From the NCBI GenBank assembly GCA_016183535.1, contig JACPEK010000004.1, positions 141,807 to 205,806 of the forward strand: 64,000 nucleotides of DNA, written 5' to 3'. Positions within the stretch are counted from its first letter, which is position 1, and each line of letters starts with the position of its first letter. The notes beneath the pieces were generated by a model, which saw only the letters and a program-made list of their open reading frames with translations, did no database searches and was not told where the DNA came from. Of this stretch, positions 1 through 64,000 are shown in pieces. A program made the translations under genes and the position numbers. The DNA comes from Candidatus Brennerbacteria bacterium (GTDB lineage Bacteria; Patescibacteriota; Minisyncoccia; UBA6257; GWB1-50-10).

Positions 1-1
1 G

Positions 2-364
2 GATGCATTCGCGCGAGAACTTGCGCGCGCGCTCCCCGGCGTGAAAAAAAATACCCCGACGTCCGGCCGGCCGGCCGGCGGACGGGCGCCCCACCTCTTA
101 AATATCGCGTTTCCGCCGGGAGTTTTGTCCGAGGATCTCTTAGTGCTCTTTGACCGCGAAGGGATTGCGGCAAGTCCGGGCGCGGCGTGCCGTGCCCGCG
201 CGCTTGCGCTCTCGCACGTACTCCGCGCGATCGACATCCCGGACGAGCGCATCAAGCGGAGCGTTCGTTTCAGTTTTGGCCGCGGCGTAACGGTTCCTGA
301 TGCGCAACGGGCGGCGCGGATTGTAGCCCGCGCCGCCCGCTCTCTTTTCCGGAAAGCGCGATGA
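2..364 (+). CDS. Cysteine desulfurase (class V aminotransferase, IscS/NifS-like), C-terminal fragment; 5' end lies outside the window
   Basis: Frame is open from the window start. The C-terminal segment ...AASPGAACRARALALSHVLRAIDIPDERIKRSVRFSFGRG... matches the conserved C-terminal pattern of cysteine desulfurases. Confidence 0.55.
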   Translation, partial: DAFARELARALPGVKKNTPTSGRPAGGRAPHLLNIAFPPGVLSEDLLVLFDREGIAASPGAACRARALALSHVLRAIDIPDERIKRSVRFSFGRGVTVPDAQRAARIVARAARSLFRKAR

Positions 365-415
365 TGGTAATATGAAAGAAAAGTCGACCGTAAATCGTAT
401 CAATCCAAAGAGAAT

Positions 416-1192
416 ATGAATGAAAAAGTGAAGAACGCTATGGGGAGTGCAGTGGTGATTGGTGTGCTTGCCGTGTCGTATGCGGCGGTATCGTATGTGC
501 AAACGTATTCGCAGTCCATCGAGCCGTCGTCATTCCGTAGTTTTTCGGTAACGGCGGATGCGAAGGTGGTGGCAGTGCCGGACGTTGCGGCGTTCACCGC
601 GAGCGTGATTACCGAGGGCGGTCTGGATCTCGGCGCGCTTCAGACGATGAATGTGGAGAAAACAAACGCGGTTATCGCCTACGTGAAAGAGCAAGGGGTG
701 GACGAGAAAGACGTAAAGACGGAGGGGTATGCGGTCGAGCCGCGGTACCAGTATTACGGATGCGAGACGGGAGCGTGTCCGCCGCCAAGAATCGTCGGGT
801 ATACCGTACGCCAGACGGTGGCGGTGAAAGCCCGCGATTTCACGAAAGCCGGAACGATTTTGAGCGGGGTGGTGGAAAACGGCGCAAACTCCGTGTCGTC
901 CTTGAATTTCACGATTGACGATCTGACGGAGGTGCAAAACCGCGCGCGCGCGGAGGCGATCGCGAAAGCGAAGGTAAAGGCGAAATTGGTGGCGGCCGCC
1001 GGCGGGTTTGGCGTTGGGCGGCTCCTCTCAATCGAGGAAAACGGATATCCCTCCTATCCCCAGCCCGCGTACGTGATGAGGGAGGCATACGGACGGGGCG
1101 GTGCAAGAGATGACGCGAAGATGGTTTCTTCCATCGAACCGGGATCCGAAGATGTGAGGGTAACGGTTACGTTGCGGTACGAAATCCGGTAA
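416..1192 (+). CDS. SIMPL-domain (DUF541/YggE-like) secreted or membrane-anchored protein
   Basis: 258 aa with an N-terminal hydrophobic segment. The architecture and composition are typical of the 26 kDa periplasmic immunogenic protein family. Confidence 0.55.
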   Translation: MNEKVKNAMGSAVVIGVLAVSYAAVSYVQTYSQSIEPSSFRSFSVTADAKVVAVPDVAAFTASVITEGGLDLGALQTMNVEKTNAVIAYVKEQGVDEKDVKTEGYAVEPRYQYYGCETGACPPPRIVGYTVRQTVAVKARDFTKAGTILSGVVENGANSVSSLNFTIDDLTEVQNRARAEAIAKAKVKAKLVAAAGGFGVGRLLSIEENGYPSYPQPAYVMREAYGRGGARDDAKMVSSIEPGSEDVRVTVTLRYEIR

Positions 1193-1220
1193 TACGTTGC
1201 GGGGCAATTTACGATCGACA

Positions 1221-2456
1221 ATGAAGAGAAGCGTATTCTTACTCATTCTTCTCGCGGGGCTTTTGGGCGGGGTCGCCGGAGGCGCCGCGGCGCCTTCTTT
1301 CGCGTCTGCCGGTTTTTTTGAAGATTTAAAATCGTTCTTTGGAATTTCTGCGCCGGCGAAAGAAGAATTGAAAAATTCCACAGAACCGATGAGTCGGACG
1401 GATCAAAACGTTCCGCTCTACAAACCCGTCATTGATTATGAAGAGGCGGTGGTGAAGGCGGTCGAGTTAGCCTCTCAAAGCGTGGTTTCGATCGTCATAT
1501 CGAAAGACGTGCCGAAGATTGAACAATGTCCGTACGATCCGTTCGGCGGTTTTCCGTTGGAGCTCCGCGATCTTTTGGGCGGCGCGGGCGAATTCACCGC
1601 GCCTTGCGCAAAAGGCACGGAGCGGCGCGAGGTGGGCGGCGGCTCCGGCTTCATTGTTTCCGCGGAAGGTCTTGTGGTGACGAATAAACACGTGGTGGCG
1701 GACGAGAAGGCCGCCTACACGGTTTTCACGAGCGACGGGAAAAAATACGATGCAACGGTGGTGGCGCGCGACCCTCTGCAAGATCTCGCGGTTTTGAAAA
1801 TATCGGGCGATGCATTCATTCCTGCCCGACTCGGCGACTCCGATTCGTTGAAACTCGGGCAGACGGCGATCGCGATCGGTAATTCGCTCGGCGAGTTCCG
1901 GAACACGGTATCGGTGGGGGTAATCTCGGGTCTCGCGCGCACCATCACGGCGGCAGGAGAAGGTGTAACGGGCGTTGAAACGATCCGGGGGGTGATTCAA
2001 ACCGACGCCGCCGTGAACCCCGGGAACTCCGGTGGTCCCCTCTTGAATCTCAAAGGAGAAGTGGTCGCCATTAATGTGGCGATCGCTTCCGGAGCGGAAA
2101 ATATAGGATTCGCGATTCCGGTGAACCGCGCGCGGCGCGCGATCGAATCGGTGAAAAAAACCGGCGCCATCTCTGCGCCCTATCTTGGAGTTCGCTACGA
2201 GATGACGGAGGAGGGCGCCTTGGTGCGCGGCACGAAGGACGGGCCCGGGGTGATTTCTAGTTCGCCTGCCGCGGCCGGAGGTATCCGCGCGGACGATCTC
2301 ATTGTGGCGATGAACGGAGAGAAGTTGGGAGAAGAAAATCCGCTCGGCGGGGTCATTCAGAAATACGGTGTGGGAGACACGGTCACGCTTACGATCAAAA
2401 GAGGGGACGAAACGCTCGCAATTTCCATAACTTTGGGGGAACGCCCGAAGGAATGA
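1221..2456 (+). CDS. htrA: HtrA/DegP-family serine protease with C-terminal PDZ domain
   Basis: Signal peptide present. Trypsin-like catalytic triad residues are seen in TNKHVV, DLAVLK and GNSGGPL. A PDZ-like C-terminus is present. The ATG at 1221 is preferred over the TTG at 1197. Confidence 0.85.
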   Translation: MKRSVFLLILLAGLLGGVAGGAAAPSFASAGFFEDLKSFFGISAPAKEELKNSTEPMSRTDQNVPLYKPVIDYEEAVVKAVELASQSVVSIVISKDVPKIEQCPYDPFGGFPLELRDLLGGAGEFTAPCAKGTERREVGGGSGFIVSAEGLVVTNKHVVADEKAAYTVFTSDGKKYDATVVARDPLQDLAVLKISGDAFIPARLGDSDSLKLGQTAIAIGNSLGEFRNTVSVGVISGLARTITAAGEGVTGVETIRGVIQTDAAVNPGNSGGPLLNLKGEVVAINVAIASGAENIGFAIPVNRARRAIESVKKTGAISAPYLGVRYEMTEEGALVRGTKDGPGVISSSPAAAGGIRADDLIVAMNGEKLGEENPLGGVIQKYGVGDTVTLTIKRGDETLAISITLGERPKE

Positions 2457-2477
2457 TCTGTTTACAAAATGTGCGTA

Positions 2478-2504
2478 TTAGCACCCAAGAGGTGGTATTG
2501 CTAA
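2478..2504. promoter_or_regulatory. Degenerate CIRCE-like inverted repeat (TTAGCACCC-N9-TATTGCTAA) upstream of clpB
   Basis: The left half matches the CIRCE consensus TTAGCACTC at 8 of 9 positions. The arms pair only over TTAGCA/TGCTAA. It lies in the 250-bp AT-rich leader of clpB. Confidence 0.3.
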
Positions 2505-2706
2505 CAGTTTTAAAATGGTGTAGGGTAGGAAAAATCCTAAATCCTAAGCGCTAAATCCTAAATACCGATTTCATCGAGTATCCTCGACACGGTCGGGACA
2601 AATTCCAAATCACAAATCTTAAATCACAAACGTTTGGAATTTAGAATTTGGAGCATTATGGTTTGTTTAGATTTTAGGATTTCAGGTTTAGAGTTTCTAT
2701 AAAAGC

Positions 2707-5406
2707 ATGTCCAACTTCCACCGATTTACCCTCAAAGCCCAGGACGCGCTTCAGGCCGCGCAAGAACTTGTCGCGGAGCTGAATCATGGGGAGCTCAAAG
2801 GCCTCCACCTTCTCTCGGCGCTCCTTGAGGACGAATCCACACTCGTGCGGCCGCTTCTCACGAAGGGTCAGGTGGATCTCCCGCTTCTCGAAGCGGAGCT
2901 CGAACGGGCGCTCGCCTCGCTTCCGAAAATCATCGCCGCGCGCGGCGCGGTGGGCCAGCTTTATCTCTCGACGGAACTCATGCGTATTTTGGATCGCGCG
3001 GCGGAAACGGCGAAGCGCCAAAAAGACGATTTTATTTCATGTGAACACCTCGTGCTCGCACTTCTCGACGTGCCGGGGACTGTTTCCGAACTTTTGACGC
3101 GCACAGGTGCGCGTCGCGAAATTTTATTCCGAACGCTTGCCGAACTGCGAGGTTCTGTGCGCGTGACCGACGAGATGCCGGAATCGAAGTTTCAAGTTTT
3201 GGACAAATATGCGGTGAATCTCACCGACAAAGCGAAGGAGGGAAAGCTTGATCCCGTGATCGGGCGCGAGAACGAACTCGAGCGCGTCATGCAAATTCTG
3301 TCGCGGCGCACGAAGAATAACCCGGTTTTGATTGGCGAGCCGGGCGTGGGGAAAACCGCGATTGTGGAAGGTTTGGCACAGATGATCGTGTCGGGGAACG
3401 TGCCAGAATCGCTTAAAGAGAAGGAAATTGTGATGCTCGATATCGGATCGCTCATCGCCGGCACGAAGTTCCGGGGCGAATTCGAGGATCGCCTCAAAGC
3501 GTTTTTAAAAGAACTCCAGAACGCGCAGGGGCGCATCATTCTCTTCATCGACGAGATTCATATGATCGTGGGGGCGGGCGCCGCGGAGGGCGCGGTGGAC
3601 GCCGCGAATCTTTTGAAACCCGCGCTCGCACGCGGCGAACTTCATGCGATCGGCGCGACGACCTTGAAGGAATACCAAAAGCACATCGAGAAGGACCCCG
3701 CGCTCGAGCGACGGTTCCAGCCGGTGATGGTGGAGGAACCTTCGACTGAAGATTCGATCGCCATTCTGCGGGGTCTCAAGGAGAAATATGAGACGCATCA
3801 CGGACTACGCATCACGGACGACGCCATCGTGGCGGCGGTGGAGCTTTCCGCGCGGTACATCACCGATCGCTTTCTCCCCGACAAAGCGGTGGATCTCGTG
3901 GACGAGGCCGCCGCGGCACGCCGGCTCGAATCTGACAGTGTTCCCTTGGAGCTCGCGAAGGTGCAGAAAGAGCTTACCCGTCGCGAGATCGAGTGGGCGG
4001 CGCTTGAGAAGGAACAACAGAAATCGCCGCGCATGAAAACGCTCGCGCGGGAAATCGCAAAACTCAAAGAGCGACACGAAACGCTCGCTGGCGAATGGCA
4101 CGCGGAGAAGCTTGTGTTCGAAAATCTCCACGCGGCGCGAAAAAAGATAGAGGATTTAAAACGCGAGGCGGAGAAGGCGGAGCGGGACGGCAATCTTGAG
4201 CGGGTGGCGCAGATACGCTACGGCGAGCTTCCGGAGGCGGAGAAACAGTATCGCACGTTTGAGAAACGCTACGACGCGGCCGCGGCCGCACCCATCCGAA
4301 AGGGCGCGCGCGCTTCATCGAAGCATTCGTCGGCCGGTCAGCTCGGCTCGAGGAAAGGGCCGGAACGGCGGTTCATCCGCGAGACAGTGGAGCAGTCGGA
4401 TATCGCCGCGGTCGTCGCGCGCTGGACCGGCATCCCTACCGCGAAAATGCTCGAATCGGAACTCAAAAAACTCTCCCGCATCGAGGAGGTGCTCGCGACG
4501 CGCGTGGTGGGTCAGAATGAGGCGGTCTCGGCCGTGGCCTGCGCTTTGCGGCGCTCGCGCGCAGGCCTCGCCGACGAAGATCGTCCCGCGGGTTCTTTTA
4601 TGTTTCTCGGTCCCACGGGGGTGGGGAAGACCGAACTCGCGCGCACCTTGGCGGAATTCATGTTTAACGACGAAAAAGCCCTGATTCGCATCGATATGTC
4701 GGAATATATGGAGCGGCACGCCATCGCGCGCCTCATCGGGAGCCCGCCGGGCTATGTGGGGCACGAGGAGGGCGGTCAGCTTACCGAACTGGTGCGCCAC
4801 CGCCCCTACTCCTTGATCCTTTTTGACGAGATCGAGAAGGCGCACCCCGAGGTGTTCAACATTCTTCTCCAGATGCTTGACAACGGACGCCTCACGGACG
4901 GCAAGGGGAAGCAGGTGAATTTCAAGAACGCCATCATCATCCTTACCTCGAACGTGGGGAGCGAGTATTTCCGCGAGATGTCGGGAGTCGGATTCACGAC
5001 GGCGAGTGAGGAAGAATTTCACAATAAAGAAGAACAGTTCCGCGACAAGGTCGAAGAAGCGCTGAAGGATACCTTCAAGCCGGAATTTTTGAACCGTTTG
5101 GACGAGGTAATTATTTTCAACGCTCTCACCCCGAAGGATGTGGGACACATCGTTGATATCCAACTTTCGAAACTCGCGACCCGAGTTCAAAAAAAAGGAC
5201 TCGCGCTTGTTGTGCATCCCGAAGTGCGACGTTACCTCGTCGCGCACGGGTTCGATCCCGACTACGGCGCCCGGCCGGTGAAGCGCCTCATCGAAAAAAC
5301 AATCGTGGACGCGCTTGCCGACAGCGTGGTGAAGGGCGTCGTGAGTCATGGTCACACCGTTATCGTTTCGCTTACCAAGTCGAACCGCGTGGCGATCAGC
5401 GCTTAG
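2707..5406 (+). CDS. clpB: ATP-dependent chaperone ClpB (two AAA+ modules, middle coiled-coil domain)
   Basis: 899 aa with a Clp N-domain. Two Walker A motifs are present ([15 protein letters not shown] and [15 protein letters not shown]). A long coiled-coil M-domain lies between the NBDs. The sensor-2 region reads [10 protein letters not shown]. Confidence 0.95.
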
Positions 5407-6097
5407 CGCCGCCGCCGTCGCGCTCTTTGTTTACTGGCGCGGCGCACGCGGTTTCGGCGCGGTTTCTTTTCTCGCGCTCGTTTTACTCCTCTACGCGCTC
5501 GCTTCGAGGTTTTCCGAATGGCGGGGGGTGCGGTATTCTTTTCTCGCGCTCGCGGTAATGGCGGCGGCGTTTTTTGCGCCCGCGGTGGCGGGAGGTACGG
5601 ACGTTTCAGTTTTATTTTCCGGAGCGGCGCGCGCATTCGCGGCGGGCGCGCTCGCTCTGCTTCTTTTCGTTTCCGCCGCGCCGCGCGGCGATCACCGCCG
5701 CATCGCGCGCCGTATCTTCGGCACGGCATTGCCTTTTTTTTCTTCTCTCGCGTTCTTTTTAAATCCCGGATTTCTTTCTTTCACCGGCTTCGTGGCGGCG
5801 CTCGCGCTCCTTGTGCGTGACGAGGCGCGGGAGTGGGAAACGCTCCGCGTGGGATCGGGGAAGCTCGTGAGTGCGGCGGTGGGGCTTGTCGGGGCCGAGG
5901 TCGCCGCCTTTGCGGCTCTTCTCCCTTTAGGACCAACGCGCGCCGCCGTTTTCGTGGCGCTTGTATTTCTCATGGTTCGCGAAGGCGTGGGGGCGGCATA
6001 TCGGGGATGGCTCCGACCCGCGCTGGCGTTTCAGGGGATTGCGGCGTTTTTTGCGTTTTCCGTACTTATTTTCTCTTCGGTTTCATGGACACCATAG
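5348..6097 (+). CDS. Hypothetical Ala-rich polytopic membrane protein (start uncertain; it overlaps the clpB 3' end as drawn)
   Basis: It is the only long ORF in the 5.4-6.1 kb gap and contains several hydrophobic helices. The high-GC context makes a spurious ORF possible. Confidence 0.3.
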   Translation: MVTPLSFRLPSRTAWRSALSAAAVALFVYWRGARGFGAVSFLALVLLLYALASRFSEWRGVRYSFLALAVMAAAFFAPAVAGGTDVSVLFSGAARAFAAGALALLLFVSAAPRGDHRRIARRIFGTALPFFSSLAFFLNPGFLSFTGFVAALALLVRDEAREWETLRVGSGKLVSAAVGLVGAEVAAFAALLPLGPTRAAVFVALVFLMVREGVGAAYRGWLRPALAFQGIAAFFAFSVLIFSSVSWTP

Positions 6098-6347
6098 GTT
6101 TGCCACGTCGTTCCGTAACTCTTGATCGGTGGATATCGTTGTAGCTAGTGAGCGTCGAAAAACTTGAGTTTTTCAAACGCGTTGTGTATTTTGAAAGCAG
6201 TCCGGCGTTGAGCCGGGTACCGGCGGGAACGCCGGGGGAGTAGTCCGAAACTTTCAGTGTGAGGCTGGAAGTCGCGGAATTACGGAAAGAGCCGCCGCCC
6301 GCGATCGTTCGTGTGAGCGCAAGGGGTCGCCGCGGCGCGTCCGCTTC

Positions 6348-6417
6348 GAAAAAGAGCGGAACGCTTTTTCTTCGTATTCCACGCAACCTCGCACCGAAAG
6401 GCGAGGATTTTTATTTC
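6348..6417 (+). terminator. Two consecutive hairpins, the second followed by a T-run, in the long leader/gap ahead of the surface-protein gene
   Basis: Hairpin 1 is gaaaaagagcg-gaa-cgctttttc at 6348-6370. Hairpin 2 is cctcgc-accgaaag-gcgagg followed by atttttatttc at 6387-6417. Confidence 0.35.
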
Positions 6418-6554
6418 ATTACTTACCCTTTTCCCGTTCTTCGTGCCGCCGATCCTCACTTAGGTTGGTCACACGTCGAACAGGGCGGGAGAAGCATCCA
6501 GAATATCGCAAAGGTCGAATCACAGCACATTAGTTTGGTCGATTAATTAACTCA

Positions 6555-9500
6555 ATGAGTAAATCATTCAAAAAAATCGCGTCCATAGGGCTCTCCGTCT
6601 CAACGGCGGTGTACCTCTTTGGCGCCACGGCGATTCCGGCGGGCGCACAGTCCACCGCGGATCTCCAGGCCCAAATTGCGGCCCTCTTGGCGCAGATCAA
6701 CGCATTGCAAGCCCAACTCGCGGCGCAGACCGGCACTCCGGCGGCTCCGTCTTCGTACAGCTTCACCCGCTCCCTCACGGTGGGTTCGGTTGGCGATGAC
6801 GTGAAGGCGCTCCAGCAATGGCTGAACGCGAATGGGTACAAAGTTTCGGCGAGCGGCGCCGGTAGCCCCGGCAGCGAGACGCGGACCTTCGGTCCTGCGA
6901 CCCGCGCGGCCCTCGCCAAATACCAGGCGGCGGTGGGAATCTCCCCCGCGGCAGGGTATTTCGGTCCGGTCACGCGCGCGAAGCTCGCTTCGGCGGGCGG
7001 CACGCCTGTGACGCCGGGCACGACCCCTCCGGTCACGACGGTTCCCGCGGGTACTGACCTCGTGGTGTCCTTGGCGTCCGACACGCCCGCTTCGCGGACG
7101 ATCGGCTCCGGCACCGCGTTCAACCCTGCGGCGAAGTTTGCGTTGACCGCGGGTGCGAAAGCGGTGAAGATCACCGGCATCACAGTCGCGAAGAGCGGCT
7201 TCGTGGCAAACACGAACCTGAACGGCGTCGACATCGTCGACTCGAAGGGCGTGCGCCACGGCAACGTGGTGACCGGCGTGAACGCCGACAACACCGTCTT
7301 GATCACCATGACGACCGACCCCATCACCGTGGCGGCGGGTTCCACCGAGTACATTACGATTCGGTACAACCTCCTCTCGGGGAACTACACGGGGACGGTT
7401 TCTTTCGGTATCAACGCGGTTTCGGCGATCACCGCCGACACCTCGGCGATCTCGGGAGCGTTTCCGCTCTCGGGCGCCACGATGAACATCGTGAACGGCG
7501 GCTCGTCCTTGGCCTCAACGACCTTGGACGTGCTCACCTCCACGGGTTCGTCTTCCTTGAACGTAGATCCGAACAGCTTGCAGGAGATCACACGCTTCCG
7601 CATCCAGGAAACCTCCTCGAATGAGGGCGCGTACCTCCACTCGCTCTCGCTCTACAACTACGGGAACGCGGGCGACAAGGATTACAAGGACGTCACGCTC
7701 GAAGCCCAGGACGGCACGGTCCTCGCGACCGCCCAGCCCTCGGGCCAGTACGTGAAGTTCGCGCTCGCGACCCCCTACTTCATCGACAAAGGCCTCACGA
7801 AGGACTTTACAGTGAAGGCGAAGCTCGTCGACGGCACGACGAAGACGATCCAGCTCGTGGTTTACAACAACTACGACATCGATCTCCGCGGCGCGGCGAC
7901 CTCGGTCTCGGTCATTCCGGGCGCGGGCACGAACGACACTTCGTTCCCGATCGGTAACGGCTTCAACATCCAGACGATCGGCTCGGGCTCGATCACGCTC
8001 ACGCGTGCATCGGATTCCCCGTCGTCCGCGGTAACGCCGGGCGCGACGAGCATCGTGCTCGCGAAGTTCAACGCGAAGCCGACCGGCGAGGACTACGAGC
8101 TCCGGCAGGTCAGCTTCTACGTGGCCACCTCCTCGTCAGGCATCGACCTCACCGGCACGATCTTCGTGAAGGTGAATGGTGCGACGGTCTACAGCGTGGC
8201 GGCCTCGGACAGCTCAAACACGACGGCCTCGACCGTTACCCTCACGTCGTACCCCACGCTCACGCGCGGGACGAACAACGTGATCACGGTGGAAGGTTCC
8301 GTGAACTCGACCGCGACCACGGCCTCGAACTACACCGTTACGAACTTCGACCTCATCCAGGCGAAGCGTTTGGTGACGAACGATCTCGTGGATCCGGGCG
8401 TGGGGACCGTGAACGGTCTCCAGATTGCAGTGAACGCCGCGGTGCTCACCGTCACGACGCTCTCGACGCCGACCGCAAACTCGGTCGTCGCGGGAGTGGT
8501 TGGCTATGAGTACGCGACGATCCAGCTTTCGGCCGGATCGGGCGGCGAGGATGTGAAGGTGACGAAGATTGTGGTAACGCACGCGGGCGGCACCGCAGGC
8601 GAGGTGGGGAACCTCCTCCTCTACAAGGGCTCCGACGCGTCGCCACTCTCGACGACGGCCTCGACGGCGACGAACGCCGCGACCGTAACCTTCAATCTCT
8701 CGGATGCGCTCGTCGTAACGCGCGCGACACCGGTTACGCTCCACCTCAAGGCGGACGCGCTCTCCGGCACGGGTGCGCACACCTTCTCGGTCGCCTCATC
8801 TACCTCGGCGGTAACGGCGACGGGCTTGAACACCGGCAACACCTTGACGAACGGATCTGACATCACGTTCGCGGGCGTCGGCCAGGCGCAGACGCACGTG
8901 GCGGCGGGCACGCTCACGTTGTCCTTGGTTTCCGGCTCGGGCGCTTCGCCCTCGGCGGACCAGGTGATCACGGCGGGCACCTCGAACGCGGTGGTGTTTG
9001 CCTTCAAACTCACCTCGCAGTACGAGGCGCAGAAGATCACGAGCTTGAAGCTCACGGCGACAAGCTCGGGCTCGACCGGCATCGCGACCTCGACCCTGCA
9101 GAACGTCCGCCTCTATGAGGGGACGTCCGGCACGGCGATCTATCCGACGACGGCGTGGGCCTGCGTGGCCGCGGGTTGTACCGCGACGTGGGGCGGCTCG
9201 GGCGTCGACAACATCTTCTCGCAGGCGGTGCCGACGACCGGCATGACAGTCTACGCGAAGGCGGACGTCGCCGCGGGCGGCACGTCGGACCTCGGCAACA
9301 GCTACAAGTTCCTCATCGCGTCTTCGACAGGCGACGTCGCGGTGAAGGGCGTGTCGTCCGGCTCGACCTCGGGTACCCGCACGGGGACCCCGACGGCGTC
9401 CGGCTTCAGCTTTGTGGTGCCGCAGAACGTAACGATTACCGCGGTGGATCCCACGACCGCAACGGATCGCGGGACGAGCTCGGGCATCAACGTGGCGGTC

Positions 9501-9974
9501 TTCAAGGTGACGAACAACGGCACGGCGCCGATCCTCCTCTCGACCTCGACCTTGAGCTTCACGAATGGCGGCTCTGCCACCACGACGACAGCTTTCAAGA
9601 TCTACGCGTCGGCGGTGGGCGGCGGCTCGGCTGACACCTCCGGATGGAACAGCGGCAACGGGTATCTCTCGAGGGCGGGCGACACAGGCGCTTCCTCCAC
9701 GATCTCGTTTGCCACCACGACCATCACGGCGGCGGAGCAGAAGATCGACGGCGGTTCATGGCGGTACCTGACGATCAAGACCACGGCGGCATCGGCGAAC
9801 AACAACACGTACCAGTTCTCCGTGTCGGCATTGGGCAACATCTTGTTCAATGCGGCCGAGTCCGATCTCGGGTTCTCCGGGAACCCCTCGTCCGATTCCG
9901 ATCTCTCCGACACGAGCCTCGGTCTCTACGCGGACGGTTTGCCGTCACTGGCGACCATCACCGCGAAGAACTAG
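6555..9974 (+). CDS. Large secreted cell-surface protein with coiled coil, PG_binding_1-like peptidoglycan-binding domain and a >800-aa Ser/Thr/Ala/Gly-rich beta-rich region (S-layer/adhesin-like)
   Basis: Signal peptide present. Heptad-like segment LQAQIAALLAQINALQAQLAAQ. A peptidoglycan-binding motif reads VGDDVKALQQWLNANGY...FGPATRAALAKYQAAVGI. The rest is a long low-complexity T/S/A/G-rich stretch. Confidence 0.8.
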   Translation: MSKSFKKIASIGLSVSTAVYLFGATAIPAGAQSTADLQAQIAALLAQINALQAQLAAQTGTPAAPSSYSFTRSLTVGSVGDDVKALQQWLNANGYKVSASGAGSPGSETRTFGPATRAALAKYQAAVGISPAAGYFGPVTRAKLASAGGTPVTPGTTPPVTTVPAGTDLVVSLASDTPASRTIGSGTAFNPAAKFALTAGAKAVKITGITVAKSGFVANTNLNGVDIVDSKGVRHGNVVTGVNADNTVLITMTTDPITVAAGSTEYITIRYNLLSGNYTGTVSFGINAVSAITADTSAISGAFPLSGATMNIVNGGSSLASTTLDVLTSTGSSSLNVDPNSLQEITRFRIQETSSNEGAYLHSLSLYNYGNAGDKDYKDVTLEAQDGTVLATAQPSGQYVKFALATPYFIDKGLTKDFTVKAKLVDGTTKTIQLVVYNNYDIDLRGAATSVSVIPGAGTNDTSFPIGNGFNIQTIGSGSITLTRASDSPSSAVTPGATSIVLAKFNAKPTGEDYELRQVSFYVATSSSGIDLTGTIFVKVNGATVYSVAASDSSNTTASTVTLTSYPTLTRGTNNVITVEGSVNSTATTASNYTVTNFDLIQAKRLVTNDLVDPGVGTVNGLQIAVNAAVLTVTTLSTPTANSVVAGVVGYEYATIQLSAGSGGEDVKVTKIVVTHAGGTAGEVGNLLLYKGSDASPLSTTASTATNAATVTFNLSDALVVTRATPVTLHLKADALSGTGAHTFSVASSTSAVTATGLNTGNTLTNGSDITFAGVGQAQTHVAAGTLTLSLVSGSGASPSADQVITAGTSNAVVFAFKLTSQYEAQKITSLKLTATSSGSTGIATSTLQNVRLYEGTSGTAIYPTTAWACVAAGCTATWGGSGVDNIFSQAVPTTGMTVYAKADVAAGGTSDLGNSYKFLIASSTGDVAVKGVSSGSTSGTRTGTPTASGFSFVVPQNVTITAVDPTTATDRGTSSGINVAVFKVTNNGTAPILLSTSTLSFTNGGSATTTTAFKIYASAVGGGSADTSGWNSGNGYLSRAGDTGASSTISFATTTITAAEQKIDGGSWRYLTIKTTAASANNNTYQFSVSALGNILFNAAESDLGFSGNPSSDSDLSDTSLGLYADGLPSLATITAKN

Positions 9975-10097
9975 CTCGTTTCCGTAACTGGTTTCCCGAT
10001 AGCGCAAATCGGACAACCAAAATCCCCGGCTTCGGCCGGGGTTTTGGTTCGCGGATTTATGCAGATAACCGCGGATAGATATTGATGCCGTGGTACA

Positions 10098-11588
10098 ATG
10101 ATTCCAATGCCACTCCCATTCAAAGTTTCCAAATCCTTCCTGATTATCGCGGTGTTCTTCATCGCGATCGTCACCCCCTCCACGCTCTTCCCCTTCATCG
10201 TGGGGAAATACGTATGGTTTCGTGCGGCGGTGGATGTGGCGCTCCTCGTGTTCGCGCTTGGCTTTTTGTTTCATCCGCATCAATCGGCGGTCATCAGCAT
10301 TCATCAGCGGCTCGTCTCTCTCTATAAAAATCCGCTTGTGATCGCGGTATCAGCTTTCGTTGTGATATTTCTCCTCGCGGGATTTTTCGGTGTGGATCCC
10401 GCGATGTCTTTCTGGTCCAACTTCGAGCGGGGTGAGGGAGGAATACAAATCCTCCACCTCTATGTATTTTTTATGCTCCTCGCGGTGCTGTTCCGAGAGG
10501 AACATGATTGGCAAAAACTTTTTGCGTGCTCACTCGTGGCAGGGCTTTTTATGACGTTCTACGGGCTCGGCGCGGGACTCCGCTACACGGATGCCGAGCT
10601 TGCCACGCGCCACCTTCCCCAGGGCGGCGTCGAGGAGACCTTCACGGGGAAGGGCGGGCCGTGGTACCAGACTTTCAAGAGCTATATCGGCCCCTCTTTC
10701 AAAAGCGACGGATATCGCTTCCAAGGATCCATCGGGAATGCCGCCTACGTCGCCGCCTACGCTATTTTTATGCTCTTCTACGCGGCCTACCTCCTTGCGA
10801 CGAAATACCGCGCGCGGCTCCACTCGTTCGGGGCATTCGTGCTTTTCTTTCTTCTTGCGGTCTTCCTCGCGGTTTTCTGGTTCGCCGCGACTCGCGGCGC
10901 CTTCCTTGGTCTCGTGGGGGCCGTGCTTGCCTTCCTCGGATACTTCATCTACGCCCATAAAAAGTGGCGCCGATGGCTCCTCGCAGGCAGCGCCGTAGTA
11001 GTGATTATGGTCGGGCTTCTCGTGAGTTTTAAAGATGCTCCTTTTGTGAAAGCGATACCCGGCTCGCGTATTTTCGATCTCTCGTTCACCGCGGAGACGT
11101 TTCAGCACCGCACCATCATGTGGGGCATCGCGCTCGAGGGGTGGAAGGAGCGCCCGCTCCTCGGGTGGGGTCCGGAGAACTATATCCAGGTGTTCGACCG
11201 GCGTTTCGATCCCGCCTACTTTGAGCCGACGAAGGGGTTTGGGGCGTGGTTTGACCGGGCACACAGCATCTACTTCGACTATCTCGTGGAAACCGGCGCG
11301 CTCGGCATTGTAAGTTTCCTCGCGATATTCGTAGTGCTCTACCGCTATCTTTTCCGTTCTCTGAAGCGGGAGAACGGAGATGCGCCAACGCAGGAGGGTC
11401 ATCGTGGGAAGGAAACGCCCCCCGCCTTTCGGGCGCTTCCCTCGGCGCTCGCGTTTGCGCTCCCGGTTGCCTACCTCATCCAGGGCATCGTGCTTTTCGA
11501 CGTGCTCCCCATCTACGTGAACGTGTTTCTTTTCCTCGCGTTCATGGTGTATCGGATGGTCGAACGGCCCCTCGCGCCAAAGGCATAG
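10098..11588 (+). CDS. Wzy_C-family polytopic membrane protein (O-antigen ligase WaaL / O-oligosaccharyltransferase PglL / WsaB-like)
   Basis: 496 aa with about 10-12 TM helices. A large loop carries RTIMWGIALEGWKERPLLGWGPENY. A Wzy_C-like motif reads AHSIYFDYLVETGALG. Confidence 0.7.
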   Translation: MIPMPLPFKVSKSFLIIAVFFIAIVTPSTLFPFIVGKYVWFRAAVDVALLVFALGFLFHPHQSAVISIHQRLVSLYKNPLVIAVSAFVVIFLLAGFFGVDPAMSFWSNFERGEGGIQILHLYVFFMLLAVLFREEHDWQKLFACSLVAGLFMTFYGLGAGLRYTDAELATRHLPQGGVEETFTGKGGPWYQTFKSYIGPSFKSDGYRFQGSIGNAAYVAAYAIFMLFYAAYLLATKYRARLHSFGAFVLFFLLAVFLAVFWFAATRGAFLGLVGAVLAFLGYFIYAHKKWRRWLLAGSAVVVIMVGLLVSFKDAPFVKAIPGSRIFDLSFTAETFQHRTIMWGIALEGWKERPLLGWGPENYIQVFDRRFDPAYFEPTKGFGAWFDRAHSIYFDYLVETGALGIVSFLAIFVVLYRYLFRSLKRENGDAPTQEGHRGKETPPAFRALPSALAFALPVAYLIQGIVLFDVLPIYVNVFLFLAFMVYRMVERPLAPKA

Positions 11589-11660
11589 ATCCTAAACACT
11601 AAATCCTAAATAAACTTTAAATTTGACATTTCTTCCCTTGATTAGAAATTTCCACCCCCC

Positions 11661-12230
11661 ATGTCAAAAGCGGTTATAAAAAATTCGGCAATGGTCACGT
11701 TTGTGATACTCGCCGCGCTCGCGCTCATTTTCGGCGCGTATCTGCCGTTTATAAAAGCGCGGGGTTATATCACTTCCATCAACACGCTTGCCTCGGTGAA
11801 TTCGCTTGAATCGTTCTACGCGCATTTCGATCGCCTCCTCCTTCACCCGTCTCCCGTCGGCCAGGAAGAGGCGGTAAAGTACCTCGGGAGCGACATTGCA
11901 AATTTTATCTCCGCGGAGGACCAGCCGGAGCCGGTCGCCCGCGCGATTGTCGCGTATCTCGAGCCGTACCTTTTCCGTAATAACGTGCGTCATCTTCTTA
12001 TGGGTGGCCAGTTCTATGAGACATTATGGAGACGCTTTGGCCAGCAGGAAGCGGACTTGAGAAGCGCCGAAGCATATTACCTCGCCGCGCGCGCGATTGG
12101 GCCCAAGCTCCCACCCGTGCTCTATTCGCTCTACGATCTCTACGGAACGTCGGAACAGCTCGAGAAACGCGCCGAGGTGCGCGACGCGATCATCCGCCTT
12201 TGGCCGGAGGAAGTAAATCGCCTTGAATAG
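11661..12230 (+). CDS. Hypothetical N-terminally membrane-anchored protein
   Basis: 189 aa with a single N-terminal TM helix. No recognisable motifs. Confidence 0.45.
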   Translation: MSKAVIKNSAMVTFVILAALALIFGAYLPFIKARGYITSINTLASVNSLESFYAHFDRLLLHPSPVGQEEAVKYLGSDIANFISAEDQPEPVARAIVAYLEPYLFRNNVRHLLMGGQFYETLWRRFGQQEADLRSAEAYYLAARAIGPKLPPVLYSLYDLYGTSEQLEKRAEVRDAIIRLWPEEVNRLE

Positions 12231-12247
12231 CGTTCTAAGGAATTTTT

Positions 12248-13303
12248 ATGAAGATACTTTTTCTAACCACAGACTTGAAAAATTTCGGAGGAATTCAGCA
12301 GTACAATCGGCAGTTACTGCGGGTACTATCTGAGCAAAACGAAAATGTATTCGTGCTTGAACGGAAAAGCGGTTTTTGGGGCAAGATGAAATTTACTGTG
12401 GGTGTCTTTTTTTATGCATGGCGGGATCGACCGGATGTTATTTTTTGCGGACACATAAATTTTTCTCCGCTCGCGTTGGTTTTATTCAAGCTTAAGAATC
12501 AGAGGTTTGTGGTATTTGTTCATGGAGTGGACGCGTGGGATATTCACGGCACATGGCGGCGCGTTGCGCTGGAGAAGGCAGAAAAGGTGGTAACGGTTTC
12601 CTGGTATACCGCGGAGAAAGTTATCCATCAACTGCCGGGCGTAAAAGAACGTTTTTTTATAATTCCCAATAGTGTCGACGGCAAAAAATTTTTTATAAAG
12701 GAGAAACCTCGTTACCTATTTGAAAGGCACGGTATATCGGATACAAAAATTATCCTTACCGTTTCCCGTCTTTCGAAAGTAGAAGCCGGTTTTAAGGGGT
12801 ACGATAGGGTTATCGAATCGTTACCCCGGATTTCGGCGGCTGTACCTAACGTGAAGTATGTATTGGTCGGCGGAGGAGACGATATGCCGCGAATTCGGGA
12901 ATTGGTGAAAAATTTGAAACTAGAAACACAAGTAATTCTCGCAGGCAAAGTGGGGGGAGAGGAACTCATTGATTATTACAATCTCGCGGATGTATTTGTC
13001 ATGCCGTCCAAGTGCGAAGGATTCGGCATTGTTTTCCTGGAAGCGCTCGCGTGCGGGCTCCCGGTTATTGCGGGGAATCGCGATGCTTCTCCTGAAACGC
13101 TTTTGCAGGGGAAGCTCGGCTTTTTGGTGGATCCGGATAATAAGGAAGAAATTGCGGATGCGGTAGTCGGCGTTCTTAATAAAAAATCCTCCTCCCGCTT
13201 ATTAGATCGAGAACATTTGCGGTGGGAAACATTGAAGCATTATGGGCGGGAAAAATTTGATGAAAGGGTGAAATTATTTCTTCATGAAAATCTTCGAAAA
13301 TAA
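12248..13303 (+). CDS. Glycosyltransferase family 4 (GT-B, retaining)
   Basis: C-terminal EX7E-type region reads PSKCEGFGIVFLEALACGLPVIAG. Confidence 0.85.
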   Translation: MKILFLTTDLKNFGGIQQYNRQLLRVLSEQNENVFVLERKSGFWGKMKFTVGVFFYAWRDRPDVIFCGHINFSPLALVLFKLKNQRFVVFVHGVDAWDIHGTWRRVALEKAEKVVTVSWYTAEKVIHQLPGVKERFFIIPNSVDGKKFFIKEKPRYLFERHGISDTKIILTVSRLSKVEAGFKGYDRVIESLPRISAAVPNVKYVLVGGGDDMPRIRELVKNLKLETQVILAGKVGGEELIDYYNLADVFVMPSKCEGFGIVFLEALACGLPVIAGNRDASPETLLQGKLGFLVDPDNKEEIADAVVGVLNKKSSSRLLDREHLRWETLKHYGREKFDERVKLFLHENLRK

Positions 13304-14159
13304 AATTTCCAAGGCGGCCATAACACAGGAGGAAAATTACCGCTGGTGGAATGACAATCCCATGCGATACGATTGGGGAGAGAGAATACCCTTTCCCGAG
13401 TTTAGTAGGGAATTTTTCAACGAGATTGATAGGCGCTTCTTCCTGAATTCAAAAGAATACCTCCCGTGGAAGGCGATTCCCTTCGATCGGCTCATTGATT
13501 TCGCGGCGTTGAAGGATAAGGAGGTATTAGAGATTGGTGTCGGCAATGGAAGCCATGCGCAACTGTTGGCGGCGCACGCCAAGTCTTTCACTGGCATCGA
13601 CCTCACCGAGTATGCGGTCAAAAGTACCGCGGAGAGGTTCAAGGTTTTTGGTTTGCCCGGAATAATCATCCGTATGGACGCGGAGCGCCTGTCGTTCCCG
13701 GATAATAGCTTTGATCTGGTATGGTCGTGGGGCGTGATCCATCACTCCTCCGACACAAAGAAGATCCTGAAAGAAATCAGGCGCGTGTTGAAGCCGGGCG
13801 GAACCGCGTCCATTATGGTCTACCATCGCGGTTGGTGGAATTATTACGTGATGGGGTTCCTTCGCGCGCTTATATTCGGGGATCTGGTGAAGGGCAGATC
13901 GCTCTTTGAAAGTATTCAACGGTTCACTGACGGCGCCATTGCGAGATATTACCGCCGTTCGGACTGGAAGGAATTGAACGAGCCGATGTTCAGCGTGCGC
14001 GACATCTTTATTCTCGGACCGAAAAGTGATTTTATACCTTTGTCCGCGGGAGCGTTGAAAGATATCATTACAAAATACATTCCGAACTCGCTCGCTCGGT
14101 TGCTCACCGAGAAGTTTAAAATGGGCGTTTTTCTCTACTCGACCCTTCAGAAACCATGA
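13284..14159 (+). CDS. Class I SAM-dependent methyltransferase
   Basis: Motif I reads VLEIGVGNGSHAQLL. The post-I acidic residue is in GIDLTE. Motif III reads VLKPGGTASIMV. Confidence 0.8.
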   Translation: MKIFENKISKAAITQEENYRWWNDNPMRYDWGERIPFPEFSREFFNEIDRRFFLNSKEYLPWKAIPFDRLIDFAALKDKEVLEIGVGNGSHAQLLAAHAKSFTGIDLTEYAVKSTAERFKVFGLPGIIIRMDAERLSFPDNSFDLVWSWGVIHHSSDTKKILKEIRRVLKPGGTASIMVYHRGWWNYYVMGFLRALIFGDLVKGRSLFESIQRFTDGAIARYYRRSDWKELNEPMFSVRDIFILGPKSDFIPLSAGALKDIITKYIPNSLARLLTEKFKMGVFLYSTLQKP

Positions 14160-14878
14160 ATTATCAGGATAAATTTTATGCACAATACGTTTCTACGCAC
14201 ACCCTCTCCCTTTATGGCGCGGAGTCTTTGGAAAGCATCAGAGAGAGGTTCTTTGCTTGGAAGAAGTATTTCGGAGAATTCTTACCGAAGGATAGTAATG
14301 CTCGGATTCTCGATCTTGGTTGCGGGAGCGGAAGTTTGGTGTACTGGCTCCACGAGATGGGATTTAGAAATGCTGAAGGAATCGACGTGAGCGGCGAGCA
14401 GGTGGCGCAAGCGTCCACATTAGGAATCAAGCACATCCGACGTGGGAACGTGTCCGAATTTTTGAAGGCGAACGTGGGCATCTATGACGCGATTTTCGCG
14501 CAGGATCTCATGGAACATCTTACCAAGCCAGAGATTTTGGATATCGCTGAAAGCGTTCATAAGTCGTTGAAAGAGAACGGAGTTTTTATCATTCAAACCC
14601 TCAATGCAGAGAATCTCCTTTGGGGAAGATTGCGATGGGGGGATTTCACACACGAGACGGCCTTTACGAAAAGCGGCATCGGTCAGGTACTGAGGGTTTC
14701 TGGTTTCCGCGCAATTGAGGTGCATCCACAGAGACCTGTGGTGCATGGGCTGAAATCCCTCGCGCGTTATGTGGTGTGGAGAGTTTTTGAGCTCATCATG
14801 CACGCGTATTTGATCGTCGAGACGGGTTCTTCGCATGGGATATTCACGCAAAACCTCATCGTAGCCGCTCACAAGTGA
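14156..14878 (+). CDS. Class I SAM-dependent methyltransferase
   Basis: Motif I reads ILDLGCGSGSLVYWL. The start overlaps the upstream stop (ATGA). Confidence 0.8.
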   Translation: MNYQDKFYAQYVSTHTLSLYGAESLESIRERFFAWKKYFGEFLPKDSNARILDLGCGSGSLVYWLHEMGFRNAEGIDVSGEQVAQASTLGIKHIRRGNVSEFLKANVGIYDAIFAQDLMEHLTKPEILDIAESVHKSLKENGVFIIQTLNAENLLWGRLRWGDFTHETAFTKSGIGQVLRVSGFRAIEVHPQRPVVHGLKSLARYVVWRVFELIMHAYLIVETGSSHGIFTQNLIVAAHK

Positions 14879-16029
14879 AACAATACAAGCTTGCCATACT
14901 CGCATCGCACCCAATCCAATATCAGGCTCCGTTATTCAAAGCGATCACGGAGAGCGGCGAGTTCGATCTTATGGTGTATTTTGCGGGGAAGGGAAACGCG
15001 GCGGCCAAGGCCTACGATTCCGAGTTCGGAAGAGATATCAAATGGGATATCCCTCTCCTCGAGGGGTATCGACACGAGTTCCTCGATTCCAAGTTTGAAT
15101 TACCCCGGCGTCTTCTTTTAGGAAAAGTGCCAATCAATGCCGTCCTGATTCTCGGGTGGAACCTCCTAGAGTTCATCCTCGTGTTCCTTGCGGCGATCGT
15201 TTCCCGAACGCCGATCTTTTTACGCGCCGAAAACCCACTAAAGCAAGAGCTGTTGAAAAAGGGATTCGCCCAGCCGATAAAGCGGTCTGTTCTACGTGTT
15301 CTTTTTCATTTTGTTTCGGCGTTCTTGTACATAGGGAAGGAGAATAAGGAATTTTATGAGCATCTTGGCGCTCCGCCCCGGAAACTGTTCTTTGTTCCCT
15401 ACGCGGTGGACAATGAAAGATTTTTGGATGACCGGAAACGTTTTTCCCCACGGAGAAGCGAGCTACGGAAGGAGCTCGACATTTCAAAGAACGCCTCGGT
15501 GACCCTTTTTGTTGGCAAGTTTATACCAAAAAAGCGTCCCATAGATCTTCTCCGGGCGTACGCCGCCCTCACGGTTGATAACAAGGCGCTCGTGTTTGTG
15601 GGCGAGGGGGAGTTGCTTGGAGCCATGAAAGATTTTGTAAAGGAAAATAAATTGAGCGATGTCCATTTCGTCGGATTCAAGAATCAGACAGAAGTAGGAA
15701 AATACTACGCGATAGCCGACGTTTTTGTTCTGCCATCCGGCATCGGCGAAACGTGGGGGCTCGTGGTAAACGAAGCGATGTGTTTTGGGCTTCCTATTGT
15801 AACTTCCGATATGGTGGGGTGTGTTCCCGATCTCATCATCCCCGGTGCTACCGGCTATACATTTCCACTAGGGGACGTTCCTAATTTAGGAAAGATTCTT
15901 GGTGATTTGCTAAACAACAAAGAAATGAGGAAGAAATTAGGTGAGAGATCCGTTCGACACATCTTCTCTTACAGCTTTAAAGAGGACATCAAAGGGATAA
16001 AAAGCGCATTATTGAGAACAGCACCATGA
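14875..16029 (+). CDS. Glycosyltransferase family 4
   Basis: Contains PSGIGETWGLVVNEAMCFGLPIVTSD. GTG start overlapping the upstream stop. Confidence 0.85.
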   Translation: MKQYKLAILASHPIQYQAPLFKAITESGEFDLMVYFAGKGNAAAKAYDSEFGRDIKWDIPLLEGYRHEFLDSKFELPRRLLLGKVPINAVLILGWNLLEFILVFLAAIVSRTPIFLRAENPLKQELLKKGFAQPIKRSVLRVLFHFVSAFLYIGKENKEFYEHLGAPPRKLFFVPYAVDNERFLDDRKRFSPRRSELRKELDISKNASVTLFVGKFIPKKRPIDLLRAYAALTVDNKALVFVGEGELLGAMKDFVKENKLSDVHFVGFKNQTEVGKYYAIADVFVLPSGIGETWGLVVNEAMCFGLPIVTSDMVGCVPDLIIPGATGYTFPLGDVPNLGKILGDLLNNKEMRKKLGERSVRHIFSYSFKEDIKGIKSALLRTAP

Positions 16030-17054
16030 AAGTACTGCTGGGAGGATTTCCGGGGAGCGGGACATCGGAACACTTCGCCCGTAGAGCGTTCGAAAACTTG
16101 GGGGTAGAATTGGAATTCTTCGATTTTTCCTCCTACCACACCTCCCCTTTTAATAAGGCGGTGAACAGATTTCGGGAGGTCCCTCTTTATTTCGGAACGC
16201 AGAAATTGAACGCTGAATTAATTGAAGCCGCTCGAAAATTTAAACCTGACTTCATCCTTCTTTTTAAGCCTATTCTTATTAATCCAAGGGTCGTTCTCGC
16301 CCTAAAGGAGACGCCATGCAAGGTATTTTCGTGGTATCCCGATTATGTCTCGTTTCCCAAAACCGCGAGTGTTCTTTTCTACGCTTCTATCTCGGCCTAT
16401 GATTGCCATTTTTCTTTTAATTACGCGAACGCAGAAGAATTAAAAAATATGGGTGCCGTGCGCTCACTTTTTATTCCGTGCGGAGCGGATTCCGAGTGTC
16501 ATAAGCCGACCCTCGTTCCCGAAAAAGAAAGGACACAATGGGCCGCTGATATTGCGTTTGTAGGCACCTACGCACCAGAGAAACGCGTGGAGTTTCTTGA
16601 GAAACTATGCGGTGAAGGATACCACATAAAGATTTGGGGAAATGCATGGGAGGGGCTCCCCAAAGATTCATGCCTCGCCAAGAGGGGGTGTGTGCAATAT
16701 CGTGCCGTGAATTGCGAAGAAATGGGGAAGGTCGTCGCGGCATCCAAGATCATCCTTGCCTTTGTGCGTGGTCACAACAAAGAGACGCTCGCCTGCCGTA
16801 CGTTCGAAATCCCCGCCTATGGAGGTTTTATGTTGCATGAGCGTACCGCGAAGACGGGGGAGTTTTTGAAAGAGGGAGAAGAGGCGGAGTTTTTCGCCGA
16901 CTACCACGAGCTTAAGAGAAAGATAGATTTTTATCTCTCGCATGGAGAAGCAAGGAAAATAATTGCGGAGCGGGGACGGCGGCGCGTGGTAGAAGGAGGA
17001 AATTTAATGGTGGACCGGGTTCGTGCCATCATTGAAGTTTTTAAGACTCTCTAA
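16026..17054 (+). CDS. Glycosyltransferase-like protein (CgeB / Glyco_trans_1_2-like)
   Basis: C-terminal half reads FVGTYAPEKRVEFL...KIWGNAWEG...RTFEIPAYGGFMLHE, resembling the CgeB-type GT-B C-domain. Confidence 0.55.
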   Translation: MKVLLGGFPGSGTSEHFARRAFENLGVELEFFDFSSYHTSPFNKAVNRFREVPLYFGTQKLNAELIEAARKFKPDFILLFKPILINPRVVLALKETPCKVFSWYPDYVSFPKTASVLFYASISAYDCHFSFNYANAEELKNMGAVRSLFIPCGADSECHKPTLVPEKERTQWAADIAFVGTYAPEKRVEFLEKLCGEGYHIKIWGNAWEGLPKDSCLAKRGCVQYRAVNCEEMGKVVAASKIILAFVRGHNKETLACRTFEIPAYGGFMLHERTAKTGEFLKEGEEAEFFADYHELKRKIDFYLSHGEARKIIAERGRRRVVEGGNLMVDRVRAIIEVFKTL

Positions 17055-17060
17055 TATAAT

Positions 17061-18128
17061 TTGAACGCTATGAAGAAAAAAAAGACCATTCTTATCACCG
17101 GGGCTGCTGGCTTCATCGGGAGCAATGCCCTTGATTATCTTTTTGGGAAGTACCCCCACTATCGGTTCATCGTGCTTGATGCGCTCACCTATTCCGCAGA
17201 CGTAAAAAATATTCCCGACTACATAAAACAGAGCAATCGATTCGTCTTTTGGTATGGCGACGTGAAGAATGCGAAGATTGTGGACCATCTTGTCAGCCAA
17301 GTGGATGTGGTAGTGCACTTCGCCGCCGAGACCCACGTGACCCGCTCCATTTTTGACGATTCCGCCTTTTTTGAAACCGACGTAATCGGCACGCAACGGG
17401 TTGCGAACGCGGTCTTGAAGCATCGTGCGCGCGTGAAGCGTTTTATACATATTTCCACGAGTGAGGTGTATGGCACGGCCGAGACGCGAAAAATGAGCGA
17501 AACGCACCCACTGAATCCCCAGAGTCCTTATGCGGCCGCAAAAACAGGCGCCGATCGTCTCGTGTATTCCTACCTTATGACGTATAAGATTCCCGCGACT
17601 ATCATCCGCCCCTTCAATATGTATGGACCACGTCAGCACCTTGAAAAACTCATTCCGCGCTTCATCACGAGTTTTATTTTGAATGAGCCTCTCACTATTC
17701 ACGGCACAGGGGACAGCAGCCGCGATTTTACCTACGTGGATGACCTGGTTCGCGCGATTGATCTCGTAATTCATGCTCCAGGAAAAAAGGTAGAGGGAGA
17801 GGTGTTTAATGTGGGTTCGGAGAAAAGCTATTCCGTAAATGCGATTGCAAAGCTTATTACCCGCATGATGGACCACCAAACAGAGAAAAAGACGAAGCAT
17901 ACGACCTATGCGTTGAATGTGGGAGATCGGCCGGGACAGGTATTTAGGCATACTGCGGACACATCAAAAATACGGCGGGTGCTCGGCTGGAAACCGCTTA
18001 TCTCATTCGAAGAGGGGCTCGAGCGTACCGTTGAGTGGTACGTAAAAAATGGAGAGTGGTGGCGCGATAAGGTTTGGATGCGGCACGTTCCGATAGAAAC
18101 GGAGGGGGGCAAAAGAGAGCTTCACTAA
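17061..18128 (+). CDS. NDP-hexose 4,6-dehydratase (RfbB-like extended SDR)
   Basis: Contains ILITGAAGFIGSN...LDALTYSADVKNI and a YAAAKTGAD catalytic Tyr-x3-Lys motif. This matches the dTDP-glucose 4,6-dehydratase pattern (GxxGxxG, LTYAGN-like, YxxxK). Confidence 0.8.
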   Translation: MNAMKKKKTILITGAAGFIGSNALDYLFGKYPHYRFIVLDALTYSADVKNIPDYIKQSNRFVFWYGDVKNAKIVDHLVSQVDVVVHFAAETHVTRSIFDDSAFFETDVIGTQRVANAVLKHRARVKRFIHISTSEVYGTAETRKMSETHPLNPQSPYAAAKTGADRLVYSYLMTYKIPATIIRPFNMYGPRQHLEKLIPRFITSFILNEPLTIHGTGDSSRDFTYVDDLVRAIDLVIHAPGKKVEGEVFNVGSEKSYSVNAIAKLITRMMDHQTEKKTKHTTYALNVGDRPGQVFRHTADTSKIRRVLGWKPLISFEEGLERTVEWYVKNGEWWRDKVWMRHVPIETEGGKRELH

Positions 18129-18140
18129 AAATCTGCGAGG

Positions 18141-19397
18141 ATGAGGAAAAAACAGTTTCGAGCTGGCAAAGATTGGATATGGTACGCGCCGAATACTACC
18201 GATGTGTTCGGAGAGAAAGAAATACGCGCGGTAGAGAAAACGCTTCGTGCGGGGTGGCTTACGACTGGGAAAGTGACCGCCGAATTCGAACGAAAGATCG
18301 CGAAACTGTTCGGCAAGAAATACGGGCTTTTTGTGAACTCCGGTTCTTCTGCGAACCTTCTCGCGTTCGCGGCAAGTAAATTTTCGAAAGGGAGCGAAGT
18401 CATCACGCCCGCCTGCACGTTCAACACCACCATTGCGCCCATCGTCCAAATGGGTCTAGTGCCGGTACTGGTGGATGTGGTGGCGGGAAAGTACACCCTT
18501 AACACGCGCGAACTTGAAAAGGCCCGCTCACGGAAAACCGTTGCGGTCATGGTACCCCACCTTATCGGAAACTTTGTGGATATGGTCGCCGTTCGTGCAT
18601 TCTGTAGAAAACATGAATTGGTTTTCATTGAGGATAGTTGTGATACGATCGGGGGTCTTTATCACGGGAAGCCGTCTGGAATGTGGAGTGATATTGTGAC
18701 TACCAGCTTCTATGCGTCCCATTTGGTGACTGCGGGAGGAGCCGGCGGCATGCTTATGACGAACGACAAGAAACTTCGTGAGCGGGCGAGAGTGATACGC
18801 GACTGGGGGAGAGGTATTTCGCGGCACGACGAAAAGATACGTTCCCGCCTTGCGACATTCCGTATTGACGGGAAACCCTACGACAGCGCATTCGTGTTCG
18901 TGGAGCGCGGATACAACTTCCGGCCGACCGAGATGCAGGCAGCATTCGCGCTGGAACAACTAAAACGTCTTTCTGGTTTTGCCGCGGCACGAAGGAGAAA
19001 CTTCAAAGTACTCCATTCGTTCTTCCGTCGTTACGAAGAGTTCTTCATTCTTCCCGAAGAACTTCCGAAAACGCGTACGAATTGGCTCGCATTTCCACTC
19101 ACCTTAAGAGAAGGAGCGCCGTTCAAGCGAAACGACCTCGTGCGCTATCTTGAGGACCACAAGATCCAGACGCGGCCGCTTTTTTCCGGCAATGTACTGA
19201 AGCAACCGGCGTATCGCGGTGTTTCTCATCGCGTGATAGGAAAGCTTCCGCATTCGAACCTCATTCTCCGGAACTCGTTCCTCATCGGTGTTCACCACGG
19301 TATTACTCAAGAGATGCTCGACTATCTTTTCCGGGCGTTTGAAGCGTTTGTTGTAAAATACGACACCATATTAAGAGGCGCGAAGCTTGCTCCTTAG
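18141..19397 (+). CDS. DegT/DnrJ/EryC1-fold sugar 3-dehydratase-like enzyme (ColD / E1(DdhC)-like; His replaces the PLP lysine; no Fe-S cysteine motif)
   Basis: Contains WYAPNTTDVFGEKEIRAV...VNSGSSANLLAF...SFYASHLVTAGGAGG (His where aminotransferases have Lys). The region after RDWGR lacks the CxC...C cluster of E1. The C-terminus reads IQTRPLFSGN. Confidence 0.75.
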   Translation: MRKKQFRAGKDWIWYAPNTTDVFGEKEIRAVEKTLRAGWLTTGKVTAEFERKIAKLFGKKYGLFVNSGSSANLLAFAASKFSKGSEVITPACTFNTTIAPIVQMGLVPVLVDVVAGKYTLNTRELEKARSRKTVAVMVPHLIGNFVDMVAVRAFCRKHELVFIEDSCDTIGGLYHGKPSGMWSDIVTTSFYASHLVTAGGAGGMLMTNDKKLRERARVIRDWGRGISRHDEKIRSRLATFRIDGKPYDSAFVFVERGYNFRPTEMQAAFALEQLKRLSGFAAARRRNFKVLHSFFRRYEEFFILPEELPKTRTNWLAFPLTLREGAPFKRNDLVRYLEDHKIQTRPLFSGNVLKQPAYRGVSHRVIGKLPHSNLILRNSFLIGVHHGITQEMLDYLFRAFEAFVVKYDTILRGAKLAP

Positions 19398-19922
19398 CGT
19401 TTTGAGTAGTGTCTTGTGTTCTTCAATTACATCTTTTGGTAACTCAGTAAGAAGGAAAAACACTCCGGTTTTGGAATCTTTAATTCCCCTCTTTTTCCGG
19501 CTCAAAAAAATAAGAGAGACTTCCTGTCCTCGCGGCGTTTCTTTTTCTTCAAGCGCGAAGAATCGAGGTTTTGTGAGTGAAAATTTCACCTCTTGCTTCT
19601 GAATTCTTAGAAGTGCGTCTCTAATCTTTTCGCCGGGGCGAAGCACGCTCCCCGGAATATGCCATCCCTTCCAGTATCTGTCGTTTCGATAAGTGAGAAG
19701 CGCCTCCATTTTTTTTCCTGAACCTTTTGTTACAACGAGTTCTATGGGGTTCACGGTGAATGTTTTGCACCACGCGTCAAAAAGAGCAGGCGAAACAGGG
19801 AAACGAACTTTTCGGAGCAAGCCTATCAATACGCGTTCTTCGCGGAAACTTAACAATGAGTTTTGTTTGTGGTTTTGCATTTTGGGAAATTGTAACACGG
19901 ATTCCTCTTTCCGGCGTGCCAT
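19371..19922 (-). CDS. Hypothetical basic protein (183 aa) encoded antisense to the operon, in an AT-richer gap
   Basis: It fills the 567-bp gap between two + strand genes. It is the only minus-strand ORF in 30 kb. No recognisable motif. Confidence 0.35.
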   Translation of the reverse strand: MARRKEESVLQFPKMQNHKQNSLLSFREERVLIGLLRKVRFPVSPALFDAWCKTFTVNPIELVVTKGSGKKMEALLTYRNDRYWKGWHIPGSVLRPGEKIRDALLRIQKQEVKFSLTKPRFFALEEKETPRGQEVSLIFLSRKKRGIKDSKTGVFFLLTELPKDVIEEHKTLLKTLRSKLRAS

Positions 19923-19963
19923 ATTTGTTGTACGGTTATATGGTAATTGTGTTCCCGCATATC

Positions 19964-20911
19964 ATGAATAAAGTAAAATATTTGATCACGGGAGGAACGG
20001 GTTTTGTGGGAGCGAATTTCATTCGAACGTTCGTTGCGCGCGGGGATGAGGTGTATGTCACGGTACGGTCCCACTCAAACCCATGGCGCCTTTCCGATAT
20101 CAAAGATCGTGTTCATTTCTGTGAGGTAAATCTTGAAGAAGAGGCGGAAGTGGCCCGCGTAGTAAGGTTGGTCGCTCCCGAGGTTATCCTCCATTTTGCA
20201 ACGTACGGAGGATCCCAAGGGCGCGAGCAGGATGTTCGAACGACCATAGCGATGAATGTGCTCGGCACCATTAACCTTATGCGCGCTTCGGTGGAAACGG
20301 GGTTCTCGTGTTTCATAAACACCGGCACCTCCTCCGAATATGGCGAGAAGGACCATCCTATGTGTGAGAACGAGCTTCCCGAACCTAATAACCTCTACGG
20401 CGTCACGAAAGCCGCCGCAACCATGTTCGGGCGTTTTTTAGGTAGGAAGCACAACCTTTCTCTCGTTACCATGCGTCTCTTCTCGGTGTATGGATACTAC
20501 GAAGATCCTAGACGGTTGGTGCCGGTGGTGATAAAGGCGTGTTTGAAGAACGGCGAGCTCGCTCTTGCGTCCTCCTCTTTCGTGCGCGATTTTGTCTTTA
20601 TCGAAGACGTGATCGGAGCATATGATGCCGCGATAGCCCACCGTGAAGATATCAAGGGCGAGGTGTTCAACGTGGGTACCGGAATGCAGCGCACACTTGG
20701 CGATGTGGTGACGATCGTGAAACGCGTCACTGGTGCGACTATCGAGCCGTCGTACGGAGCCGCTACGCCCGTTCAGCACGAACCCGCGATGTGGACCGCA
20801 AACGTCTCGAAGATCAAGCGGATGCTCGGCTGGGAACCGGAATATTCGTTGGAGGATGGGATAGCGAAGAATGTGGAATGGTTCAAACAGAATCCTTCGC
20901 TGTATCAATGA
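19964..20911 (+). CDS. NAD-dependent epimerase/dehydratase (extended SDR)
   Basis: Contains YLITGGTGFVGANFI and YGVTKAAATMF (YxxxK). The ATG at 19964 is preferred, since the upstream extension overlaps the antisense ORF. Confidence 0.85.
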   Translation: MNKVKYLITGGTGFVGANFIRTFVARGDEVYVTVRSHSNPWRLSDIKDRVHFCEVNLEEEAEVARVVRLVAPEVILHFATYGGSQGREQDVRTTIAMNVLGTINLMRASVETGFSCFINTGTSSEYGEKDHPMCENELPEPNNLYGVTKAAATMFGRFLGRKHNLSLVTMRLFSVYGYYEDPRRLVPVVIKACLKNGELALASSSFVRDFVFIEDVIGAYDAAIAHREDIKGEVFNVGTGMQRTLGDVVTIVKRVTGATIEPSYGAATPVQHEPAMWTANVSKIKRMLGWEPEYSLEDGIAKNVEWFKQNPSLYQ

Positions 20912-21738
20912 AAGTTTCGCACTCTCCAACTACCCACCAACTGCAAAGTGTCGCGCGTACCGTGCGGCAGTTGGTTTTGGATATGGTGACGCAGAGCAAA
21001 AGCGCTCACCTCGGGAGCAGTTTCTCTGTAGTGGATATCCTCGTCGCACTCTATTTCAATGCGATGAGGGTCTTCCTGAAAAATCCGAAGCATCCAAATC
21101 GGGATCGTCTTCTTTTGAGTAAGGGCCATGCGGGTGCCGCTCTCTATGCTGTGCTGGGTGTGCGAGAGTTTTTCAATGTGAAACTGCTCAAAAAATATCT
21201 TCGGAACGGAACCGCACTTGCGGGACACGCGAGTCAAGCCGCGGTTCCCGGCGTTGAACTTTTTACCGGCTCATTGGGTCATGGTCTTCCGATTGGGACG
21301 GGGATGGCGTTCGCGGGGAAACTCGATAAGAAATCATACCGGGTGTTCGTGGTGATGAGTGACGGAGAATGTGACGAAGGGTCCAACTGGGAAGCCATCC
21401 TTTTCGCGGGGCACCATCAACTGGATAATCTTGTGGCGGTGGTGGATTACAACAAGTGGCAGTCGTTCGGGCGGACTAAGGACATTCTGGACCTCGAACC
21501 GTTCGCGAAGAAATGGAGGGATTTCGGTTGGAATGTAAAAGAGTGCAATGGGCACGATTTTAAGGCGCTCACGAAGGCATTCGCCAAAATCCCGTTCGCA
21601 AAAGGAAAGCCAAGCGTGCTCATCGCCCATACCGTGAAAGGGAGGGGACTTCCCTACGAAAACGAGCTTCGCTCGCACTATAATTCTCCCACCGAGGAAG
21701 AATATCGGTTGGCGAAAGAGCGCATCAAGCATCTATGA
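20908..21738 (+). CDS. Transketolase, N-terminal (ThDP pyrophosphate-binding) subunit, pair 1
   Basis: Contains SKGHAGAALYAV and GSLGHGLPIGTGMA, plus the ThDP/Mg motif VMSDGECDEGSNWEA. The start overlaps the upstream stop (ATGA). Confidence 0.9.
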   Translation: MKVSHSPTTHQLQSVARTVRQLVLDMVTQSKSAHLGSSFSVVDILVALYFNAMRVFLKNPKHPNRDRLLLSKGHAGAALYAVLGVREFFNVKLLKKYLRNGTALAGHASQAAVPGVELFTGSLGHGLPIGTGMAFAGKLDKKSYRVFVVMSDGECDEGSNWEAILFAGHHQLDNLVAVVDYNKWQSFGRTKDILDLEPFAKKWRDFGWNVKECNGHDFKALTKAFAKIPFAKGKPSVLIAHTVKGRGLPYENELRSHYNSPTEEEYRLAKERIKHL

Positions 21739-22664
21739 GAATAGCCTTTATGAAGGCGCTCACGCGTCTTGTAAAAAAAGACAAGCGGGTAATGCTTCTC
21801 ACCGGAGACCTTGGATTCTCGGTCTTTGAGGACTTTGCGCGTCAGTTCCCAAAACAATACCTCAACTGTGGGCTCGCCGAGCAGAATATGGTGGGCATGG
21901 CGGCGGGGCTCGCGTTGAGCGGCAAAAAAGTGTTTGCGTACTCCATCGTCCCCTTTGCAACAATGCGACCATTCGAGCAGGTTCGTGACGATGTGTGTCT
22001 CCACAATCTGGACGTAAAAATAGTGGGAGTAGGCGGTGGGTATAGCTATAGTCAGCTCGGCGCGACGCACCACTCCATCGAAGACATCGCCATCATGAAG
22101 GTGCTGCCGAACATGAAAGTGTTGGTTCCTGCCGACCCCATAGAAACGGAGTTGGCGGTGAAAGCGATGGCGCGCGACCGCGGTCCGGCGTATCTTCGTT
22201 TGGGTAAGAGCAAGGAAGAAAATTTGCACCGCAGAACCTTTCCGTTCGCGATCGGACGATCCAATGTTCTGCGGAAAGGAAGCTCTGTGACCGTCATAGG
22301 ATGCGGTCCGATCCTCAAAAATGTGCTGCGGGCGGCGGAGATCCTGGCGAGGAAGAACATATTCTGCAAGGTCATTTCCATGCCGACCGTGAAACCATTG
22401 GACGAACGCGTGGTCATGAGCGCGACGAAGACCGGACTTGTTATCACTGTGGAGGAGCACAGCGTGATTGGCGGACTGGGGGATTCAGTGGCATCTGTGC
22501 TAGCCCAAGCGGCTCTTCCTAAGAAATGTCGACTCAAAAAAATCGGTGTCGAGGACCGGTTTATGAAGATCGTGGGTGACCAGGAATATTTAAGGTCACA
22601 AAATGGCCTTTCTCCGGAACAGATCGCGAGGTCAATAACTTCACTGATTAAAAAAAGAAGTTAG
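21735..22664 (+). CDS. Transketolase, C-terminal (pyrimidine-binding + C-terminal domain) subunit, pair 1
   Basis: Contains LTGDLGFSVF...GLAEQNMVGMAAGLA and EEHSVIGGLGDSV. Confidence 0.9.
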   Translation: MRIAFMKALTRLVKKDKRVMLLTGDLGFSVFEDFARQFPKQYLNCGLAEQNMVGMAAGLALSGKKVFAYSIVPFATMRPFEQVRDDVCLHNLDVKIVGVGGGYSYSQLGATHHSIEDIAIMKVLPNMKVLVPADPIETELAVKAMARDRGPAYLRLGKSKEENLHRRTFPFAIGRSNVLRKGSSVTVIGCGPILKNVLRAAEILARKNIFCKVISMPTVKPLDERVVMSATKTGLVITVEEHSVIGGLGDSVASVLAQAALPKKCRLKKIGVEDRFMKIVGDQEYLRSQNGLSPEQIARSITSLIKKRS

Positions 22665-22670
22665 TCGCGC

Positions 22671-23819
22671 ATGAGCAAGAATAATGGTCCACTGGTAAGC
22701 ATCTGCGTGACTTTTTCGAGCGCAGAAGAATTCATTCATAGGGTTTTTGACAGTTGCCTCAACCAAACCTACCGGAACATCGAAGTGGTGGTGGTTGATA
22801 ATGCGAGCACCGATGGAAGCGAAAGAGTGGTGAGGAAATACGCGGCACAAGACCCGCGTATAAAATATTTCAGGCGCGCACAGATGGCGGGTCTCTCATC
22901 GCGCTTATTGGAGATGTTTCAACAAGCAGGCGGAGAATTTGTGATGATGATAGGGGCAGACGACTGGCTCGCGCGCGATTACATTAAAAACGGCGTACAG
23001 AGCTTCCTCGACCATCCTGGAGTAGCGGGCATCGTACCGCGGCTGATAAATCTTTCAGAGATTGGCGGGAATCAGTTCAAATTTCTCAGCGAGACCTTCG
23101 GTGATTTTTCCCCTCCCCGCGCATACTCTGCAAAATGGTTTGTAAAGCGCATGTACCGATCGGAGCACCTCTACATAAGCGCACTCGCGCTTATGCGAAA
23201 AGAAGATGCGGTGAAAGCGATGGATTATTTTGTGGGGCATTATTGCAATAAACCGCTCGTGGGTGTTCCGTCCGAGCTCAAAGGTTTTTGGGAGAACGGA
23301 TTTGGTGTTGACGCAATACTATTTTTGGAGGTTTTGACGAGGTACCACAATTTCGTTTTTGACAGTTCACTACGCTATTTAAAAGTGGCGCACGGCAAAA
23401 ATCTTCGTTTTGATCTCGGTAGCGATTCTCTGGCGGAGATATTCAAGAACGCCTACTATTACCTTCTCACGTTTAAAGGGATGTACGCGCCGTTGTGGAA
23501 TGATTTTTATCGCGAGATGAAGATATTTTGGGGTGCCGAAACGATCGTGTCAGCCGGTATCTATCTTTTCAGGTTTGGTATGCGTTCACGGGACGTGGGG
23601 GGCTATAGAACCACAACGTTCCGACGCGCATTTTTCGGAGAACTGTCACTTTTTGAAACGGTAGCGGCGGGCGGAAGGGCGATGATAAGGCTGTCCCCGC
23701 GAGGCACCCGTTTCATAATACGGAAGCTTTTGGGAACGCGGGGACAGAAAAATACAGAGCGCATAGCGTTCAAACCGGAGAATTTTTTGGACCAAGAGGG
23801 GCGTTTTAAGGTGAGTTGA
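22671..23819 (+). CDS. Glycosyltransferase family 2
   Basis: N-terminus reads VSICVTFSSAEE...EVVVVDNASTDGS (GT-A, DxD region). Confidence 0.75.
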   Translation: MSKNNGPLVSICVTFSSAEEFIHRVFDSCLNQTYRNIEVVVVDNASTDGSERVVRKYAAQDPRIKYFRRAQMAGLSSRLLEMFQQAGGEFVMMIGADDWLARDYIKNGVQSFLDHPGVAGIVPRLINLSEIGGNQFKFLSETFGDFSPPRAYSAKWFVKRMYRSEHLYISALALMRKEDAVKAMDYFVGHYCNKPLVGVPSELKGFWENGFGVDAILFLEVLTRYHNFVFDSSLRYLKVAHGKNLRFDLGSDSLAEIFKNAYYYLLTFKGMYAPLWNDFYREMKIFWGAETIVSAGIYLFRFGMRSRDVGGYRTTTFRRAFFGELSLFETVAAGGRAMIRLSPRGTRFIIRKLLGTRGQKNTERIAFKPENFLDQEGRFKVS

Positions 23820-23825
23820 TTACTT

Positions 23826-24764
23826 ATGAAAGAACACCATATTTTCAGTCCTGATGATTTTTCCTCGGCCATAGGTGAGCCCTTAAGCGAGCGGGTGAAG
23901 AGTAAGATAGAGGAGTTGAATATCGAGTATGCACGGATGACACCGCAGGAGAGGGATGAATGCATTAAAACCAGCGTGAAGATACTACTGGACCCGGAAT
24001 TCGACGCGTCCGGAGCGCACCGGTTGGGCAAGTGGGAAAAGGGATGGTCAGAAAACCTGCAGGCATTCCGAGAGAGGGGGAAGGGGGGCCTTGTGCCGGG
24101 CTACTTTTCTGCCACCCGCGATTTGGTCAAGTGGGGAAAGTGGAAGCAAGAGTATATCCGCCCCCTTCAGGGAAACCTCGACTATAAGTTTCTCTCCATA
24201 ATTTTGGAGTGGCTTTTTGAGAAATATATTCCTGCCGCGAGCTCCGTGTACGAGTTTGGGTGCGGCACGGGCCACCACCTTCTGAAGGTGCGGGAATTCA
24301 ACCCGGAAGCAAAGATCTACGGCTTGGATTGGGCCGAAGCGTCCCAGGAGATTATCAAAGAAATGGTTGCAAAAGATGTAGCCAAGAATACCTACGGAAA
24401 GAAATTTGATTTTTTTAATCCCGACGAATCGTTCGCGCTCGACGCCAACAGTGTGGTGTATACCGTAGGCGCTTTAGAGCAGGTTGGAGAAAAACATGAG
24501 AAGTTCATCGCGTATTTGCTCAAGAACAGGCCTAAAATATGTTTCCATGTGGAGCCGATTGGGGAACTGTTGGACGATTCAAATCGCACGGATTTTCTTA
24601 CCCAATCGTACTACCGGAAGAGAAACTATCTCTCGAATTTTGTGAACCACCTCAAGGCGCTGGAGAAAGAGGGGAAAATAAAGATTGAAAAAGCACAAAG
24701 GACCTATTTGGGAGGGAGCTTGCTCACGGAGTATGCGGTGGTCATGTGGAGTCCGGTGGCATAG
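23826..24764 (+). CDS. Class I SAM-dependent methyltransferase
   Basis: Motif I reads VYEFGCGTGHHLL, followed by GLDWAE. Confidence 0.7.
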   Translation: MKEHHIFSPDDFSSAIGEPLSERVKSKIEELNIEYARMTPQERDECIKTSVKILLDPEFDASGAHRLGKWEKGWSENLQAFRERGKGGLVPGYFSATRDLVKWGKWKQEYIRPLQGNLDYKFLSIILEWLFEKYIPAASSVYEFGCGTGHHLLKVREFNPEAKIYGLDWAEASQEIIKEMVAKDVAKNTYGKKFDFFNPDESFALDANSVVYTVGALEQVGEKHEKFIAYLLKNRPKICFHVEPIGELLDDSNRTDFLTQSYYRKRNYLSNFVNHLKALEKEGKIKIEKAQRTYLGGSLLTEYAVVMWSPVA

Positions 24765-24766
24765 CT

Positions 24767-25735
24767 ATGAATTACCGGACATTAGGCGCTACTGGCATTT
24801 CGGTTTCCGAGATAGGTTTTGGCACGTGGGGAATCGGCGGGCTCACCGAGGGCGCCACCTCGTACGGCGAGACCGACGACGCGGTGTCGCTTCGCGCGCT
24901 CGCGCGGGCCCTCGAACTCGGCATGAATTTTTACGACACCTCGAACATCTACGGCCACGAGGGGCACGCGGAGGCACTTCTTGGGGAGGCATTTGGTAAC
25001 CAACGCGAAAGAGTTGTGCTTGCGACAAAAGTCGGATGTGTAAAGCACGGAGGGCCATACGACGTGTCACCGTCCTATATCCGTAGCTGCCTCGAAGCAA
25101 GCCTGCGCCGCCTCAAAACTGACTACGTCGACGTGTACCAACTTCATAGCGTGCCGCTTGAACTTGTGCGGGAGACCCCCGAATGTTTTGCAACATTGAG
25201 AGAGCTAAAGAAGGAAGGAAAGATCCGCGCGATCGGATATTCGGTGAAAAACCCCTCCGATGCCAAGACGGCGATAGAAGAATTCGGCGTGGATGTAGTG
25301 CAACTAAACTTCAACATGATGGACCAGCGCGCGCTTACCGAAGGAATCTTTGATGTGGCCCGTGTGCGCGGCGTTGGCATCATCGTACGGACACCCTTCG
25401 CCTTCGGATTCCTTACCGGAAAAGTCACCGACACTCAGTTCGATTCTCGGGACCATCGTTCCGTGTGGTCGCCGGCACAACTCGCGCGATGGAGGGAGTC
25501 CCCGAACGTTTTTTCCCCGGTGAACGATAAGGGCATCTATACTCCCGCGCAGTTCGCGCTGAAGTTCTGCGTCGCGTTTCCGGAGGTGTCCACGGTGGTC
25601 GCGGGCATGCTCACGGAAACCCAGGCGGAGGAGAACGCGACGGCGAGCGATCTCCCTCCGCTCACCGCCGCACAGCTCGCGGCGATCCGAAAGATCAGAG
25701 AGGTGAACACGTTTTTCGTAAGCGAAAAGAAATAA
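24767..25735 (+). CDS. Aldo/keto reductase family oxidoreductase
   Basis: Contains YRTLGATGISVSEIGFGTW, NFYDTSNIYG and IRAIGYS (AKR catalytic tetrad context). Confidence 0.85.
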   Translation: MNYRTLGATGISVSEIGFGTWGIGGLTEGATSYGETDDAVSLRALARALELGMNFYDTSNIYGHEGHAEALLGEAFGNQRERVVLATKVGCVKHGGPYDVSPSYIRSCLEASLRRLKTDYVDVYQLHSVPLELVRETPECFATLRELKKEGKIRAIGYSVKNPSDAKTAIEEFGVDVVQLNFNMMDQRALTEGIFDVARVRGVGIIVRTPFAFGFLTGKVTDTQFDSRDHRSVWSPAQLARWRESPNVFSPVNDKGIYTPAQFALKFCVAFPEVSTVVAGMLTETQAEENATASDLPPLTAAQLAAIRKIREVNTFFVSEKK

Positions 25736-25825
25736 CCCGCGTAGCCGTCAGTGATTGTCAAGGCAAGAATATTGGTATATAACCAAGGCAAAAGACATTA
25801 CACAATCATAAAGAGACCTCATTCT

Positions 25826-26347
25826 ATGGAAGCACATAAAACGACACTGGACGGCGTATTGCTCATACGGCCCGACTCTCCCATCCACGAGGATTTTCGA
25901 GGCAGGTACGTGACCGCGTACCGCAAAGCCGAGTTCGAAAAGATGGGCATTAACGTGGAGTTTGTGAACGAAAGCTACTCCACCTCTTCAAAGGGGGTGC
26001 TTCGCGGCATCCATGCAGAGACGGATAATTGGAAGCTCATCTCCTGCAGGCGCGGGTGCTTCTACTTGGTGGTGGTCGTGTGCGACGAGCAGTCGAAAGA
26101 TTTCGGAAAATGGGAGTCATTCACGCTCACCGAGCATAATGCGCTCCAAGTGCTCATACCTCCGGGATTCGGGAACGCCCATCTCGCCTTGAGCGACGAC
26201 ATTATGTTTCACTACTTGCAATCCAACTATTTCGATCCCGCCCGTCAGACCACGTACCGCTACGATGACCCGAGGTTCGCCATCTGGTGGCCGATAAAAA
26301 ATCCACTTCTTTCTCCGCGCGATGAAGCGGGGAAGTATGTGGAATGA
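25826..26347 (+). CDS. NDP-4-keto-6-deoxy-sugar 3,5-epimerase (RfbC-like cupin)
   Basis: Contains DFRGRY, SKGVLRGIHAE, LISCRRGCFYLVVV and IPPGFGNAHLALSDD, matching the RfbC signature pattern. Confidence 0.85.
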   Translation: MEAHKTTLDGVLLIRPDSPIHEDFRGRYVTAYRKAEFEKMGINVEFVNESYSTSSKGVLRGIHAETDNWKLISCRRGCFYLVVVVCDEQSKDFGKWESFTLTEHNALQVLIPPGFGNAHLALSDDIMFHYLQSNYFDPARQTTYRYDDPRFAIWWPIKNPLLSPRDEAGKYVE

Positions 26348-26466
26348 TCGACCTCATAGCTCTCGCGCCCCGCATATCAATGCGGGGCGTTTTTTATGCT
26401 CTTGCCAAAATCCCATCGGTGGTATATAACCAAGTCAGAAAACTTTTATAACCAAAGGAGACATTA

Positions 26467-27261
26467 ATGGAGAACTTAGCGGCAATAGCGAAGCAGTGCC
26501 GGCAGAAGGTTCTGGAAATGGCATATGCCGCGAAGGATTCGCACATCGGATGTGCGCTATCTTCCGTGGACGTGTTGGTCCTGCTTTTCTTTCGTGTGAT
26601 GAACGTAAATCCCGAAGACCCGCGTTTTTCCGAAAGGGATCGGTTCATTTTGAGCAAGGGGCACGCGGCAGCGGCACTCTATGCGGTCATGTCCGCGCGC
26701 GGATTTTTCCCCCGGGAAGCGCTCGCAACCTTCGCACAGAACGGAAGTGAACTCGCGAGCCATGTGGAACGGAAGCTTCCTGGCGTGGAGACCAATGGCG
26801 GCTCCGGCGGGCACGGACTTTCGATTGGTGCCGGTATGGCGCTTGCCGCACAGGCGGACGGCGCGAACTATCGCATCTTCATTCTCATGGGAGACGGGGA
26901 ATTGCAGGAAGGGTCTGTGTGGGAAGCGGCAATGTTCGCCTCATCGCGCAACCTTAGCAACCTCACCCTTATCGTGGACCGGAACGGGTTCCAAACGTGG
27001 AACAAGGTGGACGATATCGTCGCCGTAGAATCCCTTGTGGAGAAATTCAGGGCGTTCGGGTGGGATGCGGACGAGGTTAACGGTCACGATTTCGAACGGC
27101 TCGGCAGCGTCATCGAACGAACGGGCGACCGTCCACATGCCATCATTGCACGCACCGTGAAAGGGAAAGGTGTTTCTTTCATGGAAGGTGATGGCGTCTG
27201 GCACTCCAAATCGATGTCGGACGAACACTATCATCGTGCTATGAAGGAGGTGCAATCATGA
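26467..27261 (+). CDS. Transketolase, N-terminal subunit, pair 2 (paralog of 20908-21738)
   Basis: Contains SKGHAAAALYAV, GSGGHGLSIGAGMA and ILMGDGELQEGSVWEA. Confidence 0.9.
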   Translation: MENLAAIAKQCRQKVLEMAYAAKDSHIGCALSSVDVLVLLFFRVMNVNPEDPRFSERDRFILSKGHAAAALYAVMSARGFFPREALATFAQNGSELASHVERKLPGVETNGGSGGHGLSIGAGMALAAQADGANYRIFILMGDGELQEGSVWEAAMFASSRNLSNLTLIVDRNGFQTWNKVDDIVAVESLVEKFRAFGWDADEVNGHDFERLGSVIERTGDRPHAIIARTVKGKGVSFMEGDGVWHSKSMSDEHYHRAMKEVQS

Positions 27262-28166
27262 GAACCGCTTTCGTGGAAACACTCTATGAAGAGGCTCTTC
27301 GTGACCCACGTATCTTCTTCATCACCAGCGATTTTTGGCATGTGAAGGAGGAGGAATTCCGGGCTCTCGGAGCGCGATACCAGAATGGCGGCATGGCCGA
27401 ACAAAACATTATCAGCCTTGCAGTTGGCGCCGCACTCTCAGGGAAGAAGGTTTTTGTGTATTCCATCGTTCCTTTCATCACGCTCCGTTGCATCGAGCAG
27501 GTAAAAGTGGACGTGTGTTCACACGAAGCCGATGTCACCATCGTTGGTGGCGGAGCCGGTTTCACGTACGGAACATGCGGCATAACCCACCTTGCGATCG
27601 AGGACATTGCAATGATGCGCTCACTTCCCCACATGAGAATAATCTCACCTTCAGGATCGGCGGAAGCAAGCGCCCTCTTACGAGAGACCATTCGACTTGG
27701 GGGGCCGACTTACTTTCGCCTCAATATGAGGGAAGATGGTGATCTCACGAGCATGAAGCCCGAAGTAGGAAAGGGAATGATTGTTCGGGAAGGCGTGGAC
27801 GTATGCATCATCGCTACTGGGACCATTCTCGCGGAAGCATTCGGCGTTGCGGACATGCTCGCGGAGAAGGGGATTTCCGTTGAAGTGGTCAACATGCACA
27901 CGATCAAACCTCTCGATGAGGGCCTTGTTCGGGAGCGTGTGCGGTCCCGTCGCGCTGTTTGTACTCTTGAAGAGCACAGCATCATCGGAGGACTTGGTGG
28001 TGCGGTAGCGGAGGTGTTCGCGGAGTCCGGCGGTACGGCCCGATTCAGGCGTTTCGGCATCAAGGATGCATGGCCGACCGTAGTGGGGAGCCAGAAATAT
28101 CTGCGCACCGTGACCGGTATTTCCCAGGAATACCTTGCGGTCGCGATAGAGAAGCTCCTTCAGTAG
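27258..28166 (+). CDS. Transketolase, C-terminal subunit, pair 2
   Basis: Contains GGMAEQNIISLAVGAA and EEHSIIGGLGGAV. Confidence 0.9.
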   Translation: MRTAFVETLYEEALRDPRIFFITSDFWHVKEEEFRALGARYQNGGMAEQNIISLAVGAALSGKKVFVYSIVPFITLRCIEQVKVDVCSHEADVTIVGGGAGFTYGTCGITHLAIEDIAMMRSLPHMRIISPSGSAEASALLRETIRLGGPTYFRLNMREDGDLTSMKPEVGKGMIVREGVDVCIIATGTILAEAFGVADMLAEKGISVEVVNMHTIKPLDEGLVRERVRSRRAVCTLEEHSIIGGLGGAVAEVFAESGGTARFRRFGIKDAWPTVVGSQKYLRTVTGISQEYLAVAIEKLLQ

Positions 28167-28183
28167 TAATATTCATTCGTTCA

Positions 28184-28220
28184 AAAACCTCGGTGTTTCA
28201 CACCCGAGGTTTTTTATTTT
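28184..28220 (+). terminator. Rho-independent terminator after transketolase pair 2
   Basis: Hairpin acctcggtg-tttca-cacccgaggt followed by tttttatttt. Confidence 0.6.
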
Positions 28221-28241
28221 TCACGTCCGCATGCGAGACCA

Positions 28242-28270
28242 TTGACTAAAGCTCGATTTGAGGATATTCT
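28242..28270 (+). promoter_or_regulatory. Sigma70-like promoter TTGACT-17-TATTCT for the SDR gene
   Basis: -35 at 28242-28247. 17-bp spacer. -10 at 28265-28270. RBS aaggaa lies ahead of the ATG at 28300. Confidence 0.4.
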
Positions 28271-28299
28271 ATTCCAAATAAAACTAACAACCTAAAGGA

Positions 28300-29124
28300 A
28301 TGACCATGAAAAACGCAGCGGAAAAGGACCTCGCCGGTCGCGTCGCGCTCATCACGGGAGGCAGTAAGGGCATTGGGAAGACGATAGCCCTGACCCTCGC
28401 GCGGCGAGGCGCCGACATCGTTATCTGCGGCCGAGGCGCATCTGCTCTGGAAACGGCGGCGGAAGAGATACGCGCGTGCGGTTCGACCGTGCATGCCCAC
28501 CCACTTGACGCTACAAAGCTCGAGGGAGTGCGGGATTTTTTTCGCAAGGTTATCGAACCCATTGGACGCCTTGATATTCTCGTGAACAATATCGGGGGAG
28601 TGCGAGAAGTCGCGAAATTTCCCGATCTCACCGATGATGACTGGTACGGAATCTTCGATACCAATCTCATGACCATGGTGCGTGTCACGCGGGAAGCGCT
28701 CAGTTACCTCACAAAATCTCCGTATGCCCGCATCATCAACATTGCGAGCGTGGCAGGGAAACAGCCCGGCGACTGGAACCCTCACTACGGCGCGGTAAAA
28801 GCGGCGATGATCCACCTCTCTAAATCGCTTTCGCGCACCTTGGGACCGGAACACGTGCGGGTAAACGCGATTTGCTCCAGCACCATTAAGGGCGAAGGCG
28901 CGTGGAAGCGGGACGTTGAGAGTAGGATGCGGAGTGGGAACGTCTCGTTTGAGGAAGCGGAGCGCGTACTGGAAGCGGAAGTAAGAGCAAAAGCGCCGCT
29001 CGGAGAGATAGGTACTCCTGCGGATGTCGCGGAACTCGTTGCATTTCTTGCATCGAATCAAGCTTGCTTCATCACCGGCACCTGCATCGAGGTTGATGGT
29101 GGGACGGTTCGATCCATCTTTTAG
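28300..29124 (+). CDS. Short-chain dehydrogenase/reductase (classical SDR, 3-oxoacyl-ACP reductase-like)
   Basis: Contains ALITGGSKGIGK (TGxxxGxG), NNIG and YGAVKAA (YxxxK). Confidence 0.85.
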   Translation: MTMKNAAEKDLAGRVALITGGSKGIGKTIALTLARRGADIVICGRGASALETAAEEIRACGSTVHAHPLDATKLEGVRDFFRKVIEPIGRLDILVNNIGGVREVAKFPDLTDDDWYGIFDTNLMTMVRVTREALSYLTKSPYARIINIASVAGKQPGDWNPHYGAVKAAMIHLSKSLSRTLGPEHVRVNAICSSTIKGEGAWKRDVESRMRSGNVSFEEAERVLEAEVRAKAPLGEIGTPADVAELVAFLASNQACFITGTCIEVDGGTVRSIF

Positions 29125-29139
29125 TATTTTCAATTCGGG

Positions 29140-29176
29140 AAACGCCTCTGTAAAAATCCAGAGGCGTTTTATTTTA
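29140..29176 (+). terminator. Rho-independent terminator after the SDR gene
   Basis: aaacgcctctg-taaaaatc-cagaggcgttt followed by tatttt. Confidence 0.6.
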
Positions 29177-29189
29177 CATTTTGTCTCAA

Positions 29190-29218
29190 TTGACAAAGAG
29201 ACAAAAATTGACATAATC
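29190..29218 (+). promoter_or_regulatory. Sigma70-like promoter TTGACA-17-ATAATC for radical SAM gene 1
   Basis: -35 at 29190-29195 and -10 at 29213-29218. Strong RBS gaaggagg at 29254-29261. ATG at 29268. Confidence 0.45.
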
Positions 29219-29267
29219 ACGCTAGATAATTTAAACAATCACTATAGATCACAGAAGGAGGAACAGG

Positions 29268-31259
29268 ATGAGAACCACAGAGCTTGTGGTAGGGCTGGTG
29301 CAGATCAACAACGGCTACACCGGCCAGTATTATCTCCCGTACTCGGTGGCGATGCTCGAAGCATATGCGAGGAAGAATCTTTCCCGACCGGATCGGTATC
29401 GTTTTCTCGTCCCTATTTATCGCAGGGAGCCGGTCGCGGATGCGGTGGCGAAGTTGCTCGGTGCGGATATCGTAGGGTTCAGCATCTATGTGTGGAACGA
29501 GCAGCTAAGCCTTGCGATCGCGCGAGAACTGAAAAGGCAAAAGCCCGAAGTGCTCGTGGTGTTCGGAGGTCCCCAGGTTCCGGATAACCCGGAGCGTTTC
29601 ATGGAAGAGAACCCCTTCATTGATATCGCGTGTCATGGCGAAGGCGAGAGGGTATTTTGCGCTCTTCTTGAACGATGGGAAGATAAAGAACATATCCCCG
29701 CCATCAGTTATCGGTACAACGGACAGCTCGTGCGGAACCCGCGTTTACCGCGCGTGGAGAACCTAAACGAATTTCCATCCCCATATTTGGACGGGGTTCT
29801 TGATCCTCTCATGCGCGAGAATCCCAACGGGAAATGGAACGCCATTTGGGAAACAAACCGTGGATGCCCCTTCAGTTGCACGTTTTGCGACTGGGGTTCC
29901 GCGGTCAATGCCACGAAGGTGAGGAAATGGGAAGAGGAACGGCTTTTCCGCGAGATAGATTGGTTCGCGGAGCATAAGGTCGATTTCATCTTCGGCGCCG
30001 ATGCCAATTTCGGCATCTTCGAACGTGATATTGGTATCGCAGAGCGTCTTGCGGATTCAAGGCGAAGAACCGGTTTTCCCCGTGCATTCAGCGTTTCAAG
30101 CACCAAGAATGCCACGGAAAGGTCCTTTGCGGCACAGAAAATACTTTCTGACGCCGGATTGAATACTGGTGTAACCGTTTCCATGCAATCCATGGACGTG
30201 GGAACGCTCGTGGCGATCAAGCGGGACAACATTCAGTTGGAGGGCCCAAAGGGTTTCAAGGAACTTCAGCGGAAATTCACGCTTGCAGGAATCCAAACCT
30301 CAACTGATCTCGTCCTGGGATTGCCGGGAGAGACGTACGAATCGTTCGTGCGCGGCGTGAGCGATCTTATCGCGAACGGCCAGCATAATCGCATTCTATT
30401 CTTCAACCTGACCGTCCTTCCGAACGCCGAAATGGGCGATCCGGAATACCAGAAGAAGTACGGGATGGAAACGGTGGAAACGCGCATCATCACGATCCAT
30501 GGCAATCTTCACGATAAGGAAGACGAGGTCGCGGAGTTACAACAGCTGGTGGTCGCGACGAGTACGATGCCGCGAGAGGATTGGGTGCGAGTACGTGCAC
30601 TTTCCTGGATGACTGCGTTTCTGCACTTCGACAAGGTGCTCCAGATTCCGCTTGTGGTCATACATGAGATGACCGGCATTGATTACCGGACGCTCATCGA
30701 GCTATTCTCGGAAGGCTGTTTTGGAAGCGAAGAAGAATTTCCAACCCTTTCCAAGATTCGGAAATTCTTCATTAAGAAGGCCGAGGAGATCCAGGGTGGA
30801 GCGGAGGAGTTCTGTCGTGCGCCCCAGTGGCTTGATCTGTGGTGGCCGACCGATGAGTATATGCTCATCGAACTGGCGACCAGCGGCAATCGCCTCGCGT
30901 TCTATGAGGAAGCCGAACGGGCACTCTCAGTATTTTTGATGGAGAGAGGGATGGGAAGCTGTTGCGGGGTATTGCGCGAAGCGGTCTATCTGAACGAAAG
31001 GATGTTCAAGATGCCGTTTCAGAACGAAAATCGTCGCGTGGAGCTCTCCCATAATCTATGGGAATTCTATTACACTGCGATCTGTGGCAAGCCCATTCCA
31101 TTGGAAGAGAGGGAAACGGTCGTTACCGTTGACTGCACCACCGAACGGTGGGATTCATGGGATGGCTGGTGCCGGTTCGCGGTGTGGTATGCGAGCCATC
31201 CCGGCGCATTCTTCTTTGGTATTACCCCCGACAAGAAGCAGATTGCGGGGCATTGGTAG
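29268..31259 (+). CDS. Cobalamin (B12)-binding-domain radical SAM enzyme (class B rSAM), 663 aa
   Basis: N-terminal B12-binding-like domain with VVFGGPQV. Radical SAM cluster motif CPFSCTFCDW (CxxxCxxC). Long C-terminal extension. Confidence 0.85.
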   Translation: MRTTELVVGLVQINNGYTGQYYLPYSVAMLEAYARKNLSRPDRYRFLVPIYRREPVADAVAKLLGADIVGFSIYVWNEQLSLAIARELKRQKPEVLVVFGGPQVPDNPERFMEENPFIDIACHGEGERVFCALLERWEDKEHIPAISYRYNGQLVRNPRLPRVENLNEFPSPYLDGVLDPLMRENPNGKWNAIWETNRGCPFSCTFCDWGSAVNATKVRKWEEERLFREIDWFAEHKVDFIFGADANFGIFERDIGIAERLADSRRRTGFPRAFSVSSTKNATERSFAAQKILSDAGLNTGVTVSMQSMDVGTLVAIKRDNIQLEGPKGFKELQRKFTLAGIQTSTDLVLGLPGETYESFVRGVSDLIANGQHNRILFFNLTVLPNAEMGDPEYQKKYGMETVETRIITIHGNLHDKEDEVAELQQLVVATSTMPREDWVRVRALSWMTAFLHFDKVLQIPLVVIHEMTGIDYRTLIELFSEGCFGSEEEFPTLSKIRKFFIKKAEEIQGGAEEFCRAPQWLDLWWPTDEYMLIELATSGNRLAFYEEAERALSVFLMERGMGSCCGVLREAVYLNERMFKMPFQNENRRVELSHNLWEFYYTAICGKPIPLEERETVVTVDCTTERWDSWDGWCRFAVWYASHPGAFFFGITPDKKQIAGHW

Positions 31260-31266
31260 AGTTATT

Positions 31267-31304
31267 GATCGACCGGCGCTTGTTGCACCGGTCGATTTTA
31301 TTTT
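31267..31304 (+). terminator. Rho-independent terminator after radical SAM gene 1
   Basis: gatcgaccggcg-cttgttg-caccggtcgat followed by tttatttta. Confidence 0.55.
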
Positions 31305-31314
31305 ATAGGTAATA

Positions 31315-31343
31315 TTGCCAAAATTTGACATATGTGTTATGGT
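31315..31343 (+). promoter_or_regulatory. Sigma70-like promoter TTGCCA-17-TATGGT for radical SAM gene 2
   Basis: -35 at 31315-31320 and -10 at 31338-31343. RBS gagagg. ATG at 31394. Confidence 0.4.
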
Positions 31344-31393
31344 TGCGACAGTTAATTTCAATAACCAAATAATAACCAAAACGAGAGGCAGGA

Positions 31394-33382
31394 ATGGAAA
31401 AGGAGAAGATAGTCATCGGGCTGGTGCAGGTGAACAGCGGATTCTCCGGCCAGCATTACTTCCCGTATTCCGTGGGAGTGCTCCAAGCGTATGCGAAGGA
31501 GCATCTCCCCGGAGTGGAACGTATCGATTTTTTGCTCCCCGTCTACCGCCGCATTCGTGTGGCGGAAGCGGCGGAACAGCTGGAAGGTGCGGACATCGTG
31601 GCATTCAGCACGTATGTCTGGAACATCCGTTTATCACTGGCCATAGCCGCAGAGCTGAAACGGCGCAGACCGAAAACGCTCATCGTGTTCGGTGGGCCGC
31701 AAGTACCGCGTCATGATCGCCCATGGGAAGTCAAAGCGTTCCTCACGAAGAACCCCCAGATTGATGTCGCGATCCATGGCGCAGGCGAAGAGCCGTTCTT
31801 GGGAATTCTCACGCACGGACTCGGGGGAAATTGGGAGCGCATCCCTTCCGCAAGTTTTTTACGTGACACCATGCTTCAACAGAACGCTCCCGCGACCTCG
31901 CTTTCTGATCTTTCCAAAGTCCCTTCCCCATATCTGAGAGGCGTTTTTGATCCGCTCATCGCGGCGAACCCTTCGGAGCGATGGATCGTGCTTTGGGAGA
32001 CCGATCGTAATTGCCCGTTCAGCTGCACGTTTTGTGGCTGGGGACTGCTTGAAAATAAACCCACCGTGTGGCCGATGGACCGTGTCATGAAAGAGGTCGA
32101 CTGGTTCGCGGAACATGAGATTAATTTTGTGTTCTGCGCCAATGCAAACTTTTTTCTGACAAAGCGTGATTTGGAAATTGCGCGCTATGTGGCCGAGACG
32201 AAACTGAAGAGAGGTTTCCCGAGGTTTCTTTCGGTGCAGGACGCAAAGAACTCCGTGGAGCGCGTGTTTGAGGGCAGGATGGTGATGGAGAAAGCGGGAT
32301 TGAACACCGGAGTGGTTATTTCGCTCCAGGCGGTAGATCCTGAAACGCTTCGCATTATTCGACGTAATAACATCAAACTCGACGCGTATCAGGAAGTTCA
32401 ACGGAAGTTCCGCGCGAACGGCATCGAGACCATGACCGACCTCATTCTTCCTTTGGCGGGACAAACGTACCCGAGCTTTGCGAACGGAGTTTCCGAGGTC
32501 ATCGACCACGGCCAGCACAACAGGATTCAGTTCAATTTGTGTTGTTCGGTTCCTGATGCCGAGATGTCCCACCGTGATTATATGGCGCAATACGGTCTTG
32601 AAACGGTAACGACGAAGATGGTCAACATCCATGGCAAGGTCGAAAATGAAGAGGTTCCCGAAACCCAGGACCTCATTATTGCGACTGCGGCCATGCCGAG
32701 AGAGGATTGGGTGCGTGCACGCGCGTTCAGTTGGATGGTGGGACTTCTGCATTTCGACAAACTCCTGCAGATTCCTATTGTGCTCATCCGAAAGCTCGCG
32801 AACGCGAGCTACCGGGAGATCGTAGAATTTTTCTCCGAAGGCCAATTTGGTTCTCGGGAAGCATTTCCCAGCCTGACCAGGATCCGCGAGTTTTTCCTCG
32901 AGAAAGCTCGTGATATCCAGAACGGCGGGACCGAGTACGTTCATTCGAAGGAATGGCTCGACATCTACTGGCCTGCTGACGAGTTCATCTTTATTGAGCT
33001 CGCCATCAAAGGAAAACTCGAGGAGTTCTATGTTGAAGCGGAACTGGCGTTGAAGCGTTTTCTGGAACAGCGGGAAGTTTCCATCCAGGGGAAATTGCTT
33101 CGCGACGCATTTCGTCTCAACCAGAGCTTGCTGAAGCAACCATTCCAAACGCGGGATGTGACCGTGGATCTCACCTACAATGTGTGGGAATTCTACCGTG
33201 GTGTGATGGATGGGAGGGAGGTTCCAATCGAGGAAGGGAAATTCCAGTATCACATTGATCGCACTAGCGTTCGATGGGAGACATGGGAGACCTGGTGCCG
33301 CGAGGTGGTGTGGTTCGGTAACAAGCGCGGCGCATATCTCTACGGGAACATTCCTGTCGAGCAGATCGCCGGACACTACTAA
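31394..33382 (+). CDS. Cobalamin (B12)-binding-domain radical SAM enzyme, paralog of 29268-31259 (662 aa)
   Basis: Contains IVFGGPQV and CPFSCTFCGW (CxxxCxxC). Colinear with gene 1 at roughly 50% identity by eye. Confidence 0.85.
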   Translation: MEKEKIVIGLVQVNSGFSGQHYFPYSVGVLQAYAKEHLPGVERIDFLLPVYRRIRVAEAAEQLEGADIVAFSTYVWNIRLSLAIAAELKRRRPKTLIVFGGPQVPRHDRPWEVKAFLTKNPQIDVAIHGAGEEPFLGILTHGLGGNWERIPSASFLRDTMLQQNAPATSLSDLSKVPSPYLRGVFDPLIAANPSERWIVLWETDRNCPFSCTFCGWGLLENKPTVWPMDRVMKEVDWFAEHEINFVFCANANFFLTKRDLEIARYVAETKLKRGFPRFLSVQDAKNSVERVFEGRMVMEKAGLNTGVVISLQAVDPETLRIIRRNNIKLDAYQEVQRKFRANGIETMTDLILPLAGQTYPSFANGVSEVIDHGQHNRIQFNLCCSVPDAEMSHRDYMAQYGLETVTTKMVNIHGKVENEEVPETQDLIIATAAMPREDWVRARAFSWMVGLLHFDKLLQIPIVLIRKLANASYREIVEFFSEGQFGSREAFPSLTRIREFFLEKARDIQNGGTEYVHSKEWLDIYWPADEFIFIELAIKGKLEEFYVEAELALKRFLEQREVSIQGKLLRDAFRLNQSLLKQPFQTRDVTVDLTYNVWEFYRGVMDGREVPIEEGKFQYHIDRTSVRWETWETWCREVVWFGNKRGAYLYGNIPVEQIAGHY

Positions 33383-33386
33383 CGTG

Positions 33387-33418
33387 AAAAGAGGCGTTGT
33401 AAAACGCCTCTTTTTTAT
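33387..33418 (+). terminator. Rho-independent terminator after radical SAM gene 2
   Basis: aagaggcgtt-gtaa-aacgcctctt followed by ttttttatt. Confidence 0.6.
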
Positions 33419-33458
33419 TGCAAATTTCGACTCAATCATTTACGATACCAAAGCATTT

Positions 33459-34451
33459 ATGATCCTTACACGAACGCCCTACCGCATCTCGTTCTTCGGC
33501 GGTGGGACCGACTATCCGGCGTGGTTCGAAAACTTCGGCACCGGCGCCGTACTTTCCACCACTATCGACAAATATTGCTATCTGGCATGCCGTTTTTTGC
33601 CGCCTTTCTTCGAGCACAAGAGCAGGATCGTGTGGTCGAAGATAGAAGTGGTGAATCACCACGACGATATCGAACATCCGACCGCGCGCGAAGCGCTCAA
33701 GCTTCTCGACGTTAAAGACGGCGTGGAGATACACCACTATGGCGACTTGCCCGCGCGGAGCGGCATGGGATCCAGCTCGGCCTTTGCGGTGGGACTACTC
33801 CACGCCTTAAATGTGCTCCACGGACGTCCCGTCACTAAAAAGCAGCTCGCGATGGATTCGATCCATATCGAGCAGGAACGGCTGGGACATAGCGTGGGGT
33901 GCCAGGACCAGACTGCGGCGGCGTACGGAGGGTTCAATCGCATAACCTTCGGAGGATCCGAGAAGATCAACGTCCGTCCCGTCACCGCCTCTCCGGAAAC
34001 CAAAGAGGTGCTTCAAGAGCGGCTCCTCATGTTCTTCACGGGTCTCTCACGGGACGCGTTCGAGGTAGCGGAGCAACAAGTTCGCGTGACCGGTCAAAAA
34101 AAAGAAGAACTCACAAAAATGCTCTCTTTGGTGGACCAAGCGGAAAAAATTCTACAGGAAACCCCGCACCACATTGATGAATTCGGCAGACTTCTTCATG
34201 AAACCTGGACGCTCAAAAGGAGTTTGACAGATGTGATCTCCAATTCTCGGATTGATGACATCTATGAGCGTGCTCGCGCGGCGGGTGCGCTCGGCGGTAA
34301 GTTGTTGGGAGCGGGAGGTGGAGGATTTTTATTGTTGTATGTGAAGCCGGAGGAACAAGAAACCGTGAAGAGCGCACTCAAAGATCTTTTACATGTGCCG
34401 TTTTCATTCGAGAATGAGGGTACTAAACTTATATATCAAGACGGTTCGTAG
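33459..34451 (+). CDS. GHMP-family sugar kinase (D-glycero-D-manno-heptose 7-phosphate kinase HddA-like)
   Basis: N-terminus reads MILTRTPYRISFFGGGTDYP. GHMP ATP motif reads PARSGMGSSSAFAVG. ATG at 33459, since the longer ORF overlaps the upstream gene and terminator. Confidence 0.8.
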   Translation: MILTRTPYRISFFGGGTDYPAWFENFGTGAVLSTTIDKYCYLACRFLPPFFEHKSRIVWSKIEVVNHHDDIEHPTAREALKLLDVKDGVEIHHYGDLPARSGMGSSSAFAVGLLHALNVLHGRPVTKKQLAMDSIHIEQERLGHSVGCQDQTAAAYGGFNRITFGGSEKINVRPVTASPETKEVLQERLLMFFTGLSRDAFEVAEQQVRVTGQKKEELTKMLSLVDQAEKILQETPHHIDEFGRLLHETWTLKRSLTDVISNSRIDDIYERARAAGALGGKLLGAGGGGFLLLYVKPEEQETVKSALKDLLHVPFSFENEGTKLIYQDGS

Positions 34452-34453
34452 CA

Positions 34454-35506
34454 ATGAGTAACGTCGTACGCATTATGACCATCCTTATTACTGGAAATCG
34501 TGGGTATATCGGACCTATTCTCGTCGAAATGCTCTTAGCGAAAGGGTATGAGGTGGTAGGTTATGATGCCGGCTATTACGCTGGCAATGAGCTCTACACA
34601 ACCAAGAACGAAATAAAACAAATCACAAAAGACGTAAGAGAAATCAAGGAAGAAGATCTGAACGGCGTTGATGTGGTCATACATCTGGCGGGGCTTAGCA
34701 CCGATCCGCTGGGGGAATTAGACGAACGCCTCACCGAGGAGATTAATTTTAGAGCGACTATCAAACTTGCAAGACTTGCAAGAAGCGCGGGAGTTAAGCG
34801 TTTTGTGTATGCTTCTTCCCAGAGCATGTACGGAGTGGCGGACACCGATTACGAGTTGGATGAAGATGCGCCAAAAAATCCCGTTACGGCCTATGCCCGC
34901 ACCAAATGGGAGGCGGAGCAAGAATTGGGAAAGCTCGATAGTGATGATTTTACAGTGACGTCGTTCAGGCCTTCAACGGTGTTCGGTCCGAGCCCAAACT
35001 TGAGGTGTGATATTGTATTTAATAGTCTTGTGGCGTCGGCGTATACCACCGGCAACATTGAGATCAAAAGTGACGGCACTCCGTGGAGGCCCGTGGTTCA
35101 CATCAAGGACGTTTCAAGGGCTTTTATCGCGGGCATAGAAGCTCCGCGGGAGTTGGTGGGAGGCCAATCCTTCAACGTCGGCATTCCGAACGGGAATTAT
35201 ACCGTGAGGGAACTTGCGGAGGCCGCACAGCGCGCGGTTCCCGGGAGCAAGTTGAAATTCACAGGCGAACACGGCCCCGACTCGAGGACGTACCGAGTCT
35301 CATTCAAAAAGATACTCTCGGTTCTTAAAGATTATTACAAGCCGGAGTGGGATTTAGATAAAGGAGGGGAGGAGCTTATAGCTTTCTTCAAGCGAGTGAA
35401 TTTCACTGAGGCGCAATTTCGAGGAAGACCGGCGATACGCCTTGAGCAGATCAAATATCTTTTGCGTGGAAAGAAATTAGACGAGAATTTGTTATGGCGC
35501 ACGTAA
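34454..35506 (+). CDS. NAD-dependent epimerase/dehydratase family protein (extended SDR)
   Basis: Contains ILITGNRGYIGP and YARTKWEAE (YxxxK). Confidence 0.8.
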   Translation: MSNVVRIMTILITGNRGYIGPILVEMLLAKGYEVVGYDAGYYAGNELYTTKNEIKQITKDVREIKEEDLNGVDVVIHLAGLSTDPLGELDERLTEEINFRATIKLARLARSAGVKRFVYASSQSMYGVADTDYELDEDAPKNPVTAYARTKWEAEQELGKLDSDDFTVTSFRPSTVFGPSPNLRCDIVFNSLVASAYTTGNIEIKSDGTPWRPVVHIKDVSRAFIAGIEAPRELVGGQSFNVGIPNGNYTVRELAEAAQRAVPGSKLKFTGEHGPDSRTYRVSFKKILSVLKDYYKPEWDLDKGGEELIAFFKRVNFTEAQFRGRPAIRLEQIKYLLRGKKLDENLLWRT

Positions 35507-36240
35507 CTCGTATTACTCAAGCGGTTATACTTGCGGGAGGCGCAGGAACCCGTCTCAAACCCCTCACCGATCACACGCCAAAGCCGATGATACTCATGAA
35601 CGGCAAGCCCTTTCTTGAGTATTTAATTAAACAATTAAAGGAAAACGGTATTGAAGAAGTTCTCCTCCTTCTCGGCTACTTACCGGAGAAAACCATTGCT
35701 CATTTTGGAGATGGAGCGAAGTTTGGTGTGAGAATAAAATATTCCGTCACCCCCGTGGAAGACAGCATTGGCACGCGTATCCGAAAGGCGGCTGATCTTA
35801 TGGAGGACTATTTTATCCTCTTGAACTGTGACAACTTCTGGCCTCTTCGCATCGAGGAATTGGTGAAGTTTCACAATAAAATGAATTCTCTCATAACTAC
35901 GGTCGTATATACCAACAAGAATGGCATCACAAAGAACAATGTATTGGTGGATGACGAAGGATATATTGTGCGGTTTGATCCGTCCCGTACCGATCCGGAT
36001 TTGAACGGAGTGAATCTTGTATACGCCATTACCAGTAAGGAAGTGATTGGTCTTATGCCGACAGGAGATTTTGACTATGAGAAGGTAATGTTTCCCATGC
36101 TCATTGCCCAACGCAAACTCGCGGGATATCGGAGCGATGAGCGACATCATAGTATTGGAAGCTTGGAACGTCTCCCCGGGACCGAACAGTTTTTGAAAAC
36201 GCTCGATGAAAAAAATAAAAACGAAAGCAATCTTTCTTGA
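35494..36240 (+). CDS. Sugar-1-phosphate nucleotidyltransferase (HddC / mannose-1-P guanylyltransferase-like)
   Basis: Contains AVILAGGAGTRLKPLTDHTPKPM (the G-x-G-T-R-L motif of NTP-transferases). About 248 aa. Confidence 0.8.
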   Translation: MAHVTRITQAVILAGGAGTRLKPLTDHTPKPMILMNGKPFLEYLIKQLKENGIEEVLLLLGYLPEKTIAHFGDGAKFGVRIKYSVTPVEDSIGTRIRKAADLMEDYFILLNCDNFWPLRIEELVKFHNKMNSLITTVVYTNKNGITKNNVLVDDEGYIVRFDPSRTDPDLNGVNLVYAITSKEVIGLMPTGDFDYEKVMFPMLIAQRKLAGYRSDERHHSIGSLERLPGTEQFLKTLDEKNKNESNLS

Positions 36241-36784
36241 TAGGGACGGTACAATCGTTCGTCACACGAAAAAATTTATTGTTCGCGCTTCCCAACTACG
36301 TCTTCTCGCGGGCGTTCCGGAGGCACTCCGGGCGTTCAATGAAATGGGTTTCTTAGCCGTCCTTATTACGAATCAACCGGTTATCTCTCGCGGTCTTATA
36401 ACGCCGCGCGGCATGGAGAAACTCCACGCTTCTCTTTTTGAGAGACTTAAACGTCGTGGTGCGCGTATTGATGCCGCATACGTATGTCCCCACCATCCCG
36501 ACGGGAAAATTCCTCCTTACGGCAGAAAATGTCGTTGCAGAAAACCGGAGCCCGGGATGATTTTACAGGCGATAAAAGATATGAATATAGATCCAAGAAA
36601 AAGCTTTATGATAGGCGACGCGTTGATAGATATAGTGACAGGAAAGAAGGCGCACACGCGCACTATTTTGGTAAAAACCGGACCGGGCCATTCACGCTTA
36701 GATAAATTTTACCAACGCACCAAGCCGAATTTTGTCGCAAAAAACCTCCTTGTCGCCGCAAGGATAGTTAAAAAAGTGAAATAA
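36206..36784 (+). CDS. gmhB: D,D-heptose 1,7-bisphosphate phosphatase (HAD-IIIA, GmhB-like)
   Basis: Contains AIFLDRDGTIV (the DxDGT motif). The Zn-binding insert reads CPHHPDGKIPPYGRKCRCRKP. Also contains MIGDALIDI. Confidence 0.85.
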   Translation: MKKIKTKAIFLDRDGTIVRHTKKFIVRASQLRLLAGVPEALRAFNEMGFLAVLITNQPVISRGLITPRGMEKLHASLFERLKRRGARIDAAYVCPHHPDGKIPPYGRKCRCRKPEPGMILQAIKDMNIDPRKSFMIGDALIDIVTGKKAHTRTILVKTGPGHSRLDKFYQRTKPNFVAKNLLVAARIVKKVK

Positions 36785-36831
36785 GGTTTCGTTTTGTTGA
36801 CGGACGCCCTCGTGCATAATAGATTTAAGCA

Positions 36832-37518
36832 ATGAAGATCGCAGATCATAACTCGCTAATGAGCGAACTCGATTCGTGGGTTCGCGAGATGGGGAACGGC
36901 GAATATATTCCACAAGAAGATTCCCGCGCCGCTACGAATTCCGGCCTTTTGCCAGATTACGGTATTCAGCAGGTTCGTGAGGAAATTTCCGAGTTCTCAA
37001 AGTTTCTCATCAATCGTGGTAAAAATGGGAGCATTTTAGAAATAGGGTTAGGATACTTCGGGAGCACCCACTTTCTATGGAGATTACTATTCGATCGAGT
37101 GGCCACGGTGGAGAGCAACCATAGCCGCTTCCTTACATTCGGGAAAAATACTCGCGAGTATTATAAAAAATGGATTTTGGACGACGGAAAAAGTTCCTTC
37201 TTTGGGGGATTTTCGAGCGAGCCTTCCATCATCGAGCGGGTATACAAATCCTTCAAAGAGGGGATCGACGTGCTCTTCATAGATGCCGACCATAGTTATG
37301 GTGGTATTCTCTCGGATTGGTTGATATATGCTCCGCTTGTGAAATCCGGCGGCATCGTTGCTTTTCACGATCTTGAATTGGATTACGATCATGATAGGGG
37401 ACCGAAAGGATTTTTTGAGGATTTGGAGAGCGGGAACGTCGTCCCAGGAAAGCAGTTCAAACTTGAGAGGATCCTTCATTCGAAATACCACGGTATCGGA
37501 TTTTATGTGAAGGAATGA
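36832..37518 (+). CDS. Class I SAM-dependent methyltransferase (Methyltransf_24 / cephalosporin-hydroxylase-like O-MT fold)
   Basis: Contains ILEIGLGYFGST and DVLFIDADHSYGGILSDWLIYAPLVKSGGIVAFHD. Confidence 0.65.
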   Translation: MKIADHNSLMSELDSWVREMGNGEYIPQEDSRAATNSGLLPDYGIQQVREEISEFSKFLINRGKNGSILEIGLGYFGSTHFLWRLLFDRVATVESNHSRFLTFGKNTREYYKKWILDDGKSSFFGGFSSEPSIIERVYKSFKEGIDVLFIDADHSYGGILSDWLIYAPLVKSGGIVAFHDLELDYDHDRGPKGFFEDLESGNVVPGKQFKLERILHSKYHGIGFYVKE

Positions 37519-37586
37519 ACATTCGAGAGCGCTGGCATAGGAAGGGGTTCAACTGCAAATAGCGCTTGGAAGGCGCTATTAGCGTT

Positions 37587-38351
37587 ATGGAAAATCTTCT
37601 TGTAAAAATATTCGGTCATATCGGTACCGTTTTACACGGGGACGCGGCTGTTTTTGATCGGTGGCGGTGGCTAAGAAAAAACCTCCGTCACGGACAGCTA
37701 CATACCCTGGACGCGGGTTGTGGTTCTGGCGCATTCGCGCTCTATGCGGCGAAGATCGGGAATGAGGTGGTCGGCATCTCTTTTGATGAGAGGAACAACG
37801 GAGTGGCGCAAGCCCGAGCGGGTATCCTAGGGTTTACCGACGCGCGATTCGTCACGGGAGATTTAAGGAGACTCGACGAGTTTGCCTCGTCGCTCGGAGA
37901 ATTCGACCAGATCATCTGTTTTGAAACCATTGAGCATATCCTCGGGGACAGAAAGCTCATTAAAGACCTCTCCGATCTCTTGAGGCCGGGCGGCCGTCTC
38001 CTGCTCACCACGCCTTATAAACACTATTCAAAACGGTTACTGGGCGACGATAAGGTTCCGCTCTCAACCCATGAAGATGGGGGACACGTGAGGTGGGGAT
38101 ATACCCACGAAGAGTTGGAGCGAATATTTAACGGAGCCGGTCTTTCTGTTGTGAGAAAAGATTACGTTTCCGGCATTATCTCCCAACTCAACATCGTTCT
38201 CTACCGGATCCTGCAGTCGAAAATAAATTACAAGATTGCCTGGGGTCTTTCTTTCCCCTTTAGAATATTGGTAGTGTTCGATTCGCTCGTCACGGAGCTC
38301 ATAGGGTTTCCGCATCTGTCGGTCGCGGTGGTGGGGGAGAAAAAAACATGA
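37587..38351 (+). CDS. Class I SAM-dependent methyltransferase
   Basis: Contains TLDAGCGSGAFALYAA and LRPGGRLLLTTP. The ATG at 37587 is preferred over the TTG at 37566. Confidence 0.75.
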   Translation: MENLLVKIFGHIGTVLHGDAAVFDRWRWLRKNLRHGQLHTLDAGCGSGAFALYAAKIGNEVVGISFDERNNGVAQARAGILGFTDARFVTGDLRRLDEFASSLGEFDQIICFETIEHILGDRKLIKDLSDLLRPGGRLLLTTPYKHYSKRLLGDDKVPLSTHEDGGHVRWGYTHEELERIFNGAGLSVVRKDYVSGIISQLNIVLYRILQSKINYKIAWGLSFPFRILVVFDSLVTELIGFPHLSVAVVGEKKT

Positions 38352-39502
38352 AGGTCGCTATATCGGTGGGGGGGAGATTCCACCTTTTCAATCTTGCTCA
38401 GCAGTTGTTGAAACGCGGATTGCTATCGCAACTCATAACTTCCTACCCAAAATTCGAAGTGATGAAATATGAGATTCCCCGCGAGAAAATCGACTCCGTG
38501 ATCGTCAAAGAAATTTTTGAGCGCGGATGGAAAAAACTCCCATCATTTCTACAGAATCTATACAATCCGCAATTTTGCATTCATGAGGTGTTTGATAAAA
38601 TAGCGTTCCGCCACCTTGTTCGCGCCGACATCGTAGTCGGAGGCTCCTCAATGTTTCTCCATACACTACAAAAAGCAAAGAACGCGGGTTCGGTAGCGAT
38701 TGTGGAACATGGTAGTTCGCATATTGTTTTCCAAAACAACATCCTAGAAGAGGAATATAGGCGGTTTAACGTGAAAATACGGCCATTCTATCTGCCTCAC
38801 CCAAAAATAATTGAGAAAGAATTGAAAGAATATGAAGAGGCTGATTACATCTCGATTCCCTCGCAATTTGTGAAGCGTACGTTTTTGGAAAAGGGAATTC
38901 CGGAATCAAAACTCATCCAAGTTCCCTACGGCGTGGACCTCTCGCAGTTCCGGCAGGTTCCAAAAACCGATAAAGTGTTTCGCGTTGTTTTCGCCGGCGG
39001 CATCAGTTTGAGGAAAGGAGTTCCCTATCTTCTCCATGCGTTTGAGGAGCTGAATCTTCCAAATTCAGAACTGCTTCTCGTGGGCGGTATCAACGATGAA
39101 ATGGCACCATTTTTAAAAAAACACGAAGGGAAATTCAAATGGGTGGGGCGGGTACCACAGGCAAATCTTTATAAGTACTACTCACAAAGTTCGGTGTTTG
39201 TGCTCCCGTCCATCGAAGAAGGTCTCGCCATGGTACAACTTCAGGCAATGGCATGCGGGCTCCCCGTCATCGCGACCACGAATACCGGCGCGGAGGACGT
39301 TGTGCGCGATGAGAAAGACGGATTCATTATTCCTATACGTAACGTGGAGGTGTTGAAATCGAAGATCCTTTACTTATATGAACATCCGGAGGAACGGGAA
39401 CTGATGGGGCGTTTTGCGAAAGAACATGTCGCTTCAGGGTTCACATGGAGTGACTATGGAGAAAAGATGATAAATGAATATGGAAAGGTGTTGAAGGAGT
39501 AA
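38348..39502 (+). CDS. Glycosyltransferase family 4
   Basis: Contains PSIEEGLAMVQLQAMACGLPVIATTN. Confidence 0.85.
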   Translation: MKVAISVGGRFHLFNLAQQLLKRGLLSQLITSYPKFEVMKYEIPREKIDSVIVKEIFERGWKKLPSFLQNLYNPQFCIHEVFDKIAFRHLVRADIVVGGSSMFLHTLQKAKNAGSVAIVEHGSSHIVFQNNILEEEYRRFNVKIRPFYLPHPKIIEKELKEYEEADYISIPSQFVKRTFLEKGIPESKLIQVPYGVDLSQFRQVPKTDKVFRVVFAGGISLRKGVPYLLHAFEELNLPNSELLLVGGINDEMAPFLKKHEGKFKWVGRVPQANLYKYYSQSSVFVLPSIEEGLAMVQLQAMACGLPVIATTNTGAEDVVRDEKDGFIIPIRNVEVLKSKILYLYEHPEERELMGRFAKEHVASGFTWSDYGEKMINEYGKVLKE

Positions 39503-39504
39503 AC

Positions 39505-40725
39505 ATGAAGATTCTTCACGTCGCGCCTTCTTATTTTCCCGCTCACCGGCACGGGGGACCCATTGCAAGCGTACATGCGATGAATAAGGCGCTGGTAGCG
39601 GCCGGTGTGGACGTGACGGTCTACACCACGAACATCGACGGGCGCGGCGCGCTGGACGTTCCCCTCGAGAAGGAAACCATCCTTGACGGCGTAAAGATAA
39701 TTTATTTTCCGCTCACGTGGCGCGCATGGGAATATTCGCGGAGCCTACACCGCGCGCTCGAGAAAAATATAGAGAACTTCGATCTGGTGCATCTCACCTC
39801 GGTGTTCCTTTCGGCGTCTACGCTCGGCGCGTACTACGCGAAGAAGTTCGGAGTGCCGTACCTTATCTCGCCCCGCGGGAGCTTGATGAAAGAACCGCTC
39901 GCGATGAAAAGCGCGCTTTTGAAGCGTATCTATCTTGCGTTTATCGAGCGGAGAAACCTTGCCCACGCCGCCGCCATTCATTTCACCGTGAAGGGGGAAG
40001 AGGAAGAATATATTGCGGCGGAACTCCCGCTTCGCAGGTCGTTTGTTATACCAAACAGTTTTGAATTGCCGGAGGAAACGAAAGACGCGGACGGCGAGGC
40101 ATTTCGGAAAAAGCTTGAAGTTTCCTCCGGCGTAAAGATGGTGCTGGCGCTCGGCCGTATCAACTGGAAAAAGGGTTTCGACACGCTGATTCCCGCGTTT
40201 GCGGAAGTGGTGTGTGAGATTCCCCGTGCCGTATTGGTGATCGCGGGGAGTGATGAGGAAGGATACCAAAAGAATGTTCAATTATCAATTATCAATTATC
40301 AATTACCCAACAAGGTTATTTTTACCGGAATGCTCACCGGAGCGGAAAAATGGAGCGCGTTTGCGGGAAGCGACGTATTTGCGCTCCCGTCCTATTCGGA
40401 GAATTTTGGCATGGCGGTGGTAGAGGCGATGGCGATGGGCATTCCGGTCGTAGTGAGTGATAAGGTCGGGATCGCTCCCGAGATTGCGGCCGCGGACGCC
40501 GGCAAAGTGACCGAGAAAGAGCCGCAAACGTTTGCGCGCGCCGTCTTGGAACTTCTCCGAGACGATAAAAAAAGTCGCGCGATGGGCGAACGCGGGCGCG
40601 CGCTCGTTAGAAAACGGTTCGCGCCGGAGAAAGTGGCGCAGGTCTTTATGTCTGCCTATAATGAGCTTGTTCAATCATGGCCTCAAAAATCGACACCGTC
40701 ATCCTTACGAAGGACGAGGAGGTGA
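39505..40725 (+). CDS. Glycosyltransferase family 4
   Basis: Contains PSYSENFGMAVVEAMAMGIPVVVSD. It has an internal heptanucleotide repeat. Confidence 0.85.
   Translation: MKILHVAPSYFPAHRHGGPIASVHAMNKALVAAGVDVTVYTTNIDGRGALDVPLEKETILDGVKIIYFPLTWRAWEYSRSLHRALEKNIENFDLVHLTSVFLSASTLGAYYAKKFGVPYLISPRGSLMKEPLAMKSALLKRIYLAFIERRNLAHAAAIHFTVKGEEEEYIAAELPLRRSFVIPNSFELPEETKDADGEAFRKKLEVSSGVKMVLALGRINWKKGFDTLIPAFAEVVCEIPRAVLVIAGSDEEGYQKNVQLSIINYQLPNKVIFTGMLTGAEKWSAFAGSDVFALPSYSENFGMAVVEAMAMGIPVVVSDKVGIAPEIAAADAGKVTEKEPQTFARAVLELLRDDKKSRAMGERGRALVRKRFAPEKVAQVFMSAYNELVQSWPQKSTPSSLRRTRR
40279..40306 (+). repeat. Tandem heptanucleotide repeat (CAATTAT)x3 plus CAATTAC inside the GT4 coding sequence
   Basis: Read directly: caattatcaattatcaattatcaattac. 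It encodes QLSIINYQL in the inter-domain linker. Confidence 0.85.
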
Positions 40726-41468
40726 ACCTCCCCCACGCGCTCGAGAGCGTAAAGCCGCTCGACGCGAAGGTATGGGTGGTGGATTCTGGCTCAACAGATA
40801 ACACGGAAAAAATAACGAGATTACACGGAGCCGAATTCGTTTCCCACACCGATTATCAAAACCAGGCCCAGCAGTTCAACTGGGCGTTGGATCACCTTCC
40901 CCTCAAAGGGGAGTGGGTCTTGCGGTTGGATGCGGACGAATGGCTCACACCGGAACTCGCGAAGGAAATAATGCAGAAAATCACCTCAATTCAAAGCGGG
41001 GTGAATGGATTCTATATGAAACGCCGCATGTATTTTATGGGACGGTGGATATGTCATGGGGGATATTATCCGACATGGATACTGCGTCTCTTTCGCCGCG
41101 GGAAGGGACGTTCAGAGGAAAGGGAAATGGACGAACATGTCGTACTTTCGGAAGGGTGTGCAGAGCGTTTGAAAAACGATTTCGCGGACGAGAACAGGAA
41201 ATCGCTTCCCGAGTGGCTTGCGAAACATCGGGATTACGCGGTACGGGAAGCACGGGCCGCGCTCCGCGGGCACATTTCGGATACGCGGAAGCTCAAGAAA
41301 TCTTTCTACTATTTCCTGCCGCCCTTTGTCCGTCCTGTTCTTTTTTTCATCTATCGCTATTTCTTCCGTCTCGGTTTTTTGGACGGCATCGCGGGCCTCA
41401 AGTTCCATTTTCTCCAGGGGCTGTGGTACCGTTGGCTTGTCGATAGGGAGATCGTGAAGCGGCGATAA
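40677..41468 (+). CDS. Glycosyltransferase family 2
   Basis: Contains IDTVILTKDEEVNLPHALESV...VWVVDSGSTDNT and RLDADE (DxD). Confidence 0.8.
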   Translation: MASKIDTVILTKDEEVNLPHALESVKPLDAKVWVVDSGSTDNTEKITRLHGAEFVSHTDYQNQAQQFNWALDHLPLKGEWVLRLDADEWLTPELAKEIMQKITSIQSGVNGFYMKRRMYFMGRWICHGGYYPTWILRLFRRGKGRSEEREMDEHVVLSEGCAERLKNDFADENRKSLPEWLAKHRDYAVREARAALRGHISDTRKLKKSFYYFLPPFVRPVLFFIYRYFFRLGFLDGIAGLKFHFLQGLWYRWLVDREIVKRR

Positions 41469-41470
41469 GT

Positions 41471-42442
41471 ATGAACAACTCTATTAGTGCCGTTGTTACG
41501 GTTTATAACAAACAGGAGACCATTGCTAAAACATTGGAATCTTTGTTATCCCAACCCGCGGAGCTCAAGGAAGTAATTGTCATAGATGATGGAAGTACCG
41601 ATAGTTCGGCTGAGATAGTAAAGAAATTCGCGGAGAGGTATAACAATATAAAATATATTTTCCAAAACAATCAGGGGGTGGCTCGATCGTTGAACGCGGG
41701 GTTAAGAATAGTCAACACTGATTTTGTCGCCGTGCTCGATGGAGATGTCACGCTGAGCGAAGATTGGTTCCCCGCATTAATGTCGTATTTTGGAAACCAA
41801 GAGATCGCGGCGGTTTCCGGTTTGACAAAGACAATGAACCCAAAAAATCTTTGGGCCGCATTAGCCGGTTATAACGTGGAATATCGGCAATCAAGAATAA
41901 AGGGCGAGTTCGTTGATCACCTGAGCACCACCAACGTTATCTATAGAAAATCCGTTTTGGATACCGTCGGCTTGTTTGATCCAGAGTTCAGGTATGGCCA
42001 GGATAACGAAGTGAGTTACGGGATCTTAGCGGCCGGTTACAAATTAATTCTTTCCAAGAAAGCTTTCTGCCTCCATTTTTGGCCGGAAAGCTTTATGGGC
42101 TTTATGAAACAACGGTCTCATGGCGCGTGGGCCAGAGCCATGTTGATCAAGAAATATCCGAAGCGATTGAGCGGAGATAAGATTTCCAGCCTGCGTTATT
42201 TTTTGGAATTACCACTAGGACTGGCCCTCCTCTTATCTTTGATCGCCATTTTGTTTTATCCGTATTTTTCGATTGTGGCGGGACTCGTTGCTATCTTAAT
42301 TTACATTTTTCAATGGAGCGAAATCCTTTTTTTCATTAAAAACAAAAAAACGCTCATTGGGATTTTCGCGCCTGTTTTCATCGCGCTAAAAGCCATGGCG
42401 TGGCAGAGCGGAATTATTAAATTTTACTTGGAGGGGCTATGA
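41471..42442 (+). CDS. Glycosyltransferase family 2 with C-terminal TM helices
   Basis: Contains ISAVVTVYNKQETI...VIVIDDGSTDSS and VLDGDV. Confidence 0.8.
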   Translation: MNNSISAVVTVYNKQETIAKTLESLLSQPAELKEVIVIDDGSTDSSAEIVKKFAERYNNIKYIFQNNQGVARSLNAGLRIVNTDFVAVLDGDVTLSEDWFPALMSYFGNQEIAAVSGLTKTMNPKNLWAALAGYNVEYRQSRIKGEFVDHLSTTNVIYRKSVLDTVGLFDPEFRYGQDNEVSYGILAAGYKLILSKKAFCLHFWPESFMGFMKQRSHGAWARAMLIKKYPKRLSGDKISSLRYFLELPLGLALLLSLIAILFYPYFSIVAGLVAILIYIFQWSEILFFIKNKKTLIGIFAPVFIALKAMAWQSGIIKFYLEGL

Positions 42443-44083
42443 ATAATTCTCCCCTTCGAAGTACTTCGAGAATTCTTTTTTAGCTCTGGCATACCTATCG
42501 CCCCAGCCCTTTGCGCGTTGCAGCTTTTCTTCCAGGTCAAGCATGATTTTTGTGGATGTAATAACGGAATCGATCGAGTCGCCCGGTTCGTTATTTGCGA
42601 TTTTCCGCGCGATAGTTTTGTACATATCCTTGTAGCTTGTGGGCTTTAGCACCTTTTCTTTTCTTATAATTCGCTTGGTGTCTTCGGAGGTATAGTGAGT
42701 AGCATCCAAAATTCTCACGATCTTCCCTGTTACTTTTAATTCAACGACATCTTTGGGGCCGATGCGCGGGCTGCCCTTTTCGCTGAAAGTGGAAGTTAAG
42801 GTGGCGCCGTTTTCCAATTCTATCCATGTCACGATGGTATTATCGCTGAGAAGCTTGAGGTCAAAATCCTTCGGTTTACTGAAGTTATTGAGATACAAGA
42901 AGTGATCGATCTGATGGCAGGCGTTCGCGTAAAAAGTGCTACGGGAAACCGGCCAGTTGTACCAGAAAAATTCCGGCTGCTTTAATTCGTAGACAATAGA
43001 GTTGTAGAAGATCGGTTCCCCATGCCGCACCCCCAGGTCTTTCAGGGCCCACTTGTTGAAGGGGCCATAACGTTTTTGAAAGCCGATAAAGAGACGCGGA
43101 CCCGATTTCTTGAGCGCTGCTTCCAACTCATCCAATTCCTCGTAATCGTTCACTGCCGGCTTCTCCACCAGGGCGTACGCGCCTTGATTCAAGGCGTGAA
43201 TGGCCAAAAGCGCGTGAAAATGATTGTAGGTTGCTATGAAATACGCGTCTGCTTTTTCCCCCTTTCGCGGGATAGGAGAAGAATCCCACTTTTGAATTCT
43301 TTGCTCCAAAAATATTTCAGTAGGGTCAATCTCGTGGACCGTTTGTATATCCACGAAGGGGCGAGTGTAGGGAATGATATTGATCTTGGCGTAGTTGCCG
43401 TAGCCGAACAAAATTCCGGTTTTTTTGCCACCTTCTGCCTTAGGAAGAGAACCTTTTGTTTCCGAGATGGGCTTGGGGTCCAAGGCATCAATCGCTTCTG
43501 CCCCAGCCCAGTGAGCGTTTTTAAGTTCTTTGACTAGGCAGTCTGATATTTTTTTCTGGATTTCGGGAGAAACAGCCACGCCGGAATAAACGCTCCAAGC
43601 GAGAAGGTCTTTCCACCAACCACCCTCCGTTTTTTGGCCGGAGACCGGCAAATGGAGGATTTTATTGGCGTGGGGTTGAGGCAGATCGGAACGATCAATT
43701 TTTAAAATGAGATTCTCAGGCAAAACAATTCTTTCCGCAAGAGCCGGATGCCAAGGCGCCAAAAAGCCGACCAAGTCCCCCACAGAAAAACTGCCATCCT
43801 GGGCGGTTTCAATGATCTCTCCAAAACCGCAAGAAATATATTTTTCATTCCGATAATCCTCGCGGAGCCGCGACCAGGTCTTGTAAAACGTCCCCTCAAG
43901 CCCCATTACGGGAAAGTAGTTCAAGAGCAGGCGCAAACTCTTCGGCCGTATATGGTATACGTTTTCCAGCTTTTCTAAGTTTTTGAAACCCAAAACTTTT
44001 ACCCGATATTCCTTTCGGTTTTTGGGATAATCCACAAAACCATCCCGCCATTTTTTATTGGCTAAAATTCTCATATTCACCAA
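42437..44083 (-). CDS. Bi-domain oxidoreductase: Gfo/Idh/MocA-type NAD(P)-binding Rossmann domain plus extra domain
   Basis: The central region reads GILFGYGNYAKINIIP...FIATYNHFHALLAIHALNQGAYALVEKP (GFO_IDH_MocA pattern). AT-richer sequence. Confidence 0.65.
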   Translation of the reverse strand: MVNMRILANKKWRDGFVDYPKNRKEYRVKVLGFKNLEKLENVYHIRPKSLRLLLNYFPVMGLEGTFYKTWSRLREDYRNEKYISCGFGEIIETAQDGSFSVGDLVGFLAPWHPALAERIVLPENLILKIDRSDLPQPHANKILHLPVSGQKTEGGWWKDLLAWSVYSGVAVSPEIQKKISDCLVKELKNAHWAGAEAIDALDPKPISETKGSLPKAEGGKKTGILFGYGNYAKINIIPYTRPFVDIQTVHEIDPTEIFLEQRIQKWDSSPIPRKGEKADAYFIATYNHFHALLAIHALNQGAYALVEKPAVNDYEELDELEAALKKSGPRLFIGFQKRYGPFNKWALKDLGVRHGEPIFYNSIVYELKQPEFFWYNWPVSRSTFYANACHQIDHFLYLNNFSKPKDFDLKLLSDNTIVTWIELENGATLTSTFSEKGSPRIGPKDVVELKVTGKIVRILDATHYTSEDTKRIIRKEKVLKPTSYKDMYKTIARKIANNEPGDSIDSVITSTKIMLDLEEKLQRAKGWGDRYARAKKEFSKYFEGENYS

Positions 44084-44148
44084 CGAGGTTCGGTTATTTG
44101 GTAATTTTGTTTCAATATATCAAACCCGTCAATATTTAGCAAAACCGA

Positions 44149-46008
44149 TCATCCGAACCAGCGGTCGTACCACAAAGAAAGCGTGATGAGGTTCCACAGT
44201 TTGAAACTTTGGTCCGGTTTTCCACTGCGGTGTATGCGGAACAAGTTACGCGCCTGTTCATAATCCAGCAGGCCCGTATTCTTAAGCTTCGATGCCATCA
44301 CCATATTCTCCATCTGTTTCGAGAGAGGAGATTCAGTCCGGAGCCACTCGGAAATCGGCGTGCCGAAACCCCGCTTCTTCCGCGCGATTGTCTCGCGGGG
44401 GATAATGCCCTCCACCGCCTTTTTGAGGACGTATTTAGTCGTTCCACCTTTCAGTTTGATATCTTGGGGCGTATTGAATGCGAGCTCCACGAGGCGCGTA
44501 TCAAGGAACGGGACGCGTCCTTCTACGGAATGTGCCATGGTCATCCGCTCCGCGCGTGCGAGAAGAAATTCCGGCAGGCGATGCTTCAGCTCTACATAGG
44601 TCATTTGCTTCAAGAGGTCCGCGCGTGCATCCCTATTTTCTAATTCGCGGTACCAACTCTCCACGATATCGGAGCTTTTTCCGCGGTCTCCAAATGCGGT
44701 CGCGAGCCCCCAAAACGGCCTCCCGCCTGCGATCATACGTCGCGCAAACTCCTTTCGGGGGCCTTCAGCAAGGAATGCGAGACCGAGGTTTGCTATGCCG
44801 CGTACGTGCTTTAGCCAGCCCCACCGCTCCTGTGCGCGGAGCGCCCTGAGGTAGACTTCATATCCCGCAAAGAGTTCATCGGAGCCCTCGCCGATCTGTA
44901 CCACGGTGACGCCCGAGTCGCGCGTGAATTTCGAGAGCCAGAATATGGGGAACGAGGCGGGGTCGCCGTTCGGATCGTCAAAATGATGCGCGTAACGCTC
45001 CAGGAAATCGGCAAAGTGCGATTCACCGAGAAGAAGTTCGTGCGGTACTATACCGAGCGATTTGGCGGTCTCACGCGAATGTGCAAACTCGTTCATTGTG
45101 GGGAAATCCCGGTATCCCACGGAGAACGTTTCCACAGGGTGGCCGAGTGCTTCACTCATCAACTTTGCGTTCGTGGACGAATCAATGCCGCCGGAGAGGA
45201 AGCAACCGAAGGGAACGTCGGAGACCATCTGGCGGCGGATGGAGTCGCGGAGAAAGAAGCGGACTTCTTCGATGTATTCTGCTTCTGTCGAAGGCCCGCC
45301 CGCATCCCTACGCGAAGCGTTGCGGGCGGGATTCCAATACTCAATTTCGTTCACGGCGCCGTCTTTTGTGATCGTGAGCGAATGTCCCGCGGTGAGTTTT
45401 CGGATGCCGCGGAAAAGCGTGCGCGGAGCGGGAGTCGAGGAAAAGGTAAGATAGTGGGAAAGCGTTTCTTCGTCGAGCTCGCGCGGTACGTCGGGGTGGG
45501 CGAGAATTGCTTTGATTTCGGAGCCGAAATAGAAACTGCCGTTCTGGAGCGCGTAGTAAAACGGCTTGATGCCCATGTGATCGCGCACGGCGAATAGCAG
45601 TTCCCTTTTTTTATCCCAAATTACGAACGCAAACATGCCATTCAGGCGTTTTACGAAATCGGGACCCCAGGCGAGATAGGCGTTCAAGATCACTTCAGTA
45701 TCGCCTTTCGATTTGAACGAGTAACCAAGCGTCTTGAGCTCTTCCCGCAAGTCTTGGAAGTTGTAAATCTCGCCGTTGTAGGTGATCCACGCGCGCCCCG
45801 AGGCGTCCGTCATCGGCATGTGGCCGGCGGGCGAAAGGTCGATGATCTTCAAGCGGCGCGTGCCGAGTCCCACCTTGCGATCGGGAGAGAGATAAATCCC
45901 CGCGTCGTCGGGGCCGCGATGGACGAGCGTGTCGCGCATCGCGACGAGCGTCCGCTCGTCGGCAGTCTTGGAATTTTTATAGTGATAGACGCCGGCGATG
46001 CCGCACAT
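44149..46008 (-). CDS. Asparagine synthase (glutamine-hydrolysing) family amidotransferase (AsnB/WbpS-like)
   Basis: MCGIAG provides the N-terminal nucleophile Cys2. The PP-loop reads FLSGGIDSS. 619 aa. Confidence 0.9.
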   Translation of the reverse strand: MCGIAGVYHYKNSKTADERTLVAMRDTLVHRGPDDAGIYLSPDRKVGLGTRRLKIIDLSPAGHMPMTDASGRAWITYNGEIYNFQDLREELKTLGYSFKSKGDTEVILNAYLAWGPDFVKRLNGMFAFVIWDKKRELLFAVRDHMGIKPFYYALQNGSFYFGSEIKAILAHPDVPRELDEETLSHYLTFSSTPAPRTLFRGIRKLTAGHSLTITKDGAVNEIEYWNPARNASRRDAGGPSTEAEYIEEVRFFLRDSIRRQMVSDVPFGCFLSGGIDSSTNAKLMSEALGHPVETFSVGYRDFPTMNEFAHSRETAKSLGIVPHELLLGESHFADFLERYAHHFDDPNGDPASFPIFWLSKFTRDSGVTVVQIGEGSDELFAGYEVYLRALRAQERWGWLKHVRGIANLGLAFLAEGPRKEFARRMIAGGRPFWGLATAFGDRGKSSDIVESWYRELENRDARADLLKQMTYVELKHRLPEFLLARAERMTMAHSVEGRVPFLDTRLVELAFNTPQDIKLKGGTTKYVLKKAVEGIIPRETIARKKRGFGTPISEWLRTESPLSKQMENMVMASKLKNTGLLDYEQARNLFRIHRSGKPDQSFKLWNLITLSLWYDRWFG

Positions 46009-46012
46009 GGAT

Positions 46013-47488
46013 TTATATCGCTGACGCTTCGCGCTTTCTCACAATGGACAAAAGTTCCTCGAGGAGCGTTTCTTGAAACAGGTGGAGTGCGATGAAGTAG
46101 ATGAGTGCGCCGGCGGCGATCGTGAAAAGTACGGGGATCCCCAGAAGGTTAAGCCCGAACGTTGCGACGCCCATCATGAGCGCGGCCATCGTGATTCGTG
46201 AGAGGTGCGCTATTACCTTAAACTCAAGGATGCGGCGGGAACGCCACCACATGAATGTGTTGTAGGAAAATTGTGTAACGATGGTTGCCACCGCGGCTCC
46301 CACGATGCCGTAGAGGGGGATAAGGAGCGTGTTCAGCGCGACGTTTATTAAGGACACGCCGAGTACCGCGGGGGCGAGTTTCTTATGCTCATTGTGCGCG
46401 AACACTAAATTTCCGAAGAATGTTCCGGGAAATATGAAGAGTGTGGTGACGAGGAGCGCTTGAAAGACAATCGTGGAAGGCGTGTAGCCGTCTCCGTAGA
46501 GGAGCGCGATGATGGGAGACGCGAGCACCACCCCTCCCACCACAATCGGCATTGCGAGGAGAAAGAGGATGCCGAGCGAGCGTTCGACGAGGATTTTTTC
46601 CTTCTCTTCCTCGCGTTGTCCGATGAGCCGCGAGAGCGCGGGGAAAATACTCGAGGCGATGATGGCCGGAACGGTATAGAGCACCTGAACGATTTTTTGC
46701 GCGGCGGAATAGAACCCCACCTCCGAAGCGGTGCGCCACCACCCCAGCATAATAAGGTCGACGTTCAAGGAAAGCGCGCCGAAGAGCGCGATGAGGGCAA
46801 TAGGAACGGCGGCGCGTAGCACGGGTCGTACGAGTTCGGGGGAGAAAGAACGAACTATTGAGGCAAACTCACGCCGCAGGATGAACATTCCCGCGAGCGC
46901 GCCTACGGCGGCGCTCACCACGTAAGAAGCGGTGAGCGCGCCGGCGGTCGTGTAATACGAAAGGATGACGAATCCCGCCGCGGTGATTGCAACATTAGTG
47001 ACGGCGGTCACGAGCGCCTCGAGCTCCATTTTTTCTTTGGCGCGGAAAAACGCGTTTGAGAATTCGCGGAGCCCGTCGGCGATCGCAAGGATGGCGACGA
47101 AGGGGATCAGCGGCACCGCGGCGTCTATTTTTGAGAAGTGCGGGGCGAGAAAAATGACGGCGAGCGCGGTCAAGATCAGCAACACTATTTTCATCCAGAA
47201 GATAGTGGCGAAGTAGCGGGTTCCCTCTTCGGGTCTCTTCGCGATTTCTCTCGTAAGAATAGAAGTGATTCCCACGTCGGCGAAGATGGTGAAGAATCCG
47301 GCGAGTCCCAGGACGTAGGAAAAAACGCCGTACTCGGACGCGCCGAGCACGCGCGCGGCGTAGATAATGATGGAAGCGCGAATAAGCCGTCCGCCCATCT
47401 GGCTCACCGAGAGCCATATCGTGTTTTTCACGACTGTCTGACGCACGCTCCGATTTTGGAAAAGCAACTCTCTCAATTTCTGCACCAT
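46013..47488 (-). CDS. Polysaccharide flippase (Wzx, MOP superfamily)
   Basis: 491 aa, about 12-14 TM helices. Typical Wzx N-terminus reads VKNTIWLSVSQMGGRLIRASIIIYAAR. Confidence 0.8.
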   Translation of the reverse strand: MVQKLRELLFQNRSVRQTVVKNTIWLSVSQMGGRLIRASIIIYAARVLGASEYGVFSYVLGLAGFFTIFADVGITSILTREIAKRPEEGTRYFATIFWMKIVLLILTALAVIFLAPHFSKIDAAVPLIPFVAILAIADGLREFSNAFFRAKEKMELEALVTAVTNVAITAAGFVILSYYTTAGALTASYVVSAAVGALAGMFILRREFASIVRSFSPELVRPVLRAAVPIALIALFGALSLNVDLIMLGWWRTASEVGFYSAAQKIVQVLYTVPAIIASSIFPALSRLIGQREEEKEKILVERSLGILFLLAMPIVVGGVVLASPIIALLYGDGYTPSTIVFQALLVTTLFIFPGTFFGNLVFAHNEHKKLAPAVLGVSLINVALNTLLIPLYGIVGAAVATIVTQFSYNTFMWWRSRRILEFKVIAHLSRITMAALMMGVATFGLNLLGIPVLFTIAAGALIYFIALHLFQETLLEELLSIVRKREASAI

Positions 47489-47491
47489 GCG

Positions 47492-48805
47492 TTATGAATG
47501 ATTCATGAAAAAATATCGGATCGTTTTGAGGATAATGAGGAGGTCGAGAAAGAGCGAGCGGTTCTTCACGTAGTAGAGGTCGTACTTCAGTTTCTCGTAC
47601 GCCTCCTCGAGCGACGCGGACGGCTGGTAGTTGATCTGCGCCCAGCCGGTCAAGCCCGGTTTCACCACGTGGCGCATTTCGTAGTGAGAAAACCTCTCGT
47701 ATTCCCGCGTGAGCCCCACGTTCTCGGGGCGGGGGCCGGTGAATGAAATGTCGCCGCGGATGATGTTCCAAAGCTGGGGAAATTCGTCCAGATGGGTTGC
47801 GCGGAGGAACGTACCAATCGGCGTGATGCGGGCGTCGTTCTTTTCCGTCCAGAGCGGGCCGCCATTCCCGTTCCTCATCGTGCGGAACTTGTTCAATATG
47901 AACGAGCGGCCGCCTTTCCCCGTGCGTTCCGCACGATAGAGTGCCCCGCCGCGGGAAGTGGCGACAATGAAGATTCCGATGAGGAAGGAAAGCGGGAGCG
48001 TGACCGCAAAAAGTATGGTAGCGAGTGTCACGTCAATGACGCGCTTCACGCGGTCGTACACTGGCCGGCGCGCCGTGATGTTCTCTATAAACCATTCCTC
48101 CGAAAGGTCTTCGAGCGGCACTTTTTCGAACACGGCCTCATAGAATGCGGCGAAGGGAATAACGTTCACTTCGTGCGGGATGATGCGGTAGATTTGGCGC
48201 GCCGCGCGAGCGTCGTGCGCGAGCGCGGGATCAATGACGAGAAGCGCCACGTTCCCGGCGTTTGCGAGCGACTCGAGCATGCTTCCGTTCGCGCCCTTGA
48301 GCGTCTCGTAGTGTTGCGCAACGCGGTACCCAAGGTGGGGTGTGCGGCGCACTTCCTCGATGAGCTCGGTGATGCGCGGGGAAGTTCCCACAAACACGAC
48401 CGGGATCGCGCTTGCTTTGAAACGGACACGAAGGAGCGTTCTCCATGCATAGGAGAGAACGACGGTGAATCCCACGAACATCGCGAGGTTCGTTTTTGGT
48501 GTGAGTTCAAAATAGTCCGGAAAAAGATAGAAAGCGCCCATAGAGACGATGCCGGCGGTGATGGCCGCGACCGCGACCGCGCGGAAGAGTATGAGGGAGG
48601 AGAGGAACGTCCGAAGGTGGTAAAGATCGAAGAGATAGAAAACAAGGAGAAAGACGGTGAATATAAGTAAGAACGGCCCTTTGTGGCCGGCGAATGCGAA
48701 AGAGAACCCGCTTGTTCCATAACGGACGAGAAGCGCTCCCGCGAGCGCCGCATAGAGAATTACGATGTCTCCCGCGAAGAGAAGCCCCTTTTTCCAGCCG
48801 GACAT
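47492..48805 (-). CDS. Initiating polyprenyl-phosphate hexose-1-phosphate transferase (WbaP/CpsE/WsaP-like bacterial sugar transferase)
   Basis: N-terminal TM helices. The C-terminal catalytic domain reads KRVIDVTLA...RGGALYRAERTGKGGRSFILNKFRTM...DEFPQLWNIIRGDISFTGPRP. Confidence 0.85.
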   Translation of the reverse strand: MSGWKKGLLFAGDIVILYAALAGALLVRYGTSGFSFAFAGHKGPFLLIFTVFLLVFYLFDLYHLRTFLSSLILFRAVAVAAITAGIVSMGAFYLFPDYFELTPKTNLAMFVGFTVVLSYAWRTLLRVRFKASAIPVVFVGTSPRITELIEEVRRTPHLGYRVAQHYETLKGANGSMLESLANAGNVALLVIDPALAHDARAARQIYRIIPHEVNVIPFAAFYEAVFEKVPLEDLSEEWFIENITARRPVYDRVKRVIDVTLATILFAVTLPLSFLIGIFIVATSRGGALYRAERTGKGGRSFILNKFRTMRNGNGGPLWTEKNDARITPIGTFLRATHLDEFPQLWNIIRGDISFTGPRPENVGLTREYERFSHYEMRHVVKPGLTGWAQINYQPSASLEEAYEKLKYDLYYVKNRSLFLDLLIILKTIRYFFMNHS

Positions 48806-48900
48806 AATTAATAGGGTATAGGGTTTAGAGGCTAGGGTCTAGACCGGAAAGTATAAACAGTGGGGTTGACTTTCATGCGTCGGAATCTACGATAGTTCGT

Positions 48901-49725
48901 ATGGATAACGAAACAAATAGCGTTGGTCAGAAGAAGCGCGACGTGCTCCTGCCCGCCTCCATCATCATTGCGGGAGTTCTCGTCGCGGGGTCCGTGATTT
49001 GGAGCGTGGGTAAGCGCGCGGAGACTGTGCCGGCGGATTCGGCGAATGCGGGCGCTCTCGAAGGTCCCGCCATCGCCGCCATGCGCGCGGTGAACGAGAA
49101 TGATCAGGTGCGGGGAAGCCGCGACGCGAAGGTGGTGATCGTCGAGTATTCGGATTTCGAGTGTCCGTTTTGCAAGCGGTTTCACGACACCATGAAAGCG
49201 ACACTCGAGGCGTACGGGGATAAGGTGGCGTGGGTCTACCGCCACTATCCTATCGCAACGCTCCATACGAAGGCGGCGAAGGAATCGGAAGCATCGGTGT
49301 GCGTCGCCGAGCTTGGCGGCAACGATGCGTTTTGGAAATTCGCGGACCGCATTTTCGAACTCACGCCGTCGAATAACGGGCTCGATCCGGCACAGCTTCC
49401 CGTGATCGCGGAGTATGCGGGTGTCGCGCGGGATGCGTTCGAATCGTGTCTCGCGAGCGGGCGGCACGCGGGCGTGATTGCCGCTTCGGTCGCGGAAGCG
49501 GAATCAATCGGCGTGAGCGGAACGCCGTACGCGGTGTTCATCGCAAACGACGACCTCGATAAAGCGGATTTTGGTTTTCTCGCCGAGGTGAACCGGCAGT
49601 TCGAGCTCCAGTATCCGGGTCAACCCGGGCCTTTCACGATAGACGACGCAAGCGATCGGATCGGCATGAGTGGGGCTTTCCCCTTTGAAACGGTCCGGCA
49701 GATCATGGAGGTTTTGATCCGATGA
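48901..49725 (+). CDS. Membrane-anchored DsbA-like thiol:disulfide oxidoreductase (thioredoxin fold)
   Basis: N-terminal TM anchor. CPFC active site reads EYSDFECPFCKRFH. Confidence 0.75.
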   Translation: MDNETNSVGQKKRDVLLPASIIIAGVLVAGSVIWSVGKRAETVPADSANAGALEGPAIAAMRAVNENDQVRGSRDAKVVIVEYSDFECPFCKRFHDTMKATLEAYGDKVAWVYRHYPIATLHTKAAKESEASVCVAELGGNDAFWKFADRIFELTPSNNGLDPAQLPVIAEYAGVARDAFESCLASGRHAGVIAASVAEAESIGVSGTPYAVFIANDDLDKADFGFLAEVNRQFELQYPGQPGPFTIDDASDRIGMSGAFPFETVRQIMEVLIR

Positions 49726-49766
49726 CTGAGGGTGGACGCTCGGAGGATTTTTGAAATTTCCGGTCC

Positions 49767-49943
49767 ATGAAAGAGAAAAAATTTTTGCGGTGGGTGTTCC
49801 TTGCGGGGGGGCTATGGATCGCCGCCTCTCCGTGGATTCTCGGTTTTGCGTCGGCGAATCTCGGCAGATGGTCAAATGTGATGGTCGGCGGGTTGGTGGC
49901 GCTCGCCGCGCTCTATCTTTCAGCATCCGAAAAGGAAAGTTAG
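49767..49943 (+). CDS. Small (58 aa) two-helix membrane protein with SPW motif (SPW-repeat-like); not in the supplied ORF track
   Basis: Translation is MKEKKFLRWVFLAGGLWIAASPWILGFASANLGRWSNVMVGGLVALAALYLSASEKES. This frame is chosen over the 49751-49966 frame because of its coherent TM character. Confidence 0.4.
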   Translation: MKEKKFLRWVFLAGGLWIAASPWILGFASANLGRWSNVMVGGLVALAALYLSASEKES

Positions 49944-49970
49944 GAAAGGTCGCGAATCCCTTTTAAAACC

Positions 49971-50099
49971 ATGTACACATGTCCGGAATGCGGCTATGCC
50001 GCGGAAGAAAACGGAAAATGTCCCGCGTGCGACGTCACGATGGTGCGGAGCGATGAGGGGGAGGCAGAGAAGCAAAACGGGGAAGAGGAAAATCTCTGA
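49971..50099 (+). CDS. Small (42 aa) zinc-ribbon protein; not in the supplied ORF track
   Basis: Translation is MYTCPECGYAAEENGKCPACDVTMVRSDEGEAEKQNGEEENL. It has two CxxC pairs and an acidic tail. It lies immediately upstream of trxB. Confidence 0.35.
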   Translation: MYTCPECGYAAEENGKCPACDVTMVRSDEGEAEKQNGEEENL

Positions 50100-50105
50100 T
50101 CGCCG

Positions 50106-51062
50106 ATGCGTTACGATTTGGTAATTATCGGAGGCGGCCCCGCCGGCGTAGCTGGTGCGGTCTACGCCGCGCGGAAGAAGCTCAAAACGAGAATCATCGC
50201 CGAAGCGTTTGGCGGACAGTCGCTCGTGTCCGCGTCGGTCGAGAACTGGATTGGCACGCCGAAAGCGTCGGGATTTGATCTGGGGGAGATGTTCAAGGCC
50301 CATCTCAAGGCGCAGGAAGGTCTCGAGATCGGAGAGGGAGAACATGTTGAGCGCATCGAGCCGATAGCGGAGGGATTTCGCGTTCTCACGGAACGCGGCG
50401 ACTCCTATGAGACAAACGGGGTGCTCCTCGCGACGGGGAGCGTGCGGCGCAAACTCGGCGTTCCCGGCGAGCGGGAACTCGAAGGGAGAGGGGTGGCCTA
50501 CTGCTCGATCTGTGACGCGCCGCTCTTTGGAGGGAAGGATGTCGCGGTTGTGGGGGGCGGGAATTCCGGCCTTGAAGCGGTGGGGGATCTCTTGCCGTAT
50601 GCGAAACATGTGTTTTTGTTCCACCACGCGGCGGCGCTCGCGGGGGATCCCGCCACGCGCGATCGGGTGCTTGCCGACAAAGAAAAAGTTACGGTGATCC
50701 TGAACGCCGAGACGACGATGGTCGCGGGAGATGCGTGGGTGACGGGTATACGGTACCGTCTTCCTGCCGCGCCGTCCGCGGCCGGCGCGGACGAAACGAG
50801 AGAACTCTCCGTTGAGGGAGTGTTTGTCGAAGTGGGACTTGACCCCGCGAGCGCGCTTGTGAAGGATCTCGTGGCGCTGAACGATCGGGGGGAAGTTATT
50901 ACGGATCCGCACACGCAGGCAACTTCGCGCCCGGGCATTTGGGCGGCGGGGGATGTGACGGACGGGCGCTACCGTCAGAATAATATCTCGGCGGGCGACG
51001 CGGTGAAGGCGGTGCTCCACATCTACGAAACATTCACAAAGGCGGCGGGTGTGCTACAATGA
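50106..51062 (+). CDS. trxB: Thioredoxin-disulfide reductase
   Basis: Contains IIGGGPAGVAGAVYAA (FAD), redox-active CSICDAPLF and VVGGGNSGLEA (NADPH). Confidence 0.9.
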   Translation: MRYDLVIIGGGPAGVAGAVYAARKKLKTRIIAEAFGGQSLVSASVENWIGTPKASGFDLGEMFKAHLKAQEGLEIGEGEHVERIEPIAEGFRVLTERGDSYETNGVLLATGSVRRKLGVPGERELEGRGVAYCSICDAPLFGGKDVAVVGGGNSGLEAVGDLLPYAKHVFLFHHAAALAGDPATRDRVLADKEKVTVILNAETTMVAGDAWVTGIRYRLPAAPSAAGADETRELSVEGVFVEVGLDPASALVKDLVALNDRGEVITDPHTQATSRPGIWAAGDVTDGRYRQNNISAGDAVKAVLHIYETFTKAAGVLQ

Positions 51063-51069
51063 AAAGACT

Positions 51070-51480
51070 ATGAAGAACAATAAAGTGCTGGCGTGGCTTG
51101 TGGCGGTACTCGCGGTGGCGCTCGTGGCTGTCCTGGTGTGGCAATTTACGGGAAGCGGTTCGTCATATTATGCGGTGAGTCTCAAAACGGGCGAGCTGTA
51201 TTTCGGGAAGATTACGCGCGTGCCTTCGTTCGGATTGAAGCGGGTGTATTTTCTCCAGAAAACCGCGGACGCAGAAAACCCCTTGAGCGTTCAAAAATTC
51301 TCGAACGCGTTTTGGGGGCCGGAAGATTTTCTTAAAATCAATCGTGATGAAGTAGTGTGGATCGCGCGCCTTCGCGTGGACGGATCGCTTGCGGGCGTGT
51401 TTCGCGACAATCCCGATCTCCTTTCGGCGCCCTCATCCGTTCCTTCGGCGCAGAATCCCTCGGTGCGCGCGGAGGAGTAA
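51070..51480 (+). CDS. Hypothetical N-terminally anchored or secreted protein
   Basis: Single N-terminal TM or signal segment VLAWLVAVLAVALVAVLVWQF. No motifs recognised. Confidence 0.4.
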   Translation: MKNNKVLAWLVAVLAVALVAVLVWQFTGSGSSYYAVSLKTGELYFGKITRVPSFGLKRVYFLQKTADAENPLSVQKFSNAFWGPEDFLKINRDEVVWIARLRVDGSLAGVFRDNPDLLSAPSSVPSAQNPSVRAEE

Positions 51481-51549
51481 ATAAAAATCCTGCGCATCGC
51501 TCCGTCGCGCCATGGCGCGGCGGGTTTTTTGCTATCATAAGAGAGCGAT

Positions 51550-51990
51550 ATGCGCGAACACGCTCTTCGACAACGTTCGGGGCAGGCGACCCTTTCTTTC
51601 ATCCTTCTCGTGTCGGGGGTCATCTTGGAGGTTGCCATCGCCGGCTCGTTCGTCGCATATTTCTTCAGTGCGTCGGGGTACGGGGAGCGGGTTTCTTCGC
51701 GCGCGCTCGCGGCGGCCCGCGCGGGCTTCGCCGATGCGGAGATCCAGATCGGGCGGAACAAGGAATACGGCGGCGGCGTGACCACGCGGTACACTTTCGC
51801 GGTGGGAAGCGATACGGTCGAGGTAACGGTGTCGCGGATGACGGACGCGGGCGCGAACGCCTATGTATTCACGGTGAGCGCCGTCGGCACCTCTTTCACC
51901 CGGACGCGGGAGCTTACCGCGGCCATCGTGGTTGACCGCACGACCGGTGTGGCGCGCGTCCAGAGTCTTCGGGAAAAGAGCGTTGACTGA
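51550..51990 (+). CDS. Hypothetical protein with pilin/TadE-like N-terminal hydrophobic segment (possible minor pilin/pseudopilin)
   Basis: Contains RSGQATLSFILLVSGVILEVAIAGSF, resembling prepilin-type leader plus hydrophobic helix. The canonical G-F-T-L-I-E is not present. Confidence 0.3.
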   Translation: MREHALRQRSGQATLSFILLVSGVILEVAIAGSFVAYFFSASGYGERVSSRALAAARAGFADAEIQIGRNKEYGGGVTTRYTFAVGSDTVEVTVSRMTDAGANAYVFTVSAVGTSFTRTRELTAAIVVDRTTGVARVQSLREKSVD

Positions 51991-51997
51991 CGGTAGT

Positions 51998-53497
51998 ATG
52001 CAAAAAAATTTTTTTCGCGTTTTTCACAGGTTTCTTGAACGTCTCTCATCCGCGCCTAAGGTGGGCGCCCTCCACCTGCAAAGCGGGGCGTTTTCCTACC
52101 TTCGTTTGGACGGCGCGACCGAAGCGTTTTCCGTAAAGGTGGAACCCGGGGCGCTCCGAGAGGGCAGGATCGCGGATCGCGGCAGGGTGCTCGCCGCGCT
52201 CGTGGAACTCCGCGCGCAGATCGGGGGGGGCGCGAAGAAGGGCGAAGAGGCGAAAATAGTCGCCATCATTCCTTCGGACCCCATCTATACCCAAAGCGTC
52301 AACATTCCAAACGTCGGGAAAGAACGTCTTGCGGAATCGGCGTCTTTGAATCTCCAGATGATTTCACCGATGGGCCGCGACGATGCCTATATGCGCTACG
52401 AACTTCTTGGGGAGGTTGACGATCATTACGAGCTCCTCGCCGCGTTTGCGGAGAAGCGCATCATTGATGAATTTCAAAGCGTGTTCAGGGAGGCGGGATT
52501 TACCCCCGTCATCTTCGAATTTTCGAGCCTTTCCCTTGCGAGGCTCATCGCGCGTGTGCGGGGTCTTCAAGACGACATCACGCTCGGGTGTTATGTTTCG
52601 TCGGACGGACTCGAGTTTTTCATTGTGAAACACGGGAAGCTCCACTTCAGCTATTTCCATTCGTGGGCATCGCTCCAAGGGGAGGCACGCGAGATTTCGC
52701 GCGAACTTTTCGAGGAGGTGGTAACCCGCGAGGTGCAGAAGGTGGTGAATTTCTCGCTTGGCAAATTCAAAGAGCGCCCTCGCGAGATGGTACTTGTCAC
52801 GCAGGGTCTCGAAGCGGAGATTAAGGCGCTCATCGCAAACCGATTCGGATTTTCCGCCACCACCCTTGAAACGGGGGGAGGGTTTACCCCGCCATGGTAT
52901 GTGGCGCTTGGCGCCGCGCTTCGCGCGAAAGAGGGTCTCGAGGGGGATGAGGGTATCAACCTTGCGCCGCTGTCATCACGCGACCGAATGTTCCAGGAAC
53001 AGACGATCGGTTTCGTGAGGCTCTGGAGGAACGTGATCGTGGGCGCGCTCGCGCTCTTTGTGGTGTTTTTTTCTGGCGCGGCGTATTCCCTGAATCGGAT
53101 GGACCGCTCAACCGAGGCGCGTCTTGTCGAATTCACCGCCCACTTCAACGCCGGCGAGCTTACGACACTTGCCGCGCGCGCGGACGAATTCAATACGCTC
53201 GTCCGATCCGTGGCCAGTGCCGCGGGCGACCGCGCGCCGTGGGATCGCCTGTTGCGGACGCTCGAGCGCACCATGAAAGAACACAGCGTAACACTTGACC
53301 GCATCGAGATAGCGGGGAGGGGGAGTGGCGCGACGCTTGCCGCGCGCGCGCCGTCGAATGAGCGTCTCCTCTCGTTTAAGAACGCACTCGCGTCCGCCGA
53401 GGGATTTGCGGCCGTGAATCTGTCGGTGGCGCGGATCGCGACTTTGGAGGATGGTTCGGTTGGATTCGCGCTCACCTTCACCCCGACCGTTCCGTGA
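51998..53497 (+). CDS. PilM-like actin-fold pilus assembly protein fused to a TM + periplasmic (PilN-like) C-terminal region
   Basis: A PilM-like pattern runs through ...AEKRIIDEFQSVFREAGFTPVIFEFSSLSLARL. A TM helix at about residue 350 reads VIVGALALFVVFF, followed by about 140 aa. Confidence 0.5.
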   Translation: MQKNFFRVFHRFLERLSSAPKVGALHLQSGAFSYLRLDGATEAFSVKVEPGALREGRIADRGRVLAALVELRAQIGGGAKKGEEAKIVAIIPSDPIYTQSVNIPNVGKERLAESASLNLQMISPMGRDDAYMRYELLGEVDDHYELLAAFAEKRIIDEFQSVFREAGFTPVIFEFSSLSLARLIARVRGLQDDITLGCYVSSDGLEFFIVKHGKLHFSYFHSWASLQGEAREISRELFEEVVTREVQKVVNFSLGKFKERPREMVLVTQGLEAEIKALIANRFGFSATTLETGGGFTPPWYVALGAALRAKEGLEGDEGINLAPLSSRDRMFQEQTIGFVRLWRNVIVGALALFVVFFSGAAYSLNRMDRSTEARLVEFTAHFNAGELTTLAARADEFNTLVRSVASAAGDRAPWDRLLRTLERTMKEHSVTLDRIEIAGRGSGATLAARAPSNERLLSFKNALASAEGFAAVNLSVARIATLEDGSVGFALTFTPTVP

Positions 53498-53501
53498 CGC
53501 G

Positions 53502-54116
53502 TTAATTTTTTGAGGTATTGAGGTAACGTTGTTGGAACTCTTCTGCGGCCGAGCGTATTGCCGTTTCGGCGGCGCGCGTCATCGGACGGAGCACAAACCT
53601 TCCTGCCGGAAGGCAAGGCGCGTCTACCTTTTCTCTTTCCATTTGCGGGGGTCGGATGCCGATGCGGAGACGCCAGAATTCTTTGGTCCCGAAGGCGCGA
53701 ATCACCGACTCCACGCCATGGTGGCCCGCGCTCCCGCGTCCGTATTGAAGACGAAACGCGCCGAGGGGAAGATCCGCATCGTCGTGGATGACGAGGCACG
53801 CTTGCGGTTTTGCGCGGAAGGCGCGCCGCGCCGCCGCCGCGCCCCTCCCCGATTCGTTCATGAACGTTTGAGGGATCACAAATGTCCGCGCGGGGGTGCG
53901 ATGGGAGAGAAAATTTTCGCGCGCGTGGAATTTGGATTCCGGTATCCCCGCGAACGCGCGCGCGACGAGGCGCCCCGCGTTGTGGTAGGTGCGGGCATAG
54001 GCGGCACCCGGGTTGCCGAGCCCGATCACGAGTTTTATCGTTTCCGCCCTAAACTCACGTGGCGAGTCGGCCGAACCGCCTGCGGTTTTAAGCTTGAATT
54101 CCGCTCCCATGATCAT
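53502..54116 (-). CDS. pth: Peptidyl-tRNA hydrolase
   Basis: Contains LVIGLGNPGAAYARTYHNAGRLV and the canonical H-N-A-G. Confidence 0.85.
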   Translation of the reverse strand: MIMGAEFKLKTAGGSADSPREFRAETIKLVIGLGNPGAAYARTYHNAGRLVARAFAGIPESKFHARENFLSHRTPARTFVIPQTFMNESGRGAAAARRAFRAKPQACLVIHDDADLPLGAFRLQYGRGSAGHHGVESVIRAFGTKEFWRLRIGIRPPQMEREKVDAPCLPAGRFVLRPMTRAAETAIRSAAEEFQQRYLNTSKN

Positions 54117-54140
54117 TAGAATTATCGCATATTTCTTTTC

Positions 54141-54680
54141 ATGAAAAAGGTTTTACACGCTCTTCTCGAAGTGTTTCAGACGGTGGTGCTTGCGGTAGTG
54201 GCGGTGCTTTTCGTCCGGGCGTTCGTCGCCCAGCCGTTTCTCGTCTACGGTGCCTCCATGGAGCCGACGTTCTCGGACGGGGATTACCTTCTCGTGGACG
54301 AACTCACGCCCCGTTTTCGGGAGCTCGCGCGCGGCGAGGTGGTGGTATTCCGTTATCCCGGCGACGAGCGTTCGTTCTATATCAAGCGGGTGATCGGGTT
54401 GCCCGGAGAACATATCACGATTGAGAACGACCTGGTGACGGTGACGAAGGGTGGAATTTCCACCGTGCTTGCGGAGCCTTATGTGGCGCGGAACCTCGCG
54501 ATGGGGAACGTTGACGTCGCGCTCCGCGACGGAGAGTACTATGTGCTCGGGGACAATCGCGGTTTCAGCTTCGACTCGCGGAGCTGGGGGCCGCTCGCGG
54601 ACGATCACGTGGTCGGACTCGTGCGGATGCGTCTGTGGCCATTCTCTTCGGCGCTCGCGTTTTCGGCGCCAACCTATTAA
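54141..54680 (+). CDS. lepB: Signal peptidase I
   Basis: Box B reads GASMEPTF (Ser nucleophile). Box D reads YIKRVIGLPGE (Lys). Box E reads VLGDNRGFSFDSRSWG. Confidence 0.85.
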   Translation: MKKVLHALLEVFQTVVLAVVAVLFVRAFVAQPFLVYGASMEPTFSDGDYLLVDELTPRFRELARGEVVVFRYPGDERSFYIKRVIGLPGEHITIENDLVTVTKGGISTVLAEPYVARNLAMGNVDVALRDGEYYVLGDNRGFSFDSRSWGPLADDHVVGLVRMRLWPFSSALAFSAPTY

Positions 54681-54685
54681 TTAAT

Positions 54686-56011
54686 ATGTCGACCACAAAG
54701 AAAACGGATCCTAAGAAACAAGAGAAAAAAGCGGAGGGCTCGCAGGCGCTTCAGGCGGTAAAAGGCATGCCGGATATCCTCCCCAAGGAAGAGGGTTGGT
54801 GGAAATCCTTTCGCGCCGCCGGCGCCACCGTTGCCGAACTTCATGATTTTCATCGCATCGAGACGCCGATTCTCGAGCCGGCGGAACTTTTTGAGCGGGG
54901 AGTGGGCGCCGCGACCGACATCGTGGAGAAACAGATGTACGCTTTCCGCACCAAGGGCGGCGAGCGGGTGGCGCTCCGTCCAGAGGGAACCGCCGCGGTG
55001 ATGCGGGCGTATTTTGAACACCACCTCGGGTACTTCGCCTCCCCCCTCAAGGCGTTTTACGAGGGACCGATGTTTCGCTACGAGCGACCGCAAGCCGGTC
55101 GCGACCGCCAGTTTCATCAATGGGGATTTGAAATCGTGGGAGATGGCGATTCCGTGTACGACGTCGAAGTGATGCTCGCCACCCTCGCAATATTCCGCGA
55201 GCTTAAATTCCCCGCCTTCACGGTAAAGATCAATTCCATGGGATGTAAGGTGTGTCGCGCGTCCTACCGCGAGAAACTCAAAAATTATTACCGCGCCCGC
55301 GAAAAGAAACTCTGTAAAGATTGCGCGCGGCGCCTCGATAAGAATCCATTCCGACTTCTCGATTGCGAGGAAGAGGATTGCAAAGCGCTTCGTGGCGAGG
55401 CGCCCATCATCCTCGATTATCTCTGCCAGACTTGCAACGCGCACTTCAAATCAGTGCTCGAGCTCGTGGAAGAGAACGGCATTCCCTACGAGCCTGATCC
55501 GTTCCTCGTGCGTGGTCTGGATTACTACAATCGCACTGTTTTTGAAGTGTGGGGGGTCGGCGCGCCGCACGCGCTCGCGGGCGGCGGCCGCTACGATTAC
55601 CTGGGCGAGCTCATCGCCGGTCGGGCGGTACCCGCGGTGGGCGCCGCGATCGGTATGGAACGTTCCATCGCGTTTCTGAAGTCCGCTACGCCGCCCGTGG
55701 CGCTCTCGAAAGAGCGCCCCCGCGTATTTTTCACCGCGGTAGGCGATCAGGCGAAACGGGCGAGCCTGAAGCGTATGGAAGAGTTGCGCCGCGCCGGCGT
55801 GCCGGTGGTGGAAGCTTTGGGGAAGCGATCATTAAAAGGTCAGCTCAAAGTGGCAGGGAAGCTCAAAGTTCCGCTCGCTTTGATCTTCGGACAGAAAGAG
55901 ATGTTTGAGGGTTCGATCATTATGCGCGACATGGTAACCGGCGCCCAAGAAACGGTGCTTCTTGATCGCTTGGTGGAGGCGGTGAAGCAGGATCTGAAGA
56001 AAAAATCATAA
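54686..56011 (+). CDS. hisS: Histidyl-tRNA synthetase (class II)
   Basis: Contains GMPDILP, FRYERPQAGRDRQFHQWG (motif 2) and GGGRYD (motif 3). Confidence 0.9.
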   Translation: MSTTKKTDPKKQEKKAEGSQALQAVKGMPDILPKEEGWWKSFRAAGATVAELHDFHRIETPILEPAELFERGVGAATDIVEKQMYAFRTKGGERVALRPEGTAAVMRAYFEHHLGYFASPLKAFYEGPMFRYERPQAGRDRQFHQWGFEIVGDGDSVYDVEVMLATLAIFRELKFPAFTVKINSMGCKVCRASYREKLKNYYRAREKKLCKDCARRLDKNPFRLLDCEEEDCKALRGEAPIILDYLCQTCNAHFKSVLELVEENGIPYEPDPFLVRGLDYYNRTVFEVWGVGAPHALAGGGRYDYLGELIAGRAVPAVGAAIGMERSIAFLKSATPPVALSKERPRVFFTAVGDQAKRASLKRMEELRRAGVPVVEALGKRSLKGQLKVAGKLKVPLALIFGQKEMFEGSIIMRDMVTGAQETVLLDRLVEAVKQDLKKKS

Positions 56012-56015
56012 TATT

Positions 56016-56396
56016 ATGGAAAACCCGCAAGAGAATTGCGTATTCTGCCGGATTCTAAAAAAAGAAATTTCCGCGGATTTTGCGTATGAAGACGACGCGG
56101 TGGCGGTGTTCGCCGATATCAAGCCGTCCGCGCCGGTGCACTATCTCGTCGTGCCGAAGCGGCACGTGGATTCGGTAATGGCACTTGATGATACTGACGG
56201 CGTGCTCGCGGGCGCGCTTATCCTCGCCGCGAAGAAAGTGGCCGCCGCGAAAGGACTCAAAGGATACCGGCTTGTATTCAACGTTGGCCGCGAGGGTGGT
56301 CAGGTGGTGGATCACCTCCATCTCCACCTCATTGGAGGATGGACGAAGCCGGAGGAAGGCACGGTGTTTGAAGCGGAGATCCTTCGCGCGCCGTGA
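56016..56396 (+). CDS. HIT-family (histidine triad) nucleotide hydrolase
   Basis: Contains HLHLHLIGG (the HxHxHxx motif). Confidence 0.85.
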   Translation: MENPQENCVFCRILKKEISADFAYEDDAVAVFADIKPSAPVHYLVVPKRHVDSVMALDDTDGVLAGALILAAKKVAAAKGLKGYRLVFNVGREGGQVVDHLHLHLIGGWTKPEEGTVFEAEILRAP

Positions 56397-56448
56397 GTCG
56401 AAAAAGATTGACTAATTGTTGACTACCCGTTACTAATTATTACTACCC

Positions 56449-56676
56449 ATGCCAATAAAAGTAAAAAAGCGTGAAGGTGAGAGCGTGAACACGCTCCTCT
56501 ATCGCTTCAATAAGCGGGTTCAGCAGAGCGGTCTCGTGCGCGAGGTGCGCAAGCGCCAGTTTCGGAAGCGGGTCGAGAACCGGCGGAAGCGTAAAGACGC
56601 CGCCCTCTACCGGAAGAACAAGCAGGAAGCCACGGCGCGCGACCGAAAGTTGGGGCTTGTGTCCCGCGAGCGATAA
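56449..56676 (+). CDS. rpsU: 30S ribosomal protein S21
   Basis: Translation begins MPIKVKKREGESVNTLLYRFNKRVQQSGLVREVRKRQF..., colinear with the bacterial S21 pattern MPxIxVREnE...ALRRFKR...G...E.RRR. Confidence 0.75.
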   Translation: MPIKVKKREGESVNTLLYRFNKRVQQSGLVREVRKRQFRKRVENRRKRKDAALYRKNKQEATARDRKLGLVSRER

Positions 56677-56678
56677 CC

Positions 56679-57158
56679 ATGGCGAACCTTCACGAACGGA
56701 TCGCCGCTGACGCCGCCTCCGCCGCGAAAGCGGGCGATGATGTGCGACGCGACGCGCTTCGTTTCCTTCTCGCCTCGCTCCACAATCGTAAAATAGAGAA
56801 AAAAGGAAAAGGAGACGCCGCCGCGCTTACCGATGACGATGTACGTGCGGTAATCGAGCGCGAGGCGAAAAAACGAAAAGAAGCGATCGAGTTTTTTGAA
56901 AAAGGAGGTCGTCCCGCGCAGGCGGTGAAGGAGCGCGCCGAGCTCGGAGTGCTTGAGGAATATCTTCCCGCCGCGCTTCCCGATGCGGAAATTGCGCGTT
57001 TGATAGAAGAGGCGATCCGCGTGTCGGGCGCCTCGGACGTGAAAGAGATGGGTAAGGCGATGGCCGCGTTCCGCGAGCTTTTAGGAAAAACAGCGCCGGG
57101 ATTCCGCGCAGATGCGGGCGCGGTAAGCGCGAAGATTAAAGTTCGCCTGTCCGCGTAG
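56679..57158 (+). CDS. GatB/YqeY-domain protein
   Basis: YqeY-like layout: N-terminal helix bundle, LTDDDVRAVIEREAKKRKEAIEFFEKGGR, LEEYLP. Confidence 0.8.
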   Translation: MANLHERIAADAASAAKAGDDVRRDALRFLLASLHNRKIEKKGKGDAAALTDDDVRAVIEREAKKRKEAIEFFEKGGRPAQAVKERAELGVLEEYLPAALPDAEIARLIEEAIRVSGASDVKEMGKAMAAFRELLGKTAPGFRADAGAVSAKIKVRLSA

Positions 57159-57178
57159 GCACGTCCATTATTGGAGCG

Positions 57179-57631
57179 ATGGTAAAACCTCCCCGCGCGT
57201 CCATTGTTTTCCATGCGTCGGAACCTCGTTTCGCTTGCTTCGCGGCTTCGGTGCGCCGTGTATTGCGCACTTCGCTTTTACGCCTCTCAAAACACCCCGC
57301 CGCCCTCGGCGTTTTTTTGGTTTCCGACGCCGAGATGAGACGCATTAACCGCCGCGCGAAGGGGAAAGATCGCCCGACGAACGTCTTGTCTTTTGTGGAG
57401 CCGCCGCAGATGCCCCACCCGGAACTCCCGCGCGCGGTGCGCGCGCGGGGGGAAATATTTCTCGCGCCAGATTTCATCGCGCGCCGTAACGAGGACATTA
57501 AACTGCTCGCGGTGCACGGACTTCTCCACCTTTTCGGGTATACGCACGGAAGCGCGCGTGATAGGATGAGGATGGAACGCAAGGAACGTCAACTTCTCAT
57601 CCCTCATGTCGTACGTGGTAACCGGTATTGA
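57179..57631 (+). CDS. ybeY: rRNA maturation endoribonuclease YbeY
   Basis: Zn-binding motif reads HGLLHLFGYTH (HxxxHxxxxxH). Confidence 0.85.
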   Translation: MVKPPRASIVFHASEPRFACFAASVRRVLRTSLLRLSKHPAALGVFLVSDAEMRRINRRAKGKDRPTNVLSFVEPPQMPHPELPRAVRARGEIFLAPDFIARRNEDIKLLAVHGLLHLFGYTHGSARDRMRMERKERQLLIPHVVRGNRY

Positions 57632-58823
57632 TATTGGTTCGAGCGCGGTGCGCGGCGCGGTCGCGGAGATCGGACAGGACGGAAAACTGGCCGTGCGGCA
57701 CACGTTCGCGCGCCCTTCGGCGGGATTCCGCCGCGGCGTGCTTGTGGACGCGGAGGAAGCGACACACGTGCTTCGCGACGCCGCGCTCATTTTGAAAAAC
57801 ATTTCGCGGCGCGCCATGCAGAACGTATTTGTGAACGTCGCGAGTGAACACGTCCGCGCCCGTCCCTCGCGGGGTATTGTGGCGGTCGCGCGCGCGGATC
57901 AGGAGATTCAAGAGGAAGACATCGGGCGTGTTATCGAGGCGTCCCGCGCGGTGAAACTTCCGCCGAATGCGACGGTGCTTCATCACATCGTACGCGAATA
58001 TTTTGTGGACGATGTGGGTGATATCGCGAATCCTCTCGGTATGAACGGGAGCCGTCTTGAGGTGTCCGCGTTGGTGGTGGAGGCGTTTGGGCCTCACGTG
58101 AACGTGCTCGTGAAGGCGCTCGAGCGGGTAGGACTCAAAGTGGGCGGCCTTATCGTGAATCCTCTTGCGGCGGCGCAGAGCACGCTCTCGAAACGCCAGA
58201 AGGAACTCGGGTGTTTGCTCGTTGATTTCGGTTTCGGCACGACCTCGCTTGTGATGTATGAAGAGGGCAAGGTGGCGCACGTAAAGGTTATTCCCGTGGG
58301 AGCGGGCCACGTGACGAACGATATCGCGGTAGGCCTCCGAACGTCGGTGGACGTCGCGGAGCGCCTCAAACTTGAGTTCGGCGCCGCGTCGGCGCGCGAT
58401 GTGAATCGGAAGGAAACGGTGCCCCTCAAAGAATTCGATCCTTCGGCGGATGCCGAAGTAACGCGGAGATTTCTCGCGGAAATCATCGAGGTACGGATCG
58501 AGGAGATTGTGGGGCTCATTAAAGCCGAGATAAAGGCGGTAGGGCGCGATCTTGAATTTCCCGGCGGCGCGGTGCTTGTGGGCGGCGGCGCGCGCCTCGC
58601 GGGTCTCCCCGCGCTCGTGAAGGAAGAGCTCAAAATTCCCGTCCAAGTCGGGGTCCCGTATCTCAACGAGTTTTCAATAGAGCGGACGGAGCATCGCGAT
58701 CTCCTTGAAGACCCGCGCGCGGCGACTCTCACGGGCCTCATGCTCTGGGGCGCGACCGAACAGCCCACCTCCCCGCTTTCGGGAAATCCAGTGAAGAAGT
58801 TGCTTAAGTACTTCATTCCATAG
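57606..58823 (+). CDS. ftsA: Cell division protein FtsA (actin fold)
   Basis: Contains VTGIDIGSSAVRGAV (phosphate 1), LVDFGFGTTSL and VLVGGGARLAGL. Confidence 0.85.
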   Translation: MSYVVTGIDIGSSAVRGAVAEIGQDGKLAVRHTFARPSAGFRRGVLVDAEEATHVLRDAALILKNISRRAMQNVFVNVASEHVRARPSRGIVAVARADQEIQEEDIGRVIEASRAVKLPPNATVLHHIVREYFVDDVGDIANPLGMNGSRLEVSALVVEAFGPHVNVLVKALERVGLKVGGLIVNPLAAAQSTLSKRQKELGCLLVDFGFGTTSLVMYEEGKVAHVKVIPVGAGHVTNDIAVGLRTSVDVAERLKLEFGAASARDVNRKETVPLKEFDPSADAEVTRRFLAEIIEVRIEEIVGLIKAEIKAVGRDLEFPGGAVLVGGGARLAGLPALVKEELKIPVQVGVPYLNEFSIERTEHRDLLEDPRAATLTGLMLWGATEQPTSPLSGNPVKKLLKYFIP

Positions 58824-58864
58824 TAGGCTGAACTGGATATTAGATAACGATTTCTCTCGTCGTC

Positions 58865-60103
58865 ATGAAAAAAAGAAGCGTGAAAAAGCGAGAACCAAAA
58901 AGAAAAAAAACGCTTGCGTCTCGCGTGAAACAGGGGAAGGGAACCTTCACGCGCATCAAAGTGGTGGGCGTGGGGGGCGGCGGTGGGAACGCGGTGAGCC
59001 GCATGATGGCGGAGAGCGACCGCATTCGTGGTGTGGAATTTATCGCCGTGAATACCGACGCGCAGGATTTGGACCACGCGAACGCGCATAAAAAAATTTA
59101 TATCGGCCGCGCGCTCACCCACGGTTTGGGCGCCGGCATGAACCCGGAGATCGGAAAGCAGGCGGCGGAGGAAAACCGTTCGGAGATCGGCGAGGCGTTG
59201 GACGCGGCGGACGTGGTATTCCTCACGGCAGGCTTCGGAGGCGGCACGGGCACCGGCGCTCTGCCGGTGATTGCCGAGGTCGCGCGTGAGAAGGGGATTC
59301 TCACGCTTGCGGTCGTTACGCGCCCCTTCTCCTTCGAGGGGAGTCAGCGAATGACGATTGCGCAGGAGGGGCTCGTGCGGCTCAAAGACAAGGTGGACGC
59401 GCTGGTGGTCATTCCGAACGACCGCATTTTCAGCATCATCGACAAGGACACGTCGGTCACACGGGCGTTCACCCACATTGACGATGTGTTAAAGAGCGCC
59501 GTGAAGGCCATCGCGGACCTCGTGAACGTGCCCGGTATCATCAATATTGATTTTGCGGACATTAAGACGACTTTGAAAGACGCTGGCACAACCCTCATCG
59601 GTATTGGCGTGGCGTCGGGTCCCGAGCGGGGTGTGAAGGCGGTGGAAGCCGCGGCAAATTCCCCGCTCCTCGAGACGGCGATGGAGGGAGCGAAAGGACT
59701 TCTCTTTAGTATCGCCGGCGGGCGAGATCTCAAAATGGCGGAGGTGTACGACATTGCAAAGGCGATCGCGGGAACCCTCGACGCCGGCGCGCGGGTCATC
59801 TTCGGTGCCTATTACGACCGCGGTCTCTCGGAGAAGAGTATTAAAGTGACGGTGATCGCGACGGGCTTCAACGGCGGCTGGTCGGAAGGAAACCGTCTCC
59901 CGCTCCATTCGCTCTTCGCGAAAGACGCGGGAGGTTCGCCGGGTTCCATGAAAGTGAAGAAGGAAATCCTCGTTCCGGCACAGAACAAAAAAGAAGAGGA
60001 ACTAAGAGAAGAGGAAGGAGACGCGATTTCTTCGGCGAAGCCGCTTTCGAAGGAAGAAGCGTGGGAAATCCCGGCGTTTCTCCGGAAAAAGAAACGAAGA
60101 TAA
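58865..60103 (+). CDS. ftsZ: Cell division GTPase FtsZ
   Basis: Contains VVGVGGGGGNAV and the tubulin signature GGGTGTGALPV. T7 loop region reads NVPGIINIDFADI. Confidence 0.95.
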   Translation: MKKRSVKKREPKRKKTLASRVKQGKGTFTRIKVVGVGGGGGNAVSRMMAESDRIRGVEFIAVNTDAQDLDHANAHKKIYIGRALTHGLGAGMNPEIGKQAAEENRSEIGEALDAADVVFLTAGFGGGTGTGALPVIAEVAREKGILTLAVVTRPFSFEGSQRMTIAQEGLVRLKDKVDALVVIPNDRIFSIIDKDTSVTRAFTHIDDVLKSAVKAIADLVNVPGIINIDFADIKTTLKDAGTTLIGIGVASGPERGVKAVEAAANSPLLETAMEGAKGLLFSIAGGRDLKMAEVYDIAKAIAGTLDAGARVIFGAYYDRGLSEKSIKVTVIATGFNGGWSEGNRLPLHSLFAKDAGGSPGSMKVKKEILVPAQNKKEEELREEEGDAISSAKPLSKEEAWEIPAFLRKKKRR

Positions 60104-60106
60104 TAA

Positions 60107-60133
60107 AAACCGCCCGAGGGCGGTTTTTCTTTT
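60107..60133 (+). terminator. Rho-independent terminator after ftsZ (abuts the 3' end of the convergent tRNA-Lys)
   Basis: aaaccgccc-gag-ggcggttt followed by ttcttttac. Confidence 0.5.
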
Positions 60134-60142
60134 ACTGTCATC

Positions 60143-60218
60143 TGGTGCCTCCTGCAGGGATCGAACCTGCGACCGTCTCCTTAAAAGGGAGCTGCTCTAC
60201 CAACTGAGCTAAGGAGGC
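60143..60218 (-). tRNA. tRNA-Lys (anticodon UUU), CCA encoded
   Basis: Reverse complement is GCCTCCTTAGCTCAGTTGGTAGAGCAGCTCCCTTTTAAGGAGACGGTCGCAGGTTCGATCCCTGCAGGAGGCACCA. Fully paired 7-bp acceptor stem. D-loop AGTTGGTA. Anticodon loop CTTTTAA. T-loop TTCGATC. Confidence 0.85.
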
Positions 60219-60283
60219 AAAACGTTTTTTGTATAGTACCCCGTGATTTCGATTTCGGCAACGATTCGGGTAGGATAGAGCGA

Positions 60284-60672
60284 ATGCCGCTTTCGAACCC
60301 GTTCACGCGCGAAGAGGAAGTCGTTCATACGTTCACATTCTCGGCCGTATCGTTCCGCGACGTGAAGGCGATCTATATTATATGACCGCCGCGGTCGCGG
60401 CCGTGGTGTGCCAAACACTGGAGAGCGGCAAAGCTTTCATGAACGCCTCATCAACCGCCATCGTCCGGCCATGGCTCCAGGATTTCGATATTGGCGCGAC
60501 GTATGATGTGCCGATGGTACGTGCGGAAATCCAGGCGGTGAAAGATGTGGGAGCGGAGGACACGTGGATGATCTGGAACCCCGCGAACGTGTACGAGTGG
60601 AACGAATTCCTCCCGGCGATCAAACGTGCTAGGGTGGGGTGCCGACGCCGCGCTTCACCGCGCTTATGGTGA
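60284..60672 (+). pseudogene. Possible frameshifted or truncated gene remnant (two adjacent short ORFs, 60284-60385 and 60382-60672; the latter resembles the C-terminus of a putative glycoside-hydrolase-like family)
   Basis: The 35-aa ORF MPLSNPFTREEEVVHTFTFSAVSFRDVKAIYII overlaps the next ORF by ATGA in a different frame. That next ORF ends in ...VRPWLQDFDIGATYDVPMVRAEIQ...WMIWNPANVYEWNEF. No N-terminal catalytic part is present. Confidence 0.25.
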
Positions 60673-60904
60673 CGCTCGTGACGTCGATGAGACGCCCAAT
60701 CTTCTGGTAGCTCATGCCGCGTTCGAGGAGCACGGTGATCGCGAGGCGTTTTTCAAGCGCGATGATCTCGGCGGGGGTTAAGACCCTGCGGAGCGCAGTG
60801 AGAAGCGCGTCCTCCGAGTGCGCGTTTCCTACAAGGTGGGAGAAGCGTTTCCATGCTTCTTTCTTTAGGTCTCCTTTGATGCGGTTTTTATTCACGCGGA
60901 CCAT
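60629..60904 (-). CDS. TrpR-related YerC/YecD-family DNA-binding protein
   Basis: Contains LLTALRRVLTPAEIIALEKRLAITVLLERGMSYQKIGRLIDVTSVTISAVKRG, matching the Trp-repressor-like HTH pattern. Confidence 0.7.
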   Translation of the reverse strand: MVRVNKNRIKGDLKKEAWKRFSHLVGNAHSEDALLTALRRVLTPAEIIALEKRLAITVLLERGMSYQKIGRLIDVTSVTISAVKRGVGTPP

Positions 60905-60954
60905 ATCGTTGCTCTAGTATATCATATTATAGTAGGCAGAGGATGAAGGGCGGG

Positions 60955-60974
60955 CCTGCCTGCCGGCAGGCAGG
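60955..60974. promoter_or_regulatory. Perfect 20-bp GC-rich palindrome CCTGCCTGCCGGCAGGCAGG between divergent yerC-like and HNH genes (operator candidate)
   Basis: Read directly. The reverse complement of the first half equals the second half. It is flanked by TATAAT-like boxes for both divergent genes. Confidence 0.4.
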
Positions 60975-61018
60975 TTGAAAAGGGGAGATACCTTAACACA
61001 TTGTGCTATAATGATTGT

Positions 61019-61381
61019 ATGCTGAAGCATTGCAGGCGGCATGGCGATGTAAACCACTTCAAGCGGCTTGACGGGTCCCTTCGCTGTGGAAAATGTGCTT
61101 CAGAATGGGTTGTAGCGAGCAGGATTCGAAAGAAAGAACGGTTAGTAAAGCAGTGCGGCGGTAAATGTAGAATCTGCGGATATGGAAAATATGTAGGCGC
61201 ACTCGATTTTCATCATAAAGATCCCTCGAAGAAGTCTTTTGCGTTAAGTGTTCGTGGCCTCTGCTACTCCTGGGATGCCATCGAGCGAGAGGCAAAGAAA
61301 TGCGTACTTCTTTGCAAGAATTGCCATGCAGAGGTTGAAAACGGTATAACGGTGTTGCACAATAAGCGCATTCCCCGGTAG
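61019..61381 (+). CDS. HNH endonuclease-family protein with Cys-rich zinc-binding motifs
   Basis: Contains CGKCASEW, CGGKCRICGY, DFHHKDP and LLCKNCHAEVENG (HNH: H-H...N...CxxCH). An extended -10 TGCTATAAT at 61004-61012 lies directly upstream. The 3' end overlaps the start of tRNA-Asn. Confidence 0.6.
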   Translation: MLKHCRRHGDVNHFKRLDGSLRCGKCASEWVVASRIRKKERLVKQCGGKCRICGYGKYVGALDFHHKDPSKKSFALSVRGLCYSWDAIEREAKKCVLLCKNCHAEVENGITVLHNKRIPR

Positions 61382-61446
61382 CACAGTGGTAGTGCAACTC
61401 CCTGTTAAGGAGTGGGTCGTAGGTTCGAATCCTACCCGGGGAGCCA
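61372..61446 (+). tRNA. tRNA-Asn (anticodon GUU), CCA encoded
   Basis: Sequence is TCCCCGGTAGCACAGTGGTAGTGCAACTCCCTGTTAAGGAGTGGGTCGTAGGTTCGAATCCTACCCGGGGAGCCA. Paired 7-bp acceptor stem. Anticodon loop CTGTTAA. T-loop TTCGAAT. Confidence 0.85.
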
Positions 61447-63060
61447 AGATGTACTTTTTACTAAATTTTCCCCAATAACCCCTGGGGCTATTGGGTTTTC
61501 GGAGGTTCGAGCAGAAACAGTTACAGCTCCAACTTTAGAAGTATTCCCAAAGAGAGTTTGGAACACGGGACGCAGTTGTATCTTCAATTTTCCGCCTTCA
61601 ACGAGGAGGTTCGAGCCGAGGCAAGCAAGAATGGCTCGTTTTACATCCAGGTCTCCCTTCTCAAACCAGGCACGCGCGTATCGCGCAAAATTGAATGTGC
61701 GTTCGCTTAGTTCAACCCACTGCTCTAATTCACTGCCCTGGCTCCGAAGAGCGCTCTCAAGCGATTCTTTGCGCTTTAGGAGGGTACTCTTAAGGGAGTC
61801 GTATTCGGCATCGGAAATGAGTTTCCCGTCTTTGTTTTGGACTGAAGTGTACTTGAGTAGCAACGAGCCAAGTTGTTCCGATACTTCTTCTAAATCTTTC
61901 TGCTTATTCTGGAAAGCAATGTGCTGGGTGGTAGCTTCATTCGTTCTAATTTCGTGGAGATACTTTATAGCCCAATTCTTGAACTCCTCCGAAACCGTAA
62001 TACCCTCCAACGCCCCATCTATTTGGCGGTGTAATTCCTTTACCTCAACGGATTTTTCAAGACAGTTTGGGTTCTTTTTCTTCGTGCAGTGATAGTAGAT
62101 ATAGTGGTGCACATTCCCATTTTTCTGATGTTTGAACTTTTCTTCTGCTGTAACAGCAGACCCGCAAACAGCGCACCTCATCAAGCCAGTGAAGGCGAAT
62201 AGGTGGGATTTTGGGGCTGGCTTTCCTTTCCTTCCTAAAATCACTTGCACCCGTTGATATTCTTCTTCGGTAATCATAGGTTTATGTCCTCCCTTAATCC
62301 AGTTACCACTACCTACGGGGAACTCAAAATAGCCATAATAAAATGGACTGGTAAAGAGTTTATAAATTGCACTGCGAGACATAGGTTTTCCACCCTCGTT
62401 TCTTCTTTGAACGGTTCGATAGCCCCACTCTGTATTTGCTATTTTCCAAATGCGGGGAGCAGTGTAGTTTCCAGTTAACATCAAGTCCCACATCCTACGC
62501 ACTAAAGGAAAGCGCTCTGGGTCTTCCACAATTGTTTTATAACCCTTGTTTCTATCTGGCGTGTTTAAGTACCCAGCTGGCGCAACGCTTGGTAGCCACC
62601 CTGCTTTAGCTTTATTTCTCAAACCACGCTTAACATTTGTAGAAAGGTCTCGAACAAATTGATTTGCCATTCCAAATTCAACACTCATCATCAAAACATT
62701 GTCTGTCGGATAATAACTTCGCTCAAAGGTTTGAATGTGCTGTATCACGCCTTGTTGGAGCATCCAGTTAATAGTTCCGCCATCTACAGGATTACGAGCA
62801 AGTCGGTCTAATTTCCAACAGATAATTCCCTGCGCTTCACCTTTGTATATGCGCTGAATCATATCGTTGAAAATAGGTCTCCCAGGAGCTTTTGCGGATT
62901 GTGCTTCAGAGAGAATATCCAACACTTCCAAGTTTGCACCCCGCGCGAGTTTAGTTAATTCTTCAATTTGTGCCTCAATAGAAGCAACCTGTCTATCCTC
63001 CGCCTCACTGGATTTACGAGGATAGACGAAATATTTAATTTTTTGTTGTGCGTTTTTCAC
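61432..63060 (-). CDS. Large serine recombinase (resolvase/invertase N-domain + recombinase domain + zinc ribbon)
   Basis: N-terminus reads YFVYPRKSSEAEDRQVASIEAQ (catalytic Ser context Y-x-R-x-S-S), followed by ICWKLDRLARN. C-terminal Zn ribbon reads CAVCGSAVTAEEKFKH...YYHC. The 3' end overlaps tRNA-Asn by about 15 nt. Confidence 0.85.
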   Translation of the reverse strand: MKNAQQKIKYFVYPRKSSEAEDRQVASIEAQIEELTKLARGANLEVLDILSEAQSAKAPGRPIFNDMIQRIYKGEAQGIICWKLDRLARNPVDGGTINWMLQQGVIQHIQTFERSYYPTDNVLMMSVEFGMANQFVRDLSTNVKRGLRNKAKAGWLPSVAPAGYLNTPDRNKGYKTIVEDPERFPLVRRMWDLMLTGNYTAPRIWKIANTEWGYRTVQRRNEGGKPMSRSAIYKLFTSPFYYGYFEFPVGSGNWIKGGHKPMITEEEYQRVQVILGRKGKPAPKSHLFAFTGLMRCAVCGSAVTAEEKFKHQKNGNVHHYIYYHCTKKKNPNCLEKSVEVKELHRQIDGALEGITVSEEFKNWAIKYLHEIRTNEATTQHIAFQNKQKDLEEVSEQLGSLLLKYTSVQNKDGKLISDAEYDSLKSTLLKRKESLESALRSQGSELEQWVELSERTFNFARYARAWFEKGDLDVKRAILACLGSNLLVEGGKLKIQLRPVFQTLFGNTSKVGAVTVSARTSENPIAPGVIGENLVKSTSWLPG

Positions 63061-63396
63061 TTATTTCTTGTGCTCAACGGTAGAGCCGTACTTTTTGGCT
63101 AATTCCTCTTTTGCTTGTTCCAGAAGTAGTAATTTTTCATTTGCGTATGAGCGAGCCTCCTCCTTTTCTTCCATTGAACCATAAGCGAGATTGTGCATCT
63201 CGTAACGCAACAAAGTTATTTCCTCCTCCTTTTCTTCTATAGAGTTAAACATTAATGCTAGTCCGAGAAGTATAAAGAAAGCTGTCCATCCGAAGTTTTC
63301 TCCGACCAACACAGTATCCACTCTCAAAAACCATATAAGCGCCAACACCGCTATGGCTATAAATACCTTCTTAATTGTTTTTGGCTTGTAATTCAT
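63061..63396 (-). CDS. Hypothetical small membrane protein (2 TM helices + charged coiled-coil tail) within the putative element
   Basis: Translation is MNYKPKTIKKVFIAIAVLALIWFL...WTAFFILLGLALMF followed by an EEKEEE-rich tail. Start chosen at internal Met (63396). The ORF could extend to 63444. Confidence 0.4.
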   Translation of the reverse strand: MNYKPKTIKKVFIAIAVLALIWFLRVDTVLVGENFGWTAFFILLGLALMFNSIEEKEEEITLLRYEMHNLAYGSMEEKEEARSYANEKLLLLEQAKEELAKKYGSTVEHKK

Positions 63397-63433
63397 AAGT
63401 GCTTGGAAAATCAAAAAGGGACTACCCGCCGAC

Positions 63434-63548
63434 TTGCGTCCCACATTTCAGAACACCGTGAGGTGTCCTTAGTGGAAGTCGGGAGTAGCCCCTTCCTGCC
63501 CGCTAAGGACACAAAAACCTCACGAATATACTGAAATATGGGACGCAA
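63434..63548. repeat. Long imperfect inverted repeat (about 40-bp arms, about 30-bp spacer) between two minus-strand genes
   Basis: Arm 1 is ttgcgtcccacatttcagaacaccgtgaggtgtccttag. The reverse complement of arm 2 is ttgcgtcccatatttcagtatattcgtgaggtttttgtgtccttag. About 32 positions pair, arranged in blocks. Confidence 0.6.
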
Positions 63549-63561
63549 ATTAATAATAGCA

Positions 63562-63936
63562 CTATTCTGGTTGATTTTGAAGTAAGATTTTTTTGATAAT
63601 TCCATACAAATAAGCTGGCGGATTATCTATTCTTTTCCCGCCTTGTCTGTCCTCGCGGTATCTGCCCCAAGCGTTATCTATGATTCGTATTCCGTGCTTT
63701 CGTAGTACATTAAGAAGTGGGTTTATGTATTCTTCCCCGACTTCCGTTGCTATTTCTTTGCAACGCGACTCTTCCGTTGATTGAGGCTCAAAATCTGCTA
63801 CGAGCGTTCTCTTAAAAGTTTTTTTACTTAGCGTAAATTCAATATCTTTGTAAGTGTTCGTGTCGTTATAGAGACCTCTGGGTTGGTCTTTTGCTGAATC
63901 AGGGGAAAAGCGTTTTATTAATTCGCTTTTTGCCAC
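63562..63936 (-). CDS. Hypothetical protein (may extend beyond the listed start toward the window end)
   Basis: 124-aa ORF in the AT-rich element region. No motif recognised. Confidence 0.3.
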   Translation of the reverse strand: MAKSELIKRFSPDSAKDQPRGLYNDTNTYKDIEFTLSKKTFKRTLVADFEPQSTEESRCKEIATEVGEEYINPLLNVLRKHGIRIIDNAWGRYREDRQGGKRIDNPPAYLYGIIKKILLQNQPE

Positions 63937-64000
63937 TTCAAATCTCTGATTCGCAACACCAAAGGTCTGTGGAACTTCTGACTCGGTTTCTACCTCACCT

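Follow-up and report, generated by a model that had tools for sequence, protein, structure and literature searches.

Two radical SAM genes within a polysaccharide cluster

The window, by which we mean the whole 64,000-nucleotide stretch of DNA analysed, comes from a MAG whose label places it among the CPR bacteria. It contains two colinear genes, rS1 and rS2, surrounded by sugar-activation genes (Table 1) and by genes for Wzx, Wzy, an initiating sugar transferase and glycosyltransferases, a glycan setting that the initial annotation had recognised. Its description of the two products as class B (B12) radical SAM enzymes, about 50% identical and sharing two motifs, was also borne out. The motifs are LVVFGGPQVP and CPFSCTFCDW in rS1 and LIVFGGPQVP and CPFSCTFCGW in rS2, and BLASTP aligned the proteins end to end over 670 columns, with 48% identity and 69% positives. 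Both scored above the Pfam cut-offs for PF02310 (B12-binding; 50.2 and 35.8 bits for rS1 and rS2, respectively; cut-off 32.1) and PF04055 (Radical_SAM; 36.6 and 42.0 bits; cut-off 29.5), and a DUF4070 C-terminal domain was absent from their Pfam matches at E ≤ 0.01. The cluster cysteines of the CxxxCxxC motif (C200, C204 and C207) were invariant in the 96 family members aligned; W76, in the motif YVWN, and W209 (CDW in rS1, CGW in rS2) were likewise invariant in the family. These features support the prediction that rS1 and rS2 are cobalamin-binding (class B) radical SAM proteins.

Table 1. Genes and predicted transcription signals around rS1 and rS2 (window positions)
Feature	Position	Strand	Remarks
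NDP-hexose 4,6-dehydratase-like gene	17061-18128	+	
RfbH-like PLP 3-dehydrase/aminotransferase	18141-19397	+	
Split transketolase-like ThDP enzyme, pair 1	20791..22664	+	
Aldo-keto reductase (AKR)	24746..25735	+	
RmlC-like cupin 3,5-epimerase	25751..26347	+	true start possibly 25826
Predicted intrinsic terminator	26365..26390	+	11-bp stem, then TTTTTT
Split transketolase-like ThDP enzyme, pair 2	26467..28166	+	N subunit 26467-27261, C subunit 27258-28166
Predicted intrinsic terminator	28181..28216	+	3′ of transketolase pair 2
Promoter-like site	28242..28270	+	5′ of SDR; TTGACT-17-TATTCT
Classical SDR (FabG/glucose-1-dehydrogenase-like)	28300..29124	+	
Predicted intrinsic terminator	29140..29169	+	3′ of SDR
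Promoter-like site	29190..29217	+	5′ of rS1; TTGACA-16-TGaCATAAT, extended -10, 11/12 positions
rS1, predicted TokK/CysS-clade cobalamin-dependent radical SAM enzyme	29268..31259	+	663 aa; MBI2278863.1
Predicted intrinsic terminator	31267..31297	+	3′ of rS1
Promoter-like site	31315..31343	+	5′ of rS2; TTGCCA-17-TGtTATGGT
rS2, second predicted TokK/CysS-clade B12 radical SAM enzyme	31394..33382	+	662 aa; MBI2278864.1
Predicted intrinsic terminator	33388..33413	+	3′ of rS2
Sugar-activation operon	33459..36784	+	
HddA-like GHMP kinase	33459-34451	+	
NDP-sugar SDR	34454-35506	+	
Nucleotidyltransferase	35494-36240	+	
GmhB-like HAD phosphatase	36206-36784	+	

The two split ThDP enzymes are 41–43% identical to each other, and pair 2 is 62–70% identical to the pair found in the family loci L001, L002 and L029. 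An SDR gene directly 5′ of a radical SAM gene is also present in these three loci and in L087. The window AKR gene lies 3.5 kb upstream of the radical SAM genes and is not adjacent to them.

Relationship to TokK and CysS

TokK was the best match by sequence among solved structures (E-values of 4e-99 and 2.8e-80 for rS1 and rS2, respectively), followed by CysS (1.5e-57 and 2.2e-51); the family profile matched TokK at 6.6e-128. In Foldseek comparisons, the AlphaFold model (663 residues, pLDDT 89.7) was superposed on TokK with a TM-score of 0.82 over 638–654 columns and on CysS with 0.74–0.75, while TsrM and OxsB gave 0.51 at most. The superposition on TokK takes in the Rossmann domain and the TokK-type C-terminal domain, which the TokK paper termed distinct to TokK. 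HMMER gave no alignment to TokK for the C-terminal 185 residues, where sequence likeness went undetected.

With TokK/ThnK (carbapenem C6 alkylation; PDB 7KDX and 7KDY), rS1 and rS2 share 31–32% identity, the three-domain architecture and two tryptophans, one under the corrin (aligned with TokK W76) and one after the cluster motif (W209, aligned with TokK W215). CysS (cystobactamid; PDB 9N1B-D), whose chemistry is the iterative radical methylation of a methoxy group, likewise has a tryptophan under the cobalt (W75). The contexts differ: TokK belongs to an antibiotic cluster and acts on a pantetheinylated carbapenam, and CysS, with a structural-alignment identity of about 22%, belongs to an NRPS context and acts on a pantetheinylated aminobenzoate, whereas nucleotide-sugar and polysaccharide genes surround rS1 and rS2. 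Both enzymes bind these non-sugar substrates via the Cbl-binding and C-terminal domains, and R280 of TokK binds the substrate carboxylate. Because the position aligned with R280 is serine in both rS1 and rS2, the TokK binding mode is not transferable to them.

The best NCBIfam match was the KedN5 model NF033712 (252.2 and 179.3 bits for rS1 and rS2, respectively); membership of the KedN5 family was rejected, as these scores fall far short of the 700-bit cut-off and the alignment is confined to residues 59–482. The initial annotation had named GenK and GenD1 as sugar-acting examples, but the nearest characterised enzymes in the libraries searched were TokK and CysS, followed by the KedN5 model below its cut-off. 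The family placement that it had proposed puts the pair on this side, not with the Fom3, TsrM, BchE and HpnP types or the DUF4070 group; no specific affinity to GenK, GenD1, Fom3 or MoeK5 beyond shared domains was detected with a set of models and structures that did not include GenK, GenD1 or Fom3. By sequence and predicted structure, rS1 and rS2 are in the TokK/ThnK/CysS structural clade, with a predicted fold that is TokK-like over the full length.

Not all class B radical SAM enzymes are methylases, and rS1 and rS2 might instead rearrange, ring-contract or cyclise their substrate in the manner of OxsB or BchE. We regard such a non-methylating B12 radical reaction as very improbable, since both fold and signature residues resemble those of the methylases TokK and CysS, with OxsB at a TM-score of 0.51, and since BchE and other non-methylase NCBIfam models scored 32–44 bits against 252 and 179 for KedN5.

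Descent of the two genes

rS1 groups with L001_a and L002_a (72–75% identity), and rS2 with L087 and P0122–P0125 (70–72%). The rS2-type gene is the sole copy in L087, and the second slot in L001 and L002 is occupied by a third lineage that belongs to neither the rS1 nor the rS2 subclade; 79 of the 80 genome loci have a single copy. The designation as a paralogous tandem pair in the initial annotation therefore holds for the colinearity and the 48% identity but not for a local duplication. A case for a recent tandem duplication and functional redundancy, with incidental hairpins and hexamers, can be made from the fact that the genes are colinear, equal in length and 48% identical. This reading is nevertheless scarcely credible: each gene is closer to its relatives elsewhere than to its neighbour, an identity pattern that already contradicts it, the arrangements in L087, L001 and L002 speak against it, and the terminator and promoter layout recurs in relatives with differing hairpins (see below). 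On sequence grounds, rS1 and rS2 are not recent duplicates but members of different subclades, each type being single elsewhere. Given this difference, the two enzymes probably serve separate steps or separate sugars.

Layout of predicted terminators and promoters

The five predicted terminators, which lie in five successive intergenic regions, are clean hairpins with stems of 11–13 bp and a T-run. As a background, a looser scan (stem ≥9) of the block-shuffled 64 kb gave about five such hairpins per strand, and a separate loose hairpin scan of the window gave no excess over chance (19 found, 16 expected). Hexamer matches counted alone were likewise no more frequent than expected by chance (12 vs 10.3), and we know of no experimentally defined promoter consensus for CPR bacteria. 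A common layout emerged when the seven regions 5′ of radical SAM genes in the window and in L001, L002 and L029 were compared: a hairpin, a T-run, TTGCCA or TTGACA, about 17 nucleotides and TGnTAnnnT. Across these regions the TG is invariant and the hairpin sequences vary.

The hairpins and T-runs that the initial annotation had reported 3′ of the SDR gene, rS1 and rS2 were found, as were three promoter-like sites, although the one 5′ of rS1, given as TTGACA-17-ATAATC, was one base off and reads TTGACA-16-CATAAT. Its contrast with the tightly packed neighbours also stands, the surrounding genes overlapping or being 2–15 nucleotides apart. As for its proposal that each gene forms a unit of its own, the packaging of rS1 and rS2 is kept in relatives; in L001 and L002, however, the SDR gene has no terminator 5′ of it, so that an SDR gene packaged as a unit of its own is peculiar to the window. 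rS1 and rS2 would each constitute a terminator-bounded cassette with its own putative promoter.

Conserved partner genes

In species-representative genomes of many phyla, the family numbers at least 573 loci; cultured carriers include Enhydrobacter aerosaccus ATCC 27094 (locus L052). Partner genes were counted for 40 loci that come from other phyla and have 8 kb or more of flank on either side. The ThDP alpha and beta subunits were present in 36 and 35 of these loci, respectively, an NDP-sugar SDR in 37 (adjoining the radical SAM gene in 23) and an AKR in 31 (directly 3′ of the radical SAM gene in 29, always on the same strand); the window AKR is 43–61% identical to the AKRs in this 3′ position. 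An HddA-like GHMP kinase (about 50% identity across phyla), a nucleotidyltransferase and a GmhB-like phosphatase occurred in 32, 24 and 22 loci, respectively. One large Reyranella-type cluster, accounting for 35 of the 80 loci, inflates these counts; the association persists when redundancy is removed at 70% identity, which leaves 35 clusters. L088 exemplifies the canonical order: PDH-E1 alpha, PDH-E1 beta, GDP-fucose-synthase-like SDR, radical SAM and AKR. We found no description of a ThDP/NDP-sugar SDR/radical SAM/AKR cassette in the literature searched.

In many phyla, homologues occur together with HddA-like kinases, GmhB-like phosphatases and RfbH/ColD-like enzymes, neighbours to which the initial annotation had looked, and its glycan context is retained. 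The strongest partners, however, are the two-subunit ThDP enzyme, the NDP-sugar SDR and the AKR, a combination more indicative of a branched-chain sugar than of simple ring methylation.

Precedents in which a ThDP enzyme adds a two-carbon branch to a keto sugar and ketoreduction follows are AviB1/AviB2, Pau11/Pau12 with Pau7, and YerE/YerF. The E1 alpha/beta-like Pau11 and Pau12 add a C-4′ acetyl branch, which the AKR Pau7 reduces, giving the hydroxyethyl branch of paulomycose (PMC4753412), a ThDP and AKR pairing as in the family loci. YerE/YerF (yersiniose) and ErwE/ErwF (erwiniose) are equivalent branching-reduction pairs. These Avi, Pau, Yer and Erw pathways, as described, have no B12 radical SAM enzyme, whereas the family loci have a TokK-like methylase between the ThDP/NDP-SDR genes and the AKR; longer branches in branched-sugar pathways have been ascribed to longer keto-acid donors. 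As the ThDP enzymes of the window are transketolase-like and not PDH-E1-like, the two-carbon unit transferred may differ.

Proposed function and alternatives

We think it fairly probable that rS1 and rS2 are two non-redundant C-methyltransferases of the TokK/ThnK/CysS clade, acting on a nucleotide deoxy-keto sugar, most likely at or near a ThDP-derived side chain. Each enzyme would hold a [4Fe-4S] cluster on CxxxCxxC and, by homology, base-off cobalamin above W76. Following the mechanism of TokK and CysS, a first SAM would methylate cob(I)alamin and a second would give a 5′-deoxyadenosyl radical that removes a hydrogen atom from an unactivated sp3 carbon of the substrate; the radical so formed would then receive the methyl group from methylcobalamin, and the cycle may be repeated on one substrate. 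Judging from gene context, the surrounding genes would supply the substrate, a nucleotide-activated deoxy-keto sugar, and the likeliest site would be the two-carbon side chain from the neighbouring ThDP enzyme, or an adjacent carbon. The AKR and/or the SDR would subsequently reduce the side-chain ketone. From the paulomycin precedent, we infer that a ThDP-branched nucleotide sugar is C-methylated and destined for a Wzx/Wzy-dependent surface polysaccharide.

Methylation might instead fall on the sugar skeleton, at a heptose-type terminal CH2OH or a ring carbon, with the ThDP enzyme, AKR and SDR serving separate steps. GenK, GenD1, Fom3 and MoeK5 are class B enzymes that carry out B12-dependent radical C-methylation of unactivated carbons on sugars or small polar substrates, and GenK and Fom3 can methylate hydroxymethyl-type carbons, a step of the kind CH2OH to CH(OH)CH3. 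All four are known to act on antibiotic intermediates, not on cell-surface polysaccharide precursors, and are not known to be associated with ThDP/AKR cassettes. The frequency of the kinase, phosphatase and nucleotidyltransferase in the family loci, together with the 4,6-dehydratase-like and RfbH-like genes of the window, typical of deoxy-sugar routes, would fit such a step. However, the affinity to the GenK/Fom3 type seen with the models and structures compared is limited to shared domains, and the radical SAM gene is linked most tightly to the ThDP pair, NDP-SDR and AKR in one co-directional cassette. We consider skeleton methylation rather unlikely.

The kinase and the nucleotidyltransferase of the window score far under the HddA and HddC cut-offs (142 bits against 600 for the kinase), so that even the sugar skeleton is uncertain. 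The GHMP kinase is unusually conserved without being a true HddA, which suggests that it is dedicated to some uncommon sugar in free or phosphorylated form. The substrate could accordingly be a sugar phosphate or ketose before activation, in the order ThDP enzyme, radical SAM, AKR, GHMP kinase and nucleotidyltransferase; in addition, DXS models match the C-terminal subunits of the split transketolases. Alternatively, as the pantetheinylated substrates of TokK and CysS might suggest, the substrate could be an acyl group bound to pantetheine or to a carrier and attached to an amino sugar afterwards. A substrate other than a nucleotide sugar is nonetheless improbable, given the NDP-sugar SDR gene that so often adjoins the radical SAM gene; no ACP, CoA-ligase or acyltransferase domain was present among the annotated genes of the inspected cassettes, and no carrier-protein genes in the genomic context of the window.

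Taken together, rS1 and rS2 are probably methylases of an unusual, branched sugar of the cell surface. More tentatively, the family may represent a phylum-spanning route to alkyl-extended branched sugars, consisting of a ThDP-dependent two-carbon acyl branch, TokK-like elongation and AKR reduction. An NDP-keto sugar branch would be converted from an acetyl to a propionyl or isobutyryl type by at least one radical methylation, and the AKR would finally fix the ketone as a hydroxyalkyl group. Such a route would be previously unrecognised. If the proposed function is correct, the two subclades and the two ThDP pairs would yield either one sugar with two modifications or two distinct sugars, and the cell-surface glycan of a CPR bacterium would be tied to externally supplied vitamin B12.

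rS1 and rS2 are TokK/CysS-clade enzymes

The initial annotation had read two colinear ORFs, rS1 and rS2, as cobalamin-binding radical SAM genes of about 50% identity, each carrying a (V/I)VFGGPQV and a CPFSCTFC(D/G)W motif. The ORF positions proved exact, the motifs are present in both, and the two proteins align end to end with 48% identity and 69% similarity. Both exceed the Pfam cut-offs for the B12-binding and Radical_SAM domains, and the gene upstream of rS1 does encode a classical SDR. The suggested likeness to GenK and GenD1, on the other hand, was not borne out by profiles or structures, which place rS1 and rS2 in the clade of TokK and CysS.

Among curated models, the KedN5 family of methylcobalamin-dependent C-methyltransferases ranked first (252 bits for rS1 and 179 bits for rS2, far beneath its cut-off of 700 bits), and the BchE, HpnJ/HpnR, PhpK and RiPP-type models gave just 30–74 bits. 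The only meaningful matches among solved structures were TokK (4e-99; 2.8e-80) and CysS (1.5e-57; 2.2e-51), and a profile of 96 family members matched TokK at 6.6e-128. An AlphaFold2 model of rS1 (pLDDT 89.7, pTM 0.90) superposed on TokK with a TM-score of 0.82 across 638–654 columns and on CysS with 0.74–0.75; TsrM, OxsB, the MCR glutamine methylase and AprD4 all gave 0.51 or less. Because the superposition is near full length, rS1 would share the C-terminal domain that the TokK paper describes as distinct to TokK, even though HMMER cannot align it. The counterparts of the signature tryptophans of TokK, W76 (beneath the corrin) and W215, are W76 and W209 in rS1 and are invariant across the family. 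As judged from the alignments and the model, rS1 and rS2 show a predicted [4Fe-4S] site, a predicted cobalamin site with a tryptophan beneath the cobalt and the three-domain architecture of TokK. They differ from TokK at R280, which binds the substrate carboxylate and is replaced with serine in both. Given the structure matches, the two tryptophans and the R280 replacement, rS1 and rS2 are TokK/CysS-clade enzymes whose substrate differs.

Coordinates of the features in the window
Feature	Position	Strand	Remarks
ORF upstream of the glycan island	6555–9974		1,139 aa; sole Pfam match, an N-terminal peptidoglycan-binding domain
ThDP pair	20791–22664		split, transketolase-like
Syntenic block	22671–34451		from GT2 to kinase
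Weak methyltransferase match	23826–24764		312 aa; weak Methyltransf_31 match only, no NCBIfam match
Hairpin + T-run	26365–26390		after the RmlC-like gene
ThDP pair	26467–28166		split, transketolase-like
Hairpin + T-run	28181–28216		opens spacer
SDR	28300–29124		upstream of rS1
Hairpin + T-run	29140–29169		opens spacer
rS1	29268–31259	+	663 aa; MBI2278863.1
Hairpin + T-run	31267–31297		opens spacer
rS2	31394–33382	+	662 aa; MBI2278864.1
Hairpin + T-run	33388–33413		opens spacer
GHMP kinase	33459–34451
Asparagine synthase (AsnB-type amidotransferase)	44149–46008	−	adjoins Wzx flippase and initiating sugar transferase
tRNA-Lys	60143–60218	−
tRNA-Asn	61372–61446	+
Long ORF	61432–63060	−	beside the tRNA genes

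A conserved gene cassette accompanies the family

Homologues of rS1 number more than 7,700 at E ≤ 1e-10, the majority of them full length and 52–57% identical. Scanning a single genome for each species turned up at least 573 loci, and by the depositors' labels the family reaches at least 12 phylum-level groups, among them Elusimicrobiota, Nitrospirota, Acidobacteriota, Planctomycetota, Omnitrophota, Cyanobacteria, Alpha- and Betaproteobacteria, Spirochaetes, Gemmatimonadota and CPR lineages; the labels of the loci also name Nitrospiraceae, Leptonemataceae and Saccharibacteria/Patescibacteria. Cultured carriers include Enhydrobacter aerosaccus ATCC 27094 and Kovacikia minuta CCNUW1.

We searched 80 retrieved loci with the proteins of the window and with Pfam-annotated proteins of other loci, and counted partners over the 40 that extend 8 kb or more to both sides. 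An NDP-sugar SDR is encoded at 37 of the 40, directly adjacent to the radical SAM gene at 23; the alpha and beta subunits of a ThDP enzyme, mostly co-directional, at 36 and 35; and an aldo-keto reductase (AKR) at 31, immediately downstream in 29, these all being on the same strand. GHMP kinase (32/40), nucleotidyltransferase (24/40), HAD phosphatase (22/40), RfbH/DegT-type enzyme (21/40) and RmlC-like epimerase (17/40) genes complete the list. A single Reyranella-type cluster makes up 35 of the 80 loci; the association persists after dereplication to 35 clusters at 70% identity, and the same partners occur on independent metagenomic contigs. In its canonical form, as at locus L088, the cassette consists of PDH-E1 alpha-like, PDH-E1 beta-like, GDP-fucose-synthase-like SDR, radical SAM and AKR genes. 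The initial annotation had associated the two genes with sugar biosynthesis, and these counts clearly contradict any view that homologues elsewhere occur apart from glycan genes.

Some members of the family reach about 1,000 aa and were considered as possible fusions with partner domains. This was rejected, as the extra sequence is an intein (LAGLIDADG or HINT). Five such hosts (P0201, P0212, P0218, P0236 and P0273; about 1,000–1,090 aa) match Intein_splicing together with LAGLIDADG_3 or HINT/DUF559. The intein occupies approximately residues 240–600, with the B12-binding domain on one side and the remainder of the radical SAM domain on the other, suggesting an insertion site within a highly conserved catalytic region.

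The genes lie in a possibly mosaic glycan island

The glycan island of the window spans about 35 kb, with a GC content of 0.48–0.54 against 0.58–0.60 in the flanks; compared by coordinates, 12000–44000 has 0.46–0.54, and 1–10000 and 44000–60000 have 0.55–0.65. It encodes a Wzy-like polymerase or ligase, a Wzx flippase, an initiating sugar transferase, numerous GT2 and GT4 glycosyltransferases and SAM-dependent methyltransferases, as well as a 4,6-dehydratase-like protein, an RfbH-like PLP enzyme, an RmlC-like cupin, an AKR and two ThDP pairs of 41–43% mutual identity. A single operon contains genes for an HddA-like kinase, an NDP-sugar SDR, a nucleotidyltransferase and a GmhB-like phosphatase. 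As both the kinase and the nucleotidyltransferase fall far short of the HddA and HddC model cut-offs, the sugar skeleton is uncertain. A GmhA-like SIS isomerase, a small cytidylyltransferase and the 277-aa protein of the relatives are all absent from the 64-kb window.

The ThDP pairs of the window equal its radical SAM genes in number (two); two pairs are also found at some other loci (L003, L005 and L088), and at most other loci the pairs are PDH-E1 alpha/beta-like instead of transketolase-like. The GHMP kinase next to rS2 has homologues at 47 of the 80 loci, about 50% identical across phyla, yet its score against the HddA model is just 142 bits (cut-off 600), and it may act specifically on an unusual sugar. 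The protein with the weak Methyltransf_31 match occurs at 20 of the 80 loci, with 60–67% identity at L001, L002 and L029. The AsnB-type enzyme may amidate a uronic acid or similar glycan residue. The ORF with the peptidoglycan-binding domain lies just upstream of the island in a GC-rich stretch (0.61–0.65). Past the tRNA genes the GC content falls to 0.42 (62000–64000), and this end of the window could be foreign DNA or a hotspot for integration.

From the GT2 gene to the GHMP kinase, the window is syntenic with L001, L002 and L029 (proteins 47–75% identical), except at the second radical SAM slot. The 24–34-kb stretch (GC 0.53–0.54) roughly coincides with this block, which begins at about 22.7 kb. 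The GC pattern and the synteny suggest a mosaic, horizontally exchanged module.

rS2 occupies an apparently exchangeable slot

A recent tandem duplication giving rise to rS1 and rS2 was rejected on the identities and a neighbour-joining tree. While rS1 is 72–75% identical to the first radical SAM gene product of L001 and L002, rS2 is only 48–51% identical to anything at these loci and 70–72% identical to homologues from other sources (P0122–P0125 and L087). At L087 the rS2-type gene is the sole radical SAM gene, flanked by SDR and AKR genes, and at 79 of the 80 genome loci a single copy is present within 10 kb to each side. A third lineage supplies the second radical SAM gene at L001 and L002. 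The second slot holds an rS2-type gene in the window and a 'b'-type gene at L001:12114–14102 and L002:12901–14889; L002 also has a Methyltransf_21 gene between its two radical SAM genes. Since synteny breaks only here, the second radical SAM gene appears to have been exchanged among related clusters, in what looks like cassette swapping at units bounded by terminators and promoters.

Such an exchange would fit the organization of the radical SAM genes as self-contained terminator and promoter cassettes. The spacers around the SDR gene, rS1 and rS2 are AT-rich (GC 0.34–0.37), and each opens, as had been noted, with a hairpin plus T-run terminator (stem 11–13 bp). Together with that after the RmlC-like gene, they place a hairpin plus T-run in five consecutive spacers; shuffled 64-kb sequence gave only about 5 hairpins per strand, even under a looser scan (stem ≥9). 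The three promoter-like sites that had been proposed exist, but that of rS1 is better read as TTGACA-16-TGaCATAAT, and hexamer matches alone occur at chance frequency (12 found, 10.3 expected). Because loose consensus scans were at chance level, we rejected their promoter and terminator counts as statistics and placed weight on strict hairpin criteria and related loci. The radical SAM proteins at L001, L002 and L029 are 54–75% identical to rS1, and a hairpin of differing sequence and a T-run precede every radical SAM gene there, with a TTGCCA-like −35, a TGnTAnnnT extended −10 and a strong Shine-Dalgarno sequence. All seven of the aligned spacers keep the TG. The contrast with the neighbours also holds, flanking genes being 2–15 nt apart or overlapping. 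The SDR gene is indeed packaged as its own unit in the window, but at L001 and L002 no terminator precedes it, so this arrangement is peculiar to the window. The AT-rich spacers gave no Rfam match to a cobalamin riboswitch or to any other RNA, the two tRNAs being the sole matches in the window.

Proposed chemistry and substrate

By analogy with TokK and CysS, one SAM would methylate cob(I)alamin and a second would yield a 5′-deoxyadenosyl radical that abstracts hydrogen at an sp3 carbon, leaving a substrate radical to capture the methyl of methylcobalamin; the cycle might repeat. Chemistry other than methylation is an improbable alternative, both TokK and CysS being iterative methylases. Their substrates are pantetheinylated, and a pantetheinyl compound or a pre-activation sugar phosphate is a less likely alternative here. 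The gene context makes a sugar-pathway substrate probable for the family, and it points to a nucleotide-activated deoxy-keto sugar.

In the cassette, the radical SAM gene sits between the ThDP/NDP-SDR genes and the AKR gene, and the target of TokK is a carbon alpha to a carbonyl. For these two reasons we favour, tentatively, methylation of a two-carbon side chain installed by the ThDP enzyme, or of a neighbouring carbon, ahead of ketoreduction; the methyl might alternatively go on the sugar skeleton. For a two-subunit ThDP enzyme paired with an AKR, paulomycin biosynthesis offers a characterised precedent: Pau11/Pau12 (AviB1/AviB2-like E1 alpha/beta) add an acetyl branch at C-4′, which Pau7, an AKR, then reduces to hydroxyethyl (PMC4753412). 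YerE/YerF and ErwE/ErwF carry out equivalent branching and reduction in O-antigen sugars (PMC9306805). Erwiniose or caryophyllose, made by heptose-pathway genes and C7 methylation, was rejected as a specific product because YerE-like ThDP enzymes with longer keto-acid donors already explain these sugars (PMC9306805).

Novelty and implications

The enzyme class and its chemistry are already known. What appears to be undescribed is the rS1/rS2 clade, its conserved ThDP/NDP-SDR/AKR cassette and its place among the cell-surface glycan genes of many phyla. No curated family model captures the clade, and depositors label its members YgiQ, MiaB or generic radical SAM. To our knowledge, nearly every class B radical SAM methylase characterised so far belongs to a pathway for antibiotics, cofactors, lipids or the modification of proteins. 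A literature search, with subscription journals outside its coverage, found nothing on B12 radical SAM enzymes in polysaccharide, O-antigen, capsule or surface-glycan clusters, and the words sugar, glycan and polysaccharide are absent from a 2026 review of the enzyme class.

If the proposed function is true, radical C-alkylation would join the known chemistry of bacterial cell-surface sugars, undiscovered monosaccharides would be predicted, and catalysts for C-alkylating sugars would become available; cultured carriers such as those named above make the function directly testable. Further interest lies in the host, a MAG labelled Candidatus Brennerbacteria bacterium, of a CPR/Patescibacteria lineage. 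Genomes of CPR bacteria are small and as a rule have no cobalamin synthesis, and the glycan would therefore depend on scavenged B12, tying the surface structure of B12-auxotrophic episymbionts to scavenged cobalamin.

Follow-up and report, generated by a model that had tools for sequence, protein, structure and literature searches.

A divergent HddA/GmhB-like four-gene module, with no GmhA isomerase in the window, in a sugar-tailoring island of a Candidatus Brennerbacteria bacterium

Four translationally coupled genes at 33459–36784 of the stretch of Candidatus Brennerbacteria DNA analyzed here (64 kb, hereafter the window) lie within an island of genes for cell-surface sugars and encode a kinase, an extended SDR, a nucleotidyltransferase (NTase) and a GmhB-type phosphatase. 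They raise the question of whether such a module can serve a nucleotide-heptose pathway when the isomerase of that pathway, GmhA, is not found with it. An earlier note on this DNA had described a kinase/phosphatase/nucleotidyltransferase module of the HddA–GmhB–HddC type lacking GmhA; all of the features that it listed were recovered in place, and the family assignments bear out a module of this type (Table 1). The reading that we favor, to which we give a probability of roughly 0.6, is that the four genes activate the sugar in an alpha-type nucleotide-heptose pathway and carry out its first tailoring step, with GmhA coming from outside the window. Under this reading, GmhA (sedoheptulose-7-phosphate isomerase), which necessarily precedes the kinase, would act in trans on the presumed substrate; the GmhB-type phosphatase would strip the distal phosphate from the kinase product, and the NTase would join the sugar-1-phosphate to an NTP. 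The SDR would then oxidize C4 of the NDP-heptose, and the resulting 4-keto intermediate would feed the RmlC-like epimerase, the RfbH-like 3-dehydrase, the SDR reductases, the ThDP and B12-radical-SAM enzymes and the O-methyltransferases, with glycosyltransferases using the tailored products last. The substrate, the nucleotide, the order of these steps and the action of GmhA in trans are what we infer from the observations below.

Table 1. Genes of the module and of the surrounding island (window coordinates).
Predicted product	Position	Strand	Basis or remark
RmlB-type NDP-sugar 4,6-dehydratase	17061..18128	+	profile and structure matches
RfbH/E1-like PMP-dependent 3-dehydrase	18141..19397	+	395.5 bits vs cut-off 423
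NUDIX protein	19371..19922	-	conserved in related clusters L005 and L006
Extended SDR, candidate C4-reductase	19964..20911	+	
ThDP pair 1, transketolase-like N and C subunits	20791..22664	+	true N start probably after 20911
Aldo-keto reductase (AKR)	24746..25735	+	
RmlC-like cupin 3- or 3,5-epimerase, probable downstream tailoring enzyme	25751..26347	+	
ThDP pair 2, transketolase-like N and C subunits without canonical His/Asp/Arg	26467..28166	+	
Classical SDR (FabG/glucose-1-dehydrogenase-like)	28300..29124	+	57% identical to SDR 5' of L091 module
Two KedN5-family B12-binding radical-SAM proteins (663 and 662 aa), directly 5' of kinase	29268..33382	+	
HddA/WcbL-type GHMP sugar-phosphate 1-kinase, 330 aa	33459..34451	+	profile and structure matches, homologue N-termini
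Extended SDR, probably Cj1427/MlghA-like NDP-heptose C4-dehydrogenase, 350 aa	34454..35506	+	solved-structure matches, synteny
Sugar-1-phosphate nucleotidyltransferase, 248 aa	35494..36240	+	profile matches, fused relatives
GmhB-type HAD-IIIA sugar-bisphosphate phosphatase, 192 aa, CxH-12-CxC zinc cap	36206..36784	+	profile and structure matches
CmcI/rhamnosyl-O-methyltransferase-like methyltransferase	36832..37518	+	adjoins module in L005 and L006 too

Family Assignments in the Four-Gene Module

The spacing between the four genes (+2, -13, and -35 nt) indicates that they form one operon, and all of them are intact with every catalytic motif present. The E-values of the family assignments are far beyond chance, and all four proteins score below the NCBI curated equivalog cut-offs; judged by their sequences, they look like a divergent variant of the known route from a heptose sugar phosphate to a nucleotide-sugar. 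As in the GmhA/HddA/GmhB/HddC pathway, the operon combines a GHMP anomeric kinase, a HAD-IIIA phosphatase with a zinc cap and an NTP_transferase, and the best family matches of its kinase and phosphatase are HddA and GmhB. It differs from that pathway in that its proteins are sub-equivalog and only about 30–40% identical to the characterized enzymes, its NTase shows no particular likeness to HddC and comes from a family in which fusion to GmhB is usual, no GmhA is present in the 64 kb, and the host is labeled a CPR bacterium without LPS.

The kinase start codon (ATG 33459) corresponds to residue 84 of a longer mechanical ORF (33210–34451) and agrees with the N-termini of the homologues, the protein thus beginning MILTRTPYRISFFGGGTDYP. 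Its Pfam domains are GHMP_kinases_N and GHMP_kinases_C, and its top NCBIfam model is HddA (142.3 bits, against an equivalog cut-off of 600 that is not reached), followed by fucokinase (90 bits); kinases of the clade from complete cassettes likewise remain under the cut-off, that of L003 (58% identical) with 147 bits. Among solved structures, C. jejuni HddA (4n3o, E 2.7e-37), 3k85 and WcbL (4usk) are closest to it. Residues R9 and D150, invariant in the clade, fall in two motifs, P-x-R and G-x-QDQ, that can be aligned with C. jejuni HddA; the catalytic residues of WcbL are R13 and D163 (PMC4691232). The protein can accordingly be assigned by sequence to the HddA/WcbL subfamily, with a predicted catalytic Arg and Asp. 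It is 100% identical to NCBI MBI2278865.1, and its nearest relatives (e.g., in L005, L006, and L091) share 69–76% identity with it.

The phosphatase contains the motifs FLDRDGT, TNQ, CRCRKP, and GDALID and a zinc-cap region (CPHHPDGKIPPYGRKCRCRKP) of the form CPH-12-CRC, whose spacing agrees with that of the long-cap GmhB described earlier (PMC9798254). The DxDxT, Lys, and GDxxxD elements of HAD-IIIA and the CxH...CxC cap by which GmhB is recognized can all be identified in it, which points to a GmhB-type enzyme. It matches GmhB models and E. coli GmhB (3l8e, E 1.5e-29) best, passes the HAD-IIIA domain models and falls narrowly under the equivalog scores (149.6/178 for GmhB and 128/149.6 for TIGR00213).

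The NTP_transferase fold of the third enzyme is clear (motif VILAGGAGTRL), but the suggestion that it is an HddC is weakened. It scores 82 bits on the HddC model (cut-off 300), less than on those for mannose-1-P guanylyltransferase (110, the best), MurU (93) and AglF (90), and only 52 bits against HddC of Y. pseudotuberculosis (5xhw). Since it shows no specific grouping with HddC, GDP is only the presumed nucleotide. Its relatives at 52–59% identity are mostly fusions of about 395 aa to a GmhB-like HAD domain, and these fusions tie the NTase to the pathway. It is also the only NTase gene across the whole 38-kb island, and hence the tailoring enzymes plausibly depend upon the four-gene module.

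The remaining gene of the module, an "epimerase" in the earlier note, has a single outlying solved relative (6vo6/6vo8; 129 bits and about 36% identity over 300 residues, the next match having 84 bits). We take 6vo6 to be C. jejuni Cj1427/MlghA, the GDP-heptose C4-dehydrogenase, with which the depositor's molecule name agrees, and by sequence the SDR is probably an NDP-heptose C4-dehydrogenase of this kind; the likeness to heptose tailoring in Campylobacter is therefore stronger than had been noticed. Cj1427 carries a tightly bound NADH that is recycled by alpha-ketoglutarate, and it oxidizes C4 of GDP-heptose (PMC10680097, PMC7949155). The SDR is 80% identical to its counterpart in L091, 70% to that in L089 and 68% to that in L090, and in the latter two loci the SDR gene directly adjoins a SIS gene.

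The Isomerase in the Window and in Related Loci

When three SIS/GmhA proteins were compared by tblastn with the 64-kb window in all six frames, no match below E = 0.5 was obtained. An HMM was also built from these three seeds and 32 SIS ORFs that they recovered from related loci; it detected no SIS gene in the window or in L087, which reaches about 4.5 kb past the 3' end of the window, while it does detect those of L089 and L090. The absence of GmhA from the window, as previously claimed, is thus confirmed. Further, in L091, L005, and L006, the three loci most closely related to it, the 10 kb to either side of the module likewise hold no GmhA gene, and no Brennerbacteria protein is found among the best 120 matches to the GmhA-like protein of L089, which is a weak negative.

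Relatives of the kinase provide information about the company that it keeps. Among 50 loci of the kinase clade with at least 7 kb on each side, an NTase is present in 41, a SIS gene in 20 and a GmhB-like HAD in 15; the SIS genes beside these kinases are GmhA-like. In the kinase tree, SIS-positive and SIS-negative loci are intermixed, which favors one function and an isomerase that is encoded in cis in some genomes and in trans in others. Three genes come after the kinase in L003: an NTase that matches HddC best (151 bits), a SIS protein for which the models of phosphoheptose isomerase (201 bits) and of gmhA (187 bits) rank first, and a GmhB whose 190 bits exceed the cut-off of 178. The gene order shared by the window and L091 (kinase–SDR–NTase–GmhB) recurs with an added isomerase in L089, a Parcubacteria locus (kinase–SIS–SDR–NTase::GmhB), and L090 has the order NTase::GmhB–x–SIS–SDR. 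The SIS proteins of the L089/L090 family are named D-sedoheptulose 7-phosphate isomerase by both JGI and NCBI, and they too are divergent (115/276 and 105/209, score/cut-off).

The most likely explanation for the missing GmhA is that it is encoded elsewhere. A precedent for a step outside the cluster is provided by the C. jejuni capsule locus, which has no GmhB of its own and relies on Cj1152, encoded in the LOS locus (PMC10680097). Against a borrowed GmhA, the present host, labeled a Parcubacteria-type CPR bacterium, would have no LPS-core heptose pathway as its source. If the isomerase is truly missing, the kinase clade, whose members accompany B12-radical-SAM enzymes and ThDP enzymes of the transketolase-like kind not only in CPR bacteria but also in many other phyla and even in T4-like phages, may be the sign of a pathway, not described so far, that makes a higher or branched sugar in nucleotide-activated form. 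The precursor of this sugar would derive from a hexose phosphate or from ThDP/radical-SAM chemistry and not via GmhA; we consider this unlikely.

The Surrounding Island and Other Sources of the Precursor

The C. jejuni HS:2 Mlgh pathway (Cj1427/MlghA, the 3,5-epimerase MlghB and the C4-reductase MlghC) has several parallels here. Besides the Cj1427-like SDR in the activation operon, the island contains several candidate SDR reductases and O-methyltransferases, and among solved structures its RmlC-like cupin is closest to C. jejuni DdahB/MlghB and the Raushel/Holden GDP-heptose epimerases. The proposed kinship of this cupin with the Campylobacter enzymes is upheld in that the C. jejuni heptose 3-/3,5-epimerases rank first, only marginally above RmlC (PMC7949155). 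Differences also exist: the likeness of the SDR to Cj1427, at about 36% identity, is known here from sequence, and the RmlB-type dehydratase, the RfbH/E1-like dehydrase, two ThDP pairs and two B12-radical-SAM enzymes of the island are in none of the Campylobacter pathways. The 17061 dehydratase, expected to be of the Campylobacter type, is instead RmlB-type, with 237 bits to dTDP-glucose dehydratases vs. 78 to the C. jejuni GDP-heptose 4,6-dehydratase (7us5). That it is not of the GMD type used on GDP-heptose counts against the heptose reading, and so do those kinases of the clade that, as on T4-like phage contigs, have no NTase, SIS or HAD gene with them.

This dehydratase, and the 3-dehydrase that comes close to the RfbH cut-off, are nearest to hexose enzymes and are thus in line with a phosphomutase-independent hexose route, in which the kinase would act on mannose-6-P or glucose-6-P, GmhB would remove the 6-phosphate of the 1,6-bisphosphate and the NTase would form an NDP-hexose, extra carbons being added later by B12-radical-SAM C-methyltransferases or ThDP enzymes. 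Such a route needs no GmhA and would account for the precise absence of SIS genes from the window, L091, L005, and L006; it also accords with the best model of the NTase, with the binding of D-mannose in the sugar pocket of WcbL (PMC4691232) and with the radical-SAM gene found immediately 5' of the kinase in many related loci. However, the kinase clade and the SDR/NTase::GmhB family adjoin GmhA-like SIS genes in many genomes, the loci with and without them do not separate on the kinase tree, the best solved relative of the SDR is a heptose-specific enzyme, and the use of a hexose-6-P has no direct evidence. We therefore regard the hexose route as rather improbable.

The two ThDP pairs bear upon the proposal that the precursor, S7P, is made by transketolases of the island. 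The C subunit of a characterized split transketolase (ChTK-C) reads THAGLTVGEDGASHQ and IRLGRSG at sites that presumably correspond to the substrate-binding H461, D469, and R520 of E. coli transketolase. At the same sites pair 1 reads GGGYSYSQLGATHH and LRLGKSK, and pair 2 GGAGFTYGTCGITHL and FRLNMRE, so that both lack the His and Asp kept by ChTK, and the Arg of IRLGRSG is replaced by Lys and Met, respectively; the canonical-looking transketolase of L003 retains all three. The missing residues argue against sugar-phosphate acceptors and fit ketone acceptors such as NDP-4-ketosugars, and the island transketolases are thus not supported as a source of S7P. Even a true transketolase would not substitute for a ketose-to-aldose isomerase. 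ThDP enzymes that branch NDP-4-ketosugars include YerE (yersiniose), AviB1/B2 and AlmDI/DII. As with these, the ThDP enzyme of the 17061–22664 region has a 4,6-dehydratase, an E1-like 3-dehydrase and an SDR reductase as neighbors, and this gene company suggests that a 3,6-dideoxy-4-keto sugar gains a two-carbon branch. Unlike the acetolactate-synthase-like YerE, the window enzymes are split and transketolase/DXS-like.

A related possibility is that the cluster itself provides a non-canonical higher-carbon sugar phosphate, which would reach the kinase without passing through GmhA. The transketolase-like enzymes might build it together with the AKR and the classical SDR, the latter two performing a ketose-to-aldose conversion of the polyol type, and radical-SAM chemistry might replace or supplement them. 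Similar logic is seen in the lincosamide octose pathway (LmbR/LmbN/LmbP/LmbK/LmbO), where an isomerase, an HddA-like kinase, a GmhB-like phosphatase and an NTase act on a non-heptose sugar, so that the kinase–phosphatase–NTase module is not restricted to C7 sugars; that pathway, compared here by description only, differs from the window in having a transaldolase and in retaining a SIS isomerase (LmbN). Transketolase-like C subunits (29/50) and B12-radical-SAM genes (22/50) are frequent among the well-flanked loci, in which AKR and classical SDR genes co-occur (Fisher p = 0.002) and the latter show a weak negative association with SIS genes (p = 0.05, uncorrected for multiple tests). In the Wolfebacteria locus L001, the places expected of SIS and GmhB after the kinase and NTase are taken by an AP_endonuc_2/xylose-isomerase-like TIM-barrel protein and, two genes on, a Cof-type HAD, which suggests that non-orthologous replacement is possible. 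Yet the AKR, classical SDR, radical-SAM and transketolase-like genes are also present in loci with SIS (L015, L039, L012, and L009), the C subunits in the window lack the ChTK residues, and the window holds no isomerase-like candidate, its conserved protein of about 185 aa being the NUDIX protein. Synthesis within the cluster appears quite improbable to us.

Lastly, it is very improbable that the locus is a mosaic, in which the kinase serves an upstream radical-SAM/ThDP pathway and SDR–NTase–GmhB is a SIS-cassette remnant, inactive or otherwise used. In favor of a mosaic, the NTase and GmhB are just 25–30% identical to those of L005/L006, whereas the kinases of these loci are among the nearest relatives (69–76%) of that of the window; relatives of SDR, NTase and GmhB at 55–70% identity are paired with a different kinase subclade (38–42% identical); and operons on T4-like phage contigs carry a kinase of the clade but no NTase, SIS or HAD. 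On the other side, the independent genome L091 keeps the four-gene order with every gene 65–80% identical, and the genes of the window overlap or abut and carry all of their catalytic motifs.

Significance

The comparative data define a widespread clade of HddA-like kinases (50–76% identical to that of the window, in relatives from many phyla), a family of enzymes in which an NTase is fused to GmhB, and a recurrent partnership with B12-radical-SAM and atypical ThDP enzymes; to our knowledge, none of the three has a characterized member. Whether GmhA is needed would decide if the kinase–phosphatase–NTase logic has been turned to a new precursor. Should the module produce an NDP-heptose, a reduced CPR bacterium without LPS devotes about 38 kb to a heavily tailored heptose-based surface glycan, which would bear upon how CPR episymbionts present themselves to their hosts and phages.

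The proposed heptose-nucleotide block and its relatives

The region 33459-36784, in which the earlier note had recognized a heptose-nucleotide module, does contain four genes, all on the plus strand and with intergenic distances of +2, -13 and -35 nt, to which kinase, SDR, nucleotidyltransferase (NTase) and phosphatase functions could each be assigned by sequence. The first gene encodes a 330-aa GHMP kinase (N-terminus MILTRTPYRISFFGGGTDYP; identical to NCBI MBI2278865.1), whose start at ATG 33459 is internal to a longer mechanical ORF and matches the N-termini of 19 homologues. Both GHMP domains were found in this protein by Pfam, HddA was its top NCBIfam model (142 bits) followed by fucokinase (90 bits), and its closest solved structures are C. 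jejuni HddA 4n3o, 3k85 and B. pseudomallei WcbL. The second gene encodes an extended SDR with a lone outlying solved relative (6vo6/6vo8; 129 bits, about 36% identity, the next match scoring 84), which we take to be Cj1427/MlghA. The product of the third gene is a 248-aa NTP_transferase (VILAGGAGTRL; identical to MBI2278867.1), the sole nucleotidyltransferase in the surrounding island. The fourth gene encodes a HAD-IIIA phosphatase with the motifs FLDRDGT, TNQ, CPH-12 residues-CRCRKP and GDALID, which matched E. coli GmhB with an E value of 1.5e-29. The 12-residue spacing within its zinc cap is shared with long-cap GmhB and differs from the 5-6 residues seen in HisB-N (PMC9798254).

The relatives of the NTase at 52-59% identity are overwhelmingly NTase::GmhB fusions of about 395 aa, which provide Rosetta-stone evidence that the window NTase would act on the product of a bisphosphate phosphatase. 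In the window the two genes overlap by 35 nt (36206-36240), and the loss of a single A within the A7 run (36209-36215) would join their frames. A frameshift error in this run was nevertheless rejected as the cause of the split, which looks natural because the genes are likewise split, without an A run, in L091, the locus of the closest relative of the NTase.

The proposal that the island modifies heptose in the manner of Campylobacter capsule clusters was borne out in part. The analogy holds for the oxidase, as the SDR at 34454 is Cj1427-like, and it is compatible for the epimerase, where the cupin at 25751 had C. jejuni heptose 3-/3,5-epimerases as its top matches (99 bits; the DdahB/MlghB structure codes among them are confirmed in PMC7949155) but matched RmlC nearly equally (95 bits). 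It fails for the dehydratase, since the protein at 17061 is of the RmlB type, scoring 237 bits with dTDP-glucose dehydratases versus 78 bits with 7us5, the C. jejuni GDP-heptose 4,6-dehydratase. The protein at 19964 resembled SDRs of the GalE/RmlB-like type, and no specific heptose reductase ranked first among its matches.

Search for the isomerase

The absence from the window of GmhA, the SIS-domain isomerase for the first step of the pathway, was confirmed by two methods. In tblastn searches of the window, three queries (two SIS proteins of a related locus and E. coli GmhA) gave no match below E = 0.5, and no SIS gene was found in it by an HMM built from these three seeds and 32 SIS ORFs of related loci, which recovers the SIS genes of the loci L089 and L090. 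The adjoining sequence of about 4.5 kb (L087, reached via the recombinase) likewise contained no SIS. When the GmhA-like protein of L089 was used as the query, the best 120 matches included no Brennerbacteria protein, a result that is uninformative as a negative. A conserved protein of about 185 aa in the close relatives L005 and L006 was considered as a divergent isomerase and rejected, as its window homologue (28-35% identity) is the NUDIX protein at 19371-19922 on the minus strand. A NUDIX gene is also present in L089, and the protein may hydrolyse NDP-sugars as a quality-control step.

The gene order is kinase-SIS-SDR-NTase::GmhB in L089, from Parcubacteria, and NTase::GmhB-x-SIS-SDR in L090, their SDRs being 70 and 68% identical to that of the window, respectively. 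L091 has the order classical SDR-radical SAM-kinase-SDR-NTase-GmhB without SIS, and its proteins show identities to the window of 71.5% (kinase), 80% (SDR), 67% (NTase) and 65% (GmhB). Based upon these gene orders, the window arrangement is a conserved state from which the isomerase is precisely missing, and an assembly accident is excluded. A pathway step located outside the cluster has a precedent in the C. jejuni capsule locus, which takes its GmhB from elsewhere (PMC10680097).

The most likely mechanism, with a probability of about 0.6, is a heptose pathway with GmhA supplied from elsewhere in the genome. With GmhA working from that other location, the kinase would phosphorylate C1 of a heptose-7-phosphate-type sugar, GmhB would take off the distal phosphate, the NTase would activate the sugar-1-phosphate and the Cj1427-like SDR would oxidise the NDP-sugar at C4, after which the epimerase, dehydrase, reductases, ThDP and radical-SAM enzymes and methyltransferases would diversify the sugar. 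Several observations count against this mechanism: three close relatives are likewise without SIS, all of the focal proteins score under the curated equivalog thresholds, even the SDR/NTase::GmhB family has SIS genes that are divergent, and the host seems to be an LPS-free CPR bacterium. If a hexose-6-phosphate entered the pathway instead, the isomerase would not be needed, and we consider this alternative improbable.

The transketolase-like pairs and the glycan island

Less probable again is that the precursor is assembled inside the cluster. The transketolases of the cluster had been put forward as a source of sedoheptulose-7-phosphate, but the key substrate residues are absent in both C subunits. 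In comparison with the split transketolase of C. hydrogenoformans (motifs H-A-G...E-D-G-x-S-H-Q and IRLGRSG), the His and Asp positions are occupied by G and L in pair 1 and by G and C in pair 2, and the Arg of IRLGRSG is replaced by K and M, respectively. Their presumed E. coli counterparts are H461, D469 and R520, which we take to bind the substrate phosphate and C2-hydroxyl. The Asp is retained in DXS, and all three are retained in a canonical-looking transketolase of the metagenomic contig L003, which adjoins a PfkB heptose kinase. Due to these replacements, synthesis of sedoheptulose-7-phosphate by the pairs appears unlikely, and even a true transketolase would leave a ketose-to-aldose isomerase needed. 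The location of pair 1 beside RmlB, RfbH and SDR genes would suit two-carbon branching of an NDP-4-ketosugar, and split transketolase/DXS-like pairs may branch or extend such sugars. A polyol-type bypass of GmhA by the aldo-keto reductase and a classical SDR is no more than a low-probability rival: a weak negative association with SIS (p = 0.05-0.12, uncorrected) is all that speaks for it, and SIS-positive counter-examples exist.

The block belongs to a glycan island that spans about 38 kb (10098-48805), whose other features are listed in the table. The GC content of the island is 46-55%, with the lowest stretch (46-50%) at 34-44 kb, versus 57-65% in the flanking housekeeping DNA, and this contrast points to an island that was acquired horizontally and has a mosaic origin. 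That the block itself is a mosaic of non-cooperating parts is the least probable of the alternatives.

Features of the glycan island and its 3' flank, in window coordinates
Feature	Position	Strand	Remark
Wzy_C protein, GT4 and GT2 glycosyltransferases, several methyltransferases	within 10098-42442	+	
RmlB-type dehydratase, RfbH-like dehydrase	within 10098-42442	+	
SDRs, two transketolase-like gene pairs, aldo-keto reductase, RmlC-like cupin	within 10098-42442	+	pair 1, 20791-22664; pair 2, 26467-28166
NUDIX gene	19371-19922	-	between RfbH-like and SDR genes
Two KedN5-family B12-radical-SAM proteins	29268-31259 and 31394-33382	+	~660 aa
Kinase	33459-34451	+	
SDR	34454-35506	+	
NTase	35494-36240	+	
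GmhB-type phosphatase	36206-36784	+	
Oxidoreductase-like protein, asparagine-synthase homologue, Wzx flippase, initiating sugar transferase	island	-	
tRNA-Lys	60143-60218	-	
tRNA-Asn	61372-61446	+	slight overlap with 3' end of serine recombinase gene
Large serine recombinase gene	61432-63060	-	

The radical-SAM pair, of the KedN5 C-methyltransferase family, lies directly upstream of the kinase, and many related loci likewise have a radical-SAM gene beside the kinase; these neighbours suggest C-methylation of the sugar. At the start of the island, the ORF at 11661-12230 (189 aa) stayed without a Pfam match when the E value was relaxed to 0.01, and it is called as a gene in the independent assembly L088. 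The flanks encode ClpB, HtrA, signal peptidase, HisRS, FtsA and FtsZ together with many ORFs without a Pfam match. The region 61372-63060 is probably an integrated element at tRNA-Asn; from about 62 kb the GC content drops to 42%, and the ORFs downstream, in L087, have no Pfam match. The NCBI proteins MBI2278865.1 and MBI2278867.1 come from a 210,920-bp contig that bears the label Candidatus Brennerbacteria. The contig as a whole has a GC content of 58%. The names of other Brennerbacteria MAGs include a number between 41 and 44, which we take as the GC percentage, and if so, the Brennerbacteria label is doubtful.

Distribution of the kinase clade

The kinase clade is represented in Patescibacteria, Omnitrophota, Acidobacteriota, Nitrospirota, Proteobacteria and archaea, and its members share 50-76% identity with the window kinase but only about 30% with characterised HddA. 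A metagenome scan for nearer relatives found none above 62% identity. Using HMMs from the window proteins and SIS genes, 86 loci were scored, and the 50 flanked by 7 kb or more on each side were counted. An NTase was present in 41 of these and an RmlB-like SDR in 40, followed by the transketolase-like C subunit (29), a DegT-family protein (27), a B12-radical-SAM gene (22), SIS (20) and a GmhB-like HAD (15). The SIS-positive and SIS-negative loci are interspersed on a neighbour-joining tree of the kinase, which fits a kinase that has a single function and whose isomerase is encoded either in cis or in trans. In the L003 contig, the clade kinase is followed by an NTase (top model HddC), a SIS protein (top models phosphoheptose isomerase/GmhA, 201 and 187 bits) and a GmhB that clears its equivalog cut-off.

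Two complete kinase-NTase-SIS-HAD cassettes, one from the window's kinase clade and the other more HddA-like, are present both in L003 (117-11059) and in the Saccharibacteria chromosome L011, and may serve heptose pathways that run in parallel and differ in their anomer or nucleotide; the PfkB kinase beside the L003 transketolase is HldA-like. In the Wolfebacteria locus L001 (8001-12332), the place of SIS and GmhB after the kinase and NTase is taken by an AP_endonuc_2 protein (a xylose-isomerase-like TIM barrel), an aminotransferase and a Cof-type HAD, which may be a non-orthologous replacement of isomerase and phosphatase. Metagenomic T4-like phage contigs (L097-L113) share a conserved operon that encodes a B12-radical-SAM protein, small ThDP subunits (alpha, 199 aa; beta, 176 aa), an HddA-like kinase with 41-45% identity to that of the window, a DegT aminotransferase and an SDR. 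In L105, where the operon is at 7380-13102, it adjoins genes for the Gp23 capsid protein, a T4 scaffold protein and UvsW as well as gp46/47-like genes. Genes for NTase, SIS and HAD were all absent within 10 kb of these phage operons, and the isolated phages in the GenBank collection had no homologue above 37% identity. A literature search found no report of a transketolase with HddA/GmhB, or of a GHMP kinase with radical SAM and transketolase.

The block represents a divergent form of a known pathway and not a new type of system, and the absence of its isomerase is a conserved trait within a small lineage. The most interesting lead, which is broader than the finding in the window, is the wider pattern combining the HddA-like kinase clade with B12-radical-SAM enzymes, atypical ThDP enzymes and DegT-family proteins, which is without a characterised member and spans different phyla as well as T4-like phage contigs.

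Follow-up and report, generated by a model that had tools for sequence, protein, structure and literature searches.

A maintained heptanucleotide array within a GT4 glycosyltransferase gene of Candidatus Brennerbacteria and its relatives, a candidate phase-variation switch

Contingency loci in glycosyltransferase genes for LOS and capsule rely on tetranucleotide repeats in Haemophilus and on poly-G tracts in Campylobacter and Neisseria. Classical contingency tracts are long, usually placed near the 5' end of the gene, hypervariable between strains and often missing from the orthologues of other species, and the genes containing them are often found OFF in assemblies. Heptamer repeats are also known in prokaryotes from other settings, such as the Xanthomonas heptamers and the cyanobacterial STRR repeats. 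Phase variation of a glycosyltransferase by a heptanucleotide is established for Neisseria pglE (PMC5953494, PMC7157529), where the unit, CAAACAC, is present in 5-34 copies, their number varying among isolates, and where switching has been shown experimentally (PMC7157529, PMC5953494). Heptamer SSRs of Haemophilus influenzae include (AATTTTG)14 inside hmw1A, (AACAACC)n in a TonB-dependent receptor gene and the promoter repeats of hmw1A and hmw2A (PMC2651432). The SPADE survey ranks tandem heptamers first in abundance among the short repeats of prokaryotic intergenic DNA and gives them no agreed function (PMC6344855).

In this work, we describe an array of the same unit length found in a 64 kb stretch of DNA from Candidatus Brennerbacteria, an uncultivated member of the Patescibacteria, analyzed over its whole length and referred to as the window. 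The array shares the 7-nt tandem unit of the intergenic heptamers, but sits in the middle of a coding sequence. Positions 40278-40305 of the forward strand are a perfect (TCAATTA)x4 (Tandem Repeats Finder: period 7, 4.0 copies, 100% matches), preceded by AATGT and followed by CCC, and encode residues 258-267, (V)QLSIINYQL, of the host protein. An earlier note, made on the letters alone, had read three caattat units and one caattac at 40279-40306: this is the same array in a register one base off, all four units being perfect in the TCAATTA register. A degenerate leading unit, AATGTTC (40273-40279, forward strand), matches AATTATC at 5 of 7 positions in that register and shares the first two bases of the array.

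No other perfect period-7 run of 17 nt or more is found in the window, nor is any second copy of even two TCAATTA units, with up to 2 mismatches allowed (0.25 expected in 64 kb): 21 consecutive lag-7 matches in a region of this size are not chance. Separately from this array, degenerate (CCTAAAY)n heptamers are present in intergenic regions of the window. In base composition the array is an AT island, with 14% GC against 54% for the host gene; AT-richness is thus confined to the array itself, and the earlier caveat about AT-rich surrounding DNA does not apply. The array is also seen in an NCBI MAG protein annotated as Candidatus Brennerbacteria (P0001) and in two Logan assemblies of this strain, independent of each other (L001 and L002, which agree fully with the window across 11.2 and 4.2 kb, respectively), and is therefore no assembly artefact.

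The open reading frame at 39505-40725 (forward strand, 406 aa) runs through the array without interruption. Pfam assigns residues 17-184 of its product to Glyco_trans_4_4 and residues 198-365 to Glycos_transf_1 (4e-38), with scores of 131 bits for PF00534 (cut-off 26.4), 71 bits for PF13579 and 46 bits for PF13439, and PDB sequence matches include BshA, PimA, PimB', MshA and WaaG (best E = 2.5e-19), none of the characterised enzymes being a close relative. The protein, a predicted transferase, is a member of the GT4 family, a retaining-type family of GT-B fold, as the Pfam domains, the AlphaFold model and the GT4 structures among the PDB matches all indicate; the gene had been correctly named as such from the start. 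The place of the array in the fold had not been. The array was supposed to encode part of the linker between the two Rossmann domains, which is found around residues 181-205. In the AlphaFold model (mean pLDDT 86; two beta-alpha-beta, Rossmann-like domains) strand 243-247 is followed by helix 255-264 (40267-40296, forward strand) and strand 271-275, and the array residues are predicted to form most of this helix, which follows strand two of the C-terminal Rossmann domain, and the loop after it. The array is thus placed within the C-terminal domain by both Pfam and AlphaFold.

The surroundings of the gene suggest a function at the cell surface. Immediately upstream lies a GT4 paralogue having no array (38348-39502, forward strand; ORF and Pfam), and downstream a GT2 gene (40677-41468, forward strand), which overlaps the 3' end of the GT4 gene by 49 nt; the same 49-nt overlap is found in L187. 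By family, the neighboring genes are a second GT4, two GT2s, methyltransferases, nucleotide-sugar enzymes, a Wzx-type polysaccharide flippase of the Polysacc_synt family (46013-47488, reverse strand), which serves as a glycan cluster marker, and a priming sugar transferase of the Bac_transf type (47492-48805, reverse strand). In relatives, the GT4 gene adjoins Wzy or O-antigen-polymerase-like genes. Judging from these gene families, the neighborhood is probably a Wzx-dependent cluster for the biosynthesis of a surface glycan. The flippase and the priming transferase support the surface-glycan role that the gene had been given at first sight, a role that is itself deduced from gene families.

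Gain or loss of one unit had been expected to truncate the transferase, and translation in silico bears this out. With 3 units, the frame would end at a TAG stop (40421-40423, forward strand), giving a 303-aa product; with 5 units, at a TGA stop (40458-40460, forward strand), giving one of 320 aa. The EX7E motif ENFGMAVVE (residues 299-307; 40399-40425, forward strand), whose E299 is invariant and E307 nearly so in the family alignment, is missing as in-frame sequence from both products, along with everything downstream, and both are predicted to be devoid of the nucleotide-sugar-binding half. A one-unit change abolishes the full product in silico and the opposite change restores it. The downstream GT2 gene could suffer polarity when the GT4 gene is OFF. 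The frame is kept by 1, 4 or 7 units, but 1 or 7 units would alter the helix by 7 residues: four units is the sole length preserving both the frame and the length of the helix.

The array is also more than a consequence of the peptide that it encodes. In the long ORFs of the window TTA makes up 5% of the Leu codons and TCA 9% of the Ser codons, and the array codons have, for this peptide, a joint probability of about 10^-6.6. Two orthologues, L184 and L185, whose proteins are 64-65% identical to that of the window and whose third-position identity is 0.44-0.45, contain exactly the same 28 nt in genes of 53-55% GC; a third, L186, about 55% identical, retains 27 of the 28 nt, with one point substitution. 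The flank with its AATGTTC leading unit is also conserved in these three. At positions encoding the same amino acid, codons agree in 42-54% of cases outside the array and in 10/10 or 9/9 inside it (P 4e-4 to 2e-3 per pair). Compared with the common QLLITNYQL version of the peptide, the QLSIINYQL of the window differs by five nucleotides in three codons, and each of these changes perfects the repeat. At the level of sequence comparison, these results show that the peptide does not account for the array, whose purity is kept at the nucleotide level to a degree far exceeding the needs of the peptide.

The family has roughly 2,500 members; 61 species-level homologues were fetched, all from MAGs and most labelled Patescibacteria, and the homologous site was extracted. 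When each gene is searched for its best period-7 window, the result lies at the array site (about 6% of the gene length) in 22 of 58 loci, and for periods 5, 6, 8 and 9 in just 3-6 of 58; self-identity of at least 0.8 at the site is reached in 10 loci for period 7 and in none for the other periods. Units differ among lineages: TCAATTA is found in the window and in L184, L185 and L186, a TAATTAC-type unit in L190 and L003, AAATCTC in L024, L057, L006 and L038, AATTTCT in L004 and L049, AATTGAA in L013 and L009, and AAATTAC in L022. These arrays occupy the homologous position, with an AAT core in one codon phase wherever it was read by eye, and the near-perfect ones share one in-frame length, except for the AATTGAA class and L022, in which the site is longer by two residues. 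Perfect period-7 runs of 19 nt or more number ten in 385 kb of flanking Patescibacteria DNA, seven of them at the GT4 site; at comparable relative length, periods 5, 6, 8, 9 and 10 yield 2, 0, 0, 0 and 0 runs, heptamers being the sole long perfect short-period repeats in the DNA examined. Some apparent length differences within the family were set aside. Reading the class B arrays (ELKIENCKLKIG) as an extra unit with a compensating indel was dropped, their alignment being ambiguous; apparent insertions in L020, L033, L037, L043, L047 and L050 derive from the adjacent GT4 paralogue, and what looks like a deletion in L059 is a stretch of N.

Close relatives suggest that the units themselves are renewed. 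L184 and L190 are 87% identical, and the former has three CAATTAT units followed by CAATTAC, the latter AAATTAC, TAATTAC, TAATTAC and CAATTAC, with parallel differences at the same unit positions; changes running in parallel through the units mean that homogenisation has taken place. Similarly, L003 and L024 are 85% identical (DNA about 85%) except for a patch of about 48 nt, where the former has an array of the AATTAC class (A) and the latter (AAATCTC)3 (class C), a type that L024 has in common with L057 despite an overall identity of 52%. Differently homogenised arrays in relatives 85-87% identical point to unit turnover, probably by slippage or conversion; homogenisation could proceed through cycles of slippage inside the array, through conversion of short patches from one gene to another, or through both. 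The neighbor-joining tree of the family is too crude for counting independent events of this kind. The array is decayed in the close relatives L191 and L193, array decay being known for non-phase-variable homologues in known phasomes (PMC5953494), and other lineages have unrelated inserts at the site, which is thus structurally permissive.

The earlier note had held that the presence of the repeat in all homologues as a conserved motif would speak against a switch. Many homologues do have a heptamer array of the same in-frame length, so that this part stands; conservation is, however, at the level of the DNA repeat, with units varying by lineage, and not at that of a protein motif. Being conserved as a repeat with lineage-specific units, the array argues for unit turnover rather than against it. 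On the whole, it is a genuine, maintained intragenic heptanucleotide microsatellite.

Length variants were sought at several levels, throughout in consensus assemblies, which do not make minority alleles visible. Copy number does not vary among the three records of the strain (L001, L002 and the MAG), and L184, L185 and L186, the other TCAATTA lineages, all have four units. The frame is split at the site in 0 of 61 species-level loci. The protein database contains no truncated near-identical protein, P0001 being alone in its 90% cluster; within the 90% clusters of the family no 7-aa indel was found at the site, just one point substitution, and length differences fall at the termini. Six short proteins recovered with an N-terminal query were considered as possible OFF alleles, and none corresponds to a one-unit slip: four are apparently contig-end partials, as suggested by short contigs or 'partial' labels, P0122 is frameshifted at another place, and in P0124 (L188) the homologous sequence stops at the first array unit and gives way to unrelated DNA. 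A query of 80 aa centred on the array returned just two fragments, neither of them a slip allele. In all, neither a copy-number variant nor a frameshifted allele was found in any assembly or among about 190 homologues, few of whose lineages have perfect arrays, and all of the approximately 11 near-perfect arrays are of ON length.

As the best-supported reading we propose, tentatively and at nearly but not quite an even chance, that this maintained, slippage-prone array turns one glycosylation step ON and OFF at a low rate, the switching itself being putative. Replication slippage, by loss and gain of units, would homogenise the array; four units would be the ON state and three or five the OFF state of one sugar-addition step; switching by slipped strands would be reversible and of low rate, and OFF states might occur in populations and be selected. 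The array has the sequence features by which phase-variable genes are predicted, namely a unit not divisible by three, at least three copies and a frameshift within the gene. The PhasomeIt cut-off is at least 3 copies for units of 6-9 nt (PMC5953494), and the array has four. Its purity also exceeds the neutral expectation, as seen from the codon identity and from the units homogenised by lineage. Since length polymorphism was looked for and not found, the locus is filed as a candidate and not as a member of the phase-variable class. Against a switch stand the lack of any length variant, the ON length of all near-perfect arrays and the shortness of an array of four units, a number below the 5-34 copies of pglE, so that slippage may be rare; furthermore, short-patch recombination, rather than slippage, could have produced the mosaic of array types. 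The ON length being set by protein structure, the array cannot grow, and its switching rate is therefore expected to be low compared with classical contingency loci.

A rival explanation, which we consider rather unlikely, is a non-adaptive microsatellite at a permissive helix. Heptamers would here arise and be homogenised, through slippage or conversion, as a mutational by-product and be tolerated because the peptide fits an amphipathic helix, slipped alleles being nulls purged by selection and no switch being selected. Such a view is consistent with every array having been seen at ON length, with no OFF allele, with the permissiveness indicated by inserts in other lineages, with the decay in L191 and L193, with the in-frame tolerance of (TCAATTA)n in unrelated genes described below, and with the reported abundance in prokaryotes of tandem heptamers that have no known function (PMC6344855). 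If neutral, however, the array should be lost as fast as synonymous sites change; it is perfect, though, in three lineages near synonymous saturation, and the AT island persists against the codon bias of genes of 53-55% GC; purity maintained by slippage alone, moreover, would need OFF intermediates at appreciable frequency.

A metagenome scan for CAATTATCAATTATCAATTA returned at least 120 loci, none of them in the GT4 family among the matches listed. Arrays of (TCAATTA)n, 21-34 nt in length, are found in frame, as QLSIINYQL-like peptides, in unrelated metagenomic genes, namely those of a Mur-ligase/FolC-type enzyme, between its M and C domains (L172), a 3-dehydroquinate synthase (L152), a GT2 (L143), an amine oxidase (L069), a GT1-like protein (L165) and a Mu-type portal/MuF protein of phage (L074). 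Coding DNA admits the array in the TCAATTA orientation alone, since the opposite strand, TAATTGA, has stops in every frame. A more far-reaching version of the switch proposal, unlikely in our judgement, is that the helix of the GT4 family has long hosted a self-renewing array, whose units drift and re-homogenise by lineage while its length remains locked at four; it would amount to a minimal contingency switch in a folded domain, conserved among orthologues of only about 50-65% identity, and would be the first contingency switch on record for the Candidate Phyla Radiation. In its widest form, (TCAATTA)n arrays would be portable modules, self-seeding in frame in permissive segments of unrelated genes; if true, this would offer a tractable comparative system for the unexplained abundance of prokaryotic heptamer repeats.

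Exchange between genes might also account for the conservation, the array and its flanks being a short-patch recombination cassette passed among family members or paralogues by gene conversion, with the identity of the repeats serving as homology and conservation amounting to transfer. We regard this as distinctly improbable. In line with it, the array type departs from the gene phylogeny, both in the sharply bounded patch between L003 and L024 and in the class C array common to L024 and L057; L186, far from the window in the tree, has a TCAATTA array; the contig of L188 breaks exactly at the start of the array; and in L012 an (AAATCTC)3 encoding the same peptide lies in a carbamoyltransferase gene. 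No donor copy is found within the window, though, 28 nt are marginal homology for recombination, and why the exchanged segments should always be tandem heptamers goes unexplained. Such exchange is in any case compatible with the switch model, as well as with a non-adaptive microsatellite, and does not exclude either.

Very improbable is a sequence-specific nucleic-acid signal within the coding sequence, for example a promoter, internal or antisense, a binding site for a protein or a site of translational pausing. In its favor, nucleotides are conserved beyond the peptide, the array is an AT island in a GC-richer gene, the minus strand has a weak sigma-70-like match whose -35 hexamer, TTGATA, falls within the array, and the array codons are rare in the Brennerbacteria genome. 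Quite different units, such as AAATCTC, AATTGAA and AATTTCT, are found at the same site, however, leaving no common motif; the codons are not rare in AT-rich relatives; and the promoter match, at 9/12 only, proves nothing. An internal sense promoter was discarded, as the sense strand has no match, just the weak one in antisense, and a hairpin or structured RNA likewise, the predicted MFE of -0.6 kcal/mol being weaker than that of shuffled sequences and Rfam giving no match. Finally, a coincidental stretch of low complexity, as the earlier note had allowed, has practically no chance of being the explanation, given the uniqueness of the run, the period-7 statistics of the family, the improbability of the codons and the nucleotide conservation in orthologues.

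Patescibacteria (Candidate Phyla Radiation) are tiny and mostly episymbiotic, and their cell surface mediates contact with both host and phage. No report of a phase-variable gene in Patescibacteria was found in the literature searched. If real, slipped-strand switching of a surface-glycan transferase would let a reduced genome diversify its surface at little cost, and the GT4 locus would join the known heptanucleotide phase-variable glycosyltransferases. Whatever the function, a DNA repeat conserved as a repeat throughout a family, with its units changing, is unusual for a coding helix, and this comparative pattern is a more interesting result than the switch candidate. It also touches on the question why prokaryotes have so many 7-base tandem repeats (PMC6344855).

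Among the known systems, pglE is functionally the closest: in both cases a 7-nt repeat lies within a glycosyltransferase gene, and a one-unit change shifts the frame. pglE adds one sugar to a surface glycan, and the sugar step of the GT4 locus is predicted from gene families. Unlike pglE, the GT4 locus has 4 copies of TCAATTA, no variation observed and a length fixed by a structured helix. In H. influenzae too the SSRs are heptamers, some of them intra-ORF, and frameshifts have been attributed to the number of units (PMC2651432); their copy numbers, however, are higher (1-38) and vary among strains, and they concern adhesins or receptors rather than GT4 enzymes, with no positional conservation across distant orthologues described. 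With the contingency loci of LOS and capsule the array would share, as proposed here, the stochastic frameshift that toggles one glycan-modifying enzyme. It differs from classical contingency loci in being short, mid-gene within a structured helix, invariant in length and positionally conserved across orthologues about 50-65% identical. Lastly, while prokaryotic tandem heptamers are mostly intergenic, the GT4 array lies within a conserved enzyme fold and is translated.

Arrays of the (TCAATTA)n type, to which the repeat of the window's GT4 gene belongs, are common in metagenomes, where at least 120 matches, 20-116 nt long, were found on metagenome contigs (L064-L183). Among the matches listed, in-frame arrays code for QLSIINYQL-like peptides in unrelated genes, encoding a Mur ligase (L172, 5950-7368, minus strand), a DHQ synthase (L152, 4385-5656, plus strand), a GT2 (L143, 566-1642, plus strand), an amine oxidase (L069, 3-1217, plus strand) and a Mu portal/MuF protein (L074, 3461-6160, minus strand); many further arrays, again among the matches listed, sit immediately upstream of genes. 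A second type is likewise found inside another gene: at locus L012 (6780-6860), (AAATCTC)x3 lies within the ORF of a carbamoyltransferase-like (NodU/CmcH-type) protein and encodes ENLKSQIS, both peptide and unit being identical to those of the AAATCTC arrays (class C) of the GT4 family. A palindromic GC-rich sequence (CCGCCTGCG...GGCGGGCAGGC) directly follows this array.

Several intergenic regions of the window contain degenerate heptamer arrays of the (CCTAAAY)n type, at 2532-2563, 2598-2630, 2665-2678, 11584-11611 and 48816-48829; the ClpB-like gene (2707-5406) is one that has such arrays upstream. The sequence CCTAAAYCCTAAAY has 8 matches in the window at no more than 2 mismatches, against 0.87 expected. 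On the minus strand of the window, the Bac_transf priming transferase has the degenerate units GACCCTA GCCTCTA AACCCTA TACCCTA (48812-48842) in front of it, with 6 nt between their end and its ATG. The same distance separates a perfect (AACCCTA)x4 array at locus L030 (5755-5782) from the ATG of a carbamoyltransferase-like gene. The spacer, TTAATT/TTTATT, is similar at both genes, and no obvious Shine-Dalgarno sequence was seen at either of them.

The array position in the GT4 family is an insertion hot spot, and in-frame inserts occur there in other lineages too (L042, L048, L031, L017 and L028). The L042 insert is a perfect, GC-rich palindrome of 18 nt, CCTGCCTGCGCAGGCAGG, lying inside a degenerate heptamer array. 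In L048 a motif of the GGACGTCCGACGTCC type is present twice, imperfectly copied, and encodes the repeated peptide RTSDV; two or three such copies are found in the proteins P0040, P0068, P0072, P0095 and P0126. Repeats of GTCCGCGT occupy the site in L031; L017 and L028 carry three copies of AAATCAG, spaced 9-10 nt. The hot spot may be one for small palindromic elements.

Three family members are broken or gapped in or near the array. The GT4 homologue of L188 (contig CAYHSH010000068.1, 1885-1905; protein P0124) is cut off exactly at the first array unit (...AATGTCCAATTAT|TTTGAGAGG...), and an unrelated gene continues the contig beyond this point; either a rearrangement broke the gene at the repeat or the contig, 2.1 kb long, is chimeric. 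The L059 homologue at first seemed to lack residues 246-311, but such a deletion was ruled out by a run of 100 N (3740-3840), which spans exactly the array region and is a scaffold gap or a masked stretch. P0170, a 97-aa fragment from a 22.5-kb ENA contig, is either a pseudogene or the product of a homopolymer sequencing error, and gain or loss of a repeat unit was rejected. Its frameshift falls near a lysine-rich (A-rich) stretch upstream of the array. Judging from the peptide end, ...ISNY, rather than from DNA, the shifted frame then meets a stop that arises within the degenerate array.

Elsewhere in the window's GT4 gene, stretches of 65 and 36 nt (about 39850-39990, the SPRGSLMKEPL region) are perfectly identical to L185, despite an overall third-position identity of just 0.45, which suggests strong constraint or a recombination patch. 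The last 49 nt of the gene (40677-40725) are shared with the GT2 gene downstream, and the conservation of this overlap in the 64%-identical relative L187 (4173-4221) suggests that the two are coupled in expression. In the glycan cluster region at 26467-33382, the transketolase is split, its N and C halves being separate ORFs; two large B12-binding radical-SAM enzymes and one GHMP kinase are also encoded there, a combination hinting at a modified sugar of an unusual kind.
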